The position numbers were made by a program, and so were the translations under genes. The notes beneath the pieces were generated by a model. It was not told the origin of the DNA, searched no databases, and saw only the letters and a list, made by a program, of their open reading frames with translations. Shown in pieces: positions 1 to 64,000 of a stretch of 64,000 nucleotides of DNA (within the stretch, counting starts at the first letter, position 1; every line of letters starts with the position of its first letter). The stretch is taken from assembly GCA_028288925.1 (NCBI GenBank), contig JAQGHG010000012.1, positions 13,762-77,761 on the forward strand, given 5' to 3'. The DNA comes from Patescibacteria group bacterium. GTDB lineage: Bacteria; Patescibacteriota; Saccharimonadia; UBA4664.

Positions 1-655
1 GGGGCTCGCCGTCGTGCAGCATGGCAATGAGCTTTTCGGGGAATACTCTCACGACTTTTCGTCCCAGAATGATGGCATTCGCGAGCTCCAATTCGTTCAG
101 TATCTTGCCGGCCGTTTCCCGGGATAGACGCACTGAGCTGGCGAATTCCTGCTGAGTTTGGCGCAGATCAATAACCACGAAGCCATTCTTGTGGTCGTCC
201 GCCTTGCTCGCGAACCGCTCGGACAACACCAGCAGGCGATGAATAACCCTCTCTCTGGCTGTGTCTAGATTCAGGTTATGGACACGGGCATAGGCCGCCA
301 AGAGCTTTGGGATAACACCCGCGATCGCTCCTGGGTGGGTATTAATAAATTGATTGAATCTTTCGAGAGACTGTAGCCTTAAACGGGTGTCACCCATGGC
401 CGCGTATGACGCGCATATAGGCATATCTCCAAGGGCCCAGCCAATGGGGAAGAGATCGCCCTCTTTGAGTATTAGGTCAATACGCTCTTCGCCGGTGCCT
501 GTTACAGACACAACTTTGATACGGCCGGAGTAAACCAGATACACTCCTTTTGGTGTTTCGTCGATCGCGACCACTACTTCATTCCTGCCTAGCACCACGT
601 CTTTTCCAGACTCAAAGAATCTGCTCAGGGCGGCGGCTGGCTTGATAAAGTCCAA
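1..655 (-). CDS. Crp/Fnr family transcriptional regulator (3' end runs off the window; missing from the ORF track)
   Basis: Own translation from TTG at 655 (GAGGTG RBS upstream): MDFIKPAAALSRFF...GVYLVYSGRIKV...EGDLFP...TQQEFASSVRLSRETAGKIL; cNMP-binding domain plus Crp HTH (SRET). Confidence 0.88.
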   Translation of the reverse strand, partial: MDFIKPAAALSRFFESGKDVVLGRNEVVVAIDETPKGVYLVYSGRIKVVSVTGTGEERIDLILKEGDLFPIGWALGDMPICASYAAMGDTRLRLQSLERFNQFINTHPGAIAGVIPKLLAAYARVHNLNLDTARERVIHRLLVLSERFASKADDHKNGFVVIDLRQTQQEFASSVRLSRETAGKILNELELANAIILGRKVVRVFPEKLIAMLHDGEP

Positions 656-923
656 AAGAGTTCACCTCGCGATGGTTGGGGTGGCGGAACCACGGCCCGA
701 TCCAACGTAATTATGGGTTGCACGGGATCTACTACCTTCATTTATACCCGCCATGTGGATAGATTACATCGGCTAATACTCCTATATTGGCTCCTTGTCT
801 ACGACGTAGTCCACAAGAAACGATTCAGCCACACGAACCGAGTCGGCGACACCAGTCGGATAATCTCTTCATGCCGCGCAAGTCGCGGACGCGAACATCG
901 ATTCCAAGTAGTGTGCTTTATGC

Positions 924-1565
924 ATGAGCTATCGAAATAAGTCGCGGCCAATACATGAGAAACTGCTGTGCGCCGTTATTTTGTCGGTAGGATTGGCCGC
1001 GGGCTTGGTAGTATTCTTTGCCGCCCCCAAGACCCCGGCGCCAACTAGAATACCTGTATTTGTGCAAACTGCCACATCTCATCAAAAAAATGCTATCGCG
1101 AAACGGCAATCGGCAAAGTACGGCCTGCCCGCTCGTCTCAGCATCCCGGCAATACAGGTCGGGGCGGCCATCGAGCCATTGGGCCTGACACCTGACGGAG
1201 TCATGGCCGCGCCAACAACTCCGGACGGGCTGGCTTGGTATAAATTAGGACCACGCCCTGGCGAGGCAGGTAATGCCGTCATCGCGGGCCACTTTGGCCA
1301 GTGGCCGAGTGGCCAAGGCTCAGTGTTCGACAACTTATTCGAGCTGCGCCGGGGGGACCTACTGTACGCAGAAGATGATGCCGGGGTTATCACCCGGTTT
1401 ATGGTGCGCGAAAGCCGAAGTTATGACCCCGAAGCTGATGCATCGGACGTTTTTGATTCGCACGACGGCGGGCAGCACCTTAATCTGATTACCTGTATGG
1501 GTACTTGGAATAAGGCTCTGGGAAGCTATCCTCGACGGCTGGTAGTGTTTGCGGATATCGATTAG
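924..1565 (+). CDS. Class F sortase
   Basis: N-terminal TM helix; PGExGNAVIAGH, LNLITC and RRLVVFA give the His/Cys/Arg triad. Confidence 0.88.
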   Translation: MSYRNKSRPIHEKLLCAVILSVGLAAGLVVFFAAPKTPAPTRIPVFVQTATSHQKNAIAKRQSAKYGLPARLSIPAIQVGAAIEPLGLTPDGVMAAPTTPDGLAWYKLGPRPGEAGNAVIAGHFGQWPSGQGSVFDNLFELRRGDLLYAEDDAGVITRFMVRESRSYDPEADASDVFDSHDGGQHLNLITCMGTWNKALGSYPRRLVVFADID

Positions 1566-1708
1566 TCCACCGTAATTACATCCAAGAGCCGGTGGAAAGC
1601 ACGATGCCCGCCCAGGAATAATTCGCAAAATAACGACTCTACAGAGCCGTTATTTTGTTACGTACTTATTACTCCAAGAGCGAGCTAGAACTGCGATATA
1701 CTTCATGT

Positions 1709-2485
1709 ATGGTAATACAGCGGCCCGACCGACCAGAGCCTACATTTGATGATGCCATTAACTTTACTTTGGATAAGGAAGAATCATTGCACGGGAATAT
1801 TGAGCACGAGAAGACCGAGAAAGAGCATCCGCTGCGCATTGCTATCGACGGACCCGCTGGTACCGGTAAATCTACGGTCGCGAAATTAGTTGCCGAACGG
1901 CTGGGAATACCTTCGCTAAATTCCGGCCAACTATATCGCTCAGTCGCGTATCTTATGCGGGCCCGAGGCGAGGACCTTGATGACCCAAACCGTGCCGCTG
2001 AGATAGCTGCGTCCATGGAGCCCATAATCGAAGCCGGCGCGGTTACAAAGCTTGGCAATTTTGACGTCTCGGGAATCTTAGGTTCCGATATAATCAGTGC
2101 GGCCACTCCCCGTGTTGCGAAACATCCGGGAGTACGTCAGGTCGTCTCAGACATACAGCAAGAGTACGCGACTCACCACGGAGCCGTTATGGAGGGAAGG
2201 GCGATTGGGACTGCGGTAATGCCGGACGCGGATATAAAAGTTTACCTCACTTGCGACCCGCAGGAGCGCGTTCGGAGGAGGAAGCAAGATGGGAATAATG
2301 AAACCATCGAGGAGTTGCTCGAGCGTGACCGTCTGGATTCGGAGCGCGAAAACGCACCACTCCGGAAGCCTGATGACGCCATAGAAATTGACACTACAAG
2401 CCTCACAACCGATGAGGTGGTAAATATGATTGTCGGTATGGCCAAAAAGATTACCAGCTCCAGCGACGAGCCCGAGAACTTGTAA
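1709..2485 (+). CDS. cmk: Cytidylate kinase
   Basis: IAIDGPAGTGKST P-loop, SGQLYR, MEGRAIGTAVMPDA, ERDRLDSER; start chosen from TATACT-N6-ATG. Confidence 0.92.
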   Translation: MVIQRPDRPEPTFDDAINFTLDKEESLHGNIEHEKTEKEHPLRIAIDGPAGTGKSTVAKLVAERLGIPSLNSGQLYRSVAYLMRARGEDLDDPNRAAEIAASMEPIIEAGAVTKLGNFDVSGILGSDIISAATPRVAKHPGVRQVVSDIQQEYATHHGAVMEGRAIGTAVMPDADIKVYLTCDPQERVRRRKQDGNNETIEELLERDRLDSERENAPLRKPDDAIEIDTTSLTTDEVVNMIVGMAKKITSSSDEPENL

Positions 2486-2612
2486 TTAGAACCTTGTGGC
2501 CATAAGCGCGGTTCTAACGACTTCGACGATGGCCCCTCATAACATTATTTCAAAAGGTATCCTCGGGTCGTCTTCGTTGCTATGCGGAGAAATTTTTTGT
2601 TACAATCTACCA

Positions 2613-2999
2613 ATGGAAATGAAATTAGAACTTGTACCCCTACCCGTCAGCGACGTTGATCAGAGCTTGGCATTTTATAAAGACAAAGTCGGATTCAATC
2701 TGGACCACGACGTGCGGCCGGGCAACGGGATGAGAATTGTACAGCTTACTCCGCCTGGTTCAGCTTGCTCAATCGTGATTGGCACCGGGATGGAGGATGA
2801 TTCAGACAGGATCGGCTCAATCAAGAACTTACATTTAGTAGTAAAAGACATTGATGCCGCCCGGGCGGATCTCGTCGGCCGCGATGTTGACGTGAGTGAC
2901 GTGAATGATATGGGCGGGGTAAAATACGCCTATTTTGAAGACCCCGACGGCAACTCCTGGGCATTGCAAGAGATTAATAAAGCGGCTCGACCCAACTAG
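2613..2999 (+). CDS. VOC/glyoxalase family protein
   Basis: LPVSDVDQSLAFY...FEDPDGNSWALQE. Confidence 0.88.
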   Translation: MEMKLELVPLPVSDVDQSLAFYKDKVGFNLDHDVRPGNGMRIVQLTPPGSACSIVIGTGMEDDSDRIGSIKNLHLVVKDIDAARADLVGRDVDVSDVNDMGGVKYAYFEDPDGNSWALQEINKAARPN

Positions 3000-3016
3000 C
3001 GGTCGGCGGGTAGCCC

Positions 3017-3577
3017 TTACTTCCGGTCGTCCATCTTCTCAAGTAGCTTCAGCAACTTTGTTGTCGTGTTCCAGCTGCGGATGGTCATGGATTTGTAGGC
3101 CGGTGTGCCGACGATTTTGCCGAGACGGCTTTTGGTGCGCTCGGCACTGAGGCGCTGGGAGTAGATTACGCCATCGCCCGGCCAGACCTTGTCGACGCCC
3201 TCCCGGGGAGCGAACACGGCCATAGCCTGGGCCGAATCAATACCCATCAAGAAGACCGCATCGCTATGATAATTCTCCGGCTGCTCACCGAAACCCTTAG
3301 GCTTGTCGTCGATGACGGCCTGGAGCTGACCCCGGGTTAACACCAAGACTTTGATAAGCTCGCTATCGAGTTTGAAGCTCTTAGTCAGATCCACTTCAAT
3401 CTGAGCTTGTATCTCGTCGGCAGACTTGGCGGATTCTAAAATCACATTACCGCTGGCGATATAGGTTGAGATATTGGAAAACCCCAATTCCTCTAGGCAG
3501 GTTCTCAAGCCCGCCATCGGTACGCTGTTTTTGCCGCCGACATTGATGCCGCGCAGAAGTATCACATAGGTGTTCAT
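3017..3577 (-). CDS. DUF1697 family protein
   Basis: YVILLRGINVGGKN...TYIASGNV...TIRSWNT; likely start 3577 rather than 4081. Confidence 0.88.
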   Translation of the reverse strand: MNTYVILLRGINVGGKNSVPMAGLRTCLEELGFSNISTYIASGNVILESAKSADEIQAQIEVDLTKSFKLDSELIKVLVLTRGQLQAVIDDKPKGFGEQPENYHSDAVFLMGIDSAQAMAVFAPREGVDKVWPGDGVIYSQRLSAERTKSRLGKIVGTPAYKSMTIRSWNTTTKLLKLLEKMDDRK

Positions 3578-3671
3578 TGCCTCATTGTACCTGAAAGATA
3601 CCTCTTGCCGCTGGGAACCTATGGCGCTTAAGACTTGATAATACTTATGCTTAAACGTACAGTCAGTAAGA

Positions 3672-4865
3672 ATGACAACCAAACCAAGACCCAAGAGACA
3701 GAGACGTAGAGGCGGCACCACAGTAAGCCGGCTTAAACGACTTCGGCAAAAAATATACCGGAAAGAACTCTTGCTTCTGTTTTCGGCCGCCCTACTGCTT
3801 CTGATCGGAGTGTTGACGCGAATGACGAAACCGCTCGACGACTCCAGCATCGCCAATACGGCGGATATAACGGTCCGGTCATCTATCTCCAAGGACATAC
3901 GCGGTAAGCTGTTGGCCGCGAGAGACCAGATTAGGACGCTGGAAGACGCGCAGGCCAAAGCCGGCGTGAGCGCGGTGCCGGACGCGATGGTCCAGGCCGA
4001 AATATCGGCCGTAAGTCTTGACCTCCAGGGCCAAAAACTGAAAAAAGCCCACAAGGATTTGGACCATCTCAGAAGCCACATACCCGGCTGGCAGAAACAG
4101 GTAGCCGATGCGATTACGCAAAAACAGCGACAAGAAGCGGCTCAACAAGCGGCGGCCCAACAAGCTCAGCAGCGAGCGGCGGCTGCCGGCACGGCGCCGG
4201 GGCAGCCCTACTGGCAGATACCCATTCTGATATACCACGACACGCCCGCGGACTTCGAGAGCCAGCTCCAGACATTAGTAGCGAAAGGCTATCACGCCAT
4301 CGACTTGGATCAGCTGCACTCGGCTATTACGGCCGGAGGCCCGTTACCGGGCAAGCCCGTCGTCATTACCTTTGATGACGGCTTTTCCGACCAAATGACG
4401 GCCTTTAGCTTGCTCAAAAAGTACGGCATGAAAGCCACCTTCTACATCATAAATGCGGGCGATGCCAGCAATTGGTGCATCGGCGCCGGCCGGCAGTACG
4501 GCTTGCCCACACAGCCGGCGGGTGGGTGCGGCGACCAATACATGAGTTGGGATCAGGTAAGGGAACTCGACCGGAGCGGCCTCATCACCATTGGGTCGCA
4601 TACGCTTGATCATTTAAGCCTGCCCAGCCTCCCCCTCGACCAGGAACGCCTCGAAATCATACAGGCGAAGGCCGAGCTAGAGGCGCAGCTAGGGCATGCG
4701 GTACGCCACTTCGCATATCCGTACGGCAGCTACAACGCCACGACCATCGCGATCGTGCAGGGCGCCGGCTTCTTAACGGCGGTCAGCACTATACCCGGCA
4801 CCGTTCAGACCAAGTCTAATCTGTATAGCCTCCACCGGGTGAGAAATGCCTACCTTTTGCCGTAG
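3672..4865 (+). CDS. Membrane-anchored polysaccharide deacetylase (CE4/NodB) with coiled-coil stalk
   Basis: TM helix, Q/A-rich linker, PILIYH, ITFDDG, IGSHTLDH, FAYPYG. Confidence 0.9.
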   Translation: MTTKPRPKRQRRRGGTTVSRLKRLRQKIYRKELLLLFSAALLLLIGVLTRMTKPLDDSSIANTADITVRSSISKDIRGKLLAARDQIRTLEDAQAKAGVSAVPDAMVQAEISAVSLDLQGQKLKKAHKDLDHLRSHIPGWQKQVADAITQKQRQEAAQQAAAQQAQQRAAAAGTAPGQPYWQIPILIYHDTPADFESQLQTLVAKGYHAIDLDQLHSAITAGGPLPGKPVVITFDDGFSDQMTAFSLLKKYGMKATFYIINAGDASNWCIGAGRQYGLPTQPAGGCGDQYMSWDQVRELDRSGLITIGSHTLDHLSLPSLPLDQERLEIIQAKAELEAQLGHAVRHFAYPYGSYNATTIAIVQGAGFLTAVSTIPGTVQTKSNLYSLHRVRNAYLLP

Positions 4866-4934
4866 AGGTTCTTTACTCAACAAGCCGGTTCGACCTGGGA
4901 TATACTGAAAGCTAAGTACTGTTTTGGAGCCGCG

Positions 4935-5321
4935 ATGAAAGAACTCACACTCAGAATCAAAATCGCGCGCACGCCGGAAGACGTGTTTGAATTCACGACC
5001 AATCCCGCCAATACCCCGAAGTGGATAGACTTTATCACGGAAGAGCAGACCAATGAGTGGCCGCCAAAGGTTGGAACAATCTACCGAAATCATTCCGGCG
5101 ACGGCCAATGGTCGGAGCTGGAAGTCACGAGCTACGCCGAGAACTATACCTTCACGATGTCGCGCAAAGACGGCTCGTTCCACGTCACGTACACCGTCAA
5201 GCCTCTTGGCGAGAATCTGACCGAACTGGAATTTCACGAACGAGTAGAGGAGGGCGAGCTAGGAGACCAGTTTACCCAGGCTACTCTCGAAAAGCTCAAG
5301 CGAGTAATGGAGGCTACATAA
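4935..5321 (+). CDS. SRPBCC family protein
   Basis: IARTPEDVFEFTTNPANTPKW N-terminus; C-terminal LEKLKRVME helix. Confidence 0.75.
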   Translation: MKELTLRIKIARTPEDVFEFTTNPANTPKWIDFITEEQTNEWPPKVGTIYRNHSGDGQWSELEVTSYAENYTFTMSRKDGSFHVTYTVKPLGENLTELEFHERVEEGELGDQFTQATLEKLKRVMEAT

Positions 5322-5322
5322 C

Positions 5323-6006
5323 ATGAAGCTTAAACTTATAAATAAAGAAAACCTCACCGACAACATCTGGGCGTTCCGCTTCGAGCCTGATGAAAAGCAA
5401 AGCTGGATCCCCGGCCAGTTTATCCGCGTCGAAATTCCTCACGAACAGCCGGACGAGGAAGGAGCCAAGCGCTGGTTTACCGTGTCGTCCGCGCCGTACG
5501 AGGGGCTCATGCAGATCACCACCCGCGTCACCGGCACCACCTTCAAGCGGGCTCTGGCCGCCGTTCCCGTGGGCGCCGAAATCGATATGCTCGAAGCCCC
5601 GGACGGCGACTTTGTCTGGCCGGATTCGGAACTGCCGCTCATCTTCATCGCCGGCGGCATCGGTGCCACGCCGTTCTACAGCATGCTCAAGCAGCGCTTT
5701 CACGACCACCAACCACTCGGCGTCATGCTGGTCTATGGTGGCCGCACCGCCGACCTGCCGTTCCGCGCCGAATTCGACCAGTGGGCCGCCGCCGACCCTC
5801 GCTTCAAAATCCACTACGTCATCGGCGAACCGCTCACGCCCGCCGGCCTCACCGCGCTCGAACCCAAGCTCAACGACTCGCTCGTCTATCTGTCCGGCCC
5901 CGAGCCCATGGTTGAGTCGCTCGGTGACCAGCTCAAGGCGTCCGGTCTGCCCGAAGCCCAGCTCAGGCAAGATTTCTTCCCGAATTATACCGAAGCCAAT
6001 TACTAG
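5323..6006 (+). CDS. FAD/NAD(P)-binding oxidoreductase (ferredoxin reductase-like)
   Basis: PGQFI, RWFTVSSAP, FIAGGIGATPF, YLSGPEPMV. Confidence 0.88.
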   Translation: MKLKLINKENLTDNIWAFRFEPDEKQSWIPGQFIRVEIPHEQPDEEGAKRWFTVSSAPYEGLMQITTRVTGTTFKRALAAVPVGAEIDMLEAPDGDFVWPDSELPLIFIAGGIGATPFYSMLKQRFHDHQPLGVMLVYGGRTADLPFRAEFDQWAAADPRFKIHYVIGEPLTPAGLTALEPKLNDSLVYLSGPEPMVESLGDQLKASGLPEAQLRQDFFPNYTEANY

Positions 6007-6015
6007 GCCGGCCGC

Positions 6016-6642
6016 ATGGTAGAAATACACATTCGCCACGGCCAAGCCTCCGCCGAAACCGGCTGGGGGTTGACCAAAGAAGGCAAACGCCAAGCCCAAG
6101 CCGTCGCCGCGTACCTGCAAACACACTATCCCGAGGCCTTCACTATCGGCGTCCACTCCGGATCGCGCCGGGCCATGGAGACCGCGCAGCTACTCGGCCT
6201 GCCTGACATCGAATGGGCCAATGACGCGCGTTTGCGCGAAGCCGACTGGCAAGGCAACCCCGAGCCGCGGAAATTCGAACCATGGCAAGAAATGTATGCC
6301 CAAGTGGCGGCCGCGTGTCGGGATTGGGATACCCAGAGCGCTGGGAAGAACCGGGTCGTTGTGTCTCATGGCGGCACGATGCGGATGGTTCGCGCTTATC
6401 GCGAAGGCCTTACTGGATCGCGGTTCCATCTACTCTTCGAAGAGCCGTACAAATACTTTACGAATTGCCAGATACTTATCTATACCAATGAAAGCCCAAA
6501 AAACGGGACGATCGATCCCGAAAAGTTGTGGGTCAAGTCGGTCTGCCCATGGGATGAGGGCCGTTTCGGCCACGACTGGGTCCGCTCTGCAACCTTTCTG
6601 CCATTCCGGCGTCCGTCGAACGGGCCAAGACCGATCCGCTAG
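6016..6642 (+). CDS. Histidine phosphatase family protein
   Basis: RHG, LTKEGKRQA, RAMETA, LRE, VSHGG. Confidence 0.85.
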   Translation: MVEIHIRHGQASAETGWGLTKEGKRQAQAVAAYLQTHYPEAFTIGVHSGSRRAMETAQLLGLPDIEWANDARLREADWQGNPEPRKFEPWQEMYAQVAAACRDWDTQSAGKNRVVVSHGGTMRMVRAYREGLTGSRFHLLFEEPYKYFTNCQILIYTNESPKNGTIDPEKLWVKSVCPWDEGRFGHDWVRSATFLPFRRPSNGPRPIR

Positions 6643-6831
6643 CCTTCGGTCAGCTGTACGATCGCTACTACCTCAGGATATCACCTCGGATGCCTTCTTT
6701 AAGGCTATGGGTAGCCTTCCCGGCTTTGAGTGGCGCGGATTCCCGTTCTCTGCCTGGGCGGTAGCATTTCTTCGCACTGTATTTTAGGGGATCTGCGGCA
6801 ATCCTCCATAGTTCCATAGTATAGTTAAACC

Positions 6832-7245
6832 ATGGCGAATAAAAAGAAAGTCGCGCCCGCTAAATGGCCGCCACGCCGGCTCATGGCGGTTTATATAGCG
6901 GTGATGCTAGGGCTAATTCCCTGGACTATTAGTCTGGTCTATACTCTGCCCGCCCAGCATTTTGCACCCCACTGGAACGTAACATGGGTAGGGTTTGATC
7001 TGGTGCTCCTCACTACGCTGGCGACAACCGTCTTCCTGAGCTATCGGCGCTCGGTTTGGGTTATTCTGCCGGCTATGGCCCTGGGCGTCCTGCTGCTCGT
7101 GGACGCCTGGCTCGACATCACGACGGCCGCGCCGGGGAACGAGCTCACGTGGGCGCTCATCACCGGCTTGGCGGCCGAGATACCGCTGGCCGCGGCATCA
7201 TTCTGGCTAGCGGTGAAGACGATTTTGGTATACTTAAAACCATGA
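6832..7245 (+). CDS. Hypothetical membrane protein (about 4 TM)
   Basis: Hydrophobic segments; WVGFD and DAWLD motifs. Confidence 0.7.
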   Translation: MANKKKVAPAKWPPRRLMAVYIAVMLGLIPWTISLVYTLPAQHFAPHWNVTWVGFDLVLLTTLATTVFLSYRRSVWVILPAMALGVLLLVDAWLDITTAAPGNELTWALITGLAAEIPLAAASFWLAVKTILVYLKP

Positions 7246-7751
7246 CAAAAAGCCGCGAAATCAGCACGAGCGACCTGGAACAACGAATTGAATTGCTAAA
7301 AGAGCGCATTTACGCCACCCTGGCGCTACTGGCCATCCTGCTCACCATCGACACAGCCCACACATCCACTGCCAAGGCCGCCGTAATCGTCGGCGGCACC
7401 GCGCTATCGCTGTGGGCGGCTAGCTTGGTAGCATCGCGCATGGCGTATCGGATCATCACGCAGGCGCGATCAGACACGGCGGTGCTCGACAAACAATTTG
7501 TGCGCCATTCGCCGCTCCTGGTAGCGGCAATCTTCCCGCTATTCACCATCTTTTTGTCATTCATCGGAGCAATCAGTCTAGCGGTCGCTATCGACATCGC
7601 AACCGGCGCGTCGCTGCTGCTGATCCTCGGGTGGTCGTTGCTCTCGGCGCGAGCCATGAAGGCCGGAAAACTATCTACCTTAATCCTGACCGCGGGGCAC
7701 CTAGCCATTGGGCTTGCGATCGTCAGCTTAAAGATAGCCGTGGGCCACTAA
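7242..7751 (+). CDS. Hypothetical membrane protein
   Basis: ATGA overlap with upstream stop; LKERIYA followed by several TM segments. Confidence 0.7.
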   Translation: MTKSREISTSDLEQRIELLKERIYATLALLAILLTIDTAHTSTAKAAVIVGGTALSLWAASLVASRMAYRIITQARSDTAVLDKQFVRHSPLLVAAIFPLFTIFLSFIGAISLAVAIDIATGASLLLILGWSLLSARAMKAGKLSTLILTAGHLAIGLAIVSLKIAVGH

Positions 7752-7859
7752 CGCCGGGGTATTCGTTGGTTAAAGTAGGGGACCTACGATTACTATCACA
7801 CACCATATCGGCCAACTGGTAAATAGTATGGTTCGGATCTTTTTTGTTACTATGTTGGT

Positions 7860-8213
7860 ATGGATAAAGCCACCGAAGATTCAAAGAAGCGGATTAAGCA
7901 GACAGTGCTTGTCCTGGAAGAGCTGTTGAGTGGCTTGCCGCTCGTTAGTATGAGCAGAAAGTTTAATAACACCAACTTCACCGTAGGAGGGAAAGTCTTT
8001 GCATTCACCAAAAATGAGGGTTTAACACTTAAGCTACCCGCGGAAATGACCGACGCCCTAATCAAGCATGGCCGCGCCGAACGCCTCGTCATGGGCGGCC
8101 GGGCGATGAAGGAGTGGGTAACTATTACTCACACCAACCCCAAAAAATATGAGGCCGACATCGAACTGATTAACGCGGCGATTAAGTTTACGAAAGGGAC
8201 GGATGAGTCATGA
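7860..8213 (+). CDS. MmcQ/YjbR/TfoX-like protein
   Basis: FTVGGKVFAF...LTLKL...MKEWV. Confidence 0.6.
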   Translation: MDKATEDSKKRIKQTVLVLEELLSGLPLVSMSRKFNNTNFTVGGKVFAFTKNEGLTLKLPAEMTDALIKHGRAERLVMGGRAMKEWVTITHTNPKKYEADIELINAAIKFTKGTDES

Positions 8214-8614
8214 ATAATAAAATCATCATCGCCATTGTCGCGGGAGTCGTAGTGGTAGGAGGCGCAATCTTCGCGGTCTCCCAGCGCCCGTCCGGTACAC
8301 CGGCGGCTACGCCAAGCCCGGCGCCCAACACTCAGAATGCCCAAGCGGCGGCCACCATTACGTATTCCGCCAATGGGTTCTCACCCGCGACCACAACCAT
8401 TAAGTCCGGCCAGTCGGTGACGTTTAAAAATACCTCGTCCAGCGAAGTCCAGGTTGACTCCGATCCGCATCCCATCCATACCGACAACGAAGATCTAAAC
8501 GTAGGGACTATCGCCCCCGGTCAGAGCAAGACCGTCGTGCTCACCAAGAAAGGCGCCTTCGGCCTTCACAACCACCTTAACCCCGGTAACACGGCCCATA
8601 TTACTATCCAATAG
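8210..8614 (+). CDS. Membrane-anchored cupredoxin-domain protein
   Basis: TM helix, GFSPATTTIKSGQSVTFKN, SDPHPIH, IAPGQS, HNHLNP. Confidence 0.75.
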   Translation: MNNKIIIAIVAGVVVVGGAIFAVSQRPSGTPAATPSPAPNTQNAQAAATITYSANGFSPATTTIKSGQSVTFKNTSSSEVQVDSDPHPIHTDNEDLNVGTIAPGQSKTVVLTKKGAFGLHNHLNPGNTAHITIQ

Positions 8615-8658
8615 CCGGGAAGCGGTTGTATAATGCTTATGTATAGGGAAGGAAATAT

Positions 8659-9423
8659 ATGTTCATTCCGATCACCGCCATCACGACACTTGTAGGCGTT
8701 CTAGTCATGTTTGGCGCCTGGGTCTTTGTCGGCAGCCGCATCCGGCAGGCTCATACGGCAACGCTGCGCCCCGTACTGTTGCTGCACAAATTCTTTTTGC
8801 ATATGGCTATCTTCTTCCTCCTCATGTGGGCGCCGCACCTGTGGATTACGTTTGATCCAATCAATTTTTCCCTGCCTATGGCGATCGGCTATACGTTCGG
8901 CCATATCTTCCTTTACCTGGCGTTTATTGATATCGCCCAGATGACCTGCGTGATCGTGCCGAAGTTGGCATCCAAGGAGCGCTTGGCCACCCTCGTGGGC
9001 TACGCCTTGTGCGTCGTGATTACGACCATTAACGCCATTACCATGATCTGGGGCAAGCAGCCGACGTTTGACTACGCCAACAACGTAACCCTCTTCAACG
9101 CCCACCCGATTGTCGGCGCCTCCATCGGCATCTTGGCTGCCGTCTCGGTGTTACCCGCGGCGGTGCTGTTCATCATCAACGCCTTCAAGAGCCACAGTAC
9201 CCGCCGAGTCCGCTCTTTGCTATTGGGCACGGGCTTCTTCTTGCTCATGACGGCGGGTCCGCTCCACGACGTCGCCCGCACGAGCCAGCTCTACTTGATA
9301 GCCGATATTTTCTCGATGGTTAGCATCGTTCTGGTGGGGATCGGCGTGGTCTACCGCTTGGAGCAAAGCTTGTCGCTATCCAGCCCGGCTTCGGCCAAGG
9401 CGCCGGCCCCCAACGCTATTTAG
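8659..9423 (+). CDS. Stand-alone 7TM membrane protein
   Basis: About 7 hydrophobic helices, no soluble catalytic domain; GGAAGG RBS. Confidence 0.7.
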   Translation: MFIPITAITTLVGVLVMFGAWVFVGSRIRQAHTATLRPVLLLHKFFLHMAIFFLLMWAPHLWITFDPINFSLPMAIGYTFGHIFLYLAFIDIAQMTCVIVPKLASKERLATLVGYALCVVITTINAITMIWGKQPTFDYANNVTLFNAHPIVGASIGILAAVSVLPAAVLFIINAFKSHSTRRVRSLLLGTGFFLLMTAGPLHDVARTSQLYLIADIFSMVSIVLVGIGVVYRLEQSLSLSSPASAKAPAPNAI

Positions 9424-9427
9424 CGGT

Positions 9428-11092
9428 TCAGAGTTGGTCGATGAGCGTCGAAACCTCGGCCTCGACCACCTTGGCGTGATCGCGCTGGAGCCGGCTAAAC
9501 GGCGGCACCTCCAGGTAAAAGGTAGAGCCATGATTGAGCGTGCTTTTGCACCAGACTCTGCCATTGATCCGCTCGGCCAGCTCGAGGCAAAGATACAGCC
9601 CCAAGCCGGTGCCACCCGTCTCGCGGGTGCGGTAATTCTCCGAGCGGTAAAACTTAGTGAATAAGTGCCGCTGGTCGCCGGCCGAAATACCAATGCCGCT
9701 ATCTTGGATAGCGAAGACCACGCCGCCGTTACGGCCCGGCTCAGCCTTTAGCTGAACGCCGCCTTCCTTTGTGTACTTCAAGGCGTTGCTAATGTAATTT
9801 TGCAAAATTTCATGGATATGGTGTTCGGTAGAGAGTACGCTCGGCGTATCGGGCATCAGGAGCCTGGTAAATGACAGGCCTTTACCTTTGGCCTGCGGCG
9901 TGAAATCCTTCACCAGCTGATCGAGCAACGTCCGGGGATTCACCGGGGCCAACTGTATCGGGATATTGTCATTTTGGGCTTGGGAAAGGGTGGTAAGGTC
10001 CTTTACGATGCCCGCCAAAAAGACAGTGTTGCGGTGAGCTTGGTCTAGCATGGTTGTGATGGGGGGCGAAAAAGACGCCCTGGAAAGGAGCGCGGTCGAG
10101 AGGGCGGCCTCCACGATAGTGAGTGGGGTGCGCAATTCGTGCGAAGCTATGGCGATAAACTCTTCGCGCTGCTGGTCTAGAGACTTTTCTTTCGTAATAT
10201 CATTACAAACGATTATATAGTTGGTGTCTTTGAGATTCTTGATCGGGGTTATGGTAATGTCCAGGTCCAGATCCCGGCCGTCCACGCCGGCCATGGTCAA
10301 GTCGCGCCGACGCTGCGGCGTGGAGCTGTCCTTCAGGATACTCAGAAACTGAACGCGGCCTCGGGCCCGGTGGCGCACCGGCAGCAGGCGGGAGATATCC
10401 CGGCCGTGAAGGTTGCCCTGCGCGCCGGACAGTTCCTGAGCGGCGGCGTTCGAGAGCACCACCCGGCCCTTGGCGTCGACTACCAAAATGGCGTCGTGGA
10501 GACTGTTGACGAGCGCCAGGAGCTGGTCCCGCTCGGTCTGGTTCTCGTCGCTCAGCGACTCAAAGGCCAGACGCTCGTGCCGCTCCACATGTGTCAGGCG
10601 CTCTACCAGCAGGCCGATGGCCAAAAGTATCAGCGCGCTCAGGGCCGCGACGCGCGACGGGCCCAGCACGAGCGGTTGGAAAGGGTGGACTACCGAGATG
10701 CCGGCCACCACTAGAGCCTGGCTCACGAGCACCACGAGCATACCCCGAATGCCAAACCAGTAGGTGGCGGCAATCAGCATCAGAATCAAAAGGCCGGAGT
10801 AGGGGGTGCTGGCTTGGCCTACCAAGAGCAAAAAGATCGCCACGACGACATTATCGAGCGTGAGCATCATCACCCGCGAGGCGTAGAGCCGCGTCCGGAT
10901 CAGGGCGGGCATGTAGCGGCTAAGGTTGTAGAGGGCCGTCAGGACCAAAAATCCATAGACCAGGAGGCTCTGCGGCTGATTTAGCGGAAAGGTTACGAAA
11001 ATAATAACAATCGCCAGCCAACGAATCTGCCGGGTAATCTGCTCATAATCAGCCTCCCGGCGAGCAAGTTCGTGGTGGGCGGTGTGCTTCAT
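9428..11092 (-). CDS. Membrane PAS sensor histidine kinase
   Basis: TM region, PAS (DAILVVDAKGRVVLSNAAA), H-box ASHELRTPL, NALKYT, DSGIGI, GGTGLGL. Confidence 0.92.
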   Translation of the reverse strand: MKHTAHHELARREADYEQITRQIRWLAIVIIFVTFPLNQPQSLLVYGFLVLTALYNLSRYMPALIRTRLYASRVMMLTLDNVVVAIFLLLVGQASTPYSGLLILMLIAATYWFGIRGMLVVLVSQALVVAGISVVHPFQPLVLGPSRVAALSALILLAIGLLVERLTHVERHERLAFESLSDENQTERDQLLALVNSLHDAILVVDAKGRVVLSNAAAQELSGAQGNLHGRDISRLLPVRHRARGRVQFLSILKDSSTPQRRRDLTMAGVDGRDLDLDITITPIKNLKDTNYIIVCNDITKEKSLDQQREEFIAIASHELRTPLTIVEAALSTALLSRASFSPPITTMLDQAHRNTVFLAGIVKDLTTLSQAQNDNIPIQLAPVNPRTLLDQLVKDFTPQAKGKGLSFTRLLMPDTPSVLSTEHHIHEILQNYISNALKYTKEGGVQLKAEPGRNGGVVFAIQDSGIGISAGDQRHLFTKFYRSENYRTRETGGTGLGLYLCLELAERINGRVWCKSTLNHGSTFYLEVPPFSRLQRDHAKVVEAEVSTLIDQL

Positions 11093-11102
11093 CGGATAGG
11101 CG

Positions 11103-11513
11103 CTAGTCGGCTGCTTCGGTGGCTGGATTAGGCGGCAAGTTAAGCAGCCGGCGAATGCGCGACACGACATCCGCGATCACGACCTGCGACTTTACGAGAT
11201 AATCATCGGCGCCTAGATCCTTGGCGCGCTGCTGGTCGGAAGGTTGGCTCAAAGCCGACATCACTATAATCTTAATCTTCCGGGTCTCGGTAGTATTGCG
11301 CAATATATCCAGTACATCGAAGCCGTTCAGGCGGGGCATCATGATATCTAGCAGGATAAGCTGGGGCTTAAAATCCTTGGCGGCTTGCAGCGCGGCCTCG
11401 CCACTATCACAGTAGCGGACCTCAAAACCTTCGGCTTCCAAACGCGTCTGATAAACGCTGGCAACTGTCATATCATCCTCAACTAAGAGGATACGGGGTA
11501 AAGCTTGAGTCAT
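11103..11513 (-). CDS. Single-domain response regulator (REC only)
   Basis: ILLVEDD, LLDIMMP, DYLVKS; no output domain. Confidence 0.92.
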   Translation of the reverse strand: MTQALPRILLVEDDMTVASVYQTRLEAEGFEVRYCDSGEAALQAAKDFKPQLILLDIMMPRLNGFDVLDILRNTTETRKIKIIVMSALSQPSDQQRAKDLGADDYLVKSQVVIADVVSRIRRLLNLPPNPATEAAD

Positions 11514-11596
11514 AAGCGTATTCTAGCACCATCCTGTAAACTTGCCCAAATCATCACGGCCATACTCTTCGTAAAATAACCCCAGGGGATTTTACT

Positions 11597-12349
11597 ATGG
11601 CAAAGAAGAGCATCAAAGACAAAGTAGTCATCATTACGGGTGCCACTTCGGGCATCGGCGAGGCCACCGCCAGAGTCTTGGCCCAGGCTGGCGCCATCGT
11701 CGTCCTGGCCGGCCGGCGGCGGGAACGGCTAGAAAAGCTGCTGGCAGACATCGAAAAGAGCGGGGGACAAGCGCTAGCCGTGCCTACTGACGTCACTAAG
11801 TACGACAGCGTGCGCGGCATGGTAGACGCGGTCCAGCAAAAATATGGCAAAATCGACATATTGTTCAACAACGCCGGCGTCATGCTGCTGGGCCCGGTGA
11901 TAAACGCCGATATCACCGACTGGCAGCGCATGATCGGCACCAACCTCTACGGGCTCATCTGGTGCACCCACGCCGTTCTACCGCAGATGGTTAAGCAGGG
12001 GAGTGGCCACATCGTGCAGACCTCATCGGTGGCCGGCCGCACCGCCAAAGAAGGTAGCGCCGTGTACAACCTCACCAAGTGGGGTGTCAACGGCTTCACC
12101 GAAGGCCTACGGCAAGAGCTCGTGGAGCACAAAATTCGCACCACGCTCATAGAGCCGGGCCTGGTAGCTACGGAGCTGCGCGACCACATCACCCACCAGC
12201 CGTCTAAGCGGCAGGTGAACGAATGGGCCGGTACGGTGCGCCAGCTCCAATCCGAAGACATCGCCGAGGCGGTGCTCTACGCCGTCACCCAGCCCGACCA
12301 TGTCGACGTGAACGAGATCCTTATCCGCCCGACCGACCAGCAAGGGTAG
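11597..12349 (+). CDS. SDR family oxidoreductase
   Basis: TGATSGIG, NNAG, YNLTK. Confidence 0.92.
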   Translation: MAKKSIKDKVVIITGATSGIGEATARVLAQAGAIVVLAGRRRERLEKLLADIEKSGGQALAVPTDVTKYDSVRGMVDAVQQKYGKIDILFNNAGVMLLGPVINADITDWQRMIGTNLYGLIWCTHAVLPQMVKQGSGHIVQTSSVAGRTAKEGSAVYNLTKWGVNGFTEGLRQELVEHKIRTTLIEPGLVATELRDHITHQPSKRQVNEWAGTVRQLQSEDIAEAVLYAVTQPDHVDVNEILIRPTDQQG

Positions 12350-12398
12350 GCCGGCGGGTCAGTTCGGCGTAGCGCGATAACAATTACTACGGCCCGTC

Positions 12399-12887
12399 TC
12401 AGTCTTCGTAGACCTTGCCGCTCAGCCCCTCCAATGCCTTGAGTACGCCTTCGGCGCCGGGATTCACGCCCACCGGCGAAATATAGCTCCAGGCGATAAG
12501 ACCATCCTTGTCAATCACGTACAGGGCACGCTCGGCCTCACCTTCGCTCTCGCGGTAGCTCTGGTAGCGCCGGGCCACTTCGCCTTTAGGGTGGAAGTCG
12601 GCCAACAAAGGGAAACGCAAATTATTCTCGCGGGCGAACGCCAAGTGGCACCACGCGCTATCTACTGATATACCGAGCAATTGCGCGGCATGTTTTTGCA
12701 GCTCGGGGAGGATCTCATTGAATAGCGAGACCTCGCTGCCACAAATAGGGCTGAAGTCCGCCGGGTAAAACATCAAAACTACCGGACGTCCCCGCAGTTC
12801 CTTAAGCGATACATCCTGGTCCGGCGTATCTCGTAGTTTAAAGCCGGGCGCTTCAGCCCCGGATGCTAAAGGGGTGTTCGTACTCAT
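12399..12887 (-). CDS. Peroxiredoxin (AhpC/TSA, AhpE-like)
   Basis: FYPADFSPICGSE, GISVDS, FPLLADF, ERALYVID. Confidence 0.88.
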   Translation of the reverse strand: MSTNTPLASGAEAPGFKLRDTPDQDVSLKELRGRPVVLMFYPADFSPICGSEVSLFNEILPELQKHAAQLLGISVDSAWCHLAFARENNLRFPLLADFHPKGEVARRYQSYRESEGEAERALYVIDKDGLIAWSYISPVGVNPGAEGVLKALEGLSGKVYED

Positions 12888-12893
12888 AATCCG

Positions 12894-13430
12894 CTAGCTC
12901 CTCATCACCCCGGCCGCGGCATAGACGGCCTCTCGCAGCGCCCCGTACTGGTACCATTGGTCATGCCGGTGGTCATTAACGAAGAACGTCGGTGTGCCGT
13001 TCACGCCGCTGCGCACGCCACTCATAAAGTCTTCGCGCACCCGCCGCTCGGCTTTGCCCGATTCCGTATCGTGGATAAACCTCTCCACGTCCAGTTCCAG
13101 CAACGTCGCGTAAGTAACGAGGTGGTCCGTACCCAGGGCGCCTTGGTGCTCAAACAAGACATCGTGCATGGGCCAAAATGCTCCCTGAAATCCAGCCGCT
13201 TCAGCCGCCAGGGCAGCCCGTAGCGCGTGAGGATGAACTTGAGCCAAAGGAAAGTTACGAAACACAAACCGTAGTTCATCTCCCAATTCTGCTTGCAGCC
13301 GCTTCACAATGACATACGCCTGTCCGCAGTAGGGGCATTCATAATCACCATACTCCAACAGCGTCACGGGCGCGTACGCGCTGCCCTGAGCGTGATCCCT
13401 AACGCCCACCGGCATGACCAATTCACTCAT
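12894..13430 (-). CDS. DsbA-like thioredoxin-fold protein
   Basis: EYGDYECPYC, FRNFPL, GVNGTPTFF. Confidence 0.9.
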   Translation of the reverse strand: MSELVMPVGVRDHAQGSAYAPVTLLEYGDYECPYCGQAYVIVKRLQAELGDELRFVFRNFPLAQVHPHALRAALAAEAAGFQGAFWPMHDVLFEHQGALGTDHLVTYATLLELDVERFIHDTESGKAERRVREDFMSGVRSGVNGTPTFFVNDHRHDQWYQYGALREAVYAAAGVMRS

Positions 13431-13598
13431 AACTACCCCTCGCTACGCATCCAATATTTCAATGGTACGCCCATGGCGAGTCCATACTAGGCGCAAACTC
13501 CCACAACTCAAGCACACATTAAAAGTAATTCCGTTAGTTTAGCCGATGCAACGGAGCCGCCGGAGAGATACGCTTTTCGCATGCTAGGGGAACACATC

Positions 13599-14057
13599 AT
13601 GCAACTATTATCATGGAATCCATTACGAGAACTCGCCCGCGAGCAGGACCGCCTCGACCGTTTACTCAATGATAGTTTCGGCAGCGGCGCCTTGAGTCAA
13701 GTCAGCCTGCCCGCCACCGACGTCTATGAGCAGGGCGGCAGATTAATCGTTGAGGTGTCATTGCCCAACTTTGACCAAAAAGACATCGAAGTGAACCTCA
13801 GCGACCGGGGCCTGGAAATCAAAGCCGAACGCGGCACCGACAACGAGGTTCAAAAGCGCAAATACCTGGTGCGCGAAAGCTCGTATGGCAGCTTCTATCG
13901 GTTCATTACGCTACCTGCCGACGCCGACCGGGACAAGGCCGTCTCTTCGTTTGACCAAGGCATTTTGAGGGTCGAGATTCCCCTCAACGAGCGGTCCCAA
14001 CCCAAGCGGCTCTCCATTTCCGGTGGCAAAGATTCAAACAAGCGCTCCGAATATTAG
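13599..14057 (+). CDS. Hsp20/alpha-crystallin small heat-shock protein
   Basis: PATDVYE, RESSYGSFYRFITLP, FDQGILRV. Confidence 0.9.
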   Translation: MQLLSWNPLRELAREQDRLDRLLNDSFGSGALSQVSLPATDVYEQGGRLIVEVSLPNFDQKDIEVNLSDRGLEIKAERGTDNEVQKRKYLVRESSYGSFYRFITLPADADRDKAVSSFDQGILRVEIPLNERSQPKRLSISGGKDSNKRSEY

Positions 14058-14131
14058 CGACAAAAGGGGTAAATTACTTCCTATTTTTAAGCCAGAGAGC
14101 GCAATCTCACATTTTTTGTTATCATATGGCC

Positions 14132-14959
14132 ATGATTAGAGCCATAATTTCAGATGCAGACGGCACACTTGTCAATACTGTGTATCTTATCCGCCACGGG
14201 CAATACGAAGTAGCCGTAGAGTATCTCATCGGTCGCGGCATACCCCACCACGACATCCCAAGCTACGAGATCTATGAAAGCTTCATCAACAAGGCGGTGG
14301 GAGGGAGTACGCGGGAAACCTTCGAAAAGACTATTCGCCTTCTCTTCAGCCGGACCCACGAGCGCCACCTCGACAAGATAGACTTTGATGAGCTCGATAA
14401 GCGGCTGGCGCCCGTCCAGGACAGAATCGCACCGCTCTACGTCCACCCCTTCCACGGTCTGACCGAATTATTCACCTGGCTTGGCTCCAGCAAGACGAGT
14501 TTAGGTATCTTTACTAGTGGAGACCGCCGCATGATTATCCGTAATTTTGGGGTAAGTCTGCCGGTTATGGGCTATACCAACCTTTTCAAAGCGGACGAAA
14601 CCGATGTAGGCGAAAGACTCAACGCTTTCATCGCGCGCGCCAAGGCAGTTTATGGGATGCCCCATCTCACCGTGGTGACATGCGAAGATGTCACCAAGAC
14701 TAAGCCCGATCCAGAGGGAATTCTCACACTCATGAGTCAGATGGAGCTTGCCGCCGATGAAGTCATCGTCCTCGGAGACCATGCCGTAGATATGCAAGCC
14801 GCGGCAGCGGCCGGCGTCCCCGGTATTGGTATATCGCATGGCTTTGGAACACCGGCCGAGCTCAAAGAAGCCGGTGCCATCCGCGTAGTGGACGACATCG
14901 CTTCGCTACCCCGAATGATCGAAGCCCACAATAGCGGCCAGAAGCTGCTCTTTTCTTAA
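14132..14959 (+). CDS. HAD family hydrolase
   Basis: DADGTL, KPDPEG, LGDHAVDM. Confidence 0.88.
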   Translation: MIRAIISDADGTLVNTVYLIRHGQYEVAVEYLIGRGIPHHDIPSYEIYESFINKAVGGSTRETFEKTIRLLFSRTHERHLDKIDFDELDKRLAPVQDRIAPLYVHPFHGLTELFTWLGSSKTSLGIFTSGDRRMIIRNFGVSLPVMGYTNLFKADETDVGERLNAFIARAKAVYGMPHLTVVTCEDVTKTKPDPEGILTLMSQMELAADEVIVLGDHAVDMQAAAAAGVPGIGISHGFGTPAELKEAGAIRVVDDIASLPRMIEAHNSGQKLLFS

Positions 14960-15540
14960 GCAGTCTTACCGGCTAGCAGCTCGACCCCGAATTCCTTCAA
15001 CAACACCGACAATCGGCACAAGGGGAGCCCCACCACTGTCAGATAGTCTCCCTCGACCCGTTCGATAAATACGGCGGCGGTAGACTGAATACCGTAGCCT
15101 CCCGCCAGGCCCTGCCAGTCAGCCGTGTCGGCGTAGCGTTCGATCTCTGCCGCCTCCAACTGACGGAAAAACACCTTGGTCTCCAGGCTCTCGGTGACGA
15201 CACGGTCACCCTCGATAATCGCCAGGCCCGAAAAAGCCGAATGCGAGCGGCCGCTCAGAGCCGTGAGCGTCTCGATCAGCTCGGCCCGGTCCGTTTGCTT
15301 GCCGATCACCCGGCCGTCGAGCGCTATGAGCGTATCGGACCCGATAACCACAGCTTCCGGATGCTTGTCGGCCACCCACTGGGCTTTCCCCAGCGCTAGC
15401 TGTGCCACGAGCTCGCCCGGCGGCAAGTCGATCGAATTATCTTCTTCAAACTCACTGGCGATTACTTCAAACGGCGCACCGGTCAGAGCGAGGAGCTCTT
15501 TGCGGCGCGGAGAGGAGGAGGCGAGAATGAGATGTTTCAT
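14956..15540 (-). CDS. maf: Maf family nucleotide pyrophosphatase
   Basis: LILASSSPRRKELL, GSDT, AGGYGIQ, VVGLPL. Confidence 0.92.
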   Translation of the reverse strand: MKHLILASSSPRRKELLALTGAPFEVIASEFEEDNSIDLPPGELVAQLALGKAQWVADKHPEAVVIGSDTLIALDGRVIGKQTDRAELIETLTALSGRSHSAFSGLAIIEGDRVVTESLETKVFFRQLEAAEIERYADTADWQGLAGGYGIQSTAAVFIERVEGDYLTVVGLPLCRLSVLLKEFGVELLAGKTA

Positions 15541-15743
15541 GCCCCCATAGTAACATTTCGGCCTCCCTAACGTGCTCTCCAAACCCACGATTAGGAAAAA
15601 TCCCAGAAGTCTGGTATAATAAAGCCAATCTAGAAACAAGCACCCTGCTTGTCGATTTCGTTTAAAGCCGTGGTACCTCGAGCGGCTCACACTCAATCTT
15701 ATTCCAGAGCAACTAATTACAAGCTTTCGGGTAAGGAGAAAAT

Positions 15744-16040
15744 ATGGCTGCAAACAAGCTATTTATCGGTTCATTAGGATTTAACGTAACAGAAGACCAG
15801 CTCAGGGAGCTGTTTGAGACCGCCGGCACCGTCACCAGCGCCAGCATCATCAAAGACCGCGACACTGACCGCTCCAAGGGCTTCGGCTTCGTAGAGATGG
15901 GTTCAGACGACGAGGCTCAGGCCGCTATCAGCAGCCTGAACGGCAAAGAGCTCGAAGGCCGCGCGATCATCGTAAACATCGCCAAGCCCAAGGAAGACCG
16001 CTCGAGCCGTCCCAGCTTTGGTGGACCTCGCCGCTACTAA
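15744..16040 (+). CDS. RRM RNA-binding protein
   Basis: KLFIGSL (RNP2), SKGFGFVEM (RNP1); AAGGAG RBS. Confidence 0.93.
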   Translation: MAANKLFIGSLGFNVTEDQLRELFETAGTVTSASIIKDRDTDRSKGFGFVEMGSDDEAQAAISSLNGKELEGRAIIVNIAKPKEDRSSRPSFGGPRRY

Positions 16041-16058
16041 TAGCCGGCGAAACCACTA

Positions 16059-16382
16059 ATGCGATTCTTCCTCCCTCACACCGGCAAAGGTGAAGCCGAG
16101 GCGGCCTATCAAGAGATCAAAAAATCTCTGAGCAGCCAATTCCGCCTCCCTCTGCTGGAAAGCCGGATATTCAGCCTTAGCTATACCAATAGCAAGAAGA
16201 AGTGGTATGCCGAAGTGGGACAACTGGAAGAGCAAGAGGGCCAATACGAGATCCTGGCCATCTTCGAGTCAAAGCAGTACATCGTCTTCACCCGCACCAA
16301 GCAGGGAGGCGCCGGCCCCATCATCGTGGTGGACAAAGCCGAAGTCACAGACATCGAAAATTTCGAAATGGTTGCGAGCTAG
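16059..16382 (+). CDS. Hypothetical protein
   Basis: Clean 107-aa ORF after the RRM gene, followed by a terminator. Confidence 0.65.
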   Translation: MRFFLPHTGKGEAEAAYQEIKKSLSSQFRLPLLESRIFSLSYTNSKKKWYAEVGQLEEQEGQYEILAIFESKQYIVFTRTKQGGAGPIIVVDKAEVTDIENFEMVAS

Positions 16383-16401
16383 GCCAGCCCGCATCCCGAC
16401 G

Positions 16402-16441
16402 GAACCAAAAAAAGAGACCACCCGGTCTCTTTTTTTGGTTC
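16402..16441. terminator. Bidirectional intrinsic terminator
   Basis: GAACCAAAAAAAGAGACC-accc-GGTCTCTTTTTTTGGTTC perfect inverted repeat between convergent genes. Confidence 0.85.
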
Positions 16442-16591
16442 TATGGGCAAGAATATAGGCCCGCACACTCAGTGTACAGGCCTTTATACGTTGCGTTATG
16501 TGCAGAAATCTCATCGAGATATTACTTTCGGCCGAATACGGCCAACCAATCGAGCCTTGCCCGGTAACTCTTCTTTCACCGGCGTCAAGCC

Positions 16592-17470
16592 TTACAGGCG
16601 CTTAAATGACCGCCCGTCCAGTACGATCTCCGAGTGAGGCGGCAGGTTTAGTACCCGCTCGTCGCTCTCGATACCGAGGAACGGATGATCCCGCTCGACG
16701 ACAAACCCGATCCCTTGGTACGCGAACGGCGAGGCCGAAGGGTCGTCTCCGTAGCAATCGTCGACGTCGGTCCATCCCTCGAGCTCCGCGCAGACTTGGG
16801 GGTACAGTGCGACATCGCGGACGATCTCGCACTCGAGGCGCGGGTCGTTTACGATGGGGCGCTCGACAGTGACGGAGGCGAGGAGAACCGGCTGGTTGTG
16901 TCGGAACTCGATGCTTCCATCGGCCGGATATGCCCGGTTCTTGAGCCACGAGACCGTCCAGCTCTGCCTGGGAGTGGCCCAGATCTCGTAGATGGAGAGG
17001 TTCGCTCCCGGAACGTCGCTGTAGAGCGATTTCGTGCGCCTGTTACTCACTTCGATCGTCTCCAGCCGACCGAAGAACGGCGACTGATTGACGGCCGAGG
17101 CGATCAACGCGACGGTGCCCATCCAGCCCGAGTGCATGACCTGCTCGCTTCCTCGTTTCCCGCCTTGCGGGTTGAGAGGGTCGCGAAAGGTCAGACAGAC
17201 CGAGCGGATGAAGTTGCCATCCATGAGCTCGAAGCTCGCGAGCGGCCGCAGGCCCTTGACGGCCGAGCGGAGGTACAGGTACAGCCCTGTAGTGGGGTAG
17301 TACACCGTACTGCGGGGCGGGTCCAACGCGACGAAGTCGCGCTTGCCCTTGAACTGCCCGATTTCGTGGAGTAGAGCCACGACTCGGCAGAATGACCGAC
17401 GTTCTATGGCCCCGAAATAGGGATCGGTCGCTACGTGCGGCCAGATCCACGGGGGCAGCGCAGAAGACAC
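16592..17470 (-). CDS. Hypothetical protein (ORFan)
   Basis: 292-aa ORF, GTG start with AGGAGG RBS; no recognisable motif. Confidence 0.6.
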   Translation of the reverse strand: MSSALPPWIWPHVATDPYFGAIERRSFCRVVALLHEIGQFKGKRDFVALDPPRSTVYYPTTGLYLYLRSAVKGLRPLASFELMDGNFIRSVCLTFRDPLNPQGGKRGSEQVMHSGWMGTVALIASAVNQSPFFGRLETIEVSNRRTKSLYSDVPGANLSIYEIWATPRQSWTVSWLKNRAYPADGSIEFRHNQPVLLASVTVERPIVNDPRLECEIVRDVALYPQVCAELEGWTDVDDCYGDDPSASPFAYQGIGFVVERDHPFLGIESDERVLNLPPHSEIVLDGRSFKRL

Positions 17471-17598
17471 GGGTCCTCCTGGGAGATTGAACGTACACCA
17501 CGACGAGTGTCGCAGATTTCTTAACTATAACATAAATGCTAGAATTATACAATCTTATGGCGCCCTACCCTCTATGTTTTCAAAATGCAGCCCAAACC

Positions 17599-17724
17599 TA
17601 CGGGTGGCAGCCCAGGAATATCTCCCCGAGGAAGCGAGTGCGGGTACTGATACCGGTAACACCGAAGAGAAGGATAGCGTTCGCTCGCCCGAGGGGAGGT
17701 ATTCCTGGGCTGACAGGACCCGTA
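17599..17724 (+). repeat. Structured intergenic repeat, full-length copy A (126 nt)
   Basis: TACGGGTGGCAG...CTGACAGGACCCGTA; long terminal stem; same length as and alignable to 57865-57990. Confidence 0.85.
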
Positions 17725-17738
17725 TCCCGAGCGCGGCG

Positions 17739-19484
17739 TTATTCCTTCACCCGTCCATCCGCCAGACACCGCGCATCCGCCGGCTTCCCACTCAGCCGCC
17801 CGGTGATGTCCACAAACGTCATTGGGTTCTCGCGCCCGTCGGCATAGGCGTAGTAGCAATCGGGCAGGTAGGGGAGACTGGTCCCGAAGTAACTGTTGAG
17901 CACCAGCCGAAACACGTTCGCCGAGTCCGCCGCGCCCGCGTCCTTGCTCCAGTCTACCGCCGGAATATGATAGGCCGCCAGATTCCCAAACTTCATTTGC
18001 AGGTCGGCGTCCGTCCATTTGCGCATATCACCGGCCCGTAGCTCACCCTCTACTCTGTCGACGTCGAATTGCTCATGGTTGAGCTGCATTGGGTAGGGCC
18101 CCTCGTCTGCCTGCAGCACCACTATTGATTTGCCCTGGCCGGAGCGGTCAATCTCGCTTAGGATGTCCTTCATTTGGCTATTAATGAACTGCACCTGGCC
18201 CAGATACTTCTGCTTGATCGGCTTGCCGTTATTATCATCACCCGGGTTGGCCGAGACCGAGCCGTCGGCGTTAAAGTTGTAGGGATCGTGCGGCACCAAG
18301 ATATGCGCGAATACAAACCGCCCACCCGCCGGCTTGGCTGCTTCTTGCCGGAGTGTTTGGAGTTGGTAATGGGCCATATCCACGTCGCCCATATTGGCGT
18401 AGCTAAAAGCCGTAAACCCGCCCAGGCCCAGACCCGGCTGCACAAACCGCCACCAGGGGCTCTCGGTCAAAATATTCTTCGAGAAGTTATTCAAAATTAC
18501 ATCAGCATTCATAATGGTCATCCGCCCTGTGCCCTGGTACACCCGGTCGGCCACATCTGACTTATTGGAGGTCTCGTACCAGTTGCCGATCATATCGTAT
18601 GAGTAACCCAGCGATTTCAGCTTTTGGGCGATGGCCGAATTGCGGATGGTCTCATTAAACGGCACAATTGTCTGCCGCGGCGAGGTCCCAAACCGCCCGA
18701 CCAGATCGTTCAAATAATCGGCGTTCATGGTAGAGGCAATCGACATCGTGGTGTAGGGGTAATTATTATGCGCCGACGGGTTCACATAGTAATCCCGGTC
18801 TTTTAAGAAATTCAAGAAGTCCGAATTATCAAAATGAAACTGTTGATTCAGCACGTCCTCGCTGGCGTAGCGGTCAAGCACGATGTAATAAATATCCGGC
18901 GAATCAGCCATCGTCGGCTTGGCGGTAGCCTGGGCCGCGATGTGCGGCGGCTTGTAGAAAAACTGCGGCCATTCCACGGCCAGATCCCACGCTAGCGGGA
19001 CGGCCTTAAAGCCAAACGTCGCGACAATCATAATGAGCAGCGCGATCTGGACATCGCGCTGTTTGCCGACCCAGCGCCGCGCCGCGCCGGCCGCCACCCG
19101 GCCCAACCAGTAGGCGCCAATGCAGGTGAGGCCGATCATCAGCAGGCTGCCTACCACGCCTACCATTCCCACGGGTTCCTTGGGTAAGAAGAGCCAGCCA
19201 TGAATCCACTGGTAGACCGTGTCGAAACGATCGTCGTACTCACCCGAAAGCACCAAGGCTACAAGCACCGCCGCTACGTAACCGCCGAGCTGGTCCCGGC
19301 GCCACACACGGTAAAACCCGGCGCTGATAGCCGTGGCCGTAAGCAGAGTCAAAATTACAGGCACCACCAGGTCTTGGGCGGTTACTTGGTAGCGGTTGCC
19401 CAAGAATGTCGAGATAGGCGACAGCAGCGCCACCATCGCCACCGGCGCCCACAGCTTTAGGCCGGCTGGGAGTCTAAACTTCAT
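17739..19484 (-). CDS. Membrane sulfatase/alkaline-phosphatase-fold protein (NoeB/LtaS-like)
   Basis: 5 N-terminal TM helices; PDIYYIVLD, NYPYTTMS, HILVPHDPY, LQADEG. Confidence 0.78.
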   Translation of the reverse strand: MKFRLPAGLKLWAPVAMVALLSPISTFLGNRYQVTAQDLVVPVILTLLTATAISAGFYRVWRRDQLGGYVAAVLVALVLSGEYDDRFDTVYQWIHGWLFLPKEPVGMVGVVGSLLMIGLTCIGAYWLGRVAAGAARRWVGKQRDVQIALLIMIVATFGFKAVPLAWDLAVEWPQFFYKPPHIAAQATAKPTMADSPDIYYIVLDRYASEDVLNQQFHFDNSDFLNFLKDRDYYVNPSAHNNYPYTTMSIASTMNADYLNDLVGRFGTSPRQTIVPFNETIRNSAIAQKLKSLGYSYDMIGNWYETSNKSDVADRVYQGTGRMTIMNADVILNNFSKNILTESPWWRFVQPGLGLGGFTAFSYANMGDVDMAHYQLQTLRQEAAKPAGGRFVFAHILVPHDPYNFNADGSVSANPGDDNNGKPIKQKYLGQVQFINSQMKDILSEIDRSGQGKSIVVLQADEGPYPMQLNHEQFDVDRVEGELRAGDMRKWTDADLQMKFGNLAAYHIPAVDWSKDAGAADSANVFRLVLNSYFGTSLPYLPDCYYAYADGRENPMTFVDITGRLSGKPADARCLADGRVKE

Positions 19485-20865
19485 CGCGCTTACGGCGCAT
19501 CAAATACAGCATGCGCGCCGAACCGGTCACGGCCTGTTTCCGCACAATCTCGAAATACCGGCCAAACGCCGCTTCGAAGCCTTCCGGGGTGTAGTCCGGG
19601 AAGATATCCTCGCGCGTCGCCAGTAGCCGTTGCACCTGCGAGTCCGACTTGGGCACAAACTCGATCACCAAGTGCGGCGCCAGGCTCGCGAAATACTCGG
19701 CCACATGCCCCAAGGGGACATTACTCGCGATTGCCAAGTGGTGGATGAGCGCCAACGCCAGCGCCGCGTCAGCCTTGGCCCGCGCCGAAAAACTCTGCCG
19801 CTCATGGTTGGCCCAGCCCAGCGCCGGGCTCGGGTTCGTCAGATCCACCAGCAGCGGAATCAGTTTGGTCTCGTGGCGGGCCTTCATTTGTAAATAATTG
19901 CTCTCCACCGCCAATGGATCGATATCCGAGCTCATCACGAGCGCGCCCTGGCCGGCCGCGATCCGGCTGAATGAGCCGTCGTTCGCGCCCAAGTCGAGCA
20001 CTCGTTTGGGCTTTACCTGAGCCAAAAAGTCACTCACGAGCGAGCGCTTCTGATCCAGCGACGAGTCGCTGTAGTTGGTGTTGTCATAATAATCCCCCCA
20101 CTCCGTCTTGGTCTTGGGCAGCTTGAGCGCCTTCACCGTTCGCTCAAGACTGTCTATCAGGCCCTGGAGTGAAGTGACGTTCATCGCCGCTTTGGGCTTC
20201 TCGGCGGTGCCTTCGTGCTGGCGCTGAAACTTGGCGTGCAAGCTGATATGCGTGGCCATGCCGAAGTTGAGCCGGTCCTTGAGCGGCAGTAGCCTGGCCG
20301 CCAATGGCAAAGGAATGCCGTCGATATGCACCTGCAAGAGCCGCGAAAGTCCCAGATCGACCCGGCTCATCAGCGCTAACGGCGCCAAAAAGTGCTGACA
20401 AAACTGCCGGTAGGCCACCCACGGCTCGCCTTCGCGGTACGGCTCAAATGATAGCGTATCGATGAATACCGGCCGCCCTTCCGCGAACTGGATGTTATAG
20501 GCGCTGGCGTCCCGCAGACTCATGCCGTGCTTCATGGCCAGTTTCTGGATCCGGAGCGTGGTCAGCGCCGCGTCCTTGAGCTGCGAAAATGCCCATTCGT
20601 AGGGATACGTCACCCAGTCCAATAGCTCCGGCTTCAACACTACCACGGCGCCGTCGCCCGCGGGCTCTCCGGCCTCCTCGTGCTTCACCAGTAGGCCGCG
20701 CTGTGTCAGCGCTTCGTACAGGCCGCCCGTCATGAGCTTCCGGTAAGCCTCCCCACCCGCTTCGTTTACCTGGCGGTAAATCTGGCCGTTCTTCCAAAAC
20801 ACAAAGCCCCAGTCATCCCGAAACGATGAACTGTCGCGACCGCCCGCCGGGCTATTCAATGTCAT
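19474..20865 (-). CDS. NoeA-like protein: kinase-like N-terminal domain plus class I SAM methyltransferase
   Basis: SFRD, YPYEW, LRDASAYNIQF, FIDTLSF; C-terminal VLDLGANDG, LALIHHL. Confidence 0.82.
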   Translation of the reverse strand: MTLNSPAGGRDSSSFRDDWGFVFWKNGQIYRQVNEAGGEAYRKLMTGGLYEALTQRGLLVKHEEAGEPAGDGAVVVLKPELLDWVTYPYEWAFSQLKDAALTTLRIQKLAMKHGMSLRDASAYNIQFAEGRPVFIDTLSFEPYREGEPWVAYRQFCQHFLAPLALMSRVDLGLSRLLQVHIDGIPLPLAARLLPLKDRLNFGMATHISLHAKFQRQHEGTAEKPKAAMNVTSLQGLIDSLERTVKALKLPKTKTEWGDYYDNTNYSDSSLDQKRSLVSDFLAQVKPKRVLDLGANDGSFSRIAAGQGALVMSSDIDPLAVESNYLQMKARHETKLIPLLVDLTNPSPALGWANHERQSFSARAKADAALALALIHHLAIASNVPLGHVAEYFASLAPHLVIEFVPKSDSQVQRLLATREDIFPDYTPEGFEAAFGRYFEIVRKQAVTGSARMLYLMRRKRDEV

Positions 20866-21016
20866 TAGGTTTTCCAGGCCGTGGCTTCCTGAACTTACTA
20901 ATGAATCCTTTTACATGGTTGCGCACCATGAACGACACGCCCATCACCGCGCCAACCGCCGCCTGCAGTGCGAAACTCCCGGTGCTGGGGTCCACGTAGG
21001 CTATAAACCTTATCAT
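20852..21016 (-). CDS. 54-aa single-TM peptide with YVDPSTGS motif (below ORF-track cutoff)
   Basis: MIRFIAYVDPSTGSFALQAAVGAVMGVSFMVRNHVKGFISKFRKPRPGKPNDIE; GAAGGAG RBS; overlaps the start of the downstream gene. Confidence 0.8.
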   Translation of the reverse strand: MIRFIAYVDPSTGSFALQAAVGAVMGVSFMVRNHVKGFISKFRKPRPGKPNDIE

Positions 21017-21529
21017 TCCAAAACTCCTTCTAGCATTACACTCAATATATAATCATTACTCTTAAAATAAGCTGAAGACTTTCCATCTTCAGCTTCCGAG
21101 TATGCGATACGCTCAATTATAACGCTACCACGTGAGATCATGGAATCTGTTTTAAGAATCGAGATTTTTATGGCAGCTCCACATTTTATGCGATTCGACG
21201 ATCAGACGATCAGCAAGGGGGATGTTGGACCCGTTACGCACCAAATCGTCACAGCCTTCAGCGCCCTCATTCAATAACAATAGGCAATACTTACAATAAC
21301 TCGCTCCCGTCCGGCCCCGCAGTCGACGAATTGACCAAAGGTATCGTGTGCTCAGGCTCATACAATACCCTCATGGCGATATAAACGGAATCTCATGATT
21401 AGGGTGGAGATATCCATCCAAAAACGACCAAAACGCTATTGGTCACAGCTTACTTATGTTTCCGAACATGAGAGCTTTTGTTTATGAATATAAATCTGTA
21501 TCATAGTTAGTGACAACGAAGGGACAACA

Positions 21530-21931
21530 GTGTCAAAAATCCTTATCATCGAAGACGATGCCTTGCTCTCCCGCATGTATCAAACCATCTTCAAAACAAC
21601 CGGGTACGAGGTAGATGTCGCGGTCGACGGCGAAGAAGGTCTGGAGAAGACGCGAAAGTTTAACCCCACACTCATCCTTCTCGACATCATGATGCCCAAG
21701 CTCAACGGCTTGGAGGTGCTGGAACGCCTTAAATCTGATCCCGAACTCAAAAAAATCCCGGTGGTCATTCTTACCAACCTAGCCGGCAACAACGATGTCC
21801 AAACCGCTCTCAAACTCGGCGCTGTTCGCTACATCATCAAGAGTGAAAACCGGCCTAAGCAAGTCGAGGAGATTGTGCGCGGCATCCTGGACGGTTACAG
21901 TCGCGGGGACGTACCCCACGCCGCCCAGTAG
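21530..21931 (+). CDS. Single-domain response regulator (REC only)
   Basis: ILIIEDD, LLDIMMP, LTN, YIIKS. Confidence 0.92.
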   Translation: MSKILIIEDDALLSRMYQTIFKTTGYEVDVAVDGEEGLEKTRKFNPTLILLDIMMPKLNGLEVLERLKSDPELKKIPVVILTNLAGNNDVQTALKLGAVRYIIKSENRPKQVEEIVRGILDGYSRGDVPHAAQ

Positions 21932-22028
21932 CTTTCCCTTGCAAATAGTCGCTCCGCCAAGTAAAATTTCCCTTTGAAAGTAACTGCCCTCTTGTAGTGG
22001 TGTTTCCAGCGGACAAGAGAAGGGGAAG

Positions 22029-22754
22029 ATGCTAGACGATAAGGCCCTCTGGCGGGCGTATTCCAAAGTCTACGATGAGCTGCTCAAAGTAATTCCGTAC
22101 CGAAACCTACTGCTCGAAGTCGTTGATCGCGCCAAAATTACTCATAACTCTACCGTTCTCGACGTTTGCAGCGGAACGGGCAATCTTCTGTGGGCGCTCG
22201 ACCAGCGGGGAATAAAATGCCGGGTAACCGGCCTAGACTATTCCAAGCCGATGCTTGCCATCGCCGCCGGCAAAATCCAGACATTCGGCGCTACCGCCGA
22301 CTTTCGCCAAGTAGACGTGAATGAGCCTCTAAGCTCCCGAAAGATCCCGGAGAAGTTCGACCGGATCATCCTTAATAATTGTCTTTTTATCGTTGATAAG
22401 CCCGCCGGCCTCCTGGCCAACCTAGCAAACGTGGGACAGCCCGGAGCAGTCCTGGTGGCGACACTGCCCCGGCCGAACCCCAGCGTTCATGAAATCCTCG
22501 AGGAACACCTCTGGCTGGCCGAGGCCGGCGGGCAAAAGCGCGAGGCGGCCCTGCAATACCTCATGCCCCTCCTTCAGCCCCTCTTCAAAATCAACAAAAC
22601 CCTGCTCGAGCGCTACGGCGCGAACGGGCACTTCCCCAGCGAGACCGGCCTTCGCGAGTGGTTCAGCCAGTCCGGCTGGGAAATAAAAGAACTCCGCACC
22701 ACCTACGCCAACCAAAACTGGCTAATTATAGCCGAGAAGCCCACAACGTCTTAA
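22029..22754 (+). CDS. Class I SAM-dependent methyltransferase
   Basis: VLDVCSGTG, TGLDYSKPML, FDRII. Confidence 0.88.
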   Translation: MLDDKALWRAYSKVYDELLKVIPYRNLLLEVVDRAKITHNSTVLDVCSGTGNLLWALDQRGIKCRVTGLDYSKPMLAIAAGKIQTFGATADFRQVDVNEPLSSRKIPEKFDRIILNNCLFIVDKPAGLLANLANVGQPGAVLVATLPRPNPSVHEILEEHLWLAEAGGQKREAALQYLMPLLQPLFKINKTLLERYGANGHFPSETGLREWFSQSGWEIKELRTTYANQNWLIIAEKPTTS

Positions 22755-22815
22755 AATAAAAGTGGCAGAAAACGTTTCTGCTGGTTGACATCAAAGATGG
22801 ACTGGGAGGGATGCC

Positions 22816-23553
22816 ATGATCACCCGCGGCGTCGACACCACCACAGCCACCGAGGCAGAGACCTGGGCTGGCTACGCGCAAGAGTATTCCAAGCTCAGGT
22901 CGCTCGATCCGTACATGATGCACGCCAGCCAGGTAGTCGACATGGCGTGCATCGAGGAAACGAGCCGGGTCCTCATCCCGTTCTGTGGCGGAGGTATCGA
23001 ACTCGACACGCTACAGAGGCGCGGGTTCAGACCCCGCGACGTGATCGGCCTGGACGGCTCGCGGCCCATGCTGAGCCTGGTCGGCTCGGATTACGGCTTC
23101 CCCGTGGAGCTCATTCAGGCCGACCTCAACGAGCCGCACGCCAAGTGGGGCATCAGGTGCGAGCCCGATCGCTTCATCTGTAGCAATGGCCTCTACGCTC
23201 TCAGGGATCCCGCGGCCTTCCTGGGAAGGCTGGCCGCACTGGCGGCGCCCGGCGCCATCCTGGTAGTGTCGACACCCAAGCCCGACCCCGACCCCTTCGC
23301 TGTGCTCAGGGAGCACCTGGATGGGGTGAGGCTCAGAGGCGGCGACCCCGACGCCGAAAAGGCGCGCCTGCTGGACCTTTTCGGCGCGGTCCTCGCCTGG
23401 AACGAGCGTCTCCGGGAGCTGTACGGGCTCGGATATCAGCCCGACAAGGATGAACTCTACCGGCTGTTCGACGCCTCGCCCTGGGAGATCCAGTGGTACA
23501 GCGAGGCCTACGCCGGCCAGAACCACGCCATCAGGGCCGTACTCCAAACGTAG
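22816..23553 (+). CDS. Class I SAM-dependent methyltransferase, paralogue of the upstream gene
   Basis: LIPFCGGG, IGLDGSRPML, QADLNEP, PGAILVVSTP, YAGQN; GGGAGG RBS. Confidence 0.78.
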   Translation: MITRGVDTTTATEAETWAGYAQEYSKLRSLDPYMMHASQVVDMACIEETSRVLIPFCGGGIELDTLQRRGFRPRDVIGLDGSRPMLSLVGSDYGFPVELIQADLNEPHAKWGIRCEPDRFICSNGLYALRDPAAFLGRLAALAAPGAILVVSTPKPDPDPFAVLREHLDGVRLRGGDPDAEKARLLDLFGAVLAWNERLRELYGLGYQPDKDELYRLFDASPWEIQWYSEAYAGQNHAIRAVLQT

Positions 23554-23575
23554 CCCGAAAAGAGGCATCAGTAAG

Positions 23576-24328
23576 ATGAGCAAGAAGATCCGGATCCTGA
23601 AGGGTTATGGGGCTAAAAAGACAAGCCTCAAGATCCGCCACGAGATCTTCTGCGTGGGTCACGATGGTCTTCCGCCTCTGATGGAATGCCCCGTGCCCGG
23701 TACACCCGGCGCTCCCCATGATCCCTTCGACCGCCCCACCGGCACGAGTTTCTACGCCGCTATATGCGGCGCACAGGGACTGGCCACGGCGCGAGTGATC
23801 CGCGGCCCCGACACACCGGTCTCTGAGGTGTATCGCAAGCTGGGCCTGAGTCCACCCGTTCCCTTCGACGAAGTAGAAGAGCCCTCGAAGTATGGGGTAA
23901 ACCCGGACATCGAAGACAAGCGGCTGAGCCGGGAGGGCTTCCTCCGGCTGGTCGGCGCTACCTTGGTGGACGCCCAGTGCAAGTGGTGGGTCATCGCAGC
24001 GCTGCCTGGTCTGGCGTACTCCCTCAGCTGGATGCCGTGGGAGATCCACGCAACCATCAACTGGCCGGCTCCGGCTGGAGGACCGCAGCAGCTCAGTCCG
24101 GTTTTCTTGCTCCACCTGCCCATCTGGGAAGTTGGGCCCGCTACCAAGATTCTCAAACCCGAGCTCTACGACCTGATGTTCCCCAACGGGGAGCCGCAGG
24201 TCGGCGGAGGCAGGGTCAGGCCGGAGGAGGAGCTCGCCGAGCTGAGGGCTCACAACCTTCACAGGCTCAAGGTCGACTTGGCCGCCTGGAAGGCAGACAC
24301 GCTCAACGCACCGAGAGTTCCTGCTTAG
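23576..24328 (+). CDS. LuxI/FeeM-like (N-acyl amino acid synthase) GNAT-fold acyltransferase
   Basis: IRHEIF, DPFD, ATARVI and EPSKYGV in the order of the RxxxF / DxxD / R / ExSR motifs; C-terminal PELYDLMF. Confidence 0.65.
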   Translation: MSKKIRILKGYGAKKTSLKIRHEIFCVGHDGLPPLMECPVPGTPGAPHDPFDRPTGTSFYAAICGAQGLATARVIRGPDTPVSEVYRKLGLSPPVPFDEVEEPSKYGVNPDIEDKRLSREGFLRLVGATLVDAQCKWWVIAALPGLAYSLSWMPWEIHATINWPAPAGGPQQLSPVFLLHLPIWEVGPATKILKPELYDLMFPNGEPQVGGGRVRPEEELAELRAHNLHRLKVDLAAWKADTLNAPRVPA

Positions 24329-24347
24329 GCGGGCTTAGTGGCCCACA

Positions 24348-24378
24348 GAGGCCGCCGGGAGCACTCCCCGGCGGCCTC
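24348..24378. terminator. GC-rich hairpin between the enzyme cassette and the kinase
   Basis: GAGGCCGCCGGG-N7-CCCGGCGGCCTC; no U-tract on the + strand. Confidence 0.45.
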
Positions 24379-24416
24379 AAAACCCCGTTTAGGCCCATGA
24401 TATAGTAACCACAAGC

Positions 24417-26579
24417 ATGATGTATTACTTAGCTCTCTTATCGCTAATGATTGTCGTCACCGCCGACGCCCTCCTGGGACTTGTCGTATGGCTGCAGGCC
24501 CCGCGCCGCCGGTTAAACCGCATATTTGCCCTCCTCACCGCCTCCTTTATGCTCTGGAGCGCGACCAGCTTCTATGATCAGACCGCGGCCGGACCCGAGA
24601 AGCTATCCCTCCTGATGGCCAATATTCCTTTTGTATTCGCGGCCTCCATCTCACTCTTTATGGTTTTATTCTCGCTCTACTTTCCGGAAAACCATCCGAG
24701 CTCCAACATCACCAGGACAAGAGTCACCTGGGGCCTGGCCTTCACTACACCGCCGCTCCTTGTCATGGCCTTTACTAACCTTCTGGTGTCGGGCACCACT
24801 AGCTCGCCCACGCTAGGCAACAACATTGTCCCTGGACCGCTACTGGGTGTATTCTCAATCTATTTCTTGGGCTGGTTAGGATTCGCGTTAGGCAATCTCT
24901 TCTACAAATTTCGTAAAGCCCGAAGTTCGGCCGATCGTTTGCAGCTCAACTATGTCTTTCTGGGCTTCATGCTTACCACGGTCATAGCGTTCACCACCAA
25001 TGTAATCGTTCCTGTGGCCACGCGTAACCCGACTCTAGTACGCTTCGGATTCCTCTCTACGCTCTTTCTCATTGGCTTCATCGGGTATACCATCGCCGCT
25101 CACCGGCTCTTTAATATCCGGCTGTTGGTAGCCCGCTCGGTAGCCTACATTCTCTTGCTCTCCACGCTCACCGCCGTTTACGGTACGGGAATATTTGCGG
25201 TCAGCCGGCTCCTGTTCCCCGATACTGCCATTACCACCGTGGAAAGCAGCCTGTTTGTGGCTCTGGCTATCCTCATCGCCATCACTTACCAGCCGCTACG
25301 CCGGTTCTTCGAAAAAACCACCGACCGCGCGTTCTTCCGCGACCATTACGATGCCCAAATTGTGCTCGACCAGACCGGCAGCATTTTAGCCTCCGAGCTA
25401 TTATTGAAACCCCTGCTCTCCAAGGCTCTTGAGCAAATCTGCCGGCCCATGCGCCTAAGGAACGGACAATTCCTCGTGCTTGACCACGACAAGCTCTACA
25501 CGCGAACCCATTACGGTCCATTGCTCAAGGACGACGTCACGACCGAGCTCATGCAGCGCCTCAAGCAGCCGCTCATCGTCACCGACGAGCTCCAGCCGGG
25601 AGAGCTCAAGGATGCCCTGGGGCGCCTGGGTATCCGCGTCTCGCTGGTGCTCAAGACTCACGATGAACTAGTCGGATATCTATTTCTGGGGGACAAACTC
25701 AGTGGGGAAATCTATTCAAACCAAGATTTGGCCTTGCTCGAAATCCTCCGCAAAGAGCTGGCCGTAGCTATCGCCAATGCCAAAGCTTACGAGGAAATCG
25801 CCCGCTTCAATATGACACTCCAAGAACGTATCAAGCAGGCTACGGCCCGCCTCAGCTCGGCCAACCGCAACCTCAAGGTGCTCGACAAAGCCAAAGACGA
25901 CTTCATCTCCATGGCCTCGCACCAGCTGGGCACGCCGCTGACCGCCATCACCGGTTACCTCTCCATGTCTCTCGACGAAGACAAAGACAATATGACCATT
26001 GCCCAGCGCGAGTACATCACCTTCGCGCTCGAGGCTTCCGAGCGGATGGTGGCCATGTCCGGTGATCTCCTAAATGTATCGCGCCTGAGCTCCGGCCGCT
26101 TCACGATACAGCGCCAACAAGTCGACTTGAACCATCTGGCCGAGCAAGAGGTAAAACTACTTCAGGCGGCGGCCAAGCGCAAAAACCTCACCCTCACCTT
26201 TACCCCCAGCCCCGGCCTCCCCCAGCTCGACATCGACGAGAGCAAGACTCGCCAGGTCATCATGAATTACGTCGACAATGCCATTTATTACACGCCCAGC
26301 GGCAGCATTCACGTAGAGGTGAAGCAAGAAAACGGCTGGGCCGTCTTTACCGTCACCGACACCGGTATGGGCGTGCCGGAGGCCGAACAGGCCAAGCTGT
26401 TTGCCAAGTTCTACCGCGCCGAAAACGCCCGGGCCTCCCGCCCCGACGGCACCGGCCTCGGCCTCTACCTGGCCAAACGCGTTATCGAGGAGCACGGCGG
26501 CGCCATTATCTTCGCCTCCAAAGCCGGCAAGGGGAGTACCTTCGGTTTTAGCCTACCGCTCAAGGCCAACGCCCCGTAG
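24417..26579 (+). CDS. HisKA_7TM-type membrane sensor, GAF domain and histidine kinase
   Basis: Multi-TM N-terminus, HRLFNI, GYLFLGDKLSGEIYS (GAF), ASHQLGTPL, DNAIYY, DGTGLGL. Confidence 0.92.
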   Translation: MMYYLALLSLMIVVTADALLGLVVWLQAPRRRLNRIFALLTASFMLWSATSFYDQTAAGPEKLSLLMANIPFVFAASISLFMVLFSLYFPENHPSSNITRTRVTWGLAFTTPPLLVMAFTNLLVSGTTSSPTLGNNIVPGPLLGVFSIYFLGWLGFALGNLFYKFRKARSSADRLQLNYVFLGFMLTTVIAFTTNVIVPVATRNPTLVRFGFLSTLFLIGFIGYTIAAHRLFNIRLLVARSVAYILLLSTLTAVYGTGIFAVSRLLFPDTAITTVESSLFVALAILIAITYQPLRRFFEKTTDRAFFRDHYDAQIVLDQTGSILASELLLKPLLSKALEQICRPMRLRNGQFLVLDHDKLYTRTHYGPLLKDDVTTELMQRLKQPLIVTDELQPGELKDALGRLGIRVSLVLKTHDELVGYLFLGDKLSGEIYSNQDLALLEILRKELAVAIANAKAYEEIARFNMTLQERIKQATARLSSANRNLKVLDKAKDDFISMASHQLGTPLTAITGYLSMSLDEDKDNMTIAQREYITFALEASERMVAMSGDLLNVSRLSSGRFTIQRQQVDLNHLAEQEVKLLQAAAKRKNLTLTFTPSPGLPQLDIDESKTRQVIMNYVDNAIYYTPSGSIHVEVKQENGWAVFTVTDTGMGVPEAEQAKLFAKFYRAENARASRPDGTGLGLYLAKRVIEEHGGAIIFASKAGKGSTFGFSLPLKANAP

Positions 26580-26580
26580 G

Positions 26581-26656
26581 TACGGGTGGCAGCCCAGGAA
26601 GAAGGGTAACGTTCGCCGGCCAGAGAAGGAATATTCCGCGGCTGCCAAGACCCGTA
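26581..26656 (+). repeat. Structured repeat copy B (internal deletion)
   Basis: TACGGGTGGCAGCCCAGGAA...GGTAACGTTCG...TATTCCGCGGCTGCCAAGACCCGTA immediately after the kinase stop. Confidence 0.8.
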
Positions 26657-26683
26657 ATCCCGAAGTTAAGCTATACTAAAGCT

Positions 26684-27544
26684 ATGACACCCGAAGAAGC
26701 CCTCGAACTCATCAACGCCTCCGAACATACCACCTACACGCTCAATGCCCGCTACTCCGGTGGCGAAGACCAGGGAGCCTTCCAAGTAATAGGCGGTGAC
26801 GGCGCCCCCGCTGTACTCAAGACGAGCCGCAATCCCCAGTGGATCAGCCAAATCCAGCGTGCCCAAGCCGCCGGTAAGCACCTCGCCACGCTCAACTACC
26901 CCGCTCCCACCTACACCGTCGTCGGCTCCACCGACCGCGGCACCTATTGGCTCGAAAACGAAATGCCGGGCGGACCTGCCATCGGCGCGCCGACTGCCGG
27001 GCAAATCACCGACCTGCTGCGCCTCATCGAACTCCAAAAAGGCCAGCTCATCTCCGAAGTCCAAGGCCAGGACTGGTGTTGGTACCTCGCCAACGTCGTC
27101 TTCCGTGGCGAAGACGGCCACGTGCGCGTACTCATGAAATTCTCGCCGCAGACCTCCGCCCTCGTGGCAAGCATCGAAGGCCTAGTGGCCGGCCTCGACG
27201 GCAAAATCCTACCCAAAACCGACCTCGTCCACGGCGAGATGGGCATCGGGCAGGTGCTCTTCACAGGCCAGAGCGTCTCGGCCGTGCTCGACTGGGACCA
27301 GGTCGGCTACGGCGACCGTACCATTGACCTGGTCGGGCTGTGGTACTCGCTCATCGACGCGCCCGAGCCGCGCGACCTCGTTATGAAGCAGCTCCTGGCG
27401 ATCTCCGATCCCCAGGCCATCAAAATCTGCGCCGCCGCCAAGATGCTTGCCGTAGTCGCCTGGCACATCAACAAAGTCGGCGGCGATGTGGACGCGGTGG
27501 TGGCACAATCCAGCACCGCCATCGAGCTACTCCGCCAGATCTAA
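26684..27544 (+). CDS. APH/choline-kinase-like phosphotransferase
   Basis: AVLK, LVHGEMGIGQVL, VLDWD, GDRTIDL. Confidence 0.75.
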   Translation: MTPEEALELINASEHTTYTLNARYSGGEDQGAFQVIGGDGAPAVLKTSRNPQWISQIQRAQAAGKHLATLNYPAPTYTVVGSTDRGTYWLENEMPGGPAIGAPTAGQITDLLRLIELQKGQLISEVQGQDWCWYLANVVFRGEDGHVRVLMKFSPQTSALVASIEGLVAGLDGKILPKTDLVHGEMGIGQVLFTGQSVSAVLDWDQVGYGDRTIDLVGLWYSLIDAPEPRDLVMKQLLAISDPQAIKICAAAKMLAVVAWHINKVGGDVDAVVAQSSTAIELLRQI

Positions 27545-27655
27545 TCTCCGCCGCGCTAGCCCGATTCCCACCGGCACCAACCCCACGTACATCAGCCCCG
27601 ACGGCGACACCAAATGTGACCCAGCAACACCATGGCAAACATCCTCCCGGAACCG

Positions 27656-28522
27656 TTATGGCAATAATATATCAATCGAAATCATCGCGCTGAACCCGAG
27701 CAGTACGATCAGCGAAAACCGAAAGAGCCCCCGCGCCCACACCGCGTCGTCCTTGGCGCGGAAGCCTTTTATGGCTCGCTGTAGCCACATCGCACTCAGC
27801 ACCAGCATTACCGCCAGGTAGGTATAGCCGGTGTAGCCGGCCACCGTCAGCGCCGCCACCGCCGCCATGAAGGCCACGATATACACCAAGATCTGAATCT
27901 TCGCGGCGCGCGGGCCGTACTTCACCGGCAGCACCGGCAAGCCCGCCGCCGTGTAATCCTTGAGCCGGTACATGGCGATGGCGTAGAAATGCGGCATCTG
28001 CCACAGGGTCAAAATCACAAACAAGAGCAGCGCGCCGCCGTCAAACTGGCCCGTCACCGCGCAGTAGCCCACCACCGGCGGCACCGCGCCCGAGATGCTG
28101 CCCACCAGCGTCCCGTGCACCGAACGGCGCTTAGCCAGGCCGTAGAGGACCACGTACACCACGAACCCCACCAGCGCCACACCCACCGTCAGCATATTCG
28201 TCCATAGCGCCAACAACCCAAAACCCAGCAAGCCCAGCACGCTCGCGTAAATCAAAGCATTACGCCCCGGGATCGAACCCTTCGCCAGCGACCGGTCCTT
28301 GGTCCGGGCCATCTTCCGGTCCAGGCCCCGGTCAATGTAATTATTAAAGACACATGCCCCGGCCATCACCAGCGATATACCCGCCAACATGCCCACCAAT
28401 AGCCCCGCGCTAATATGCCCGCGCGAAGCCAACAAAAACCCGGCCGCCGCCGTAATGGCATTGCCGTAAATAATCCCCGGCTTGGTCAGCCGGTAGTACC
28501 GTTGGATTGTCTTAGGGATCAC
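27656..28522 (-). CDS. cyoE: Heme O synthase (protoheme IX farnesyltransferase)
   Basis: LTKPGI, NNYIDRGLDRKMART, WQMPHFYAI. Confidence 0.95.
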   Translation of the reverse strand: MIPKTIQRYYRLTKPGIIYGNAITAAAGFLLASRGHISAGLLVGMLAGISLVMAGACVFNNYIDRGLDRKMARTKDRSLAKGSIPGRNALIYASVLGLLGFGLLALWTNMLTVGVALVGFVVYVVLYGLAKRRSVHGTLVGSISGAVPPVVGYCAVTGQFDGGALLLFVILTLWQMPHFYAIAMYRLKDYTAAGLPVLPVKYGPRAAKIQILVYIVAFMAAVAALTVAGYTGYTYLAVMLVLSAMWLQRAIKGFRAKDDAVWARGLFRFSLIVLLGFSAMISIDILLP

Positions 28523-28884
28523 TTATGCACACCCTCGTCCTTAATGATGAACGTATCAGTCTTATCCGGCGACATCATGTGGTAGTCCAAATTCTTCATG
28601 ATCCACAGTGAGCCGCCCACCACGATCGTCACCACCATCAGCGCGAACAAAAACACCGTCAGATTCCAGCGCGGCTTCGACTCCCGGCCCAGATGCAGGA
28701 AGAAAAACAATTGCACCATCAGCTGGATTACCGCCAGACCCACCACCGCCCCGATCAGCACGCGGTGCGACAGCCAGGGGTGTTCACCGGGAAGGTGCTG
28801 CGCCACAACAAAATATGCCCCCAGCGTCAGCAGTACCGACAAGACAAACCCCACCACATACGAAGTCCGCGTGCCCGTGTTCAT
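28519..28884 (-). CDS. cyoD: Cytochrome o ubiquinol oxidase subunit IV
   Basis: [30 protein letters not shown]; ATGA overlap with cyoC. Confidence 0.93.
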
Positions 28885-29450
28885 ACCTGTATTGCTCCCA
28901 TCAAGTACACAATTGTGAAGATAAAGATCCAGATGACATCCAGGAAGTGCCAAAACAAGCTCAGCAATGTCAGCCGCCGGACCGTAGCGGTCCCCAGGCC
29001 GCGGCGCAGCACCTGGATCATCAGCACGGTCATCCATAGCAGGCCGGTAGCGATATGCAGACCGTGCGTGCCCACCAGCGTAAAGAACGCCGAGAGGAAT
29101 CCGCTGCGTTGCCAGCTATTGCCCTCGGCAGCCAGGTGGGAGAATTCCGTGATCTCCATGGTGAGGAACGCGACGCCCAGCAAGAACGTCAGGCTGAGCC
29201 ACGTCAGCACTTGGTTGCGCTTGCCTTGGTGGGTGGCCAGTATCGCCAGGCCGGCGGTGAAGCTGCTGGTGAGCAGGATCAGCGTCTCGGCCAGTACAAA
29301 CGGCATGCTGAACAGCTCATGAGCGCCCGGTCCGCCAAACGTGTTGTTGTGCAATACCGCGTAAGTCGCGAAGAGGCTCGCGAACAATACGCAGTCGGTC
29401 ATAAGATATATCCAGAAACCCAGTGTTACTTTTGAATCTGGCTCTGTCAC
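28881..29450 (-). CDS. cyoC: Cytochrome o ubiquinol oxidase subunit III
   Basis: [27 protein letters not shown]. Confidence 0.95.
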
Positions 29451-31441
29451 GCGGCTTCCTCCACCTTAGCGGCGGGGATCGTATATTCACTGTCGTCCGT
29501 GGAAGTCCGAATGATGATAGTGGCGATCACCCCCAATAGTCCCACCACTGCCAACCACCAAATGTGCCAGATCACGGCGAACCCAAGGACAAACGCGAAA
29601 CCGGCCAAGATAATACCCATCGCCGAATTCTTGGGCAGCGCGATGTCGGTATAATGCGGTTTTCGCCCTCCCGAAGCCTTCTTTTGTTTACTTGCCCAAA
29701 ACGCGTCCCGCTCAGTCACGGCGTCCAGCGTGGCGAAGTTGTACACCGGCGGCGGAGAAGTAGTAGACCACTCCAGTGTCCGCCCGCCCCACGGGTCGCC
29801 GGTCATGTCCAGGTTCTCCTTGCGTCTCCATACGCTCACGATCATTTGCAAAATCTGGAACCCGATACCGAGGCCGATCACACACACTCCCACGCCCGCC
29901 ACGATAAATAGTCCCCGCCAGCCCGTAGACGGCTCATAGTGGTCCAGCCGCCGCGTCGCGCCCATCATTCCTAGGATATACAACGGTACGAACGCCAGCA
30001 AAAACCCGGTCAGCCAGCACCAAAAGGCGTACCGGCCCAGCCGCTCATTGAGCCGGAAGCCAAAAATCTTGGGGAACCAGTAAGTGATCCCGGCGAACAG
30101 CCCAAATATCACGCCGCCGACGATCATGGTATGAAAGTGCGCCACCAAGAACAGACTATTATGCAGCTGGAAGTCCACCGACGGTACCGCCATCAACACG
30201 CCGGCCATGCCCCCAAGGGTAAACGTCACTACGAAGCCCAAAAACCACAGCATCGGCGTGGTAAAACGGATTCGCCCCCGGTACATCGTAAACAGCCAGT
30301 TAAACACCTTCACGCCTGTCGGAATCGCGATTACCATCGTCATAATGCCGAAGAAGGCGTTCACATTGGCCCCGGCGCCCATCGTGAAGAAGTGGTGCAG
30401 CCAGACCAAGAACGACAAAAAGGTAATCGAACCCAGCGCCCACACCATCGACTTGTAGCCAAACAGCCGCTTGCTCGAGAACGTCGCTACCACCTCCGAA
30501 AACACCCCAAAGGCTGGCAAAATCAGAATGTAGACCTCCGGGTGCCCCCACGCCCAGATCAAGTTGACGTACATCATAGGATTGCCCCCGAAGCCGGAGG
30601 TGAAGAAGTGCATCCCCAGAGTCCGGTCCAGCGCCAGCATCGCCAGCGTAGCCGTCAAGATCGGGAAAGCAAAGACCACCAGCACCATGGCGTTGAGCAC
30701 CGACCACACAAACATCGGCATCTTCATCATGGTCATGCCCGGCCGCCGCAGCTTCAGGATCGTCACCAGGAAATTGACACCCGAGAGCAAGCTTCCCACG
30801 CCCGCGATCTGTAGACTCCAGATCCAATAATCCACCCCCACACCGGGGCTATACCGCAGCTCCGATAGCGGCGGGTACGCCAGCCAGCCGGTGGCCGCGA
30901 ATTCACCCACCACCAGTGACACATTCATGAGCACGGCACCCGCGACGTACAGCCAAAAACTAGCCGAGTTCATAAAAGGGAACGCCACATCCCGGGCGCC
31001 GATCTGTAGCGGCACCACCAGGTTGATCAGGCCAAACATCAGCCCCATCGCCACGAAGAAAATCATAATCGTGCCGTGCGCCGAGAAAACCTGCTGGAAC
31101 GTATCGGCCGACAGCACGCCGTGAGACTGGCCCACCGATAACACCTGCTGCGCCCGCATCATGGCGGCATCGGTCGCGCCGCGCAGCAGCATCAAGAACG
31201 CCACGGCGATGTACATCACACCGATCTTCTTGGGGTCGAGCGAGGTCAGCCACTCACGCCACAGCCACTTCGCGCGGCCCAGGATCCAGCCCCAGCGCTT
31301 GAAGTATGTGAGGGCCGCCACCGCCAGCAAACCACCCAGAGCCCCCATTACGGCGGTCGCGAGCAGCATCACGCCGGTAAAACCGTCATGTTTCAGCGCG
31401 TTAAGCGTCAATAAGCCCAGTGCGTTGCCAAGAAAGATCAT
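29447..31441 (-). CDS. cyoB: Cytochrome o ubiquinol oxidase subunit I
   Basis: [28 protein letters not shown] heme/CuB ligands. Confidence 0.96.
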
Positions 31442-32316
31442 CGCGTTACCATTCCGGGCATCGGCGTCATATAATTCATCACCACCTCATCATACAGACC
31501 TTCGGTTACGAATGAGTAATAGCTGGGCGGATTATTTTGGCTAGGCTTGGCCAAAGCCTGGTACGCGCCGTGGTCCAGATGGTGGGGCGACCGCTCGACC
31601 GACTTCGTCCAAACATCAAATTCGGCCCGTGGCACCGACTTGGCCGTAAACTTCATCCCCGCGAACCCCGCCCCGCTCAAGTTGGCCGACGAGCCGTCAA
31701 AGCTGCCGGGGGAGTCTGCCATCAGGTGCAGGTGAGTCGTCATGCCGCTCATCGCATAAATCTGGCCGCCCAGCTGGGGAATCCAAAATGAGTTCATCGG
31801 CGCGTCAGACGTGATCTCAAAATTAACCGGCGTACCCTCGGGAAACTCCACCATGTTCACGCTCGCGATATGCTGCTCCGGATAAATAAACAGCCATTTC
31901 CACTGCAGCGCCACTACCTGGATCGTTATGGGCTTCTTGTCGGACGCCAGAGGTTTGTAGGGGTCCAGCTCGTGGGAACTTTGCCAAGTAATGACCGCTA
32001 GCCCCACGATAATGGCGGTAGGAACGGCCCACCAAGTAAATTCCAGAACCCGGTGGTGGTCCCAGTCCGGCGCGTACTTCGCCTTAGTGTTACCGGCCCG
32101 GTACCGCCAAGAAATCACGAATGTCAGGATGAACACCGGGATCACCACGATCAGCATCAGCAGTGTGGCGGTTATCATGAGGCTACGCTCTTTGAAGGCT
32201 ATCAGGCCACGTGGATTAAGCACGGCTATGTCGTGGCCGTGCAGCAACTTCACGAGTAACACCGCCACTCCGAGACCGAGCAGAATCACAAGACCAAGCT
32301 TGAGCAATTTATTCAT
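31438..32316 (-). CDS. cyoA: Cytochrome o ubiquinol oxidase subunit II
   Basis: [36 protein letters not shown]; no CuA motif. Confidence 0.95.
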
Positions 32317-32370
32317 CAGATAAGGCAAGGGTGGACGTTAAGGATCATCACACTTATGATTATATCTGAC

Positions 32371-33573
32371 ATGACTCCCAACTCACAGCGAAAAGCCCAT
32401 GTACTCGTTATCGGCGGGGGATTTGGTGGTATCCGGGCCGCCCAAAAGCTCGCCCGGCAGCGAGGCGTGAGCGTTACGCTCATCTCCGCCGAAGACAGCT
32501 TCGCCTACTACCCGCAGTTGTACCACGCGGCCACCGGCGGTGTGCACACCGAGTCGGCTATTTCGCTGACCGAGTTGCTGGGTGGCCGCGGCATCGAGGT
32601 GGTGCGCGACACCATTACGGCGCTCGATCCCGAAGCCCGCACCGTCACCGGCGCCGGCGGCGAAGCCTACCATTATGATGAGCTTATCCTGGCGCTCGGC
32701 AGCGTCACCAATTACTTCGGTATCGATGGTCTCGAAAAATTCGCCTACAACATCAAATCCATTGATGGGGCCGAGCGCTTCAAACAGCACTTGCACAAAC
32801 AGCTCGTGGAAGACCACCAGGCCGACCCCAACTATGTCGTGGTAGGCGGCGGTCCCACCGGCGTCGAGCTGGCAGCCGCTCTGGGCCAATACCTACGGCG
32901 CATCATCAAGCTGCACGGACTGGCCAAGCCCAATTTTCAGATTGAACTCATCGAAGCCGCCCCGCGCCTACTACCGCGCTCGCCCGAATCGATGAGTGCC
33001 CGGGTACAGCGCCGCCTCGAAAGCCTGGGCGTGAAGGTCATGACGGGCGCCACCGTCCAGGCCGAGACCGCCGGCGCTCTCCAGGTCAACGGCCGGCCCA
33101 TCAATACCCATACCGTCGTCTGGACCGCTGGAGTAGCCAATAATCCCTTCTTCAAAGCCAACGCCGCCCACTTCAAACTCGCCAAAAATGGCAAAGCCGA
33201 GGTCGACAACCACCTCCAAAGCCAACCCCACATCTACGTGATCGGCGACAACGCCGCCACACCCTACACCGGCATGGCCCAGACCGCCCTCAACGACGCC
33301 GATTACGTCGCCGCCGACATCGTCCGCGCCCTCCACGGCCACGACCGCCCGGCCTACCATCCCGCGGCGCCCATCAGCGTCATCCCGGTGGGGGAAAACT
33401 GGGCCGCAGCGGAATGGGGGCGCGTCTTGCTCTACGGCTACATCGGCTACGTCCTGCGCCGCTTCGCCGACCTCATCGGCTACGCCGACGTCGAAAGCTG
33501 GCCCCGAGCCTTCAAGATTTGGATCCAAGACACCCGCCGCGAAGACAACTGCCTGATCTGCGAACCCAAATAG
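32371..33573 (+). CDS. ndh: Type II NADH dehydrogenase-like flavoprotein
   Basis: GGGFGG, GGGPTGVELA, WTAGV, IYVIGD; divergent from cyoA. Confidence 0.88.
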   Translation: MTPNSQRKAHVLVIGGGFGGIRAAQKLARQRGVSVTLISAEDSFAYYPQLYHAATGGVHTESAISLTELLGGRGIEVVRDTITALDPEARTVTGAGGEAYHYDELILALGSVTNYFGIDGLEKFAYNIKSIDGAERFKQHLHKQLVEDHQADPNYVVVGGGPTGVELAAALGQYLRRIIKLHGLAKPNFQIELIEAAPRLLPRSPESMSARVQRRLESLGVKVMTGATVQAETAGALQVNGRPINTHTVVWTAGVANNPFFKANAAHFKLAKNGKAEVDNHLQSQPHIYVIGDNAATPYTGMAQTALNDADYVAADIVRALHGHDRPAYHPAAPISVIPVGENWAAAEWGRVLLYGYIGYVLRRFADLIGYADVESWPRAFKIWIQDTRREDNCLICEPK

Positions 33574-33593
33574 CTAAGCCATCTAGGCCCAAT

Positions 33594-33628
33594 AATAAAG
33601 CCCCTGCTCGAAAGCAAGGGGCTTTATT
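33594..33628. terminator. Bidirectional intrinsic terminator
   Basis: AATAAAGCCCCT...AGGGGCTTTATT between convergent genes. Confidence 0.8.
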
Positions 33629-33709
33629 GAATAATTCCAGTGTGCCCGTGGCACACGCGAGAGGTGAGTCTCGGGTGTGCCACGGATGAACCCGGGAGCC
33701 GTGAGGCTC

Positions 33710-34396
33710 TCAGGATCTGTTGTGCTTGACCGCGTGGGGCAGATCGGCGCCTGGGCGCGTTCCCTGCATACCACATTTGCCGCGGAAAATGCGGCTCCCA
33801 CCCCTCTTGAGGGGAATGACCAGGAAGTCACTCTCCCCTGGGTGGGGGTAGGGGGCGTAGCCCGGCCTAGGCGGGGTGTTGCGATGTGTTCCAGGAACCA
33901 TGTAGTTGGTCCACCATCCCGGCGGGATGGCACGGCGGACCACGCTAGGGTGACGCCAGTCTCCCAACTTACGCAGGAGATCCAGCGCCTTCGCGTGGCG
34001 CGCCGGAGAAATGACCCCATAGGGGCTCTGGTTCGGGTCGAACCAGGCGGCCGTTACGACCGCCAGGATCGGGTCCTCACAGAGCCAGACCCAGAACGTG
34101 CGTACGCCCTCCTCGGGATGAGTCGGGCTCAGGTCTACGCCCCGGCCGGCCGCGTTGGGACCTTCCTTCCCGCGCTGGTTGGCTCGGTAGATAGGCGGCC
34201 CCATCGGTCCACCACCTGCGAGGCAGGCGGTGGGGTCGGTGGGGTCGGTGGGGGCGGTCGCGGTCGGAGCCTGCTTTGTGGCAGCGGGCGGCGACTTCAC
34301 CGGCGTGGCCGATACGACCATACTGGTGAGGAAAACGAAGCCCCCCAGAGAGAGGACCAACGCCGCCATGACGAGTCCAGCTATGCGCTGTCGCAT
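33710..34396 (-). CDS. Hypothetical secreted or anchored Pro/Thr-rich protein
   Basis: GGAGG RBS; MRQRIAGLVMAALVLSLGG signal/TM; PTDPTDPT linker. Confidence 0.65.
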   Translation of the reverse strand: MRQRIAGLVMAALVLSLGGFVFLTSMVVSATPVKSPPAATKQAPTATAPTDPTDPTACLAGGGPMGPPIYRANQRGKEGPNAAGRGVDLSPTHPEEGVRTFWVWLCEDPILAVVTAAWFDPNQSPYGVISPARHAKALDLLRKLGDWRHPSVVRRAIPPGWWTNYMVPGTHRNTPPRPGYAPYPHPGESDFLVIPLKRGGSRIFRGKCGMQGTRPGADLPHAVKHNRS

Positions 34397-34397
34397 G

Positions 34398-35075
34398 TCA
34401 CACCTCCGGACGAACCGTGCGGTGAGCGAAGAACCACCCCACGGCAGCCCCTGCGACCACCCCGAGGACGACGCCGAACACGCCGACCAACGGGTTGGAC
34501 AGGATGAACCACGGATGCGGGTCGTTGCCGACCAGCGCGTGGTTGTTGTGCACCAGGCTGGCGAGGCCTCCGAGGAGGAACCCGCCGACGATCGCGCCGA
34601 CGGCGACGATACCCCAGCGCGTCTTGGTCTCGACGGGCCCGCAGCTGTGCGTACAAGCCGCAGGAGCCGAGGGCTGCGCCTCCAGGTCGGTGATCCGTCC
34701 TGAGAGGGACACCAACGCGATCGCGTGGGTGTCGAGGCGCTCATGCGCCCGGTCGGTCTCATGCTCAGTACCGGCGACACGCCCGTAGAGACGGCCGATA
34801 CGACCGCCCTCCCAGGTGACGCGGTCATTGAGGTCATCGAGACGGTCAGCGTGCCCGTCGAGACGTCCGTCCGTCATTGTGCACTGGTGGGTGCAGCGCC
34901 AGTCGCATTGACTCGCCCAGCCACCGTCGCAGCACACGAGGTGCTGGTGGTTGCAGGCGGGCTGGGCCGGGCTGGGGTCTCGCGTGACGATCAACGCCAC
35001 GATGCCCCCGAAAACGAGGGCCATGAACATGAAACCGAGCGAGCCCAACAGGGCCGCGAGGACGATTCCGGACAT
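34398..35075 (-). CDS. Hypothetical Cys/His-rich membrane protein
   Basis: AAGGAGG RBS; N-terminal TM, CNHQHLVCC...CDWRCTHQC, heptad-like segment, two C-terminal TM. Confidence 0.65.
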   Translation of the reverse strand: MSGIVLAALLGSLGFMFMALVFGGIVALIVTRDPSPAQPACNHQHLVCCDGGWASQCDWRCTHQCTMTDGRLDGHADRLDDLNDRVTWEGGRIGRLYGRVAGTEHETDRAHERLDTHAIALVSLSGRITDLEAQPSAPAACTHSCGPVETKTRWGIVAVGAIVGGFLLGGLASLVHNNHALVGNDPHPWFILSNPLVGVFGVVLGVVAGAAVGWFFAHRTVRPEV

Positions 35076-35484
35076 TTTTGTGCCTCCTTGGAGCTTCCTT
35101 GTAGCATGGTTGTCTGGCATGACACCGCAAAGGAACCGACGACTGTCCTGGCAGCCCAGAGTGCCTCGCACCGCGCCGCGCCGCAAGGCACTCTGGGCTC
35201 CGCCCAACCGCCCACTTTTAAAAACATGGCCCCAATGGCCACCAAACCTCCGGCGCCTCCCCGCTTTCTAGGGGTGGGTAGTGGGTGACGGCCCGGAGGG
35301 CCCAGGGCGCGGGCCTCGCTCGAATAAAGTCGGTACAGGCGGCATATTCGCGCGAGGCCCCCCTGGGTCTCCTACGGGGCTCTGCCCTTCTTAACCGTCC
35401 TGCACTCGTGCGGGGCGGCCTTTCTTTTCTAAGACCACATACATTGGCCCGGCTGCTCGCATCGGCTTATAATTAACCATAAGC

Positions 35485-37908
35485 ATGAATACCGATACCA
35501 CCGGCCTCACCAGCCGCGAAGCCGCCAAACGCCTCAAGCACTACGGCCCCAACACCCTCGCCGAGGTCAAACGCCGCCCGGCTGTCTTGGCGTTCCTCTC
35601 GCGCTTTACCAACCCGCTCGTCATCATCCTGATGCTGGCCGCCACGCTCTCGGCCTTCCTCGGCGACCGGCTGAGTTTCATTATTATCATCGCCATCGTG
35701 CTCGTGAGCACCGTGCTCGATTTCTTCAACACCTTCCGCTCCGAGAAGGCCGCCGAGGCCCTCAAAGAGCGCGTGCGGGTAGAGGCCGAGGTGTTGCGCG
35801 ACCACAAGTGGGTGGCACTACCGCTCCGGGCGCTCGTGCCGGGCGACATCGTCAAGCTCCAGGCCGGCAAGCTCATTCCGGCCGACGGCGTCGTCGCCGA
35901 GGGCAAGGACCTCTATGCCAACGAATCCTCGCTCACCGGCGAGTCCTTTCCGCAGCCCAAGCCCCCGGCCGCCCCGCTGTATCTGGGCGCCAGCATCACC
36001 AGCGGCTCGGGCACCATGCGCGTCACCCATACCGGCCACGCCACCAAATTCTCCCACCTCGCGCATGCCCTCTCCGCTCAAGACCAGCCCACCGAGTTTG
36101 ACCGCGAGATCAAAGACTTCAGCCTGCTCATCATCAAGATCACCACCTTCCTGGTGATCGTCATCTTCACCTTCAATCTCTTCTTCCGGCACGATCTGCT
36201 GTCGTCATTGCTCTTTAGTGTGGCGCTGGCCGTGGGCCTCACGCCCGAGCTTCTGCCGCTCATCATCACCCTCAACCTCACCAAGGGCTCTCTGGCCATG
36301 GCCAAGCACGGCGTCATCGTCAAACAGCTCTCGTCCATCCAAAACCTCGGTTCCATGGACGTGCTCTGCACCGACAAAACCGGCACGCTCACCGAGGACC
36401 ACATCGCCCTCATCCGCCATGTCGACGGCTTCGGCGCCGAGTCCAGCAAGGTTCTGCTCTACGGCTACCTGGCCAGCGTCTACACCACCGGCTTCGAAAA
36501 CCCGCTCGACAAGGCCGTCCGCACCTTCAAGACCGTCAACATCAAAGGCTACCGCAAGCTCGACGAGATCCCCTACGACTTCGAGCGCAAACGCGAATCC
36601 GTGGTGGTGGCGCACGGCGACAGCCGCCTGCTCATCAGCAAGGGCGCGCCCGAGGAGATCATGCGCATCAGCCACCGCTACGCCGACGGCCGGCCCTTCG
36701 AGGCCGTCAAAGCCGAAGTCCAGGCCGAATACGACTCCCTCAGCGCCGAAGGCTTCCGCGTGCTGGCCGTCGCCATCCACCATGTGCCGCCCACCCATGG
36801 CACCTATGAGCCCGGCATCGAGCACGATCTCACCTTCGTCGGCTTCATGGCCTTCCTGGATCCGGCCAAGCAATCCGTCCGCTCCACACTCGAGCGCATC
36901 CTCGAGTACGGCATACAGGTCAAGATCGTTACCGGCGACAACGCCCTCGTCACCCGCAAGATCGCCAACGACATCAACCTCGAAGTCACCGGCATTCTCA
37001 CCGGCCCGGAAATCGAGCGTATGAGCCAGACCAAACTCCGCGAGGCCGTTGAGCGTACCACCATCTTCGCCCGCGTCAATCCCGAGCAAAAGCTGCGTAT
37101 CATCGAGACGCTCCGCCACAACCATCACGTCGTGGGCTACCTCGGCGACGGCATCAACGACGCCCCCGCCCTCAAGGCCGCCGACGTCGGCATATCCGTC
37201 AACAACGCCGTCGATGTCGCCCGCGCCACCGCCGACCTCATCCTGCTGCGCAAATCGCTCGACAGCCTCATCGAGGGCGTCATCGAAGGCCGCCGCACCT
37301 ACGCCAACACCCTCAAATACCTCATGATGTCGCTCGGCTCCAACTTCGGCAATATGTTTAGCATGGCCGGCGGTTCGCTGTTTTTGCCCTTCCTGCCCAT
37401 GCAAGCCACCCAAATCCTCCTCACCAACCTGCTCTACGACAGCTCGCAATTCGCCCTGCCCCTCGACGGCGTCGACGCCGACAGCCTCAAGCGCCCTCGC
37501 CGGCTCAACATCGCCACCCTCAAGAAGGCTATGTGGGTCTTCGGCCCCCTCAGTTCCATCTTCGACTTCGCCACCTTCGGCGTGCTTATCCTCGTGTTTC
37601 ACCTCAACGCCGCGTCCTTCCAAACCGGCTGGTTCCTCGAATCCGTCGCCACCCAAACCTTCGTGGTCTACATTATCCGCACGCGCCTCATACCGTTCTT
37701 CCAGAGCCGTCCCAGCCCCTATCTGGTGCTGAGCACTCTCGCCACCGTCGCCCTGGGTTACTACCTGGCGCTCAGCCCGCTGGGCAGCTACTTCCACTTC
37801 GGGCCGCTTCCCCTGAGCGCCTTCCTGGCCATCCTCGGCATCGTCGTGGCCTACCTCTTCTCCGCCGAGATCGTAAAGCGCCAATTCTTCCGCCGCGTCG
37901 ATCTGTAG
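35485..37908 (+). CDS. mgtA: Magnesium-translocating P-type ATPase
   Basis: LTGES, VGLTPELLP, DKTGTLT, TGDN, GDGINDAPA, SNFGNMFS. Confidence 0.92.
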   Translation: MNTDTTGLTSREAAKRLKHYGPNTLAEVKRRPAVLAFLSRFTNPLVIILMLAATLSAFLGDRLSFIIIIAIVLVSTVLDFFNTFRSEKAAEALKERVRVEAEVLRDHKWVALPLRALVPGDIVKLQAGKLIPADGVVAEGKDLYANESSLTGESFPQPKPPAAPLYLGASITSGSGTMRVTHTGHATKFSHLAHALSAQDQPTEFDREIKDFSLLIIKITTFLVIVIFTFNLFFRHDLLSSLLFSVALAVGLTPELLPLIITLNLTKGSLAMAKHGVIVKQLSSIQNLGSMDVLCTDKTGTLTEDHIALIRHVDGFGAESSKVLLYGYLASVYTTGFENPLDKAVRTFKTVNIKGYRKLDEIPYDFERKRESVVVAHGDSRLLISKGAPEEIMRISHRYADGRPFEAVKAEVQAEYDSLSAEGFRVLAVAIHHVPPTHGTYEPGIEHDLTFVGFMAFLDPAKQSVRSTLERILEYGIQVKIVTGDNALVTRKIANDINLEVTGILTGPEIERMSQTKLREAVERTTIFARVNPEQKLRIIETLRHNHHVVGYLGDGINDAPALKAADVGISVNNAVDVARATADLILLRKSLDSLIEGVIEGRRTYANTLKYLMMSLGSNFGNMFSMAGGSLFLPFLPMQATQILLTNLLYDSSQFALPLDGVDADSLKRPRRLNIATLKKAMWVFGPLSSIFDFATFGVLILVFHLNAASFQTGWFLESVATQTFVVYIIRTRLIPFFQSRPSPYLVLSTLATVALGYYLALSPLGSYFHFGPLPLSAFLAILGIVVAYLFSAEIVKRQFFRRVDL

Positions 37909-37925
37909 CCGGAGCCTAGAGAGCC

Positions 37926-37944
37926 TACGGCTGACAGGACCCGT
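37926..37944 (+). repeat. Structured repeat copy C (fused ends only)
   Basis: TACGG joined directly to CTGACAGGACCCGT; preceded by a GAGCCTA direct repeat. Confidence 0.65.
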
Positions 37945-38050
37945 CCTCATTGGCCATTCTTCCAGCTAAATACGCTCCTTGCAGAGCAATCTTCCGCCGC
38001 TTAGCCGTTGCTACGGCCGCACTTTTCCGCCATGCTTCGTATATTAAGAA

Positions 38051-39412
38051 GTGAGTATTACTACCGTGCGTGTCGGGGAATTTAGTCAGTACTCAAATTA
38101 CAAAATCTTCATCGCGCTCGGTGGCATGATAGCCCTGGCGCTTGTAGGCACCATCACCGCTATCTTGGCTATGACCCAGATGCTCCAGGTGCGCGAAGTC
38201 AGTCAGCATCACAACGACGCTCGCTTTCAGATGGAAAATCTCCTGACTAACCTTGAGACAGCCGAGACGAGTCAGCGCGGCTACCTTCTTACCGGCGATC
38301 AGGTCTACCTCACTCCCTATCACCAGACCACAATAAATGCCAATCGTCAATTGCAGACGCTCGGTCAGCAATCAAATGGCGCGCCCTATCACACCGACAT
38401 TCTCCGGCTCCAGAGCCTGGTCCATAGCCGCCTCGCTATGCTCGATCAGGGCATCGCGCTATACAGCGCCGGCGATATTGAGGGGTCCGTCGCCAGCCTC
38501 AAATCCGGGCAGGAGAGCGTAATATCCGGGCAGATCCGCCGCTCTGTCTCCGGTATTGAGGAGGCTCAGGCTGGGCTACTAAACCAAGGCCGGCTGAGTG
38601 TTGAATCCTTCGCCGGTCTCGCCCGGGGCGTTAGCCTAGCGACCTTGGGGCTCACGTTGCTGCTGGCTTCATTGGTGTACTACCTGTACGTGAAGGCCAT
38701 CCAAGCCGAACGTGAGCTCGACTACGCCAAGGACGAGTTTGTCTCCCTCGCATCGCATCAGCTGCGCACGCCGGCCACCGGCATCAAGTCGATCCTGGCC
38801 ATGCTGGTAGCCGGCGATCTCGGCCCGCTTGGCCAGCAGCAGAAATATTTCGTCTCCAAGGCGTTGGAGAGCAACGAGCGCGAGATCCGCATTATAGACG
38901 AGCTACTCAATGTGGCCCGGGCCGACGCCGGTCGGCTAGTCCTACGCGCCTCCGAGCTCGAGCTGGGGGCTCTCGTCGCGGCCGTTATAGCCGAGCAGCG
39001 CACAGCCATCGAGAGCAAAAAGATCACCCTTCGCTTCAAGCCAGCCGCCCGTCCCATCCATCTCGAAGCCGACGAAGAAAAACTCTTTATGGCCGTCAGC
39101 AACCTCCTAGACAACGCCCGCAAATACACCCCAGAAAAAGGCAAAATCACGGTCGCCGTTCACGAAAAACGGGGCAGCGCGTCCGTCGAAGTCACCGACA
39201 CCGGCATCGGCATCGACGAAACCGAGATGAGCCATATCTTTGACCGTTTTCAGCGAGCCCGCAATGTGTTGGGCGGCAACATCGAAGGCACCGGATTGGG
39301 TTTATACCTTGCTCGGCGCATCATGGAGTTGCATAATGGGACTATAGAAGTGAGTTCTAAGAAAGATCACGGAACAAAGTTTGTAATGACACTCCCTCAA
39401 AGGAGAACGTAA
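38051..39412 (+). CDS. CHASE3 sensor histidine kinase
   Basis: AETSQRGYLLTGD (CHASE3), ASHQLRTP, DNARKYT, GTGLGL. Confidence 0.92.
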   Translation: MSITTVRVGEFSQYSNYKIFIALGGMIALALVGTITAILAMTQMLQVREVSQHHNDARFQMENLLTNLETAETSQRGYLLTGDQVYLTPYHQTTINANRQLQTLGQQSNGAPYHTDILRLQSLVHSRLAMLDQGIALYSAGDIEGSVASLKSGQESVISGQIRRSVSGIEEAQAGLLNQGRLSVESFAGLARGVSLATLGLTLLLASLVYYLYVKAIQAERELDYAKDEFVSLASHQLRTPATGIKSILAMLVAGDLGPLGQQQKYFVSKALESNEREIRIIDELLNVARADAGRLVLRASELELGALVAAVIAEQRTAIESKKITLRFKPAARPIHLEADEEKLFMAVSNLLDNARKYTPEKGKITVAVHEKRGSASVEVTDTGIGIDETEMSHIFDRFQRARNVLGGNIEGTGLGLYLARRIMELHNGTIEVSSKKDHGTKFVMTLPQRRT

Positions 39413-39825
39413 TGTTACCCAGAGTCTTGCTAGTAGAAGATGATGATGTCATTCGCGAGATCTACGCCATGAAGTTTGAGTTGGAGGGATTTCCCACGGC
39501 CGTCGCCGAAAACGGCCAAGTCGCCCTGGAGATGGTCTCCCAGTTTCAGCCCCAAGTCGTACTACTGGACATGATGATGCCCGTTATGGGTGGGCTCGAA
39601 TTTATGGAGCGCCTCGATAAAACCGACAAGAAGAATACTCCTGACATTATTATCTTTAGCAACATCTCTGCCGCCGCCCAAATGCAGAGCGTCATGAAGC
39701 TAGGCGCCACCGACTATTGGGTAAAGTCCGACTATACGCCCGAGCGGGTTGCCGACGAGGTAGCCAAGCTCTGGAAGCACCGGCAAGTCGATGGGTTGGC
39801 CCAAGAGTCGCCCGCTGACGCCTAG
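39412..39825 (+). CDS. Single-domain response regulator (REC only)
   Basis: LLVEDD, LLDMMMP, DYWVKS; TAATG coupling to the kinase. Confidence 0.92.
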   Translation: MLPRVLLVEDDDVIREIYAMKFELEGFPTAVAENGQVALEMVSQFQPQVVLLDMMMPVMGGLEFMERLDKTDKKNTPDIIIFSNISAAAQMQSVMKLGATDYWVKSDYTPERVADEVAKLWKHRQVDGLAQESPADA

Positions 39826-39852
39826 GCGTATTTATGGTATGGTAACTCGGTT

Positions 39853-40626
39853 ATGAAACTCCTCGACGGCCGGGACATCGCCCAATTTATTCAGCAGCGC
39901 CACCAGCAAATGGTCGCTGGTTTAGCGAATCAGCCCCGCCTGGCCATCATCCGCTCGGCCGACAACGAAGGCGCCAAGCGCTATCTCAAGCTCAAATCTC
40001 AGTACGGTGAGGAAATTGGCGCCGCCGTGGACGTTTACGCTGAGCAGCCCGGGACACTGCTTGGGCGTATTCGCCAGCTCAACGCCGACCCGCGCGTCAC
40101 CGGCATCATCATCCAGCTGCCCCTGCCCAGCGCGGAACTCACCGCCCAGGCCGTCAAGGCCGTCGACCCGGCCAAGGACGTCGACGGTCTAGGCCCGCAC
40201 AGCTCCTTCGAGACAGCCACGCCCAAGGCCGCGCTCTGGCTGCTGGCCTCCCACAACGTCGACTTGCGCGGCCGCATCGTGATAGTGGGGCAGGGGAGGC
40301 TCGTCGGCAAACCGCTCGCCGACCGCCTCGAAGCCAGCGGCCACGAGGTCGTGCGCGTCGACATCAACACCAAAGACCTCCGCGCTGAAACCATCCAGGC
40401 CGACATGATCTTTACCGGCACCGGCCGCCCCGGCCTTATCAAGCCCAATATGGTCAAAGAAGGCGCCGTCGTGGTCGATACCGGCGCGCCCCTCGGCGAG
40501 CTCGACCCCGCGCTCTACGACCGCGACGACCTCACCATCACGCCCAATCCTGGCGGCGTGGGCCCCATGACTGTCGCCAGCCTGTTCGACAACCTGCTCA
40601 TCGCGGCGCAGCAAAGAGCTAAGTAA
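39853..40626 (+). CDS. folD: Methylenetetrahydrofolate dehydrogenase/cyclohydrolase
   Basis: GIIIQLPLP, KDVDGL, GRLVGKP, TPNPGGVGPMTV. Confidence 0.92.
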   Translation: MKLLDGRDIAQFIQQRHQQMVAGLANQPRLAIIRSADNEGAKRYLKLKSQYGEEIGAAVDVYAEQPGTLLGRIRQLNADPRVTGIIIQLPLPSAELTAQAVKAVDPAKDVDGLGPHSSFETATPKAALWLLASHNVDLRGRIVIVGQGRLVGKPLADRLEASGHEVVRVDINTKDLRAETIQADMIFTGTGRPGLIKPNMVKEGAVVVDTGAPLGELDPALYDRDDLTITPNPGGVGPMTVASLFDNLLIAAQQRAK

Positions 40627-40762
40627 GGAGGCTCCTTGGCTCAGGAGGCTCCTCGGGCCGGGAGCCTCCTCGCATTGTTAATATTCATTATAGACAAAGA
40701 CGGTTTCATCTGGTAATATCGTTCCGGTCCGCAGTTCCTCGAAATGAAGGGAAAAACGGCTC

Positions 40763-42445
40763 ATGCCGCGCAAACCCGCAAGACCAAGACCCAGAGGACC
40801 CCTGGCAACGCTCTCGAGCGTGATGCTGGGGCTCCTCCTCCTGATCGGCATCACGGCGAGCACGACGAGTCCCGCGCGGGCCGCCACCCTCTCCGCGTAT
40901 GCCTTCACGGATAGCCTAGGCATTGCCATCAGGCATGCCGACGGCACCTATGCCCAGCTCACGACCGGGACTACTCCCGATCGCAGTACCTGGGATGACC
41001 AACCCGCCATCTCGCCCAGCGGCAACAAGGTGGCCTTCACGCGCGGCCACACTCTGGCTGACGGCGTCAATCGAACCGAGATCTACACGGTGCCGATCGG
41101 AGGCGGCGCGCCTGTTCAGGTAACGAGCCTCGGTTCGTACTTCGAACGGCCCAGCTGGCTGTCCGAGACCGAGCTGATCGCGCCCTGGCTCAATCAGGGT
41201 GTCGCCTACGGCCAGGCCTATCGCATCTCGTTGAGCGATGGTTCGACCGTCAAGCTCACCGATGCCATCTGGGTCCTTTCGGCGGCAGCCTGTCACGACG
41301 GCCGGATGGCGTACGACACTGTCTCTCAGGGCGACACACATGATCTGCACGTGGCCAGCGCTACCGACGGAAGCGGTGATGTCCAGCTCACCAGCGGCAT
41401 CACGGTAAACCGAGTGGCATGGACGCCAGACTGCCGATACATCTTGTTCGACGTCTGGGATCCCGCTACCGGCCATGTGAACATGTTCACGCTGTCTGCC
41501 GCGGCCAAGCTAGGCGACAAGCCCATCCAGCTCACGACTGGCAACTACGACACCCAGGGCTCAGTCGGCAACGACTGGGTGATGGCCTATGTCCACGGCG
41601 AGACCGGGAGCGACATCTACACGCTTCCACTCGGCACCGGCAGCCAGCCGACCGCCCAGTCCAACTACCAAGGTGGAAACGAGTGGCCGGCCTTCGCAGC
41701 CGGCGATGGCAGCGTTCCGGCCCCAGCCGACTTCCCGCCGGGTAGTAGCACGCCACCGCCGAGCAAGTGCCCGACACTTCAGATCGTCGGGGTGAGAGGC
41801 TCAGGCGAAACGGCAGCGATGAATGATGGGCTAGGGCCCACAGTCGCTGCTGTGAAGACGACGATCGCTTCGAAGGTCGCCGGAACAGGCTTCCAGGCGA
41901 TCAACTATCCTGCCGTCAAGGTAAATCTGGGGGATATCCACTACGGCCCCAACTACCTCGTCAGCGTAGACAAAGGCAGGGCGGCGCTGAGCAAGTTCCT
42001 GTTCAAGTTCTTCGCGTCCTGCCCCGCGACCTATGTCGTCATCGTGGGTTATAGCCAGGGTGCTCAGGTGGCCCTTGATGCCGCCGCGGTACTGACTTCG
42101 ATGCAGCAAAAACACATTGCTGCGCTTATCGGACTCGGCGACCCCCGATTCAGCCCGAAGCAGACAGTCATCGACGACGGTGACTATGACACGAAGCTGT
42201 CGGGGTCTTACCTGAAGTTCGATTCCAAGCTTCGAGGTATTTCGGGAACACTGGCTCCTCGAACGCACAGCTACTGCACGGTAGGGGACCCGGTCTGTAG
42301 CCTGTCTTCCAAGAACCTGGCAGTCTGCGCGGCCAAGCTGGCACAAAACAAGTGCGCTCACCAGCTTTATATAGCGCGCAACTGGACTAGCCTGGCTGCT
42401 CTATGGGCGGTCAAGCATTGGAGGGGGCTGCCGAAGCTCAAGTAG
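40763..42445 (+). CDS. Secreted protein: TolB-like/PD40 beta-propeller fused to a C-terminal cutinase
   Basis: Signal peptide (ARA), PAISPSGNKVAFT, WTPD; VRGSGE, INYPA, CP, GYSQGA, LGDP, CTVGDPVC, AHQLY. Confidence 0.85.
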   Translation: MPRKPARPRPRGPLATLSSVMLGLLLLIGITASTTSPARAATLSAYAFTDSLGIAIRHADGTYAQLTTGTTPDRSTWDDQPAISPSGNKVAFTRGHTLADGVNRTEIYTVPIGGGAPVQVTSLGSYFERPSWLSETELIAPWLNQGVAYGQAYRISLSDGSTVKLTDAIWVLSAAACHDGRMAYDTVSQGDTHDLHVASATDGSGDVQLTSGITVNRVAWTPDCRYILFDVWDPATGHVNMFTLSAAAKLGDKPIQLTTGNYDTQGSVGNDWVMAYVHGETGSDIYTLPLGTGSQPTAQSNYQGGNEWPAFAAGDGSVPAPADFPPGSSTPPPSKCPTLQIVGVRGSGETAAMNDGLGPTVAAVKTTIASKVAGTGFQAINYPAVKVNLGDIHYGPNYLVSVDKGRAALSKFLFKFFASCPATYVVIVGYSQGAQVALDAAAVLTSMQQKHIAALIGLGDPRFSPKQTVIDDGDYDTKLSGSYLKFDSKLRGISGTLAPRTHSYCTVGDPVCSLSSKNLAVCAAKLAQNKCAHQLYIARNWTSLAALWAVKHWRGLPKLK

Positions 42446-42460
42446 AGCGACGCACACAAC

Positions 42461-42491
42461 AATGCTGGGGGCGCATCGCGCCCCCAGCATT
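42461..42491. terminator. Intrinsic terminator hairpin
   Basis: AATGCTGGGGGCGC-atc-GCGCCCCCAGCATT followed by T-rich sequence. Confidence 0.8.
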
Positions 42492-42518
42492 TATCATTTG
42501 TGCAGGAAAGATCGCATC

Positions 42519-42953
42519 TTACCGCTTACGTATAGTCAAAAGAATAGCAACAGGGAGAACCGACCAGAAAGCAAGCAATAGTACAGCAAGGGCAGTAATC
42601 TCACTAAACGCCGGGACTGAAGCCACACAAGATGAGCCACAATCAAGGTGCGAATATGATTCAATTATATAACTCAGCCCACTTGCGGCTAACCCACTTA
42701 CAGCTGTAATAATTAGAATGAGTTTAACGCCGCGTCCCGTCATAAGGAGGGATCCTAAAAGAGCCGGAAGAATCGACCACCCTAGGAGCGATCGAACAAA
42801 CTCATACCATTGGCGGGGTTGATCTTGTTGAACAGCGCTCAAAGCATCTCGTTGCGGAAAAGGGCCAAAAGTAAATACGACAAACAAAACCAAACAAATT
42901 AGAGAGAACCCAATGAAACCTTGGACAAACTTAGAGTACCTCTTCTCGACCAT
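42519..42953 (-). CDS. AT-rich hypothetical membrane protein (about 4 TM)
   Basis: Hydrophobic ORF with CGSSC loop; TAAAAT-N7-ATG. Confidence 0.6.
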   Translation of the reverse strand: MVEKRYSKFVQGFIGFSLICLVLFVVFTFGPFPQRDALSAVQQDQPRQWYEFVRSLLGWSILPALLGSLLMTGRGVKLILIITAVSGLAASGLSYIIESYSHLDCGSSCVASVPAFSEITALAVLLLAFWSVLPVAILLTIRKR

Positions 42954-43100
42954 AGCCGTTATTTTAGCGCCTTCAACGACAACCGGCAACCACACGCCTT
43001 CTTACTAGAACTAACTATAATAAACCGTAAGAGATGATATTCAACCAGGAGGATTCATCATCGCCGGGGGTTTTTAGACTGCGATCCTCGGTTCAACCCT

Positions 43101-43358
43101 CAAGTATCTTTTAATATCAAGGCGAAGGTCGCTCCAGGAGCCGAGGTCCTCATCAACGAGTACCCACGTTTCTTCAAGATCAAGCCCACGGCCGCGTGCA
43201 AGGCGGGCGGCATTACGTTCGACAAGTCCGACCAGATCTGGATCAACGGTGCCATCCTTCGGCTAAACCAGGTCATATCGAAGGCGGCGCACAAGGCCGG
43301 TGTAACTCCGGTTGATACACATGTATGTATAATATGCTCATGGTTATTCAAACTCTAA
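43101..43358 (+). pseudogene. Orphan internal fragment of an SGNH/GDSL lipase
   Basis: No in-frame start: IKAKVAPGAEVLINEYPRFF...C...DQIWINGAILRLNQVISKAAHKAGVTPVD resembles the block III-V region of secreted SGNH lipases. Confidence 0.6.
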
Positions 43359-43582
43359 ATTATATCTACAATAGCTTTTGGAACCCTATTATCGGGTATA
43401 CCCTACTCGCATCTCTTGTTGGAGGCCTGATACTAGCACTTTATACGGTCGTCATATTCGCAAAAAGAAAGCCCGGCGATAGATCGAAAAAATATCTTAT
43501 ATATTGGTTAATCGCATGCGCGCTGCTCTTATTTAGTTATTTCCAATTCACCCTCATGCTAGGGTCGAGTATCATGTGGTGA
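43340..43582 (+). CDS. Small 2-TM hypothetical protein
   Basis: TATAAT-N6-ATG; two hydrophobic helices with a basic loop. Confidence 0.6.
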   Translation: MVIQTLNYIYNSFWNPIIGYTLLASLVGGLILALYTVVIFAKRKPGDRSKKYLIYWLIACALLLFSYFQFTLMLGSSIMW

Positions 43583-43698
43583 ATTCCGGGGTGCCTATTA
43601 ATTCTTTCTGCGCTAGCGTCGATCGCAAGTGGGCCGAAAGCGACGCGCTGTAGGTGGTAATATACTCGCTTTATACTTACGCTTAAGGAAGGCGTTAA

Positions 43699-43923
43699 AT
43701 GTTTCAGACCGTATACGATCTTTACATAACCCCACTCATGCCGATTATTTGGCCCTCATTACTCGTTCTTGGTCTATTCCTGGCACCATTTGGGTTTATT
43801 TCCAGCTTTGTCGTTAAGAACCGGAAAGCTAAAACGATTCTGCGGATTGCAGGTGCTGCGGGCCTCGGCTGTCTCCTTGTGCTGGGCATTCTATTTGTCA
43901 TCAACTTCAATGTACCTTGGTAG
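43699..43923 (+). CDS. Small 2-TM hypothetical protein
   Basis: AAGGAAGG RBS; two hydrophobic helices with a basic loop. Confidence 0.6.
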   Translation: MFQTVYDLYITPLMPIIWPSLLVLGLFLAPFGFISSFVVKNRKAKTILRIAGAAGLGCLLVLGILFVINFNVPW

Positions 43924-44061
43924 GGGCAACTAACCATTTTGAAAAACGTACGACTACTACCGAGTTTAATTAGAACTACTGTTTTTATAACCCCCGTATT
44001 GCTGGGCCTGGTTCTTGTAAAAACCGGGCGATAGCTTCTCTGGATGTACTTTTCTTAACGC

Positions 44062-44451
44062 TTAACTCGCGCTCTTCGCCAACAGCGCCTTCACCCGCTC
44101 GGCCACCTGCTTCGGTGTCATCTCGGCCTTCACGATGTAGTCGTCGGCGGCCATCTTGTAGACCTTGGTAGCGGTTTCGGTGTCGCCCATGTTAGTCAGC
44201 ACCACCACTTTGGCATCGCGCCCGGCCGGCTGGCTGCGCAGGCGCTGGAGCATGTCCAGGCCGTTCATATTTGGCATCATTAAATCTAGCAAAATAATAT
44301 CGGGCGTATACGTGTCTATTAATTCTAGCCCGCTCACACCATCCGGAGCGGTCGCTACATCGTAGCCCTCGTTCTCAAACTTGGTCCGATACATTTGTAC
44401 GATCGCGATATCATCTTCGATGATGGCGACTTTGACTTTTTTAGTGCTCAT
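44062..44451 (-). CDS. Single-domain response regulator (REC only)
   Basis: AIIEDD, LLDLMMP, LTN, DYIVKA. Confidence 0.92.
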   Translation of the reverse strand: MSTKKVKVAIIEDDIAIVQMYRTKFENEGYDVATAPDGVSGLELIDTYTPDIILLDLMMPNMNGLDMLQRLRSQPAGRDAKVVVLTNMGDTETATKVYKMAADDYIVKAEMTPKQVAERVKALLAKSAS

Positions 44452-44729
44452 GCTCCAAGTATAGACACGAGTTTCCAGATAGCGCAAGCATATATTGTGA
44501 GTCATGCTCTGTAATTATCAGGTACATGAGTGAGTATTCAGATCCGAGTTCAAAATGTCAAGAATGTTCGACAATAGTGGGGTCATTATCGTCAAAAAGC
44601 TCGGCAATCCCGAACGATTGCTTATCGCGTCCCATCTTCAACAGCACAGAATTGTACCGCAGTACTTTCCAAATATTCTCTTCGGTTAGCTCCGATATTC
44701 CTCGAGATCGTTCACATCCACCTTGCGAC

Positions 44730-45845
44730 CTACTCTGCGAACTCTTTCATCATGGTGCGTAAAATCTTGAGTCCCTTCACTAGGGTAGTGTGCTTGGTAG
44801 CAAAAGCAATGCGGATGTAATCCTGACGTTTCGAGAAAGCCCGCGACGGCAGCACAATTAGGCTGCGCTTGGCCGCTTCCTCGCAAAACTCCAAATCCGT
44901 CATCCCGGACGGTAGCTGCACAAACGCGTAAAAAGCGCCGTGGGAGCCATAGATATCGAACATCGGCTCTAGATAGCGCAGTACCATATCGCGCTTCGCC
45001 CGATATTTTTTAATCAGACGCTGCGGGCTATGGGACAGCGCCGCCAGAGCCGCTTTCTCGGCAATCGAAGAATTGGAGAACACCACATACTGCTGTAGTT
45101 GATTAACCGCCTGGATAAACTCTTCGGGCCCGGCCAAGTAACCCACCCGCCAGCCCGTCATAGCATATGCCTTGGAAAACCCATTAAGCGTAACCGTGTT
45201 TTTATATACGCTTCCAATACTGAAATGCGGGGTGTTATAGGAGAAATACTCGTAAATCTCGTCAGACAAAATGGTGATATTGTGCTCTTTGGCCATTCGG
45301 GCGATTCGGCGCAACTCACGCTCCGGATAAACCGCCCCCGAGGGATTGTTAGGAGAATTAATTAGCAAGACCTTGGTCTTGGGTGTAATATGCTGCTCCA
45401 CCAATCGGGCCGTTAGCTGAAAACTTGGGTACGTATCAATCGCCACCGGCACCGCGCCGAGCATCCGCGCCAGATCAAAATAGGGAGGGAAATACGGATC
45501 AGGTATTAGAACCTCATCACCCGGGTCAAGCAAAGCTAGATAACTCAGCAAAATTCCGGTAGTAACACCAGGCGTTACCGTTACCAGATCTGGCGTTACT
45601 TTAATTTTATTTTCGCGGGTAAGCTTCTCCGCTATTGCCGCGCGGAGCTCAAAGATGCCGTTAGAGGGTGTATAACGGGTAAAATCCTGGGAAATTGCCC
45701 GAATCCCGGCGGCCTTAATATAGTCCGGAGTCGCATCTTCGGGAAATCCAATGCTTAAGTCGATAGGGTCGGGAATTTCACGCACCCGGCTAAATGCTTT
45801 ACGTATATGGCTACTATCGAATTGGGCGATGCGCTTGGCGATCAT
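44730..45845 (-). CDS. PLP-dependent aminotransferase class I/II
   Basis: NSPNNPSG, SDEIY, GFSKAYAMTGWRVG. Confidence 0.93.
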   Translation of the reverse strand: MIAKRIAQFDSSHIRKAFSRVREIPDPIDLSIGFPEDATPDYIKAAGIRAISQDFTRYTPSNGIFELRAAIAEKLTRENKIKVTPDLVTVTPGVTTGILLSYLALLDPGDEVLIPDPYFPPYFDLARMLGAVPVAIDTYPSFQLTARLVEQHITPKTKVLLINSPNNPSGAVYPERELRRIARMAKEHNITILSDEIYEYFSYNTPHFSIGSVYKNTVTLNGFSKAYAMTGWRVGYLAGPEEFIQAVNQLQQYVVFSNSSIAEKAALAALSHSPQRLIKKYRAKRDMVLRYLEPMFDIYGSHGAFYAFVQLPSGMTDLEFCEEAAKRSLIVLPSRAFSKRQDYIRIAFATKHTTLVKGLKILRTMMKEFAE

Positions 45846-45965
45846 TCATTTACTATAGCCTAATTTCCAGACCCGAACCAAGCGTCTATTCGCGGTATGT
45901 GGGAGATAATCTAACTTATTAGGCTATTTTTTGTTATTATGCCTATTGTAATAGCCATACTATAA

Positions 45966-47516
45966 ATGACAGTTTCGTCAATCAAGGTTAGCAAAACCCC
46001 CTCCTTTCCGGCGTTATCAGCTCAAGCCCACCCGCTTGAGCTTCTCCGGCATCTTCGGCATGAGCCGGAGGAATACTGGCTGGCTCGGGGCGCCGAAAAG
46101 GCCATTAAGCTATTCCATGACGCGGCGGATCACGTGCCAGCCTACCGGAAATATCTCAAGGCTCAAGGCTTTAATCCCGCACTTGTGCATGATATTGGCG
46201 ATTTGGTACTTATCCCAACCACGAGCAAAGCCGGTTACCTACGGCGTTATTCGCGCCCAGAGCTATGCTGGAACGGTGATTTTCGTTCCGTCCGTTGGAC
46301 TATCTCGACCACATCTGGCTCCACCGGCGAGCCTTTTTACTTTCCCCGCACCGCCGAGCAAGACAAGCAATATGCCCTTTTGGCGGAGCTTTATTTGCGC
46401 ACAAATTTCCGTATTCATGAGCGCAGTACACTCTACATTGTGGCGTTTCCTATGGGTGCTTGGATCGGTGGACTGTTTACGTATGAAGCCGTCCGCCGGG
46501 TAGGGGAGAGTGGTGATTATGCGCTGAGTATCATCACTCCCGGGATCAATAAGTTGGAAGTAATTAAGGCGGTGCAAAATATCGGACATGATTTTGACCA
46601 GGTAATCATCGGGTCGTATGCGCCCTTTCTCAAAGACATCATCGATGACGGCCGGCGAGCTGGGCTAAACTGGGCCGATTACAATCTGGGCTTCATTTTT
46701 TCGGCCGAAGGTTTCAGCGAAACCTTCCGCGATTATGTTGCGGAAAAGACCGGTTTAACCAATATCTATACCGACACACTCAACCATTACGGCACAGTCG
46801 ATCTCGGCACCATGGCTTACGAAACACCGGTGTCGATTCTGATCCGGCGCATGGCCTTGGACCGGCCGGCTCTCTATGAAACTATCTTCAGGCAGACGGC
46901 CAAATTGCCCACCCTGGCACAATATCTGCCCGAGCAATTTTACTTTGAAGAAAGCAATGGTCAGCTCTACTGCACGGCCTCAAGCGGTTTGCCGCTCGTG
47001 CGTTACGATCTTCAAGATCTCGGCGGTGTCATCACGTACGGGCAAATGGAGCGGCACTTTGCCGACCATGGCCTAGACCTAAACGCCGAGATCCAGGCTG
47101 CCGGTCTGACCGACCTCAGCTGGAACCTGCCATTTGTCTACGTCCATGAGCGCAGTGATTTCTCGGTCTCGTTCTTTGCTTTCCAAATCCATCCTCAAAC
47201 CGTACGAAATGCCTTGGCGGGCGGCCAGCTCGCCGAAGAACTCACAGGCAAATTTACCATGACCGTGGAATACGATCTCGAAGGCCAGCAGCATCTGCAC
47301 ACCCATGTAGAGCTTAAAATCGACACGCCCGAGTCGCCCGAGCTTCACGACCGGGTGCAGCTGGCTATTGTGGAGCGGCTGCTGGCCGAAAGTTCAGAGT
47401 ATCGCCGTACCTTTGAAGAATACGGCGAGCGCGTCTATCCGCTCTTAACCTTCTGGCCCTATGAGGATCCTATCTACTTTAAACCGGGGACGAAACAGAA
47501 ATGGACGATAAAATAA
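45966..47516 (+). CDS. Phenylacetate-CoA ligase (PaaK/F390 synthetase)-like adenylate-forming enzyme
   Basis: TTSGSTGEP, SAEGFSE, HYGTVD, PLVRYDLQDLG, ERSD. Confidence 0.82.
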   Translation: MTVSSIKVSKTPSFPALSAQAHPLELLRHLRHEPEEYWLARGAEKAIKLFHDAADHVPAYRKYLKAQGFNPALVHDIGDLVLIPTTSKAGYLRRYSRPELCWNGDFRSVRWTISTTSGSTGEPFYFPRTAEQDKQYALLAELYLRTNFRIHERSTLYIVAFPMGAWIGGLFTYEAVRRVGESGDYALSIITPGINKLEVIKAVQNIGHDFDQVIIGSYAPFLKDIIDDGRRAGLNWADYNLGFIFSAEGFSETFRDYVAEKTGLTNIYTDTLNHYGTVDLGTMAYETPVSILIRRMALDRPALYETIFRQTAKLPTLAQYLPEQFYFEESNGQLYCTASSGLPLVRYDLQDLGGVITYGQMERHFADHGLDLNAEIQAAGLTDLSWNLPFVYVHERSDFSVSFFAFQIHPQTVRNALAGGQLAEELTGKFTMTVEYDLEGQQHLHTHVELKIDTPESPELHDRVQLAIVERLLAESSEYRRTFEEYGERVYPLLTFWPYEDPIYFKPGTKQKWTIK

Positions 47517-48679
47517 TGAAAGGAATACACAACAACATGACCGCTCCCATAATTCTGCTTGAAGGCCACTACACAGAGACCGAGCTAAGCCAACTCAAAA
47601 ACGAAAAAATCTGGAATTTCAAAGACATATATCAACCTCAACTCACTGAGCTCTTTGAAATCTTAAACGCCCAGCTGATCGGTATGCCGGAGTTTGAGGG
47701 CAAGCTCAAAGAGTTTATCGCCGAGAGATCAGTCCCCAAGTCGGAACTAAGAGGGAATTACGTCTATTACCCGTGGTCGGGTCTTTTGCTCCACATGGTC
47801 AACGAAGAGGAATTAAATATCCTTCGCACAAACCGTACAAATAACCTGATTACCCGCGACGAGCAAAAGAAACTGGCCAAGTTTAGCGCCGGAGTAGCCG
47901 GCTTGTCGTTCGGTAACGGCATTGCTCTCTCTCTAGTGTATAGTGGCATCGCTAACACCATTAAAATCGCCGACCGCGACATCTTCGAAACCACTAACCT
48001 GAACCGAGTTCGAGTCGGCCTTCCGAGCGTGAATGAATCTAAGCCGGTCGTAACTGCCCGGGAGATCTATGAAATCAATCCTTATGCCGACATTTCCATA
48101 TATTCCGATGGGATAACCACCGAAAACATTGATTCCTTCATTGGGGGAGACACAAAGCTAAACGTTGTTTTCGATGTGGTCGACAGCTTCGCCATGAAAG
48201 TACGGTTGCGGCTGGCAGCCAAGCAGGCCAAAGTTCCAGTGATTATGCTCACCAGCCTGGAAGATAGCATTCTCGTTGACGTGGAGCGCTTCGATCTCGA
48301 TCCTTCTGCCGAAATATTTCATGGATTACTCGGCGGCGTGACAGATGACCTATTGACAAAAGAAATGACCGAGCAGGACAAGGCCAAATATGCAATGGCA
48401 ATTGTCGGTCCAGAACACGTTTCCTACCGTAATCTCTTGTCGCTCTCGAACATTGGTAAAAGCCTGGTTTCGCGCCCCCACCTGTACGGAACAGTCAGCA
48501 TTGTTTGCGGCTTAGCCTCTTATATTGTAAAAAGAATCGCCCTCGGCGAAGACATGCCGAGCATGCGAACCCATGTGGCATTCAATGAAGTACTCGGTAT
48601 TTTGCCTAATAAAGACGACACGCCTCAGGCTAGAGAAACCATATTGTCCCAATTGATGCGGAATTCAGCCAAAAATTAG
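47516..48679 (+). CDS. ThiF-family adenylyltransferase, Rv1355c/MoeY type
   Basis: YVYYPW...LRTNR...ITRDEQ, AGLSFG, IADRDIFETTNLNRV, EINPY, DVERFD; TAATG coupling. Confidence 0.85.
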   Translation: MKGIHNNMTAPIILLEGHYTETELSQLKNEKIWNFKDIYQPQLTELFEILNAQLIGMPEFEGKLKEFIAERSVPKSELRGNYVYYPWSGLLLHMVNEEELNILRTNRTNNLITRDEQKKLAKFSAGVAGLSFGNGIALSLVYSGIANTIKIADRDIFETTNLNRVRVGLPSVNESKPVVTAREIYEINPYADISIYSDGITTENIDSFIGGDTKLNVVFDVVDSFAMKVRLRLAAKQAKVPVIMLTSLEDSILVDVERFDLDPSAEIFHGLLGGVTDDLLTKEMTEQDKAKYAMAIVGPEHVSYRNLLSLSNIGKSLVSRPHLYGTVSIVCGLASYIVKRIALGEDMPSMRTHVAFNEVLGILPNKDDTPQARETILSQLMRNSAKN

Positions 48680-48739
48680 TTCCCATGCTGCCCCCTGATA
48701 GCGCTTCTGCTATAGTTAAAGCATAAGCAAGTTGTGAGC

Positions 48740-50902
48740 ATGATCGAACTTATTGGAGTTGTAGTAAGCATTTTAGCCACTCTTATGGTAGGTGGTCTTG
48801 CGTATCTCAAAAACAAAAATAGCGCGACAAACCGGCTATTTGGGCTATTGTGTGTAGCGATGGCTGGTTGGACGGGCTTCAACTATCTGTCCGTCCACCT
48901 CAGCTTAGGTCAGCTTAATCTCATCCGCTTAATTATGTTCTTTGTTGTGTTGATGAACACGTCCTTTTTCTTTTTTGTTCAAAACTTTCCCTCTCCAAAA
49001 ATGAAAATCAATCGCTGGGCTGTCATTGGTATCATCTACGCCACCCTTGTGTTAGCCGATGCGCTTTCGCCTTTTCTGTTCTCTAGGCTGTTGGTCGAGA
49101 ACGGGAGCGTTTCGCCGGTGCCCGGGCCGGGGATCATTCTGTTTCTCATTCATGCGGTTATTTTTGCCGGTGGAGGAGTAGTCTGGCTCATTCGCCGTTA
49201 TTGGTTGAGCGCCGGATTGCTACGCGCCCAGCTGCGGTATGTCCTCATCGGTACGGTGCTTTTTATGACCCTCCTACCCTTGACCAATTTCATCCTGCCG
49301 CTGGCGGCTCATATATCATCACTAATTATTCTAAGCCCGTTCTATACAGCTTTTTTTGCCTTTGCCACCGGCTACGCTGTGCTTCGTCACCGCCTGTTTG
49401 ATGTACGGGCGATTGTCGCTCGGTCACTTACCTACGCGCTTCTCCTTCTGACCTTGGCCGGGCTGTTTGGGCTCATCTTCCTGAGTACGCAAAAACTTCT
49501 CATCCACGGCGTAGTTGGTAGCGGTGGTCAAAGCATCTTAAGTGCGACTCTGGCCATTTCTTTGGCTCTCACCTTCCAGCCATTGCGCCGGTTCTTCGAG
49601 CGCATCACCAATCGGGTATTTTATCGTGACAACTACGACTCTCAAGTAGTGCTCAGCAAATTCTCCAAAGTCCTCGTCTCCGAGCTCGAGCTCAACCGCA
49701 TCCTCAAAAAAACCCTCACTCAGCTCTGCGAAGACCTGCATATTCAATTTGGCCAGATCATCGTCTTCAATAACGACCGCGTCTACCGCATCGGCCACTA
49801 TGGCGAGCTGCCCAAGCGCCTGATGATCGCGCCGGAGCTGGCCAAATTCAACAAGCCCATGATTGTGGCCGACGAACTCGACGGGGGGGAACGCAAATCC
49901 ATCATGGACAAGCACAGTATCCGAGTGGCGCTCAACCTCCGCACGCGCGAAGAGTTCGTGGGCTACTTGCTGCTCGGCGACAAGCTTTCAGGTGATATTT
50001 ATTCGGGTCAGGACCTCGAGCTACTCGAGATTGTCGGCAAGGAGCTGGCCGTGGCCATTCTCAACGCCAAGGCCTACGCCGAGATCCAGGATTTCAACCT
50101 CACGCTCCAGGCGCGGGTGGACCACGCCACCAATCGCTTGCGCGTCGCCAACCGCCACCTCAAGGAACTCGACCATGCCAAGGACGAGTTCATCAGCATG
50201 GCCTCGCACCAGTTGCGCACGCCGCTTACTACCATCAAGGGCTACCTCTCCATGCTGCTCGAAGGCGACGCCGGCAAACTCACCAAACCTCAGAAAGAGT
50301 TTGTGGATTACGCTTTTGGTTCCAGCGAGCGCATGGTCAACCTCATCTCGGACCTGCTCAATGTGTCGCGCCTCTCGGCCGGCCGGTTCTTGATACAGAC
50401 CAAACCCACCGATATGGTGCAAATGATCGCCGACGAAGTCCGCCAGCTCGGCTCGCACGCCAAGGCCAAAGGTATTCAGCTGGTCTTCGACAAGCCCGCC
50501 GAGCCCCTGCCGCCCGCCGAGATCGACGACAACAAAACCCGCCAGGTCATCATGAACTTCATCGACAACGCCATCTATTACACGCAAAAAGGCGAGGTGC
50601 GCGTCACCCTTGAGCAATCCGGCGATTCGGTGCGTCTGGAAGTGCGCGACACCGGCATCGGCGTGCCCGAGAAAGCCAAGCGCAAGCTCTTCAGCAAATT
50701 CTTCCGCGCCGACAACGCCCAGATCGTCCGCCCCGACGGCACTGGCCTTGGCCTCTACCTGGCCAAACGTGTAATCGAGGATCAGGGTGGTACAATAATC
50801 TTCAGCAGCATAGAAGGCAAAGGTTCGACCTTTGGTTTCGAGCTGCCCTTTAAGCACCCCAAGCCCAAACACGAGGACACCCATGGCCGATCCAAAACCT
50901 GA
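48740..50902 (+). CDS. HisKA_7TM-type membrane sensor, GAF domain and histidine kinase (paralogue of 24417-26579)
   Basis: NRLF, HRLFDV, GYLLLGDKLSGDIYS, ASHQLRTPL, DNAIYY, DGTGLGL. Confidence 0.93.
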   Translation: MIELIGVVVSILATLMVGGLAYLKNKNSATNRLFGLLCVAMAGWTGFNYLSVHLSLGQLNLIRLIMFFVVLMNTSFFFFVQNFPSPKMKINRWAVIGIIYATLVLADALSPFLFSRLLVENGSVSPVPGPGIILFLIHAVIFAGGGVVWLIRRYWLSAGLLRAQLRYVLIGTVLFMTLLPLTNFILPLAAHISSLIILSPFYTAFFAFATGYAVLRHRLFDVRAIVARSLTYALLLLTLAGLFGLIFLSTQKLLIHGVVGSGGQSILSATLAISLALTFQPLRRFFERITNRVFYRDNYDSQVVLSKFSKVLVSELELNRILKKTLTQLCEDLHIQFGQIIVFNNDRVYRIGHYGELPKRLMIAPELAKFNKPMIVADELDGGERKSIMDKHSIRVALNLRTREEFVGYLLLGDKLSGDIYSGQDLELLEIVGKELAVAILNAKAYAEIQDFNLTLQARVDHATNRLRVANRHLKELDHAKDEFISMASHQLRTPLTTIKGYLSMLLEGDAGKLTKPQKEFVDYAFGSSERMVNLISDLLNVSRLSAGRFLIQTKPTDMVQMIADEVRQLGSHAKAKGIQLVFDKPAEPLPPAEIDDNKTRQVIMNFIDNAIYYTQKGEVRVTLEQSGDSVRLEVRDTGIGVPEKAKRKLFSKFFRADNAQIVRPDGTGLGLYLAKRVIEDQGGTIIFSSIEGKGSTFGFELPFKHPKPKHEDTHGRSKT

Positions 50903-51293
50903 TAACAAACTCATCCTCATCGCCGAAGACGATCCGTTCATCTCGCGCATGTACCAGATCAAGCTCGAAAGCGGCGGCTACCGCGTGATCGTCAAGAATA
51001 ATGGCCGCGATGCCTTCGAAGCCATCAAGGGCGAGCACCCGGATCTGGCCGTCCTCGACATCAACATGCCTGAGCTTTCGGGCCTAGAAGTGCTGGCCGC
51101 GCTCCAAACTGACGGGTTCGACTTCGATTCCATGCCCGTCATCGTACTCACCAACTCCTCCGAGCTGTCCGATCGCAACAAGGCCCATTCCTTCGGCGCC
51201 GAATACCTGGTGAAGGCCGAGCTCACCCCGCGCGAGGTCCTCAACCTCATCGGCGCCAAGCTTAACCCCGCTCCCGAAGCCGAAAATGCCTAA
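50883..51293 (+). CDS. Single-domain response regulator (REC only)
   Basis: LIAEDD, VLDINMP, LTNS, EYLVKA; overlaps the kinase stop. Confidence 0.92.
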   Translation: MADPKPDNKLILIAEDDPFISRMYQIKLESGGYRVIVKNNGRDAFEAIKGEHPDLAVLDINMPELSGLEVLAALQTDGFDFDSMPVIVLTNSSELSDRNKAHSFGAEYLVKAELTPREVLNLIGAKLNPAPEAENA

Positions 51294-51474
51294 ATTTATC
51301 GAACCAATCCTGGTGGCGGCGCTGGTATTTACCGGTACCTTCTTGGGACTGCGCGCGATCGAGTGGCTCTACCATCGCCTGCGCCACACGCCGGATTGGT
51401 CGCCACACTGGGGATCGTGGCTGTTCGCGCTGCTGCTGGCGGTGTACGCGCTCGTCAACAACCTCGGCCGTTAA
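51286..51474 (+). CDS. Small 2-TM hypothetical protein
   Basis: 62-aa hydrophobic ORF overlapping the receiver stop. Confidence 0.55.
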   Translation: MPKFIEPILVAALVFTGTFLGLRAIEWLYHRLRHTPDWSPHWGSWLFALLLAVYALVNNLGR

Positions 51475-51486
51475 TAATTGACTTAT

Positions 51487-51532
51487 ACCGAAGACTCCAT
51501 CCCGGCGGGACATGGAGCTGCCAGGACCCGTG
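51487..51532 (+). repeat. Structured repeat, right-end remnant (copy F)
   Basis: ACCGAAGA core fragment and GCTGCCAGGACCCGTG right end between convergent genes. Confidence 0.55.
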
Positions 51533-51560
51533 CGATTCGAAAACGGCCAAGATCCGTTCC

Positions 51561-52649
51561 CTACGGCAATATTAGCGCGTCCCGCACCCGCCGCAGCGTA
51601 AACTCCGAGCCCGGATTCTGGTACGATCCCGGCTGCACCGTCACCGCCGTTTGGTAGCCGGCGTCCCGCGCGATCTGAATGCTCGTGGCATTGTAGGCGC
51701 CGTAGGGATAGGCGAAATGGCGTATGGTGTGGCCCAGCTTGTCTTCTAGCGCCCGCTTGCCGTCGGCGATCTCAAACCGTTGCTCATCGGCCGGTAAGGT
51801 CGCCAAGTTGCGGTGGTTCACCGTGTGGCCGCCGATCTCGATCAGCCCGCTGTGGTCCAGCTCTCGCACCTGGCTCCAGTTCATATAGGCGTCACCGCAG
51901 CCACCCGGCGGCTGCAGTGGGTCGTTGTACCGCCGCCCCGATCCGATACACCATTGGCTGGCCGCGCCGCTGGTGATGATATAAAACGTCGCCTTCATAT
52001 TATGCCGCCGCAATATCTCAAAGGCCTGCATTTGATTCGCAAAGCCGTCATCATAAGTAATCACCACCGGCTTGGCGGGGAGTGAGCCACCGTTGAGGCC
52101 GGACAGCGCCTCATCCATGGTGATGGTGGTATAGCCCCGCGTCTGCAGATGCGACAATTGCTGTTCGAAATTGGCCGGTGTGTAGTGATAGAGCAAAATC
52201 GGAATGGTAAGCCCGCCCGACAGATTACGCGCGGAATTATCAGCTGAGACCGGCTTGGAGGCCGCGACCGTACCGCCCTTTAGCTCGAAGTTCCAATTGG
52301 CCAGCGACACCCGTAAGTTTTTGATGTCAGCCTTGGCGCGATGAAACTGGCCACTGGCGGCGTCCAATTGCACCCGCGAAAGCTGGCTTTCCATCTCGTG
52401 CTCGCTCACGATCTGAGCCCCGGCGCGTCTCTGCGCGCGCTTAAACTCACCCACCGACTGTACCAGCGAAGCATACTGCGACCGGAGCTCGGGAGGATAA
52501 TTTACGTTATGAGAAAAACCGGCCGACGCCTGAGGAAGAGCCGCCACCACGGCCAACCCGCTAGCCACGAAAACCGCCAAAACCCCCGCGAACACCGAAA
52601 AACGCAAAGCCTTAGTATTACCAAAGCCCTTATCTATCCATTTCTTCAT
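51561..52649 (-). CDS. Polysaccharide deacetylase (CE4/NodB), paralogue of 3672-4865
   Basis: PILLYH, ITYDDG, GGHTVNH, FAYPYG. Confidence 0.9.
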   Translation of the reverse strand: MKKWIDKGFGNTKALRFSVFAGVLAVFVASGLAVVAALPQASAGFSHNVNYPPELRSQYASLVQSVGEFKRAQRRAGAQIVSEHEMESQLSRVQLDAASGQFHRAKADIKNLRVSLANWNFELKGGTVAASKPVSADNSARNLSGGLTIPILLYHYTPANFEQQLSHLQTRGYTTITMDEALSGLNGGSLPAKPVVITYDDGFANQMQAFEILRRHNMKATFYIITSGAASQWCIGSGRRYNDPLQPPGGCGDAYMNWSQVRELDHSGLIEIGGHTVNHRNLATLPADEQRFEIADGKRALEDKLGHTIRHFAYPYGAYNATSIQIARDAGYQTAVTVQPGSYQNPGSEFTLRRVRDALILP

Positions 52650-52725
52650 TACGCTCCATTATAACTTAAATTGACCTGAATGGGTCGTCATGCGCTATAA
52701 TACTTATGCTTAAATGTGAGCTTAT

Positions 52726-53412
52726 ATGCCTCAACCTGCCCTCATCGAACTCAAGTCCGTCAGCAAAGACTACACGATCGGCGACGAGACCCTGCACGCG
52801 CTCGCCAACGTTAGCCTAAGTATTAAACCGGGCGAATTTATCGCCATCACCGGGCCGTCCGGCTCGGGCAAATCTACCCTCGCCAACATCATCGGCGGCC
52901 TCGACAAGCCCGATTCGGGCTCCGTGGAAGTCGAGGGCGCCGACCTGGCCAAAGCCGGCGACCGTCAGCTATCCGTCTACCGCAACAAACATATCGGCTT
53001 CGTCTTCCAGGCCTTCAACCTCCAGCCCACCTACACGGCGCTGGAAAACGTGATGCTGCCGCTCGTACTCGCGGGCGCCGGCGGCAAGGAGCGCAAAGCC
53101 CGCGCCCAGGAATGCCTCAACGATGTCGGCCTGGCCGACCGCATGAGCCACCGGCCCACCCAGCTCTCCGGCGGCCAGCGGCAGCGCGTCAGCATCGCCC
53201 GGGCGCTCGCCAACAAGCCTAGCATTATCATCGCCGACGAGCCCACCGGCAACCTCGACAGCGCCAAAGGCCGCGAAATCATGACGCTGCTGGCCGGCCT
53301 CAACAAGCAGGGGATTACGCTCATTATCATTACGCACGATATGGAAGTAGCCAAACAGGCGAGCCGCGTACTCTCCATCCACGACGGCGCGGTAAAGGAG
53401 GGCCGGTCATGA
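52726..53412 (+). CDS. ABC transporter ATP-binding protein (LolD/MacB type)
   Basis: [26 protein letters not shown]. Confidence 0.95.
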
Positions 53413-54851
53413 AATTCACCGACATCATCATCCAGGCGCTCAAGAATCTCAAGCGCCAAAAGCTCCGCTCCGCCCTCACCATCTTTGCCGTTATGATCGG
53501 CGCCACCAGTGTTACCATCATGCTGGCGCTCGTGACCGGCGCCCAAAGCTTCTTCGTCAGCCAATTCTCGGCCAACGGCACGCTCCAGCAAATCGCCATC
53601 TCGTCCCAGACCGACCTCGCCAAGTTTGACCAAGGCAATAACGGCGGCGGGAGTTGCGACTCCTGCGTCAAGCTCACCGACGCGCTCGTTACCAAGATCA
53701 AAGCCGTGCCGCACGTCATCGGTGTGGCCCGCCGCGTCTCCGGTGGCTCGCTGGAGTCCGTCACCTACAACGGCACCAAGCTCCGCCTTCAGCAGGTCGA
53801 AGGCTACGACGCCAACGGCATCCTTACGAACACCATGCTAGCCGGCCGCGACATCGCCGAGGCCGACAAAGACGGCGTCATCACCATCACCTCGGATTAC
53901 GCCGACAAGTGGGGTTTCAAGGGCCACTACTCCGACCTCCTCAATAAGCCCGTCCAAATGCTCACCCGCAACGGCTACTCCGGCGTCGGCGCCACCATCG
54001 CGCTGCCCCCGCAGCAGGGTCCCGACGGCGGTGGCGGTGGTAATGACCCGCAGCAACAGCCGCCCACCACGCTCACCGCCACCATCGTGGGTATCGTCGA
54101 CGGCGGTGACCGCGGCGAAACCGTCCGCGCGCCCCTGGCCTGGGTCAACGGCATGAACACCCAGCGCATGTACCAAATGACCGACGCCGACCGCAAAGCC
54201 CAAGACGCCGCCAACCGCGCCTGCCAAAACAACCATACTCCTTGCCAGCCGGGCCAGCCCAAAATGACGCTCGTATCCCAAGATTTCCTGACCCAAAACG
54301 GCTACAACGGCTTCACCGCCAAGGTCGACGACGTCAAAAACGCCGCCACCACCACGGCCGCCATCAAGAAGCTCGGCGTCGGCGCGGCCGATGCCCAGAG
54401 CCTCATCAAGCAGCAGCTCCAGATCTTTAACATCATCAGCCTCGTGCTGGGCGGCATCGGCGGCATCGCGCTGCTGGTGGCGGCCATCGGTGTCGTCAAC
54501 ACCATGGTGATGGCCATCCTGGAGCGCACGCGCGAGATCGGTGTGCTGCGGGCCTGCGGCGCCACCCGCGCCACCATTCGCAGCCTCTTTACTATCGAAG
54601 CCTCAGCGCTCGGCTTCCTGGGCGGCGCTGCCGGTGTAGCGGCGGGCTATGGCCTCACGCTGGTGGCCAACCGCATCATCAATGCCCAGCTCGGTGGCTC
54701 GGGCCTGGCCGCGCACAATATCATCACGCTACCGCTCTGGCTCATCGCGTCAGTCATCGGCATCGCCACGCTCATCGGCATGCTGGCCGGCCTCTACCCG
54801 GCCTTCCGCGCCTCGCGCCTCAATCCCATCGACGCCCTGCGCTACGAGTAG
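53409..54851 (+). CDS. ABC permease (MacB/FtsX type)
   Basis: [39 protein letters not shown]. Confidence 0.93.
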
Positions 54852-54871
54852 CTTCATAGTATAATCCGGGG

Positions 54872-55717
54872 ATGAAGATCCTCCTCACCGGCCCGGCTCG
54901 CGTCGGCAAAACTACCCTCTTCCGAGAACTCACTCTGGCGGCTCCCCAGGCCTTCTGGGTCGTAACCGAGCGCACTCACGACGCGCAGGGGATCCGCACC
55001 GGCTTTAAGGCCGTCAACTCACTGGGTGGCGAGGAAATTATCGACCGGCGCGAAGACCTCAAACCCGATGTGCCCATGGGCAATCACCACGTCGACGTCG
55101 CGGCTATCGACCGGCTCTTCTCGACACCCATCCAGAAGGCGCTCAAAAACCACGCGCCCCTGCTGCTCATCGACGAAATCGGCCGCATCGAGCGCTATTC
55201 GCCGCGCTTTATCGAAGCAATCGACCAAGTCTTTACCAGCCCTGTCCACATTATTGCCGTCATTCATCTCAGCGATGATTGGGCGGAACTCTACAAATCC
55301 CATCCCGACGCCCTTACGCTCACACTCTCGGCCGGAAACCGCGACCAAATCCATGACGCCCTCACTTCCATCGTGGCCGCGCTGCCGCTCTTTGATCAGC
55401 TATCTGCCAAGGACCAGGCCGGCGTTCAACACTTCGCCCAATCATATGCCCAAAATAGCCAATTTATTCTACTCAAAAAGCTTTTCAAAAACGCCGTTAC
55501 GTATCTGGCCGATGGCCGGCTCCATCAGGTCGACGACCGGCATTACGCCCTCCAGGGGCTTACCAATAGCCACCACATCGAGCTGTTGCCGGATCATACA
55601 TGGGCCTGCGATTGCGACCTTTTCCATGGCCGGGGCAAGTTTGCCGGGCAGGCGGGGGAGTGCTCTCATATTCAAACGATTAAGGTTTCTGCCGGCCTGT
55701 TCGAGTTCGGCGACTAG
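54872..55717 (+). CDS. NTPase_1 (THEP1-like) nucleoside triphosphatase with C-terminal SWIM-like Zn finger
   Basis: LLTGPARVGKTT, RTGF, IDEIGRIE; CDC...CSH near the C-terminus. Confidence 0.8.
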   Translation: MKILLTGPARVGKTTLFRELTLAAPQAFWVVTERTHDAQGIRTGFKAVNSLGGEEIIDRREDLKPDVPMGNHHVDVAAIDRLFSTPIQKALKNHAPLLLIDEIGRIERYSPRFIEAIDQVFTSPVHIIAVIHLSDDWAELYKSHPDALTLTLSAGNRDQIHDALTSIVAALPLFDQLSAKDQAGVQHFAQSYAQNSQFILLKKLFKNAVTYLADGRLHQVDDRHYALQGLTNSHHIELLPDHTWACDCDLFHGRGKFAGQAGECSHIQTIKVSAGLFEFGD

Positions 55718-55721
55718 AGCC

Positions 55722-55774
55722 TACGGGTGGCAACACCGAAGAGACGGATAGCGTTCACCACTCGCTATCCGTCT
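55722..55774 (+). repeat. Structured repeat copy D (deletion derivative with a new hairpin)
   Basis: TACGGGTGGCA joined to core ACACCGAAGAGACGGATAGCGTTC, then inverted CGCTATCCGTCT. Confidence 0.75.
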
Positions 55775-55826
55775 ACCATCTGTGTCAAGATAACAAAGAC
55801 AACCTAAGTGGATAGGAGAGCGGCAC

Positions 55827-56540
55827 ATGCCAGCGGAATCCCCCGTCATTAGCGGGCGCGACATCATTAAGACCTACGGCAAAGGCGACGGCCAGTTTAC
55901 GGCTCTGCGCGGCGTGTCGCTCGACGTTAAAGCCGGCGAGAGCATCGCCATCATCGGCAAGAGCGGCTCGGGCAAGTCCACCCTCATGCACTTGCTGGCC
56001 TTGCTCGACAAGCCCTCGACCGGTACCGTCAGTATCGACGGCCAAGACGCCGGCCGGCTGCCGGGCCGCACCCTCAATACCCTGCGCAACAAGAAATTCG
56101 GCTTCGTCTTCCAGCAATTCTTCCTCAACGGCGGTGCTAGCGTGCTCGAGAATGTCATTTTGCCGCTCAAGATCGCCGGCGTTCATGGCCGCGAACGCCG
56201 CCGCCGTGGGCTCGAAGCTCTGCGCCAAGTCGAGCTCGAAGACAAAGCCAAGAACAAGGCCAAGGACCTCAGCGGCGGCCAAAAACAGCGCGCCGTCATC
56301 GCCCGGGCGCTCATCAATGAGCCCCAGATCATCTTCGCCGACGAGCCCACCGGCAACCTCGACAGCGCCACCGGCGCCCACATCGAGAATCTCCTCTTCA
56401 ACCTCAACAAACGCCACGGCATCACCCTTATCATCGTCACCCACGATGAAGATCTGGCCCGGCGCTGTGACCGTCAGCTCCATATCAAAGACGGCGTCAT
56501 CGACGTAGCGCCCCGTCCCCGCAGGGGAGTCCGGCTATGA
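55827..56540 (+). CDS. ABC transporter ATP-binding protein (LolD/MacB type)
   Basis: [26 protein letters not shown]. Confidence 0.95.
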   Translation: MPAESPVISGRDIIKTYGKGDGQFTALRGVSLDVKAGESIAIIGKSGSGKSTLMHLLALLDKPSTGTVSIDGQDAGRLPGRTLNTLRNKKFGFVFQQFFLNGGASVLENVILPLKIAGVHGRERRRRGLEALRQVELEDKAKNKAKDLSGGQKQRAVIARALINEPQIIFADEPTGNLDSATGAHIENLLFNLNKRHGITLIIVTHDEDLARRCDRQLHIKDGVIDVAPRPRRGVRL

Positions 56541-57823
56541 GGCTCATCGACATCTTCACCACCGCCAGCGGCAATATGTTCCGCAGCAAGCTTCGCACCA
56601 CGCTCACCATCGTAGCGATCTTCATCGGCTCGTTTACCCTCACCCTCACCAGCGGGCTGGGTACCGGTATCTCGAGCTATATCGATAAGCAAGTCGGCAA
56701 CCTCGGCGGCAAAGACGTGCTCATAGTTCAACCTATCGGCCAAGGTCCGGGCAGCGATAGCGGCCCCAAGGCCTACGACCCCGCCAAGAAAACCTCCGCC
56801 ACCGCCTTCGGCACCACTACCACCGCCCTCACCGACTCCGACATCACCAAGATCAAGAGCGTGTCCGGTATCAGGAGCGTCGAGCCCAACTTCGTAGTCG
56901 TCACGGATTACATCGTGGGCCCTAACGGTAAAAAATACCAAGTATCGGCCAATCCCTATGTCTCGGGCACCAAGGTGGAGCTCGCGACGGGGGATCAAGT
57001 CTCGAACGACGTCTCCGAGCGCCAAGCCCTCCTCCCGGTAGATTACGTGCCGGCTCTAGGCTTCGCCAATAATGAAGCCGTGGTAGGCAAGAGTGTCACC
57101 CTCGGCGTCACCGACGGCAATGGTAAGCAGCACCAGATCACGGCCGCGCTCAAAGGCGTGCAGCAAAAAGGTCTGACTAATTCCGGCGGTATGAACACCA
57201 ATGAAGCCCTCACTCAGGAAATCTACCGCACCCAAAGCCTCGGCCTGCCCAAAGCTGTCACCAACAACTATCAAGCGCTCCTCGCCAAATTCGATGCCAA
57301 CGCCTCTCCGGGCCAGATCACGCATCTCAAAGATGAGCTCAAAAAGAAAGGCTACGCCGCCAAAACCATCGAAGACCAGATCGGCACCTTCAAGGCGGTC
57401 ATTAGCGGCATCATCGCGGTGCTCAACGCCTTCGCCGTCATCGCACTCTTGGCGGCCAGCTTCGGTATCATCAACACCCTGCTGATGTCGGTGCAAGAGC
57501 GCACCAAAGAAATCGGCCTGATGAAGGCCATGGGCATGGGCGGCGGCCGCATCTTCCTGCTCTTCAGCACCGAGGCAGTCCTGCTTGGCTTCTGGGGCAG
57601 CCTCATCGGCGTTGGCGTGGCCGAAGTGGTCGGACGCGTCGCCAACCACATCGTCACTACCACCTTCCTCAAGGACCTGCCCGGTCTGCAGCTTCTGACC
57701 TTCCCGCCCATCTCGATTCTGGCGATCATGGGCCTCGTCATGGGCATCGCTCTCCTGGCCGGCACGCTACCCGCCACCCGCGCCGCCCGCCAGAGTCCCA
57801 TCGATTCGCTGCGCTACGAATAA
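56537..57823 (+). CDS. ABC permease (MacB/FtsX type)
   Basis: KLRTTLT, SVQERTKEIGLMKAMG, PIDSLRYE. Confidence 0.93.
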   Translation: MRLIDIFTTASGNMFRSKLRTTLTIVAIFIGSFTLTLTSGLGTGISSYIDKQVGNLGGKDVLIVQPIGQGPGSDSGPKAYDPAKKTSATAFGTTTTALTDSDITKIKSVSGIRSVEPNFVVVTDYIVGPNGKKYQVSANPYVSGTKVELATGDQVSNDVSERQALLPVDYVPALGFANNEAVVGKSVTLGVTDGNGKQHQITAALKGVQQKGLTNSGGMNTNEALTQEIYRTQSLGLPKAVTNNYQALLAKFDANASPGQITHLKDELKKKGYAAKTIEDQIGTFKAVISGIIAVLNAFAVIALLAASFGIINTLLMSVQERTKEIGLMKAMGMGGGRIFLLFSTEAVLLGFWGSLIGVGVAEVVGRVANHIVTTTFLKDLPGLQLLTFPPISILAIMGLVMGIALLAGTLPATRAARQSPIDSLRYE

Positions 57824-57864
57824 GGTATGAGAGGTTTACGCTCTAGCTTTGTGTGACCCGTAGG

Positions 57865-57990
57865 TACGGGTGGCAGGAGTGAAATATATCTCCGAACAAG
57901 CGGACGCTGGTGCAGATACCGGCTACACCGAAGAGACGGGTAGCGTTCGGACGCGTGAGGAGATATGTTGCACGCCTGACAGGACCCGTG
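57865..57990 (+). repeat. Structured intergenic repeat, full-length copy E (126 nt)
   Basis: TACGGGTGGCAG...CTGACAGGACCCGTG; stems covary with copy A. Confidence 0.85.
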
Positions 57991-57993
57991 CAA

Positions 57994-59100
57994 TTAAGCC
58001 AGCTTGCCCCAAAACGCAGACCCCTGGCTCGCCTCGTGCGGGAACTTTCGTTCAATCCGTCCCCGCAGATCCTCCCGCGTAAACGTCCGCAGCGGCTCCT
58101 TCTCCACTAGGTACGCTTCGAGCTTCAAATATACCTGGGCCAGCGCTTCCTGGTTTTGCGCGGATAGCGACCCGCCCGGCGTCATCCCGGCGCTCACTTG
58201 GCGCACGGTGTCCATGATCGGGTTAATCGCTCCGCGGTTCGTCGCCAGGCTGGCCGCGTAGATCACCACGTCCAAAGGCGACGAGCTTTTAGCCGCTCTC
58301 ACTGGAGCCGTCACCTTCCAAAATTCATAACCCGCCTTCACTAGCAGCAGCCCCACGACAGCCAGCGGCACCGTCTCCAGGCTGTTGCGGCCGTACCAGT
58401 TGTCGTACCCGGTAGCCTGCAACACCGCGAAATGCAGGTGTGTCAGGGTGTAGCTGAAGAACGCTACAAACAGCCATGTCATCGCGCTTTGGTACGTTCC
58501 GCCCATGGTTTGCCGGATGCGCCAGGCGTTCCAGCCCGCCAGCCCGTCCAGCACCAGCTCCCAAATAACAATCGCCGTAAACGTGTGGTGCGCCACCGCC
58601 GTCGGCATGATCGAAGACAAATGCACCGGCAAAAAGAACGATACGGCTATCAAGGCAAAGATGGCCGGCAATACGAACCGGAACTTCGTCAGCGCGTCCT
58701 TAATCCCCACCGCCTGAGCAAAGGTCCGCAGCGCCCAGTACGCCAGAAAACTCGATAGCACGTAGGGGAGCGCGACCAGCCCGGTCGTAGTCCACCATTC
58801 CAGCCCGGTAATGGTCGTGACGGGCACTTGGATCTGAGCGATCGCGAACATAATGATGGCCGCGCACAGTATCAAATACGCCTTTCGCAGGCCGCCCTTA
58901 AAGCCCTTCAGTCCCGCCCAAAACAACACGACGGCCTCGATACTCAGCACCAAATAGAGCGACGCCACCATCAGTGTAAGTCTCTGCCCAAACACCGTGC
59001 CGCTAATACCACCCGGCGTTATGGGCTCAAAGTAAGCTAGACCGGCCAACACCACTCCTAGCGCTACGCCCAAAAGCGCAACAACTTTGATCTTGTTCAT
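57994..59100 (-). CDS. Multi-pass membrane protein with a soluble C-terminal helical domain
   Basis: About 8 TM helices, then about 100 aa (LDVVIYAASL...VYLKLEAYLVEKEPLR). Confidence 0.72.
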   Translation of the reverse strand: MNKIKVVALLGVALGVVLAGLAYFEPITPGGISGTVFGQRLTLMVASLYLVLSIEAVVLFWAGLKGFKGGLRKAYLILCAAIIMFAIAQIQVPVTTITGLEWWTTTGLVALPYVLSSFLAYWALRTFAQAVGIKDALTKFRFVLPAIFALIAVSFFLPVHLSSIMPTAVAHHTFTAIVIWELVLDGLAGWNAWRIRQTMGGTYQSAMTWLFVAFFSYTLTHLHFAVLQATGYDNWYGRNSLETVPLAVVGLLLVKAGYEFWKVTAPVRAAKSSSPLDVVIYAASLATNRGAINPIMDTVRQVSAGMTPGGSLSAQNQEALAQVYLKLEAYLVEKEPLRTFTREDLRGRIERKFPHEASQGSAFWGKLA

Positions 59101-59131
59101 GCTCTCACCTTACCACGACGGGCGTCGTACC

Positions 59132-59653
59132 TTAATCTTCTTTAAATGCCCATAGCTTATACAGCGTAAAGTTCCAAATCGCGCTACCAATCACGCCCAT
59201 GCCAAACGCCACCGTCTTAATCACGAAGGCCTCGGTCAAAATGCTTGGCAATAGTCCTGTCAGGCCCAGCGCCGAAGCTGCGCCAAACCAAAGAGTGCCA
59301 AAACCCCGGCCGGCCGCCGTCCCCGAAAACAAAAACACCATCGTCGGCTGGATAGCGTATACCGACACGAGCGTAGCCAGCACAAACCGCACGCTCGACC
59401 GGCCGACATGCGCCCGGCTGACAAACACCCAGCGGCGATTCCAATAAAAGCTATTAATCATGGCCGCCGTTCCCGAGAAGAACTTGACCACAAATACCCG
59501 GTCCAATGGCACATTCAACAGCTTGGTCAGGGTGATATACAGCGTAAAATCGATCAGTGTATTGGAGATCCCCACCAACCCGAACTTCGCACCCTGCTTG
59601 ATAATACTGGGCTTAGACGCGGCTACTGGCTTCTTTTTCTTTACAGCGGGCAT
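59132..59653 (-). CDS. GtrA family protein
   Basis: KFGLVGISNTLIDF, NSFYWNRRWVF, WNFTLYKLWAF. Confidence 0.9.
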   Translation of the reverse strand: MPAVKKKKPVAASKPSIIKQGAKFGLVGISNTLIDFTLYITLTKLLNVPLDRVFVVKFFSGTAAMINSFYWNRRWVFVSRAHVGRSSVRFVLATLVSVYAIQPTMVFLFSGTAAGRGFGTLWFGAASALGLTGLLPSILTEAFVIKTVAFGMGVIGSAIWNFTLYKLWAFKED

Positions 59654-59803
59654 AATGTAAGCATAACTACTTTATATTCTTAATTTACACCCAATGACCC
59701 TGTATATCAAAAGCATGGACCAACGCGCCAAAATTGAGGGAGCAGCGCATCTTCGCGCCGACAAGAAGAAACCTTAGCCCTAGGTATTTGCTACAATACA
59801 TCC

Positions 59804-60583
59804 ATGCACCAACCATCACGCGCGCGCCCTATCATCGGCCTTACATCCGGAGAAATCCACAACATCGCCGAACCATGGTCGCCGGTCGCGTTCGGCCAGA
59901 GCCGCACCTACGTCGATAGCATCATCCAGGCCGGCGGCACACCGCTGATCTTGCCGCTGTCCGCCGACGAGGCCGTGCTTCGCCCCCTCTACGAGCTCCT
60001 CGACGGCCTCTGCCTGGCGGGCGGCAATGATCTGGACCCGGCACTCTACGGCCAGGAGCCCTACACCGGTGCCAGCGATCATTCCGCTCTCCGCGATACC
60101 ACCGAGCAAATGCTGTTGCGCTGGGCACTCCAAGACCGCAAGCCCCTGCTGGGCATCTGCCGCGGCATGCAATTATTAAACGTCGAGTCCGGCGGCACGC
60201 TACACCAAGAAATCGCCCAAGACCTTCCCGGCACTCTCGACCACAATGCCTCGACCAAGCTTAAATCCCTGGAAGACCTGTCGCACACACTGCGCCTCGG
60301 GCCAGATTCCAAACTGGCCAATATTCTCGCCGCCGGTCCCATCGGCACCAACGCCCATCACCACCAGGCCATCGACAAACTCGGCGCCGGCGTCAAGGCC
60401 ACGGCCTGGACCAGCGACGACGTCATCGAGGCCATCGAGCTGATCAACTATCCCTACGCCATCGGCATCCAGGCTCACCCCGAATCGCTCACGTCGGTGG
60501 AGCCTAGGTGGGCCAAGCTCTTTGAGTCATTTGTGGCCGCTACCCGCGAGCAGACCCTCCAACCGCGCGGCAACCTTCTCTAG
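59804..60583 (+). CDS. Peptidase C26 / gamma-glutamyl-GABA hydrolase family glutamine amidotransferase
   Basis: GGNDLDP, GICRGMQ, HHHQAI, IQAHPE. Confidence 0.9.
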   Translation: MHQPSRARPIIGLTSGEIHNIAEPWSPVAFGQSRTYVDSIIQAGGTPLILPLSADEAVLRPLYELLDGLCLAGGNDLDPALYGQEPYTGASDHSALRDTTEQMLLRWALQDRKPLLGICRGMQLLNVESGGTLHQEIAQDLPGTLDHNASTKLKSLEDLSHTLRLGPDSKLANILAAGPIGTNAHHHQAIDKLGAGVKATAWTSDDVIEAIELINYPYAIGIQAHPESLTSVEPRWAKLFESFVAATREQTLQPRGNLL

Positions 60584-60743
60584 CTGCCGCGCCGCGTAGG
60601 GCTCTTGGTCAAAAATATCGTCTGAAAACACTCGCGACCGCAGTTTCCGCGGGGTTCCATCAAGTGCTACAATAAGCGGTTAGTAGTGTTCACAGACAAG
60701 ATGGAAGGCGGCGGATGGCCGACAATTGTTCTATACTAGCCCC

Positions 60744-61241
60744 ATGAAGAAATTGTTTACCGACGAAGCCGCCGCCGCTCTTGTGGATTGCGCAGCCACT
60801 CTAGCAAAGACCACCGCCACCGATCAAAAAGGCCCGCAGCCCCTCGCCATCTGTTGTATGGTCGCCCAGTCCGATGTGCTAGCCGTGCCGACCGCTCTCC
60901 GGCGCATGGACGGCGCCAAGGCCGTAAGCGTTATCTTCGCCACCCACAAAGCCTTTACTGTTTTGGCATACCAGGCCGACTCAATCAAACACGCCGACCG
61001 CATCAAAAACCACCTCTGGAGTGAAGCCGATATGGTGCTGCTCCAAAGTAGCGTACCGCAATTTACACCCTGGGACGGTGGCATCATGGTCATGGACGAA
61101 TCCGGCGAGCTGCTCTGTAGCCTGGCCGCCGCCGGCCGCACATCGGAAGGGGACCGCCGCGCCATGGTGCTCGCCGCGCACCAGATGGGGTATAGGACCA
61201 ACTTCGATGAGAAAGGCGAACCTTTGCCCGAACACCGGTAA
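60744..61241 (+). CDS. GlcG/HbpS-like heme-binding family protein
   Basis: RMDGA, KAFT, GGI, AAGRTSEGD. Confidence 0.65.
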   Translation: MKKLFTDEAAAALVDCAATLAKTTATDQKGPQPLAICCMVAQSDVLAVPTALRRMDGAKAVSVIFATHKAFTVLAYQADSIKHADRIKNHLWSEADMVLLQSSVPQFTPWDGGIMVMDESGELLCSLAAAGRTSEGDRRAMVLAAHQMGYRTNFDEKGEPLPEHR

Positions 61242-61275
61242 TATAATAAAGAAGCATTTAAAAAAGGCACCAATC

Positions 61276-61776
61276 ATGGCATCAGTCCAAAAAATCACAC
61301 CCAGTCTCTGGTTCGGCTCCAACTGCGAGGAGGCGATGAATTACTACGTCTCGGTCTTCCCCGACTCCAAAATTGTGACGACCAAGTACTATCCCGAAGG
61401 CATCACCGAAGGTCCCATGAAAGGCATGGAAGGCAAGGTGCTCACCGGCGTCTTCGAGCTGGCCGGCCAGCGCTTCATCGCGCTCGACGGCGGGCCGCTC
61501 TTTAAGTTCAACGAATCAATTTCCTTCACCGTGAGCTGCGAGACGCAGGACGAGATCGATCACTACTGGGACAGCCTCTCGGCGGTGCCCGAATCCGAGC
61601 AATGCGGCTGGTGCAAGGACAAATTCGGCGTCTCGTGGCAGATTGTCCCCACTGCCCTTGGCGCGATGATGATGGACGAAGCCCCCGGGAAAGCCGCGCG
61701 TGTCACTGAAGTCGTTATGAGCTCGAAGAAGTTCGATATCGCCCAGCTCAAAGCCGCGTACGAGGGGAAGAACTAA
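61276..61776 (+). CDS. VOC family protein (PhnB-like)
   Basis: KITPSLWF, FNESISF, QCGWCKDKFGVSWQI. Confidence 0.9.
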   Translation: MASVQKITPSLWFGSNCEEAMNYYVSVFPDSKIVTTKYYPEGITEGPMKGMEGKVLTGVFELAGQRFIALDGGPLFKFNESISFTVSCETQDEIDHYWDSLSAVPESEQCGWCKDKFGVSWQIVPTALGAMMMDEAPGKAARVTEVVMSSKKFDIAQLKAAYEGKN

Positions 61777-63170
61777 GCGCGGGCGTAGCAAGCCACCCAG
61801 TCAAGGTCGAGTTGAGCGTAGGCTCCGGCCTTGGCGTAGGGTCCCATGATCGAAGATTCGTTTTGGAGGATCCAAGACATCGGGATATTCGGTACCTTCT
61901 TGGTGGTAGTCCCGATCAACTTTCCGTCCATAAAGAACTTAATCGTACCAGGGGTCCACTCGATAGCCGTAGTATGCCAGCTTGTCCACTTGGCCGAGCT
62001 CGTGAAGTTAGCCTCGCCGGGGTGGGTGTAGGCGCTAATCCTCTGGGCGTAGTCATTCTCGGGGTAGTCCACCTCAAACCCGCCGTCGTAGAACAAGTGG
62101 GCGCTCTTAAACCCAGGGTCGGCGTGCACCACCTTGAACCGCTCCACGTATCGGCCGTACTTGTGGGCCATACACTTGATGGGCGCCACTGTGGCGACAT
62201 GGTTGTCCTTGCCGGTCTTCGGGCGATACATGCGGATGTGCATCGCGCCGTTGTTTACCGATACGGTGTCTTCGGGGTGGTAGACGCCGCCATAGGGCGC
62301 GCCCTTGTTGCCGTCGGCTCCCGATTTCGCGGTGTCCGGCCAGGTATTGGGGTAGGCCCACCAGTTGCCGTAGTAGCTGCCGTATTTCTTCAGGCCGCCG
62401 CAGTAAGGATACGCGGTGTTGGTATTGTGGTCGCAGTCGCTAAAGGCGCCCTTGGGGACAGTGGCGGTGAAGTTATCGGCGAAGATCTGCTTCCAGCCTG
62501 TCAGGTTGCCGACAGGCATAGCCTGACCGCCGGGTGTGGCAGTTGAGGTGCCGCCACCGGTACTGCTACCACCGCCGGCCCTGGCCGGGAAAGTTTGGGC
62601 GGTCCACTTCTGAGCATCCGTGCCATTGCAGGCCCAGATCCAAACGGTGTTGCCCTCAGCGCTACTAGAATATTGGTCATCTAAGCACAGCTTCGATCTG
62701 ACATGAACGATAGTCCCGTCGGCTGGATTAACTTTCCACTGTTGGAGAGCTCCCGCCGGGTCCGTGGTCTTGGCGGCGCATGGCTGCAAGACCGCTAGTG
62801 TCTTGGCCGTTACCGACCCACTGTCCACATCGAGGCAGTAACCGCTGGCGTTGGTGATCGTGCCGTTACTGTTGATCTTCCACGCCTGGGCGTTCGACGA
62901 GCCGCAGGTGTTGAGCTGGATAAGGGTGTTGCCGTTCACCTTAACCTGGTCGTTATCATTGAGACATTTGCCGGCAATACCCACGAAGGCGGTGTAAGAG
63001 CTAGCCGCCTGCGTCATCAGCTGATAGCTAACGCCAAAGATTACCAGCGCGAAGACGGCGCCCCACAAAAACTTAGTCCGAAAACTCAGCCGGCTGAGCA
63101 TCGTCTTGGGGCGTTTCGATTTTACGGCCGTTGATTTGGTTTTGCGGGCGGGTGTTTTTTTGTTTGGCAT
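61773..63170 (-). CDS. Membrane-anchored ricin-B lectin plus GH16 glycoside hydrolase
   Basis: TM helix, QxW repeats with CLD; G/S/T linker; EVDYPE (ExDxxE), WHTTAIEWTPG. Confidence 0.85.
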   Translation of the reverse strand: MPNKKTPARKTKSTAVKSKRPKTMLSRLSFRTKFLWGAVFALVIFGVSYQLMTQAASSYTAFVGIAGKCLNDNDQVKVNGNTLIQLNTCGSSNAQAWKINSNGTITNASGYCLDVDSGSVTAKTLAVLQPCAAKTTDPAGALQQWKVNPADGTIVHVRSKLCLDDQYSSSAEGNTVWIWACNGTDAQKWTAQTFPARAGGGSSTGGGTSTATPGGQAMPVGNLTGWKQIFADNFTATVPKGAFSDCDHNTNTAYPYCGGLKKYGSYYGNWWAYPNTWPDTAKSGADGNKGAPYGGVYHPEDTVSVNNGAMHIRMYRPKTGKDNHVATVAPIKCMAHKYGRYVERFKVVHADPGFKSAHLFYDGGFEVDYPENDYAQRISAYTHPGEANFTSSAKWTSWHTTAIEWTPGTIKFFMDGKLIGTTTKKVPNIPMSWILQNESSIMGPYAKAGAYAQLDLDWVACYARA

Positions 63171-63299
63171 ATACCTATTGGGTGCTAATACTTACCATTA
63201 CTTATACTTCTTATGCTTGGTTAGGTCAAATTTTTGTATAATTGCTTTGGGAGCTCCGCCTTTTACATGCGGAGCTCCCTTCAAACTAGTCGCAGTTAC

Positions 63300-63467
63300 T
63301 TGGACGGCTTACTTATGCTGGATCGCCTAGAAAAAGCCAATCTAATCACCCGAAAACCAAACCCGAAGGACGGACGCGGCGTGCTGATCGAAGCCAACAA
63401 GAACCTGGCGGAAACACTTGGACCAACATTCGCAGGTATTCAAAAAGTACAAATTGAGCACCAATAA
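63300..63467 (+). pseudogene. MarR family regulator remnant (C-terminal part only)
   Basis: LDRLEKANLITRKPNPKDGRGVLI wing motif without a plausible N-terminus. Confidence 0.65.
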
Positions 63468-63573
63468 TGAAAGACTCTGAATTAAAAACCACCCTCAGCG
63501 AGGACGCGGAAAACTATCATAATTATCGACCGCGTTACCCCAGGCTCTTTTTTGAAACGATGTGATAATTGCA

Positions 63574-63648
63574 TGGTGATCCCACGGAGAATCGAACTCC
63601 GGTTGCCGGGATGAAAACCCGGTGTCCTAACCGCTAGACGATGGGACC
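63574..63648 (-). tRNA. tRNA-Glu (TTC)
   Basis: Reverse complement GGTCCCATCGTCTAGCGGTTAGGACACCGGGTTTTCATCCCGGCAACCGGAGTTCGATTCTCCGTGGGATCACCA; cloverleaf, TTC anticodon, encoded CCA. Confidence 0.97.
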
Positions 63649-63753
63649 ACGAAACGAGCGAAGTGCGAGAACGTTTTTAACTGGTACATACTACCATTTT
63701 TGGCAACTTTACTCAAGATGCTACCATATCTATTAAGAAAGAAGAGGGGTGCG

Positions 63754-64000
63754 ATGAGGCGGTTCGGCGTGCTGGCGGGCGTATTAGCGGTGGGCTTGAT
63801 GCTGCGGTTGCACGCGCTTTCGCCCTACATTTTCTATCCTGACGGCTACCAGAGCCTCATGGTCGCTCGCAATCTCCAGACCGCCCATCGGGCCGTGGCC
63901 ACGATGGGGCCGGGTGGGCTGCTGTACCCGGATCTCTTCGGCTGGACCCGCCCGGCTTACTCGGCGTTGATCGCGTTGGGTAGCGGCCTGGGGCTGCGGC
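63754..64000 (+). CDS. Partial membrane protein, probable GT-C (ArnT/PMT-like) glycosyltransferase
   Basis: MRRFGVLAGVLAVGLMLRL...YPDGYQSLMVARNL...RPAYSALIA; GAGGGG RBS; runs off the window. Confidence 0.55.
   Translation, partial: MRRFGVLAGVLAVGLMLRLHALSPYIFYPDGYQSLMVARNLQTAHRAVATMGPGGLLYPDLFGWTRPAYSALIALGSGLGLR

Follow-up and report, generated by a model that had tools for sequence, protein, structure and literature searches.

An enzyme cassette with a LuxI/FeeM-like acyltransferase co-varies with the sensor domain of the adjacent HisKA_7TM kinase in Saccharimonadia

Introduction

Pairs of a LuxI homologue and a sensory kinase in CPR genomes were proposed as complete quorum sensing systems by Bernard et al. 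2020 (PMC7567580), who in the accessible parts of the paper report 18 such cases, two of them in Saccharibacteria. Acyl amino acids and oxazolones are known or proposed products of FeeM-like enzymes that have ThiF, nitroreductase or methyltransferase proteins as partners; according to the available sections of these reports TyzA and TrzA use acyl-CoA, and in the stieleriacine clusters a methyltransferase accompanies the synthase (PMC10404671, PMC12856293, PMC12479983). In the N-acyl-cyclolysine system of Bacteroidota, as outlined in the accessible part of PMC13080023, two enzymes adjoining the receptor make a density signal derived from an acyl amino acid. Here we compare with these systems a locus in a window of 64,000 nucleotides from a Patescibacteria group bacterium of the class Saccharimonadia.

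Results

The locus (21530..26579) consists of five open reading frames, all co-oriented on the forward strand and each located where the original prediction had placed it. They encode a stand-alone receiver, two methyltransferases (MT1 and MT2), an acyltransferase and a sensor kinase. Parts of the locus were covered at high identity by contigs from four soil runs of one study. The bacterium, a soil organism with a tiny genome, is likely a Saccharibacterium, as originally proposed: a protein from a relative in the same family falls into a cluster with one labelled Candidatus Saccharimonas.

The 250-aa acyltransferase (23576..24328) carries the motifs IRHEIF, DPFD, ATARVI and EPSKY, all as originally read. 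It had no Pfam or NCBIfam match, and of 2324 candidates phmmer matched none but the protein itself; a profile of six sequences added two more proteins. We rejected an in-frame start further upstream, at 23450, because it overlaps MT2 and homologues start near 23576. A single-sequence AlphaFold model was discarded (pLDDT 31); the model used for comparison had a pLDDT of 91 and a pTM of 0.88. Its best structural matches were FeeM (2g0b) and TofI, tied at Z 14.5, followed by RpaI (Z 14.1) and LasI (Z 14.0), and Foldseek ranked MesI and BjaI first. The superposition on FeeM gave an rmsd of 3.0 Å over 175 aligned residues at 13% identity. The protein is thus a divergent GNAT acyltransferase of the LuxI/FeeM superfamily, the fold that had been predicted for it.

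Family profiles matched the CoA-type AHL synthases first (RpaI 2e-11, BjaI 5e-11). The protein is also homologous (E 1e-11) to the C-terminal half of an MT-FeeM fusion in the relative G013, which exceeds the cut-off of Pfam FeeM (PF21926; 33.4 vs 27). At E ≤ 0.001, FeeM was matched by 20 of the 39 family members and Autoind_synth (PF00765) by 4 of 39 relatives (best 8e-5), and the 23576 protein itself matched neither. Acetyltransf_5, which we take to be the OlsB family, was matched by 13 of the 39. The catalytic scaffold, mapped through alignments with TofI and LasI, is retained as R21, F25, D49, D52, R73, E102 and S104, and in the 39 family members D49 is present in 33, R73 in 38, E102 in 35 and S104 in 31. 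The AHL-synthase active site includes Trp33-35 and Arg104 (PMC9654057 Table 1; PMC7567580 Fig. 3D legend). No Trp lies between F25 and D49 of the 23576 protein, and K105 stands in place of LuxI Arg104. Because the LuxI Trp is missing, the sequence makes an N-acyl amino acid or amine a likelier product than an AHL.

MT1 (22029..22754) and MT2 (22816..23553) are paralogues with 35% identity, and both belong to the class I SAM methyltransferases as judged by Rossmann motif I and by the acidic residue that follows strand 2. Motif I is clear in MT1, whose family is specific to these cassettes and has a helical lid. In MT2 it is degenerate (LIPFCGGG), although the acidic residue is retained and the protein exceeds the Methyltransf_23 cut-off (31 vs 27). 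A PDB profile search for the methyltransferases returned generic SAM cores and no specific relative, and a search for related loci with MT1 as the sole query gave just 3 + 3 generic methyltransferases. The MT1-MT2 spacer had 0 matches in an exact scan of metagenome contigs. The GC content of MT2 is at the 97th percentile of the genes in the genome, but codon usage is ordinary (68th percentile for MT2, 39th for the synthase); composition alone does not show a recent foreign origin.

Pfam identified HisKA and HATPase_c in the kinase (24417..26579). Its HisKA_7TM domain (PF16927; about residues 1-232, 24417..25112) had been missed by hmmscan and scored 50.5 bits against a curated cut-off of 28.6. 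The remainder (25113..26579) comprises two further TM helices, a GAF-like region, HisKA with the H-box SHQLGTP, and HATPase. Of the 7TM-GAF kinase originally predicted, the 7TM domain and the kinase core therefore stand, whereas the GAF assignment is a weak match (GAF_2, E 0.2). HisKA_7TM was matched in 189 of 251 class genomes, and the consulted parts of the literature naming the domain give no ligand for it.

Upstream of the kinase, a GC hairpin with a 12-bp stem (24348..24378) and an extended -10-like box, TG-n-TATAGT (24398..24406), are both present as described before. In the folding test the 101-nt region had a z of -4.09, a value reached by 0 of 200 shuffles. The hairpin is followed by A4 instead of a U-tract and the terminator scan made no call, and we therefore do not regard it as an intrinsic terminator of the classical kind; it is the apparent right edge of an exchangeable MT2-synthase segment. 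The box ends 10 nt before the kinase ATG, and its sequence makes a separate kinase promoter plausible, although the promoter scan did not call one.

The receiver (21530..21931; Pfam Response_reg, E 1e-25) keeps D9/D10, D52, T82 and K104 intact, and the Pfam search found no output domain in it. Of 83 kinase loci, 5 contain a receiver 60-79% identical to it; four of these receivers adjoin kinases with a core identity of 0.65-0.72, and the fifth (locus L039) adjoins a second, kinase-core-only match at 70%. The receiver is likely the cognate partner of the adjacent kinase. Two of 14 receivers have an OmpR domain, and neither a DNA-binding output nor a feedback loop is evident for the locus.

In the 92%-complete genome we found no ACP (PF00550, present in 3 of 41 genomes searched, a set to which this genome belongs), ketoacyl synthase, AMP-binding ligase, 2-oxoacid dehydrogenase E2 or fatty-acid synthase. 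A CoaE match fell under the cut-off, and MetK was found. Since ACP and fatty-acid synthase were not found, the acyl donor is probably host-derived. The LuxR-type HTH (PF00196) was likewise not found in this genome, in agreement with its predicted absence; the control search was positive in 12 of 14 genomes.

The adjacency of enzyme and kinase on which the original prediction was built is conserved: the synthase lies directly upstream of a 7TM kinase in 34 of 37 synthase-first hits from 401 class genomes, and in 10 of 10 from the rest of the phylum. The cassette slot itself is hypervariable across relatives. Its other occupants include biosynthetic types, namely ThiF/Rv1355c-like proteins, a nitroreductase, amino-acid decarboxylases, a PaaK-like ligase and aminotransferases, and in some loci LPG-synthase-like domains; in many sister loci a PlsC-family acyltransferase is divergently placed. 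The present locus has no PlsC, and the PlsC homologue of the genome is on another contig. Even within its own cassette class the other synthases are only 18-28% identical to the 23576 protein.

In two relatives, G009 and G006, the 19-kb stretches around the MT1-MT2-synthase triplet contain no 7TM kinase, and the sole HisKA_7TM match in each of these genomes is of another class. In G009 the orphan triplet is flanked by a MarR gene on one side and an MFS transporter on the other. In soil run X2, two unbridged contigs that are ~99% identical to the flanks diverge beyond 22813 and before 24348. Because these contigs turn unlike the locus between the flanks, MT2 and the synthase seem to have been exchanged in this strain and the sensor kept.

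Across the kinases the cassette class follows the 7TM domain. It changes 13 times on the 7TM tree, compared with 41 times on the GAF tree, 44 on the core tree and ~46 after shuffling (87 rows). In 45 loci the partial correlation of synthase identity was 0.52 with 7TM identity (null sd 0.044) and 0.02 with GAF identity. The 7TM domain of the present kinase is 54-55% identical to that of orthologues bearing an MT+FeeM cassette, but 24-27% identical to that of kinases just as close in the core (66-72%) whose cassettes differ. The match holds over families and deep 7TM clades. Of the 25 positions of the 7TM domain that are most class-specific, 21 are on the outer face; class-specific outer residues include Y53, D54, Q55 and N135. 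Tracking weakens where the 7TM domain ends; the next two TM helices do not follow the cassette, nor does the remainder of the kinase. As the sensor domain changes with the enzyme set, the sequences suggest that the same unit likely makes and detects a small chemical signal. The general idea of LuxI-like/kinase pairing was already predicted (PMC7567580); the co-variation of sensor and cassette, of which our literature searches found no publication, adds to the support for the original interpretation.

Discussion

We read the locus as one allele of a widespread, swappable module of enzyme cassette plus sensor that is joined to a kinase core and a receiver, both conserved, and give this explanation as a whole a probability of about 55%. 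The 23576 enzyme would acylate an amino acid or amine, with host-derived acyl-CoA as the probable donor, and MT1 and MT2 would methylate the product or its precursor. The 7TM domain is predicted to bind the molecule from the external side of the membrane, and the kinase would signal through the stand-alone receiver; the cue may report on cell density, on kin or on host feeding. The kinase-free triplets of G009 and G006, the apparent exchange in X2, the low identity among synthases and the lack of an evident acyl donor, DNA-binding output or feedback loop all count against this explanation, as does the fact that linkage by itself also carries neighbouring DNA along.

Sensor-cassette co-variation and an outward pocket are likewise expected if what the kinase senses is a foreign small molecule of a host or competitor, which the enzymes would acylate and methylate and so inactivate or convert. 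Detoxification is a common role of GNATs and methyltransferases, and the MarR and MFS neighbours of the G009 triplet would suit this role, but we consider it unlikely: the nearest folds are synthases, the decarboxylase, ThiF and ligase partners suit the building of molecules, and the receiver has no DNA-binding domain for inducing the enzymes. It is rather unlikely that the cassette makes a bioactive compound directed at host or neighbours while the 7TM domain responds to a different cue and co-travels by crossovers in the conserved flanks. The orphan triplets, the apparent exchange of MT2 and synthase without the sensor and a possible own promoter of the kinase are consistent with such passive linkage. 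Against it, the match spans families and deep 7TM clades, tracking stops before the next two helices, and class-specific residues cluster on one face.

The Acetyltransf_5 matches, together with the PlsC-family and LPG-synthase-like proteins of sister loci, would fit an OlsB-like enzyme that converts host acyl chains into a methylated amino-acid lipid, with the kinase monitoring the lipid. We regard this as quite improbable, as PlsC is missing from the locus itself and the fast swapping of unrelated chemistries would suit identity signals more than structural lipids. A true AHL circuit, in which SAM and an acyl- or aroyl-CoA give an acyl-homoserine lactone read by the kinase instead of LuxR, appears highly improbable, even though profile and Foldseek searches rank AHL synthases first and the genome has MetK. 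The Trp33-35 position lacks Trp and Arg104 is replaced by Lys, Autoind_synth matches far fewer family members than FeeM, FeeM ties for the top Z score, and an AHL would not need the methyltransferases.

The make-and-sense explanation may extend further. Tentatively, and at somewhat below even odds, we propose phylum-wide private chemical languages, in which the conserved kinase core and receiver would take interchangeable modules of synthase cassette and 7TM domain. As the cells appear to be without acyl carriers and fatty-acid synthesis, the signal would here be made only from host-supplied acyl donors, and would therefore report kin feeding on the host and not density alone. If true, this would provide a first ligand class for HisKA_7TM. 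It bears on how episymbiotic Saccharibacteria choose to attach, divide or leave the host, and matched cassette-sensor classes could let ligands be assigned to HisKA_7TM and reveal acyl-amine metabolites of uncultured bacteria.

Comparison with known systems

As at the present locus, the LuxI-like gene adjoins a membrane kinase in the pairs of Bernard et al. (PMC7567580), but their product is termed AHL and the kinases are typed by CqsS or QseC models. The accessible parts of that paper report no HisKA_7TM, methyltransferases, variable slot or sensor-cassette co-variation, and in contrast to its LuxI homologues the 23576 protein has no Pfam match by itself. The N-acyl-cyclolysine receptor is, in the available sections of its description, a LuxR-family repressor and not a membrane kinase. 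The N-acyl amino acid synthases FeeM, NasY, TyzA and TrzA have the same fold as the 23576 protein (Z 14.5, 13% identity), and sister loci carry ThiF and nitroreductase like tyz/trz. The accessible parts of the reports on these systems describe no receptor, whereas here two methyltransferases are found together with a co-varying kinase, in a cell for which no ACP or fatty-acid synthase was detected. The LuxI AHL synthases (TofI 3p2h, LasI 1ro5, RpaI 6wn0 and BjaI 5w8a) share the fold and the R/F/D/D/R/E/S scaffold, and differ in the Trp, the Arg to Lys replacement and the LuxR-type HTH, which was not found in this genome. In the specificity groups of staphylococcal agr and streptococcal com, a hypervariable block of signal genes and membrane sensor domain is likewise joined to a conserved kinase core. 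Those systems use peptide signals of one chemistry and DNA-binding regulators; here, entire enzyme families are swapped and the receiver is stand-alone.

Organization of locus 1

The window was placed on contig C19 of a 1.22 Mb genome that is 92% complete. All five predicted ORFs of locus 1 were recovered at their positions on the forward strand: a receiver without an output domain (21530-21931), the class I SAM methyltransferases MT1 (22029-22754) and MT2 (22816-23553), the predicted acyltransferase or synthase (23576-24328) and the sensor kinase (24417-26579). MT1 and MT2 are 35% identical over 229 residues, and MT2 has a degenerate motif I with the acidic SAM-binding residue retained. The GC content is 66% in MT2 and 63% in the synthase gene, and 57% in MT1 and the kinase gene. 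The kinase had been described as a 7TM-GAF protein; its HisKA_7TM match (7TM, 24417-25112) was above the cut-off and HisKA and HATPase domains (the core) were present, with a weak GAF match (E 0.2). With regard to its suggested separate transcription, the TATAGT box and a strongly folding hairpin (z -4.09) precede the gene; the hairpin has no U-tract, and a separate promoter at the box is putative. The placement in Saccharimonadia is supported by the synthase of a same-family relative, which shares a 90% cluster with a protein labelled Candidatus Saccharimonas.

The divergent genes at 16592-20865 (-) comprise one for a 463-aa protein with a methyltransferase domain, one for a membrane protein of the sulfatase family and an ORF of 292 aa that has no Pfam match; in the relatives' loci inspected, none of them was seen beside the kinase. 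At 27656-33573 lies what we take, by eye, to be a cytochrome bo3 oxidase-like operon (-) with an NADH dehydrogenase II-like ORF; ORFs so named also lie close to the type-A kinase of several relatives.

The 23576 protein

Pfam, NCBIfam and phmmer gave no direct family match for the 23576 protein. By its language-model features it was linked to clusters of FeeM, Acetyltransf_5 and Autoind_synth (0.94-0.95). Homologues were detected in related genomes, namely a 31% orthologue in G015, proteins of 25-31% identity in G009 and G006, and, in G013, the C-terminal half of a fusion of methyltransferase and FeeM (E 1e-11), which itself exceeds the Pfam FeeM cut-off. A 39-sequence alignment of the family matched AHL synthases in the PDB (RpaI, 2e-11), and its members had Pfam matches to FeeM (20), Acetyltransf_5 (13) and Autoind_synth (4). 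With the AlphaFold model made from this alignment (pLDDT 91), a structure search ranked MesI, BjaI, TofI, LasI and FeeM first. The LuxI/FeeM GNAT fold was thereby supported, with FeeM and TofI as best matches (both Z 14.5); the top rows lie close together, since generic GNATs follow from 13.8 downwards. Judged from alignment and model, the protein is a member of the LuxI/FeeM acyltransferase superfamily. In the active site R21, F25, D49, D52, R73, E102 and S104 are retained, the LuxI Trp is missing and K105 stands where LuxI has Arg. LuxI active-site residues are listed in Table 1 of PMC9654057 and a figure legend of PMC7567580. Acylation of a free amine appears more likely than AHL synthesis for this enzyme.

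Enzyme-kinase adjacency and the variable slot

Of 251 class genomes, 189 had a HisKA_7TM match, which was above the cut-off in 169. A synthase-first search, with a profile that was seeded from kinase neighbours and favours kinase-adjacent subfamilies, gave 37 matches in 34 of 401 class genomes. In 34 of these matches a co-oriented 7TM kinase follows at a distance of no more than two genes, and one match is at a contig end. Outside the class, all ten matches from 121 phylum genomes were upstream of such a kinase, so that the predicted adjacency is conserved elsewhere.

For the kinase-first sample, 60 loci were hand-picked among 150 listed of 241 matches and four with another architecture were dropped; a cassette class could be recognised in 37 of these 56, the genes at 18 were unassigned (four with weak methyltransferase matches) and one was at an edge. 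The classes comprise FeeM-like genes with a methyltransferase, ThiF or decarboxylase; a PaaK-like ligase with an Rv1355c-like ThiF and a nitroreductase; LPG-synthase-like; SCO2522-like; and two groups labelled GNAT-like, one from a single weak Pfam match and one by eye. Stand-alone LPG_synthase_C-like proteins occupy the slot in 10 of the 56 loci (among them L149, L152, L154, L157 and L169; several inverted), often near arginine- or LysA-type decarboxylases, and hint at aminoacyl-tRNA as donor in ACP-less cells. In G015 (L033:7486-9554) and G020 (L076:11156-13187) the allele is longer, the cassette being preceded by genes for a third methyltransferase and for a HisC-like PLP enzyme. Receivers sharing 60-79% identity with the 21530 gene product were present at only 5 of the 83 loci examined. 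The neighbouring kinase has a close core in each case, and the cassettes differ, so that receiver and core seem to be the constant portion of the module.

A second module of similar kind lies at 44062-51293, with a receiver and a PLP aminotransferase (-) before a PaaK-like ligase (45966-47516, weak NCBIfam match), an Rv1355c/ThiF-like adenylyltransferase (47501-48679) and a HisKA_7TM kinase (48734-50902) followed by a receiver. Its 7TM clusters with those of kinases beside other PaaK cassettes and shares 22% identity with the 7TM of locus 1. A third kinase of the genome (L001:4650-9471, G000:C5) has a 66% identical core and a different, shorter membrane sensor, and adjoins polyprenyl-synthase-like and terpene-cyclase-like genes (by eye); this may be a terpenoid variant of the module. 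In a relative (L039:451-5148, G007) the 21530 receiver has a 79% orthologue, and a comparable gene set comes after it.

The sensor tracks the cassette

Among 109 kinases, 87 had a cassette class (20 unassigned and two edge rows were omitted, and L184 was relabelled by nearest gene). On FastTree trees of these 87 rows the class required 13 changes for the 7TM, 41 for the GAF region and 44 for the core, against a mean of 46 and a minimum of 39-41 in 200 shuffles of the labels. Same-class pairs at matched core identity had a raised 7TM identity, with no gain in the GAF region or the two next helices. Synthase identity correlated with 7TM identity once the core and GAF contributions had been partialled out (r 0.52, null sd 0.044, 45 loci). 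There was no such correlation for GAF (0.02) and a weak one for the core (0.19, p 0.003), the pairs in these identity comparisons not being independent.

The locus-1 7TM is 55% and 54% identical to those of G015 and G013, which have methyltransferase-FeeM cassettes (core 73% and 71%), versus 24%, 27% and 27% for G012, G023 and G002 with other cassettes (core 72%, 68% and 66%). Its clade (SH-aLRT 98) holds five rows, and in all of them a methyltransferase gene precedes a FeeM-like one. Two same-genus genomes carry different synthases; their kinases share 87% identity over GAF and core and 21% over the 7TM. A topology derived from hydropathy and positive-inside bias (K/R 29% inside, 4.5% outside) places 21 of the 25 7TM positions with the strongest class specificity on the outer face (S51-Q55, P71 and N135 in the locus-1 kinase), for nine groups chosen post hoc from the tree with some rows omitted. 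These comparisons are evidence that, across Saccharimonadia, 7TM sensor and cassette form a matched exchangeable unit, and the adjacency also holds in other parts of the phylum. Neighbouring DNA can, however, be inherited together with no functional link.

Exceptions point against strict pairing. The two remaining synthase matches (G009 and G006) belong to MT1-MT2-synthase triplets with no 7TM kinase within the surrounding 19-kb stretches, and none of the HisKA_7TM matches in these two genomes is a sensor of the same class. The first triplet (L073:9433-12403) is flanked by MarR and an MFS transporter; in the second (L074:8193-11957) MT2 is split in two ORFs and a PALP enzyme follows. In the soil metagenome run X2, one contig is ~99% identical to MT1 and the spacer as far as 22813 and then unlike; another has an unlike start, joins at 24348 and continues at ~99% through the 7TM. 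The contigs are unbridged, and one runs into an ORF beginning MSRVFWW that resembles other methyltransferases of the MT family. As the breakpoints coincide with the edges of the GC-rich MT2-synthase segment (22814-24347), a swap of enzymes inside one class may leave the sensor in place. This suggests recognition by the sensor of a common head group and not of one exact molecule.

Substrates, output and mechanism

MetK is present. No ACP, ketoacyl synthase, AMP-binding ligase or E2 was found in the 92%-complete genome, so the acyl donor is likely host-derived or a product of the PaaK-like enzyme at 45966. A CoaE match was below the cut-off, and a search of 41 genomes, this one among them, found ACP-like domains in 3. 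TyzA and TrzA, of the same fold as the 23576 protein, are described as able to use acyl-CoA in the parts consulted of PMC10404671 and PMC12856293. The noted absence of LuxR held in this genome, where no LuxR-type HTH was found, and 12 of its 14 receiver domains lack an OmpR DNA-binding domain (two have one); the output of locus 1 is therefore probably not direct transcription. Signalling in this genome mostly terminates in stand-alone receivers.

The make-and-sense proposal concerned a real feature and passed the fold and adjacency checks. We favour, at a probability of roughly 0.55, an acylated, methylated and released product that is sensed by the outer 7TM pocket and relayed to the receiver. 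The 23576 enzyme would acylate an amino acid or amine, the product would be methylated once or twice and released, the molecule would bind the predicted outer pocket of the 7TM, and the kinase would transfer phosphate to the stand-alone receiver.

Foremost among the alternatives, and unlikely, is a foreign compound that is both sensed by the kinase and modified by the cassette. Passive linkage of cassette and sensor comes next in order; against it, the same-class gain lay within the 7TM. Aminolipid synthesis by the cassette enzymes follows as a doubtful third. A true AHL product is the most improbable, although AHL synthases are among the best matches.

Comparison with known systems

In the sections consulted, literature naming HisKA_7TM gives no ligand, and the variable slot and the sensor-cassette co-variation were unreported in the literature searched, on which subscription journals and the rest of Table S4 of PMC7567580 may bear. 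Synthase and methyltransferase clusters have been proposed for the stieleriacines (PMC12479983, as far as consulted), and trzAS adjoins c-di-GMP genes (PMC12856293). According to the available part of Bernard et al. 2020 (PMC7567580), 18 LuxI-homologue/kinase pairs in CPR, two of them in Saccharibacteria, are candidate quorum-sensing systems. Locus 1 is a variant of these predicted CPR synthase-kinase systems; the pairs themselves were predicted there, and what is new here is the evidence for 7TM sensor and cassette as a matched exchangeable unit.
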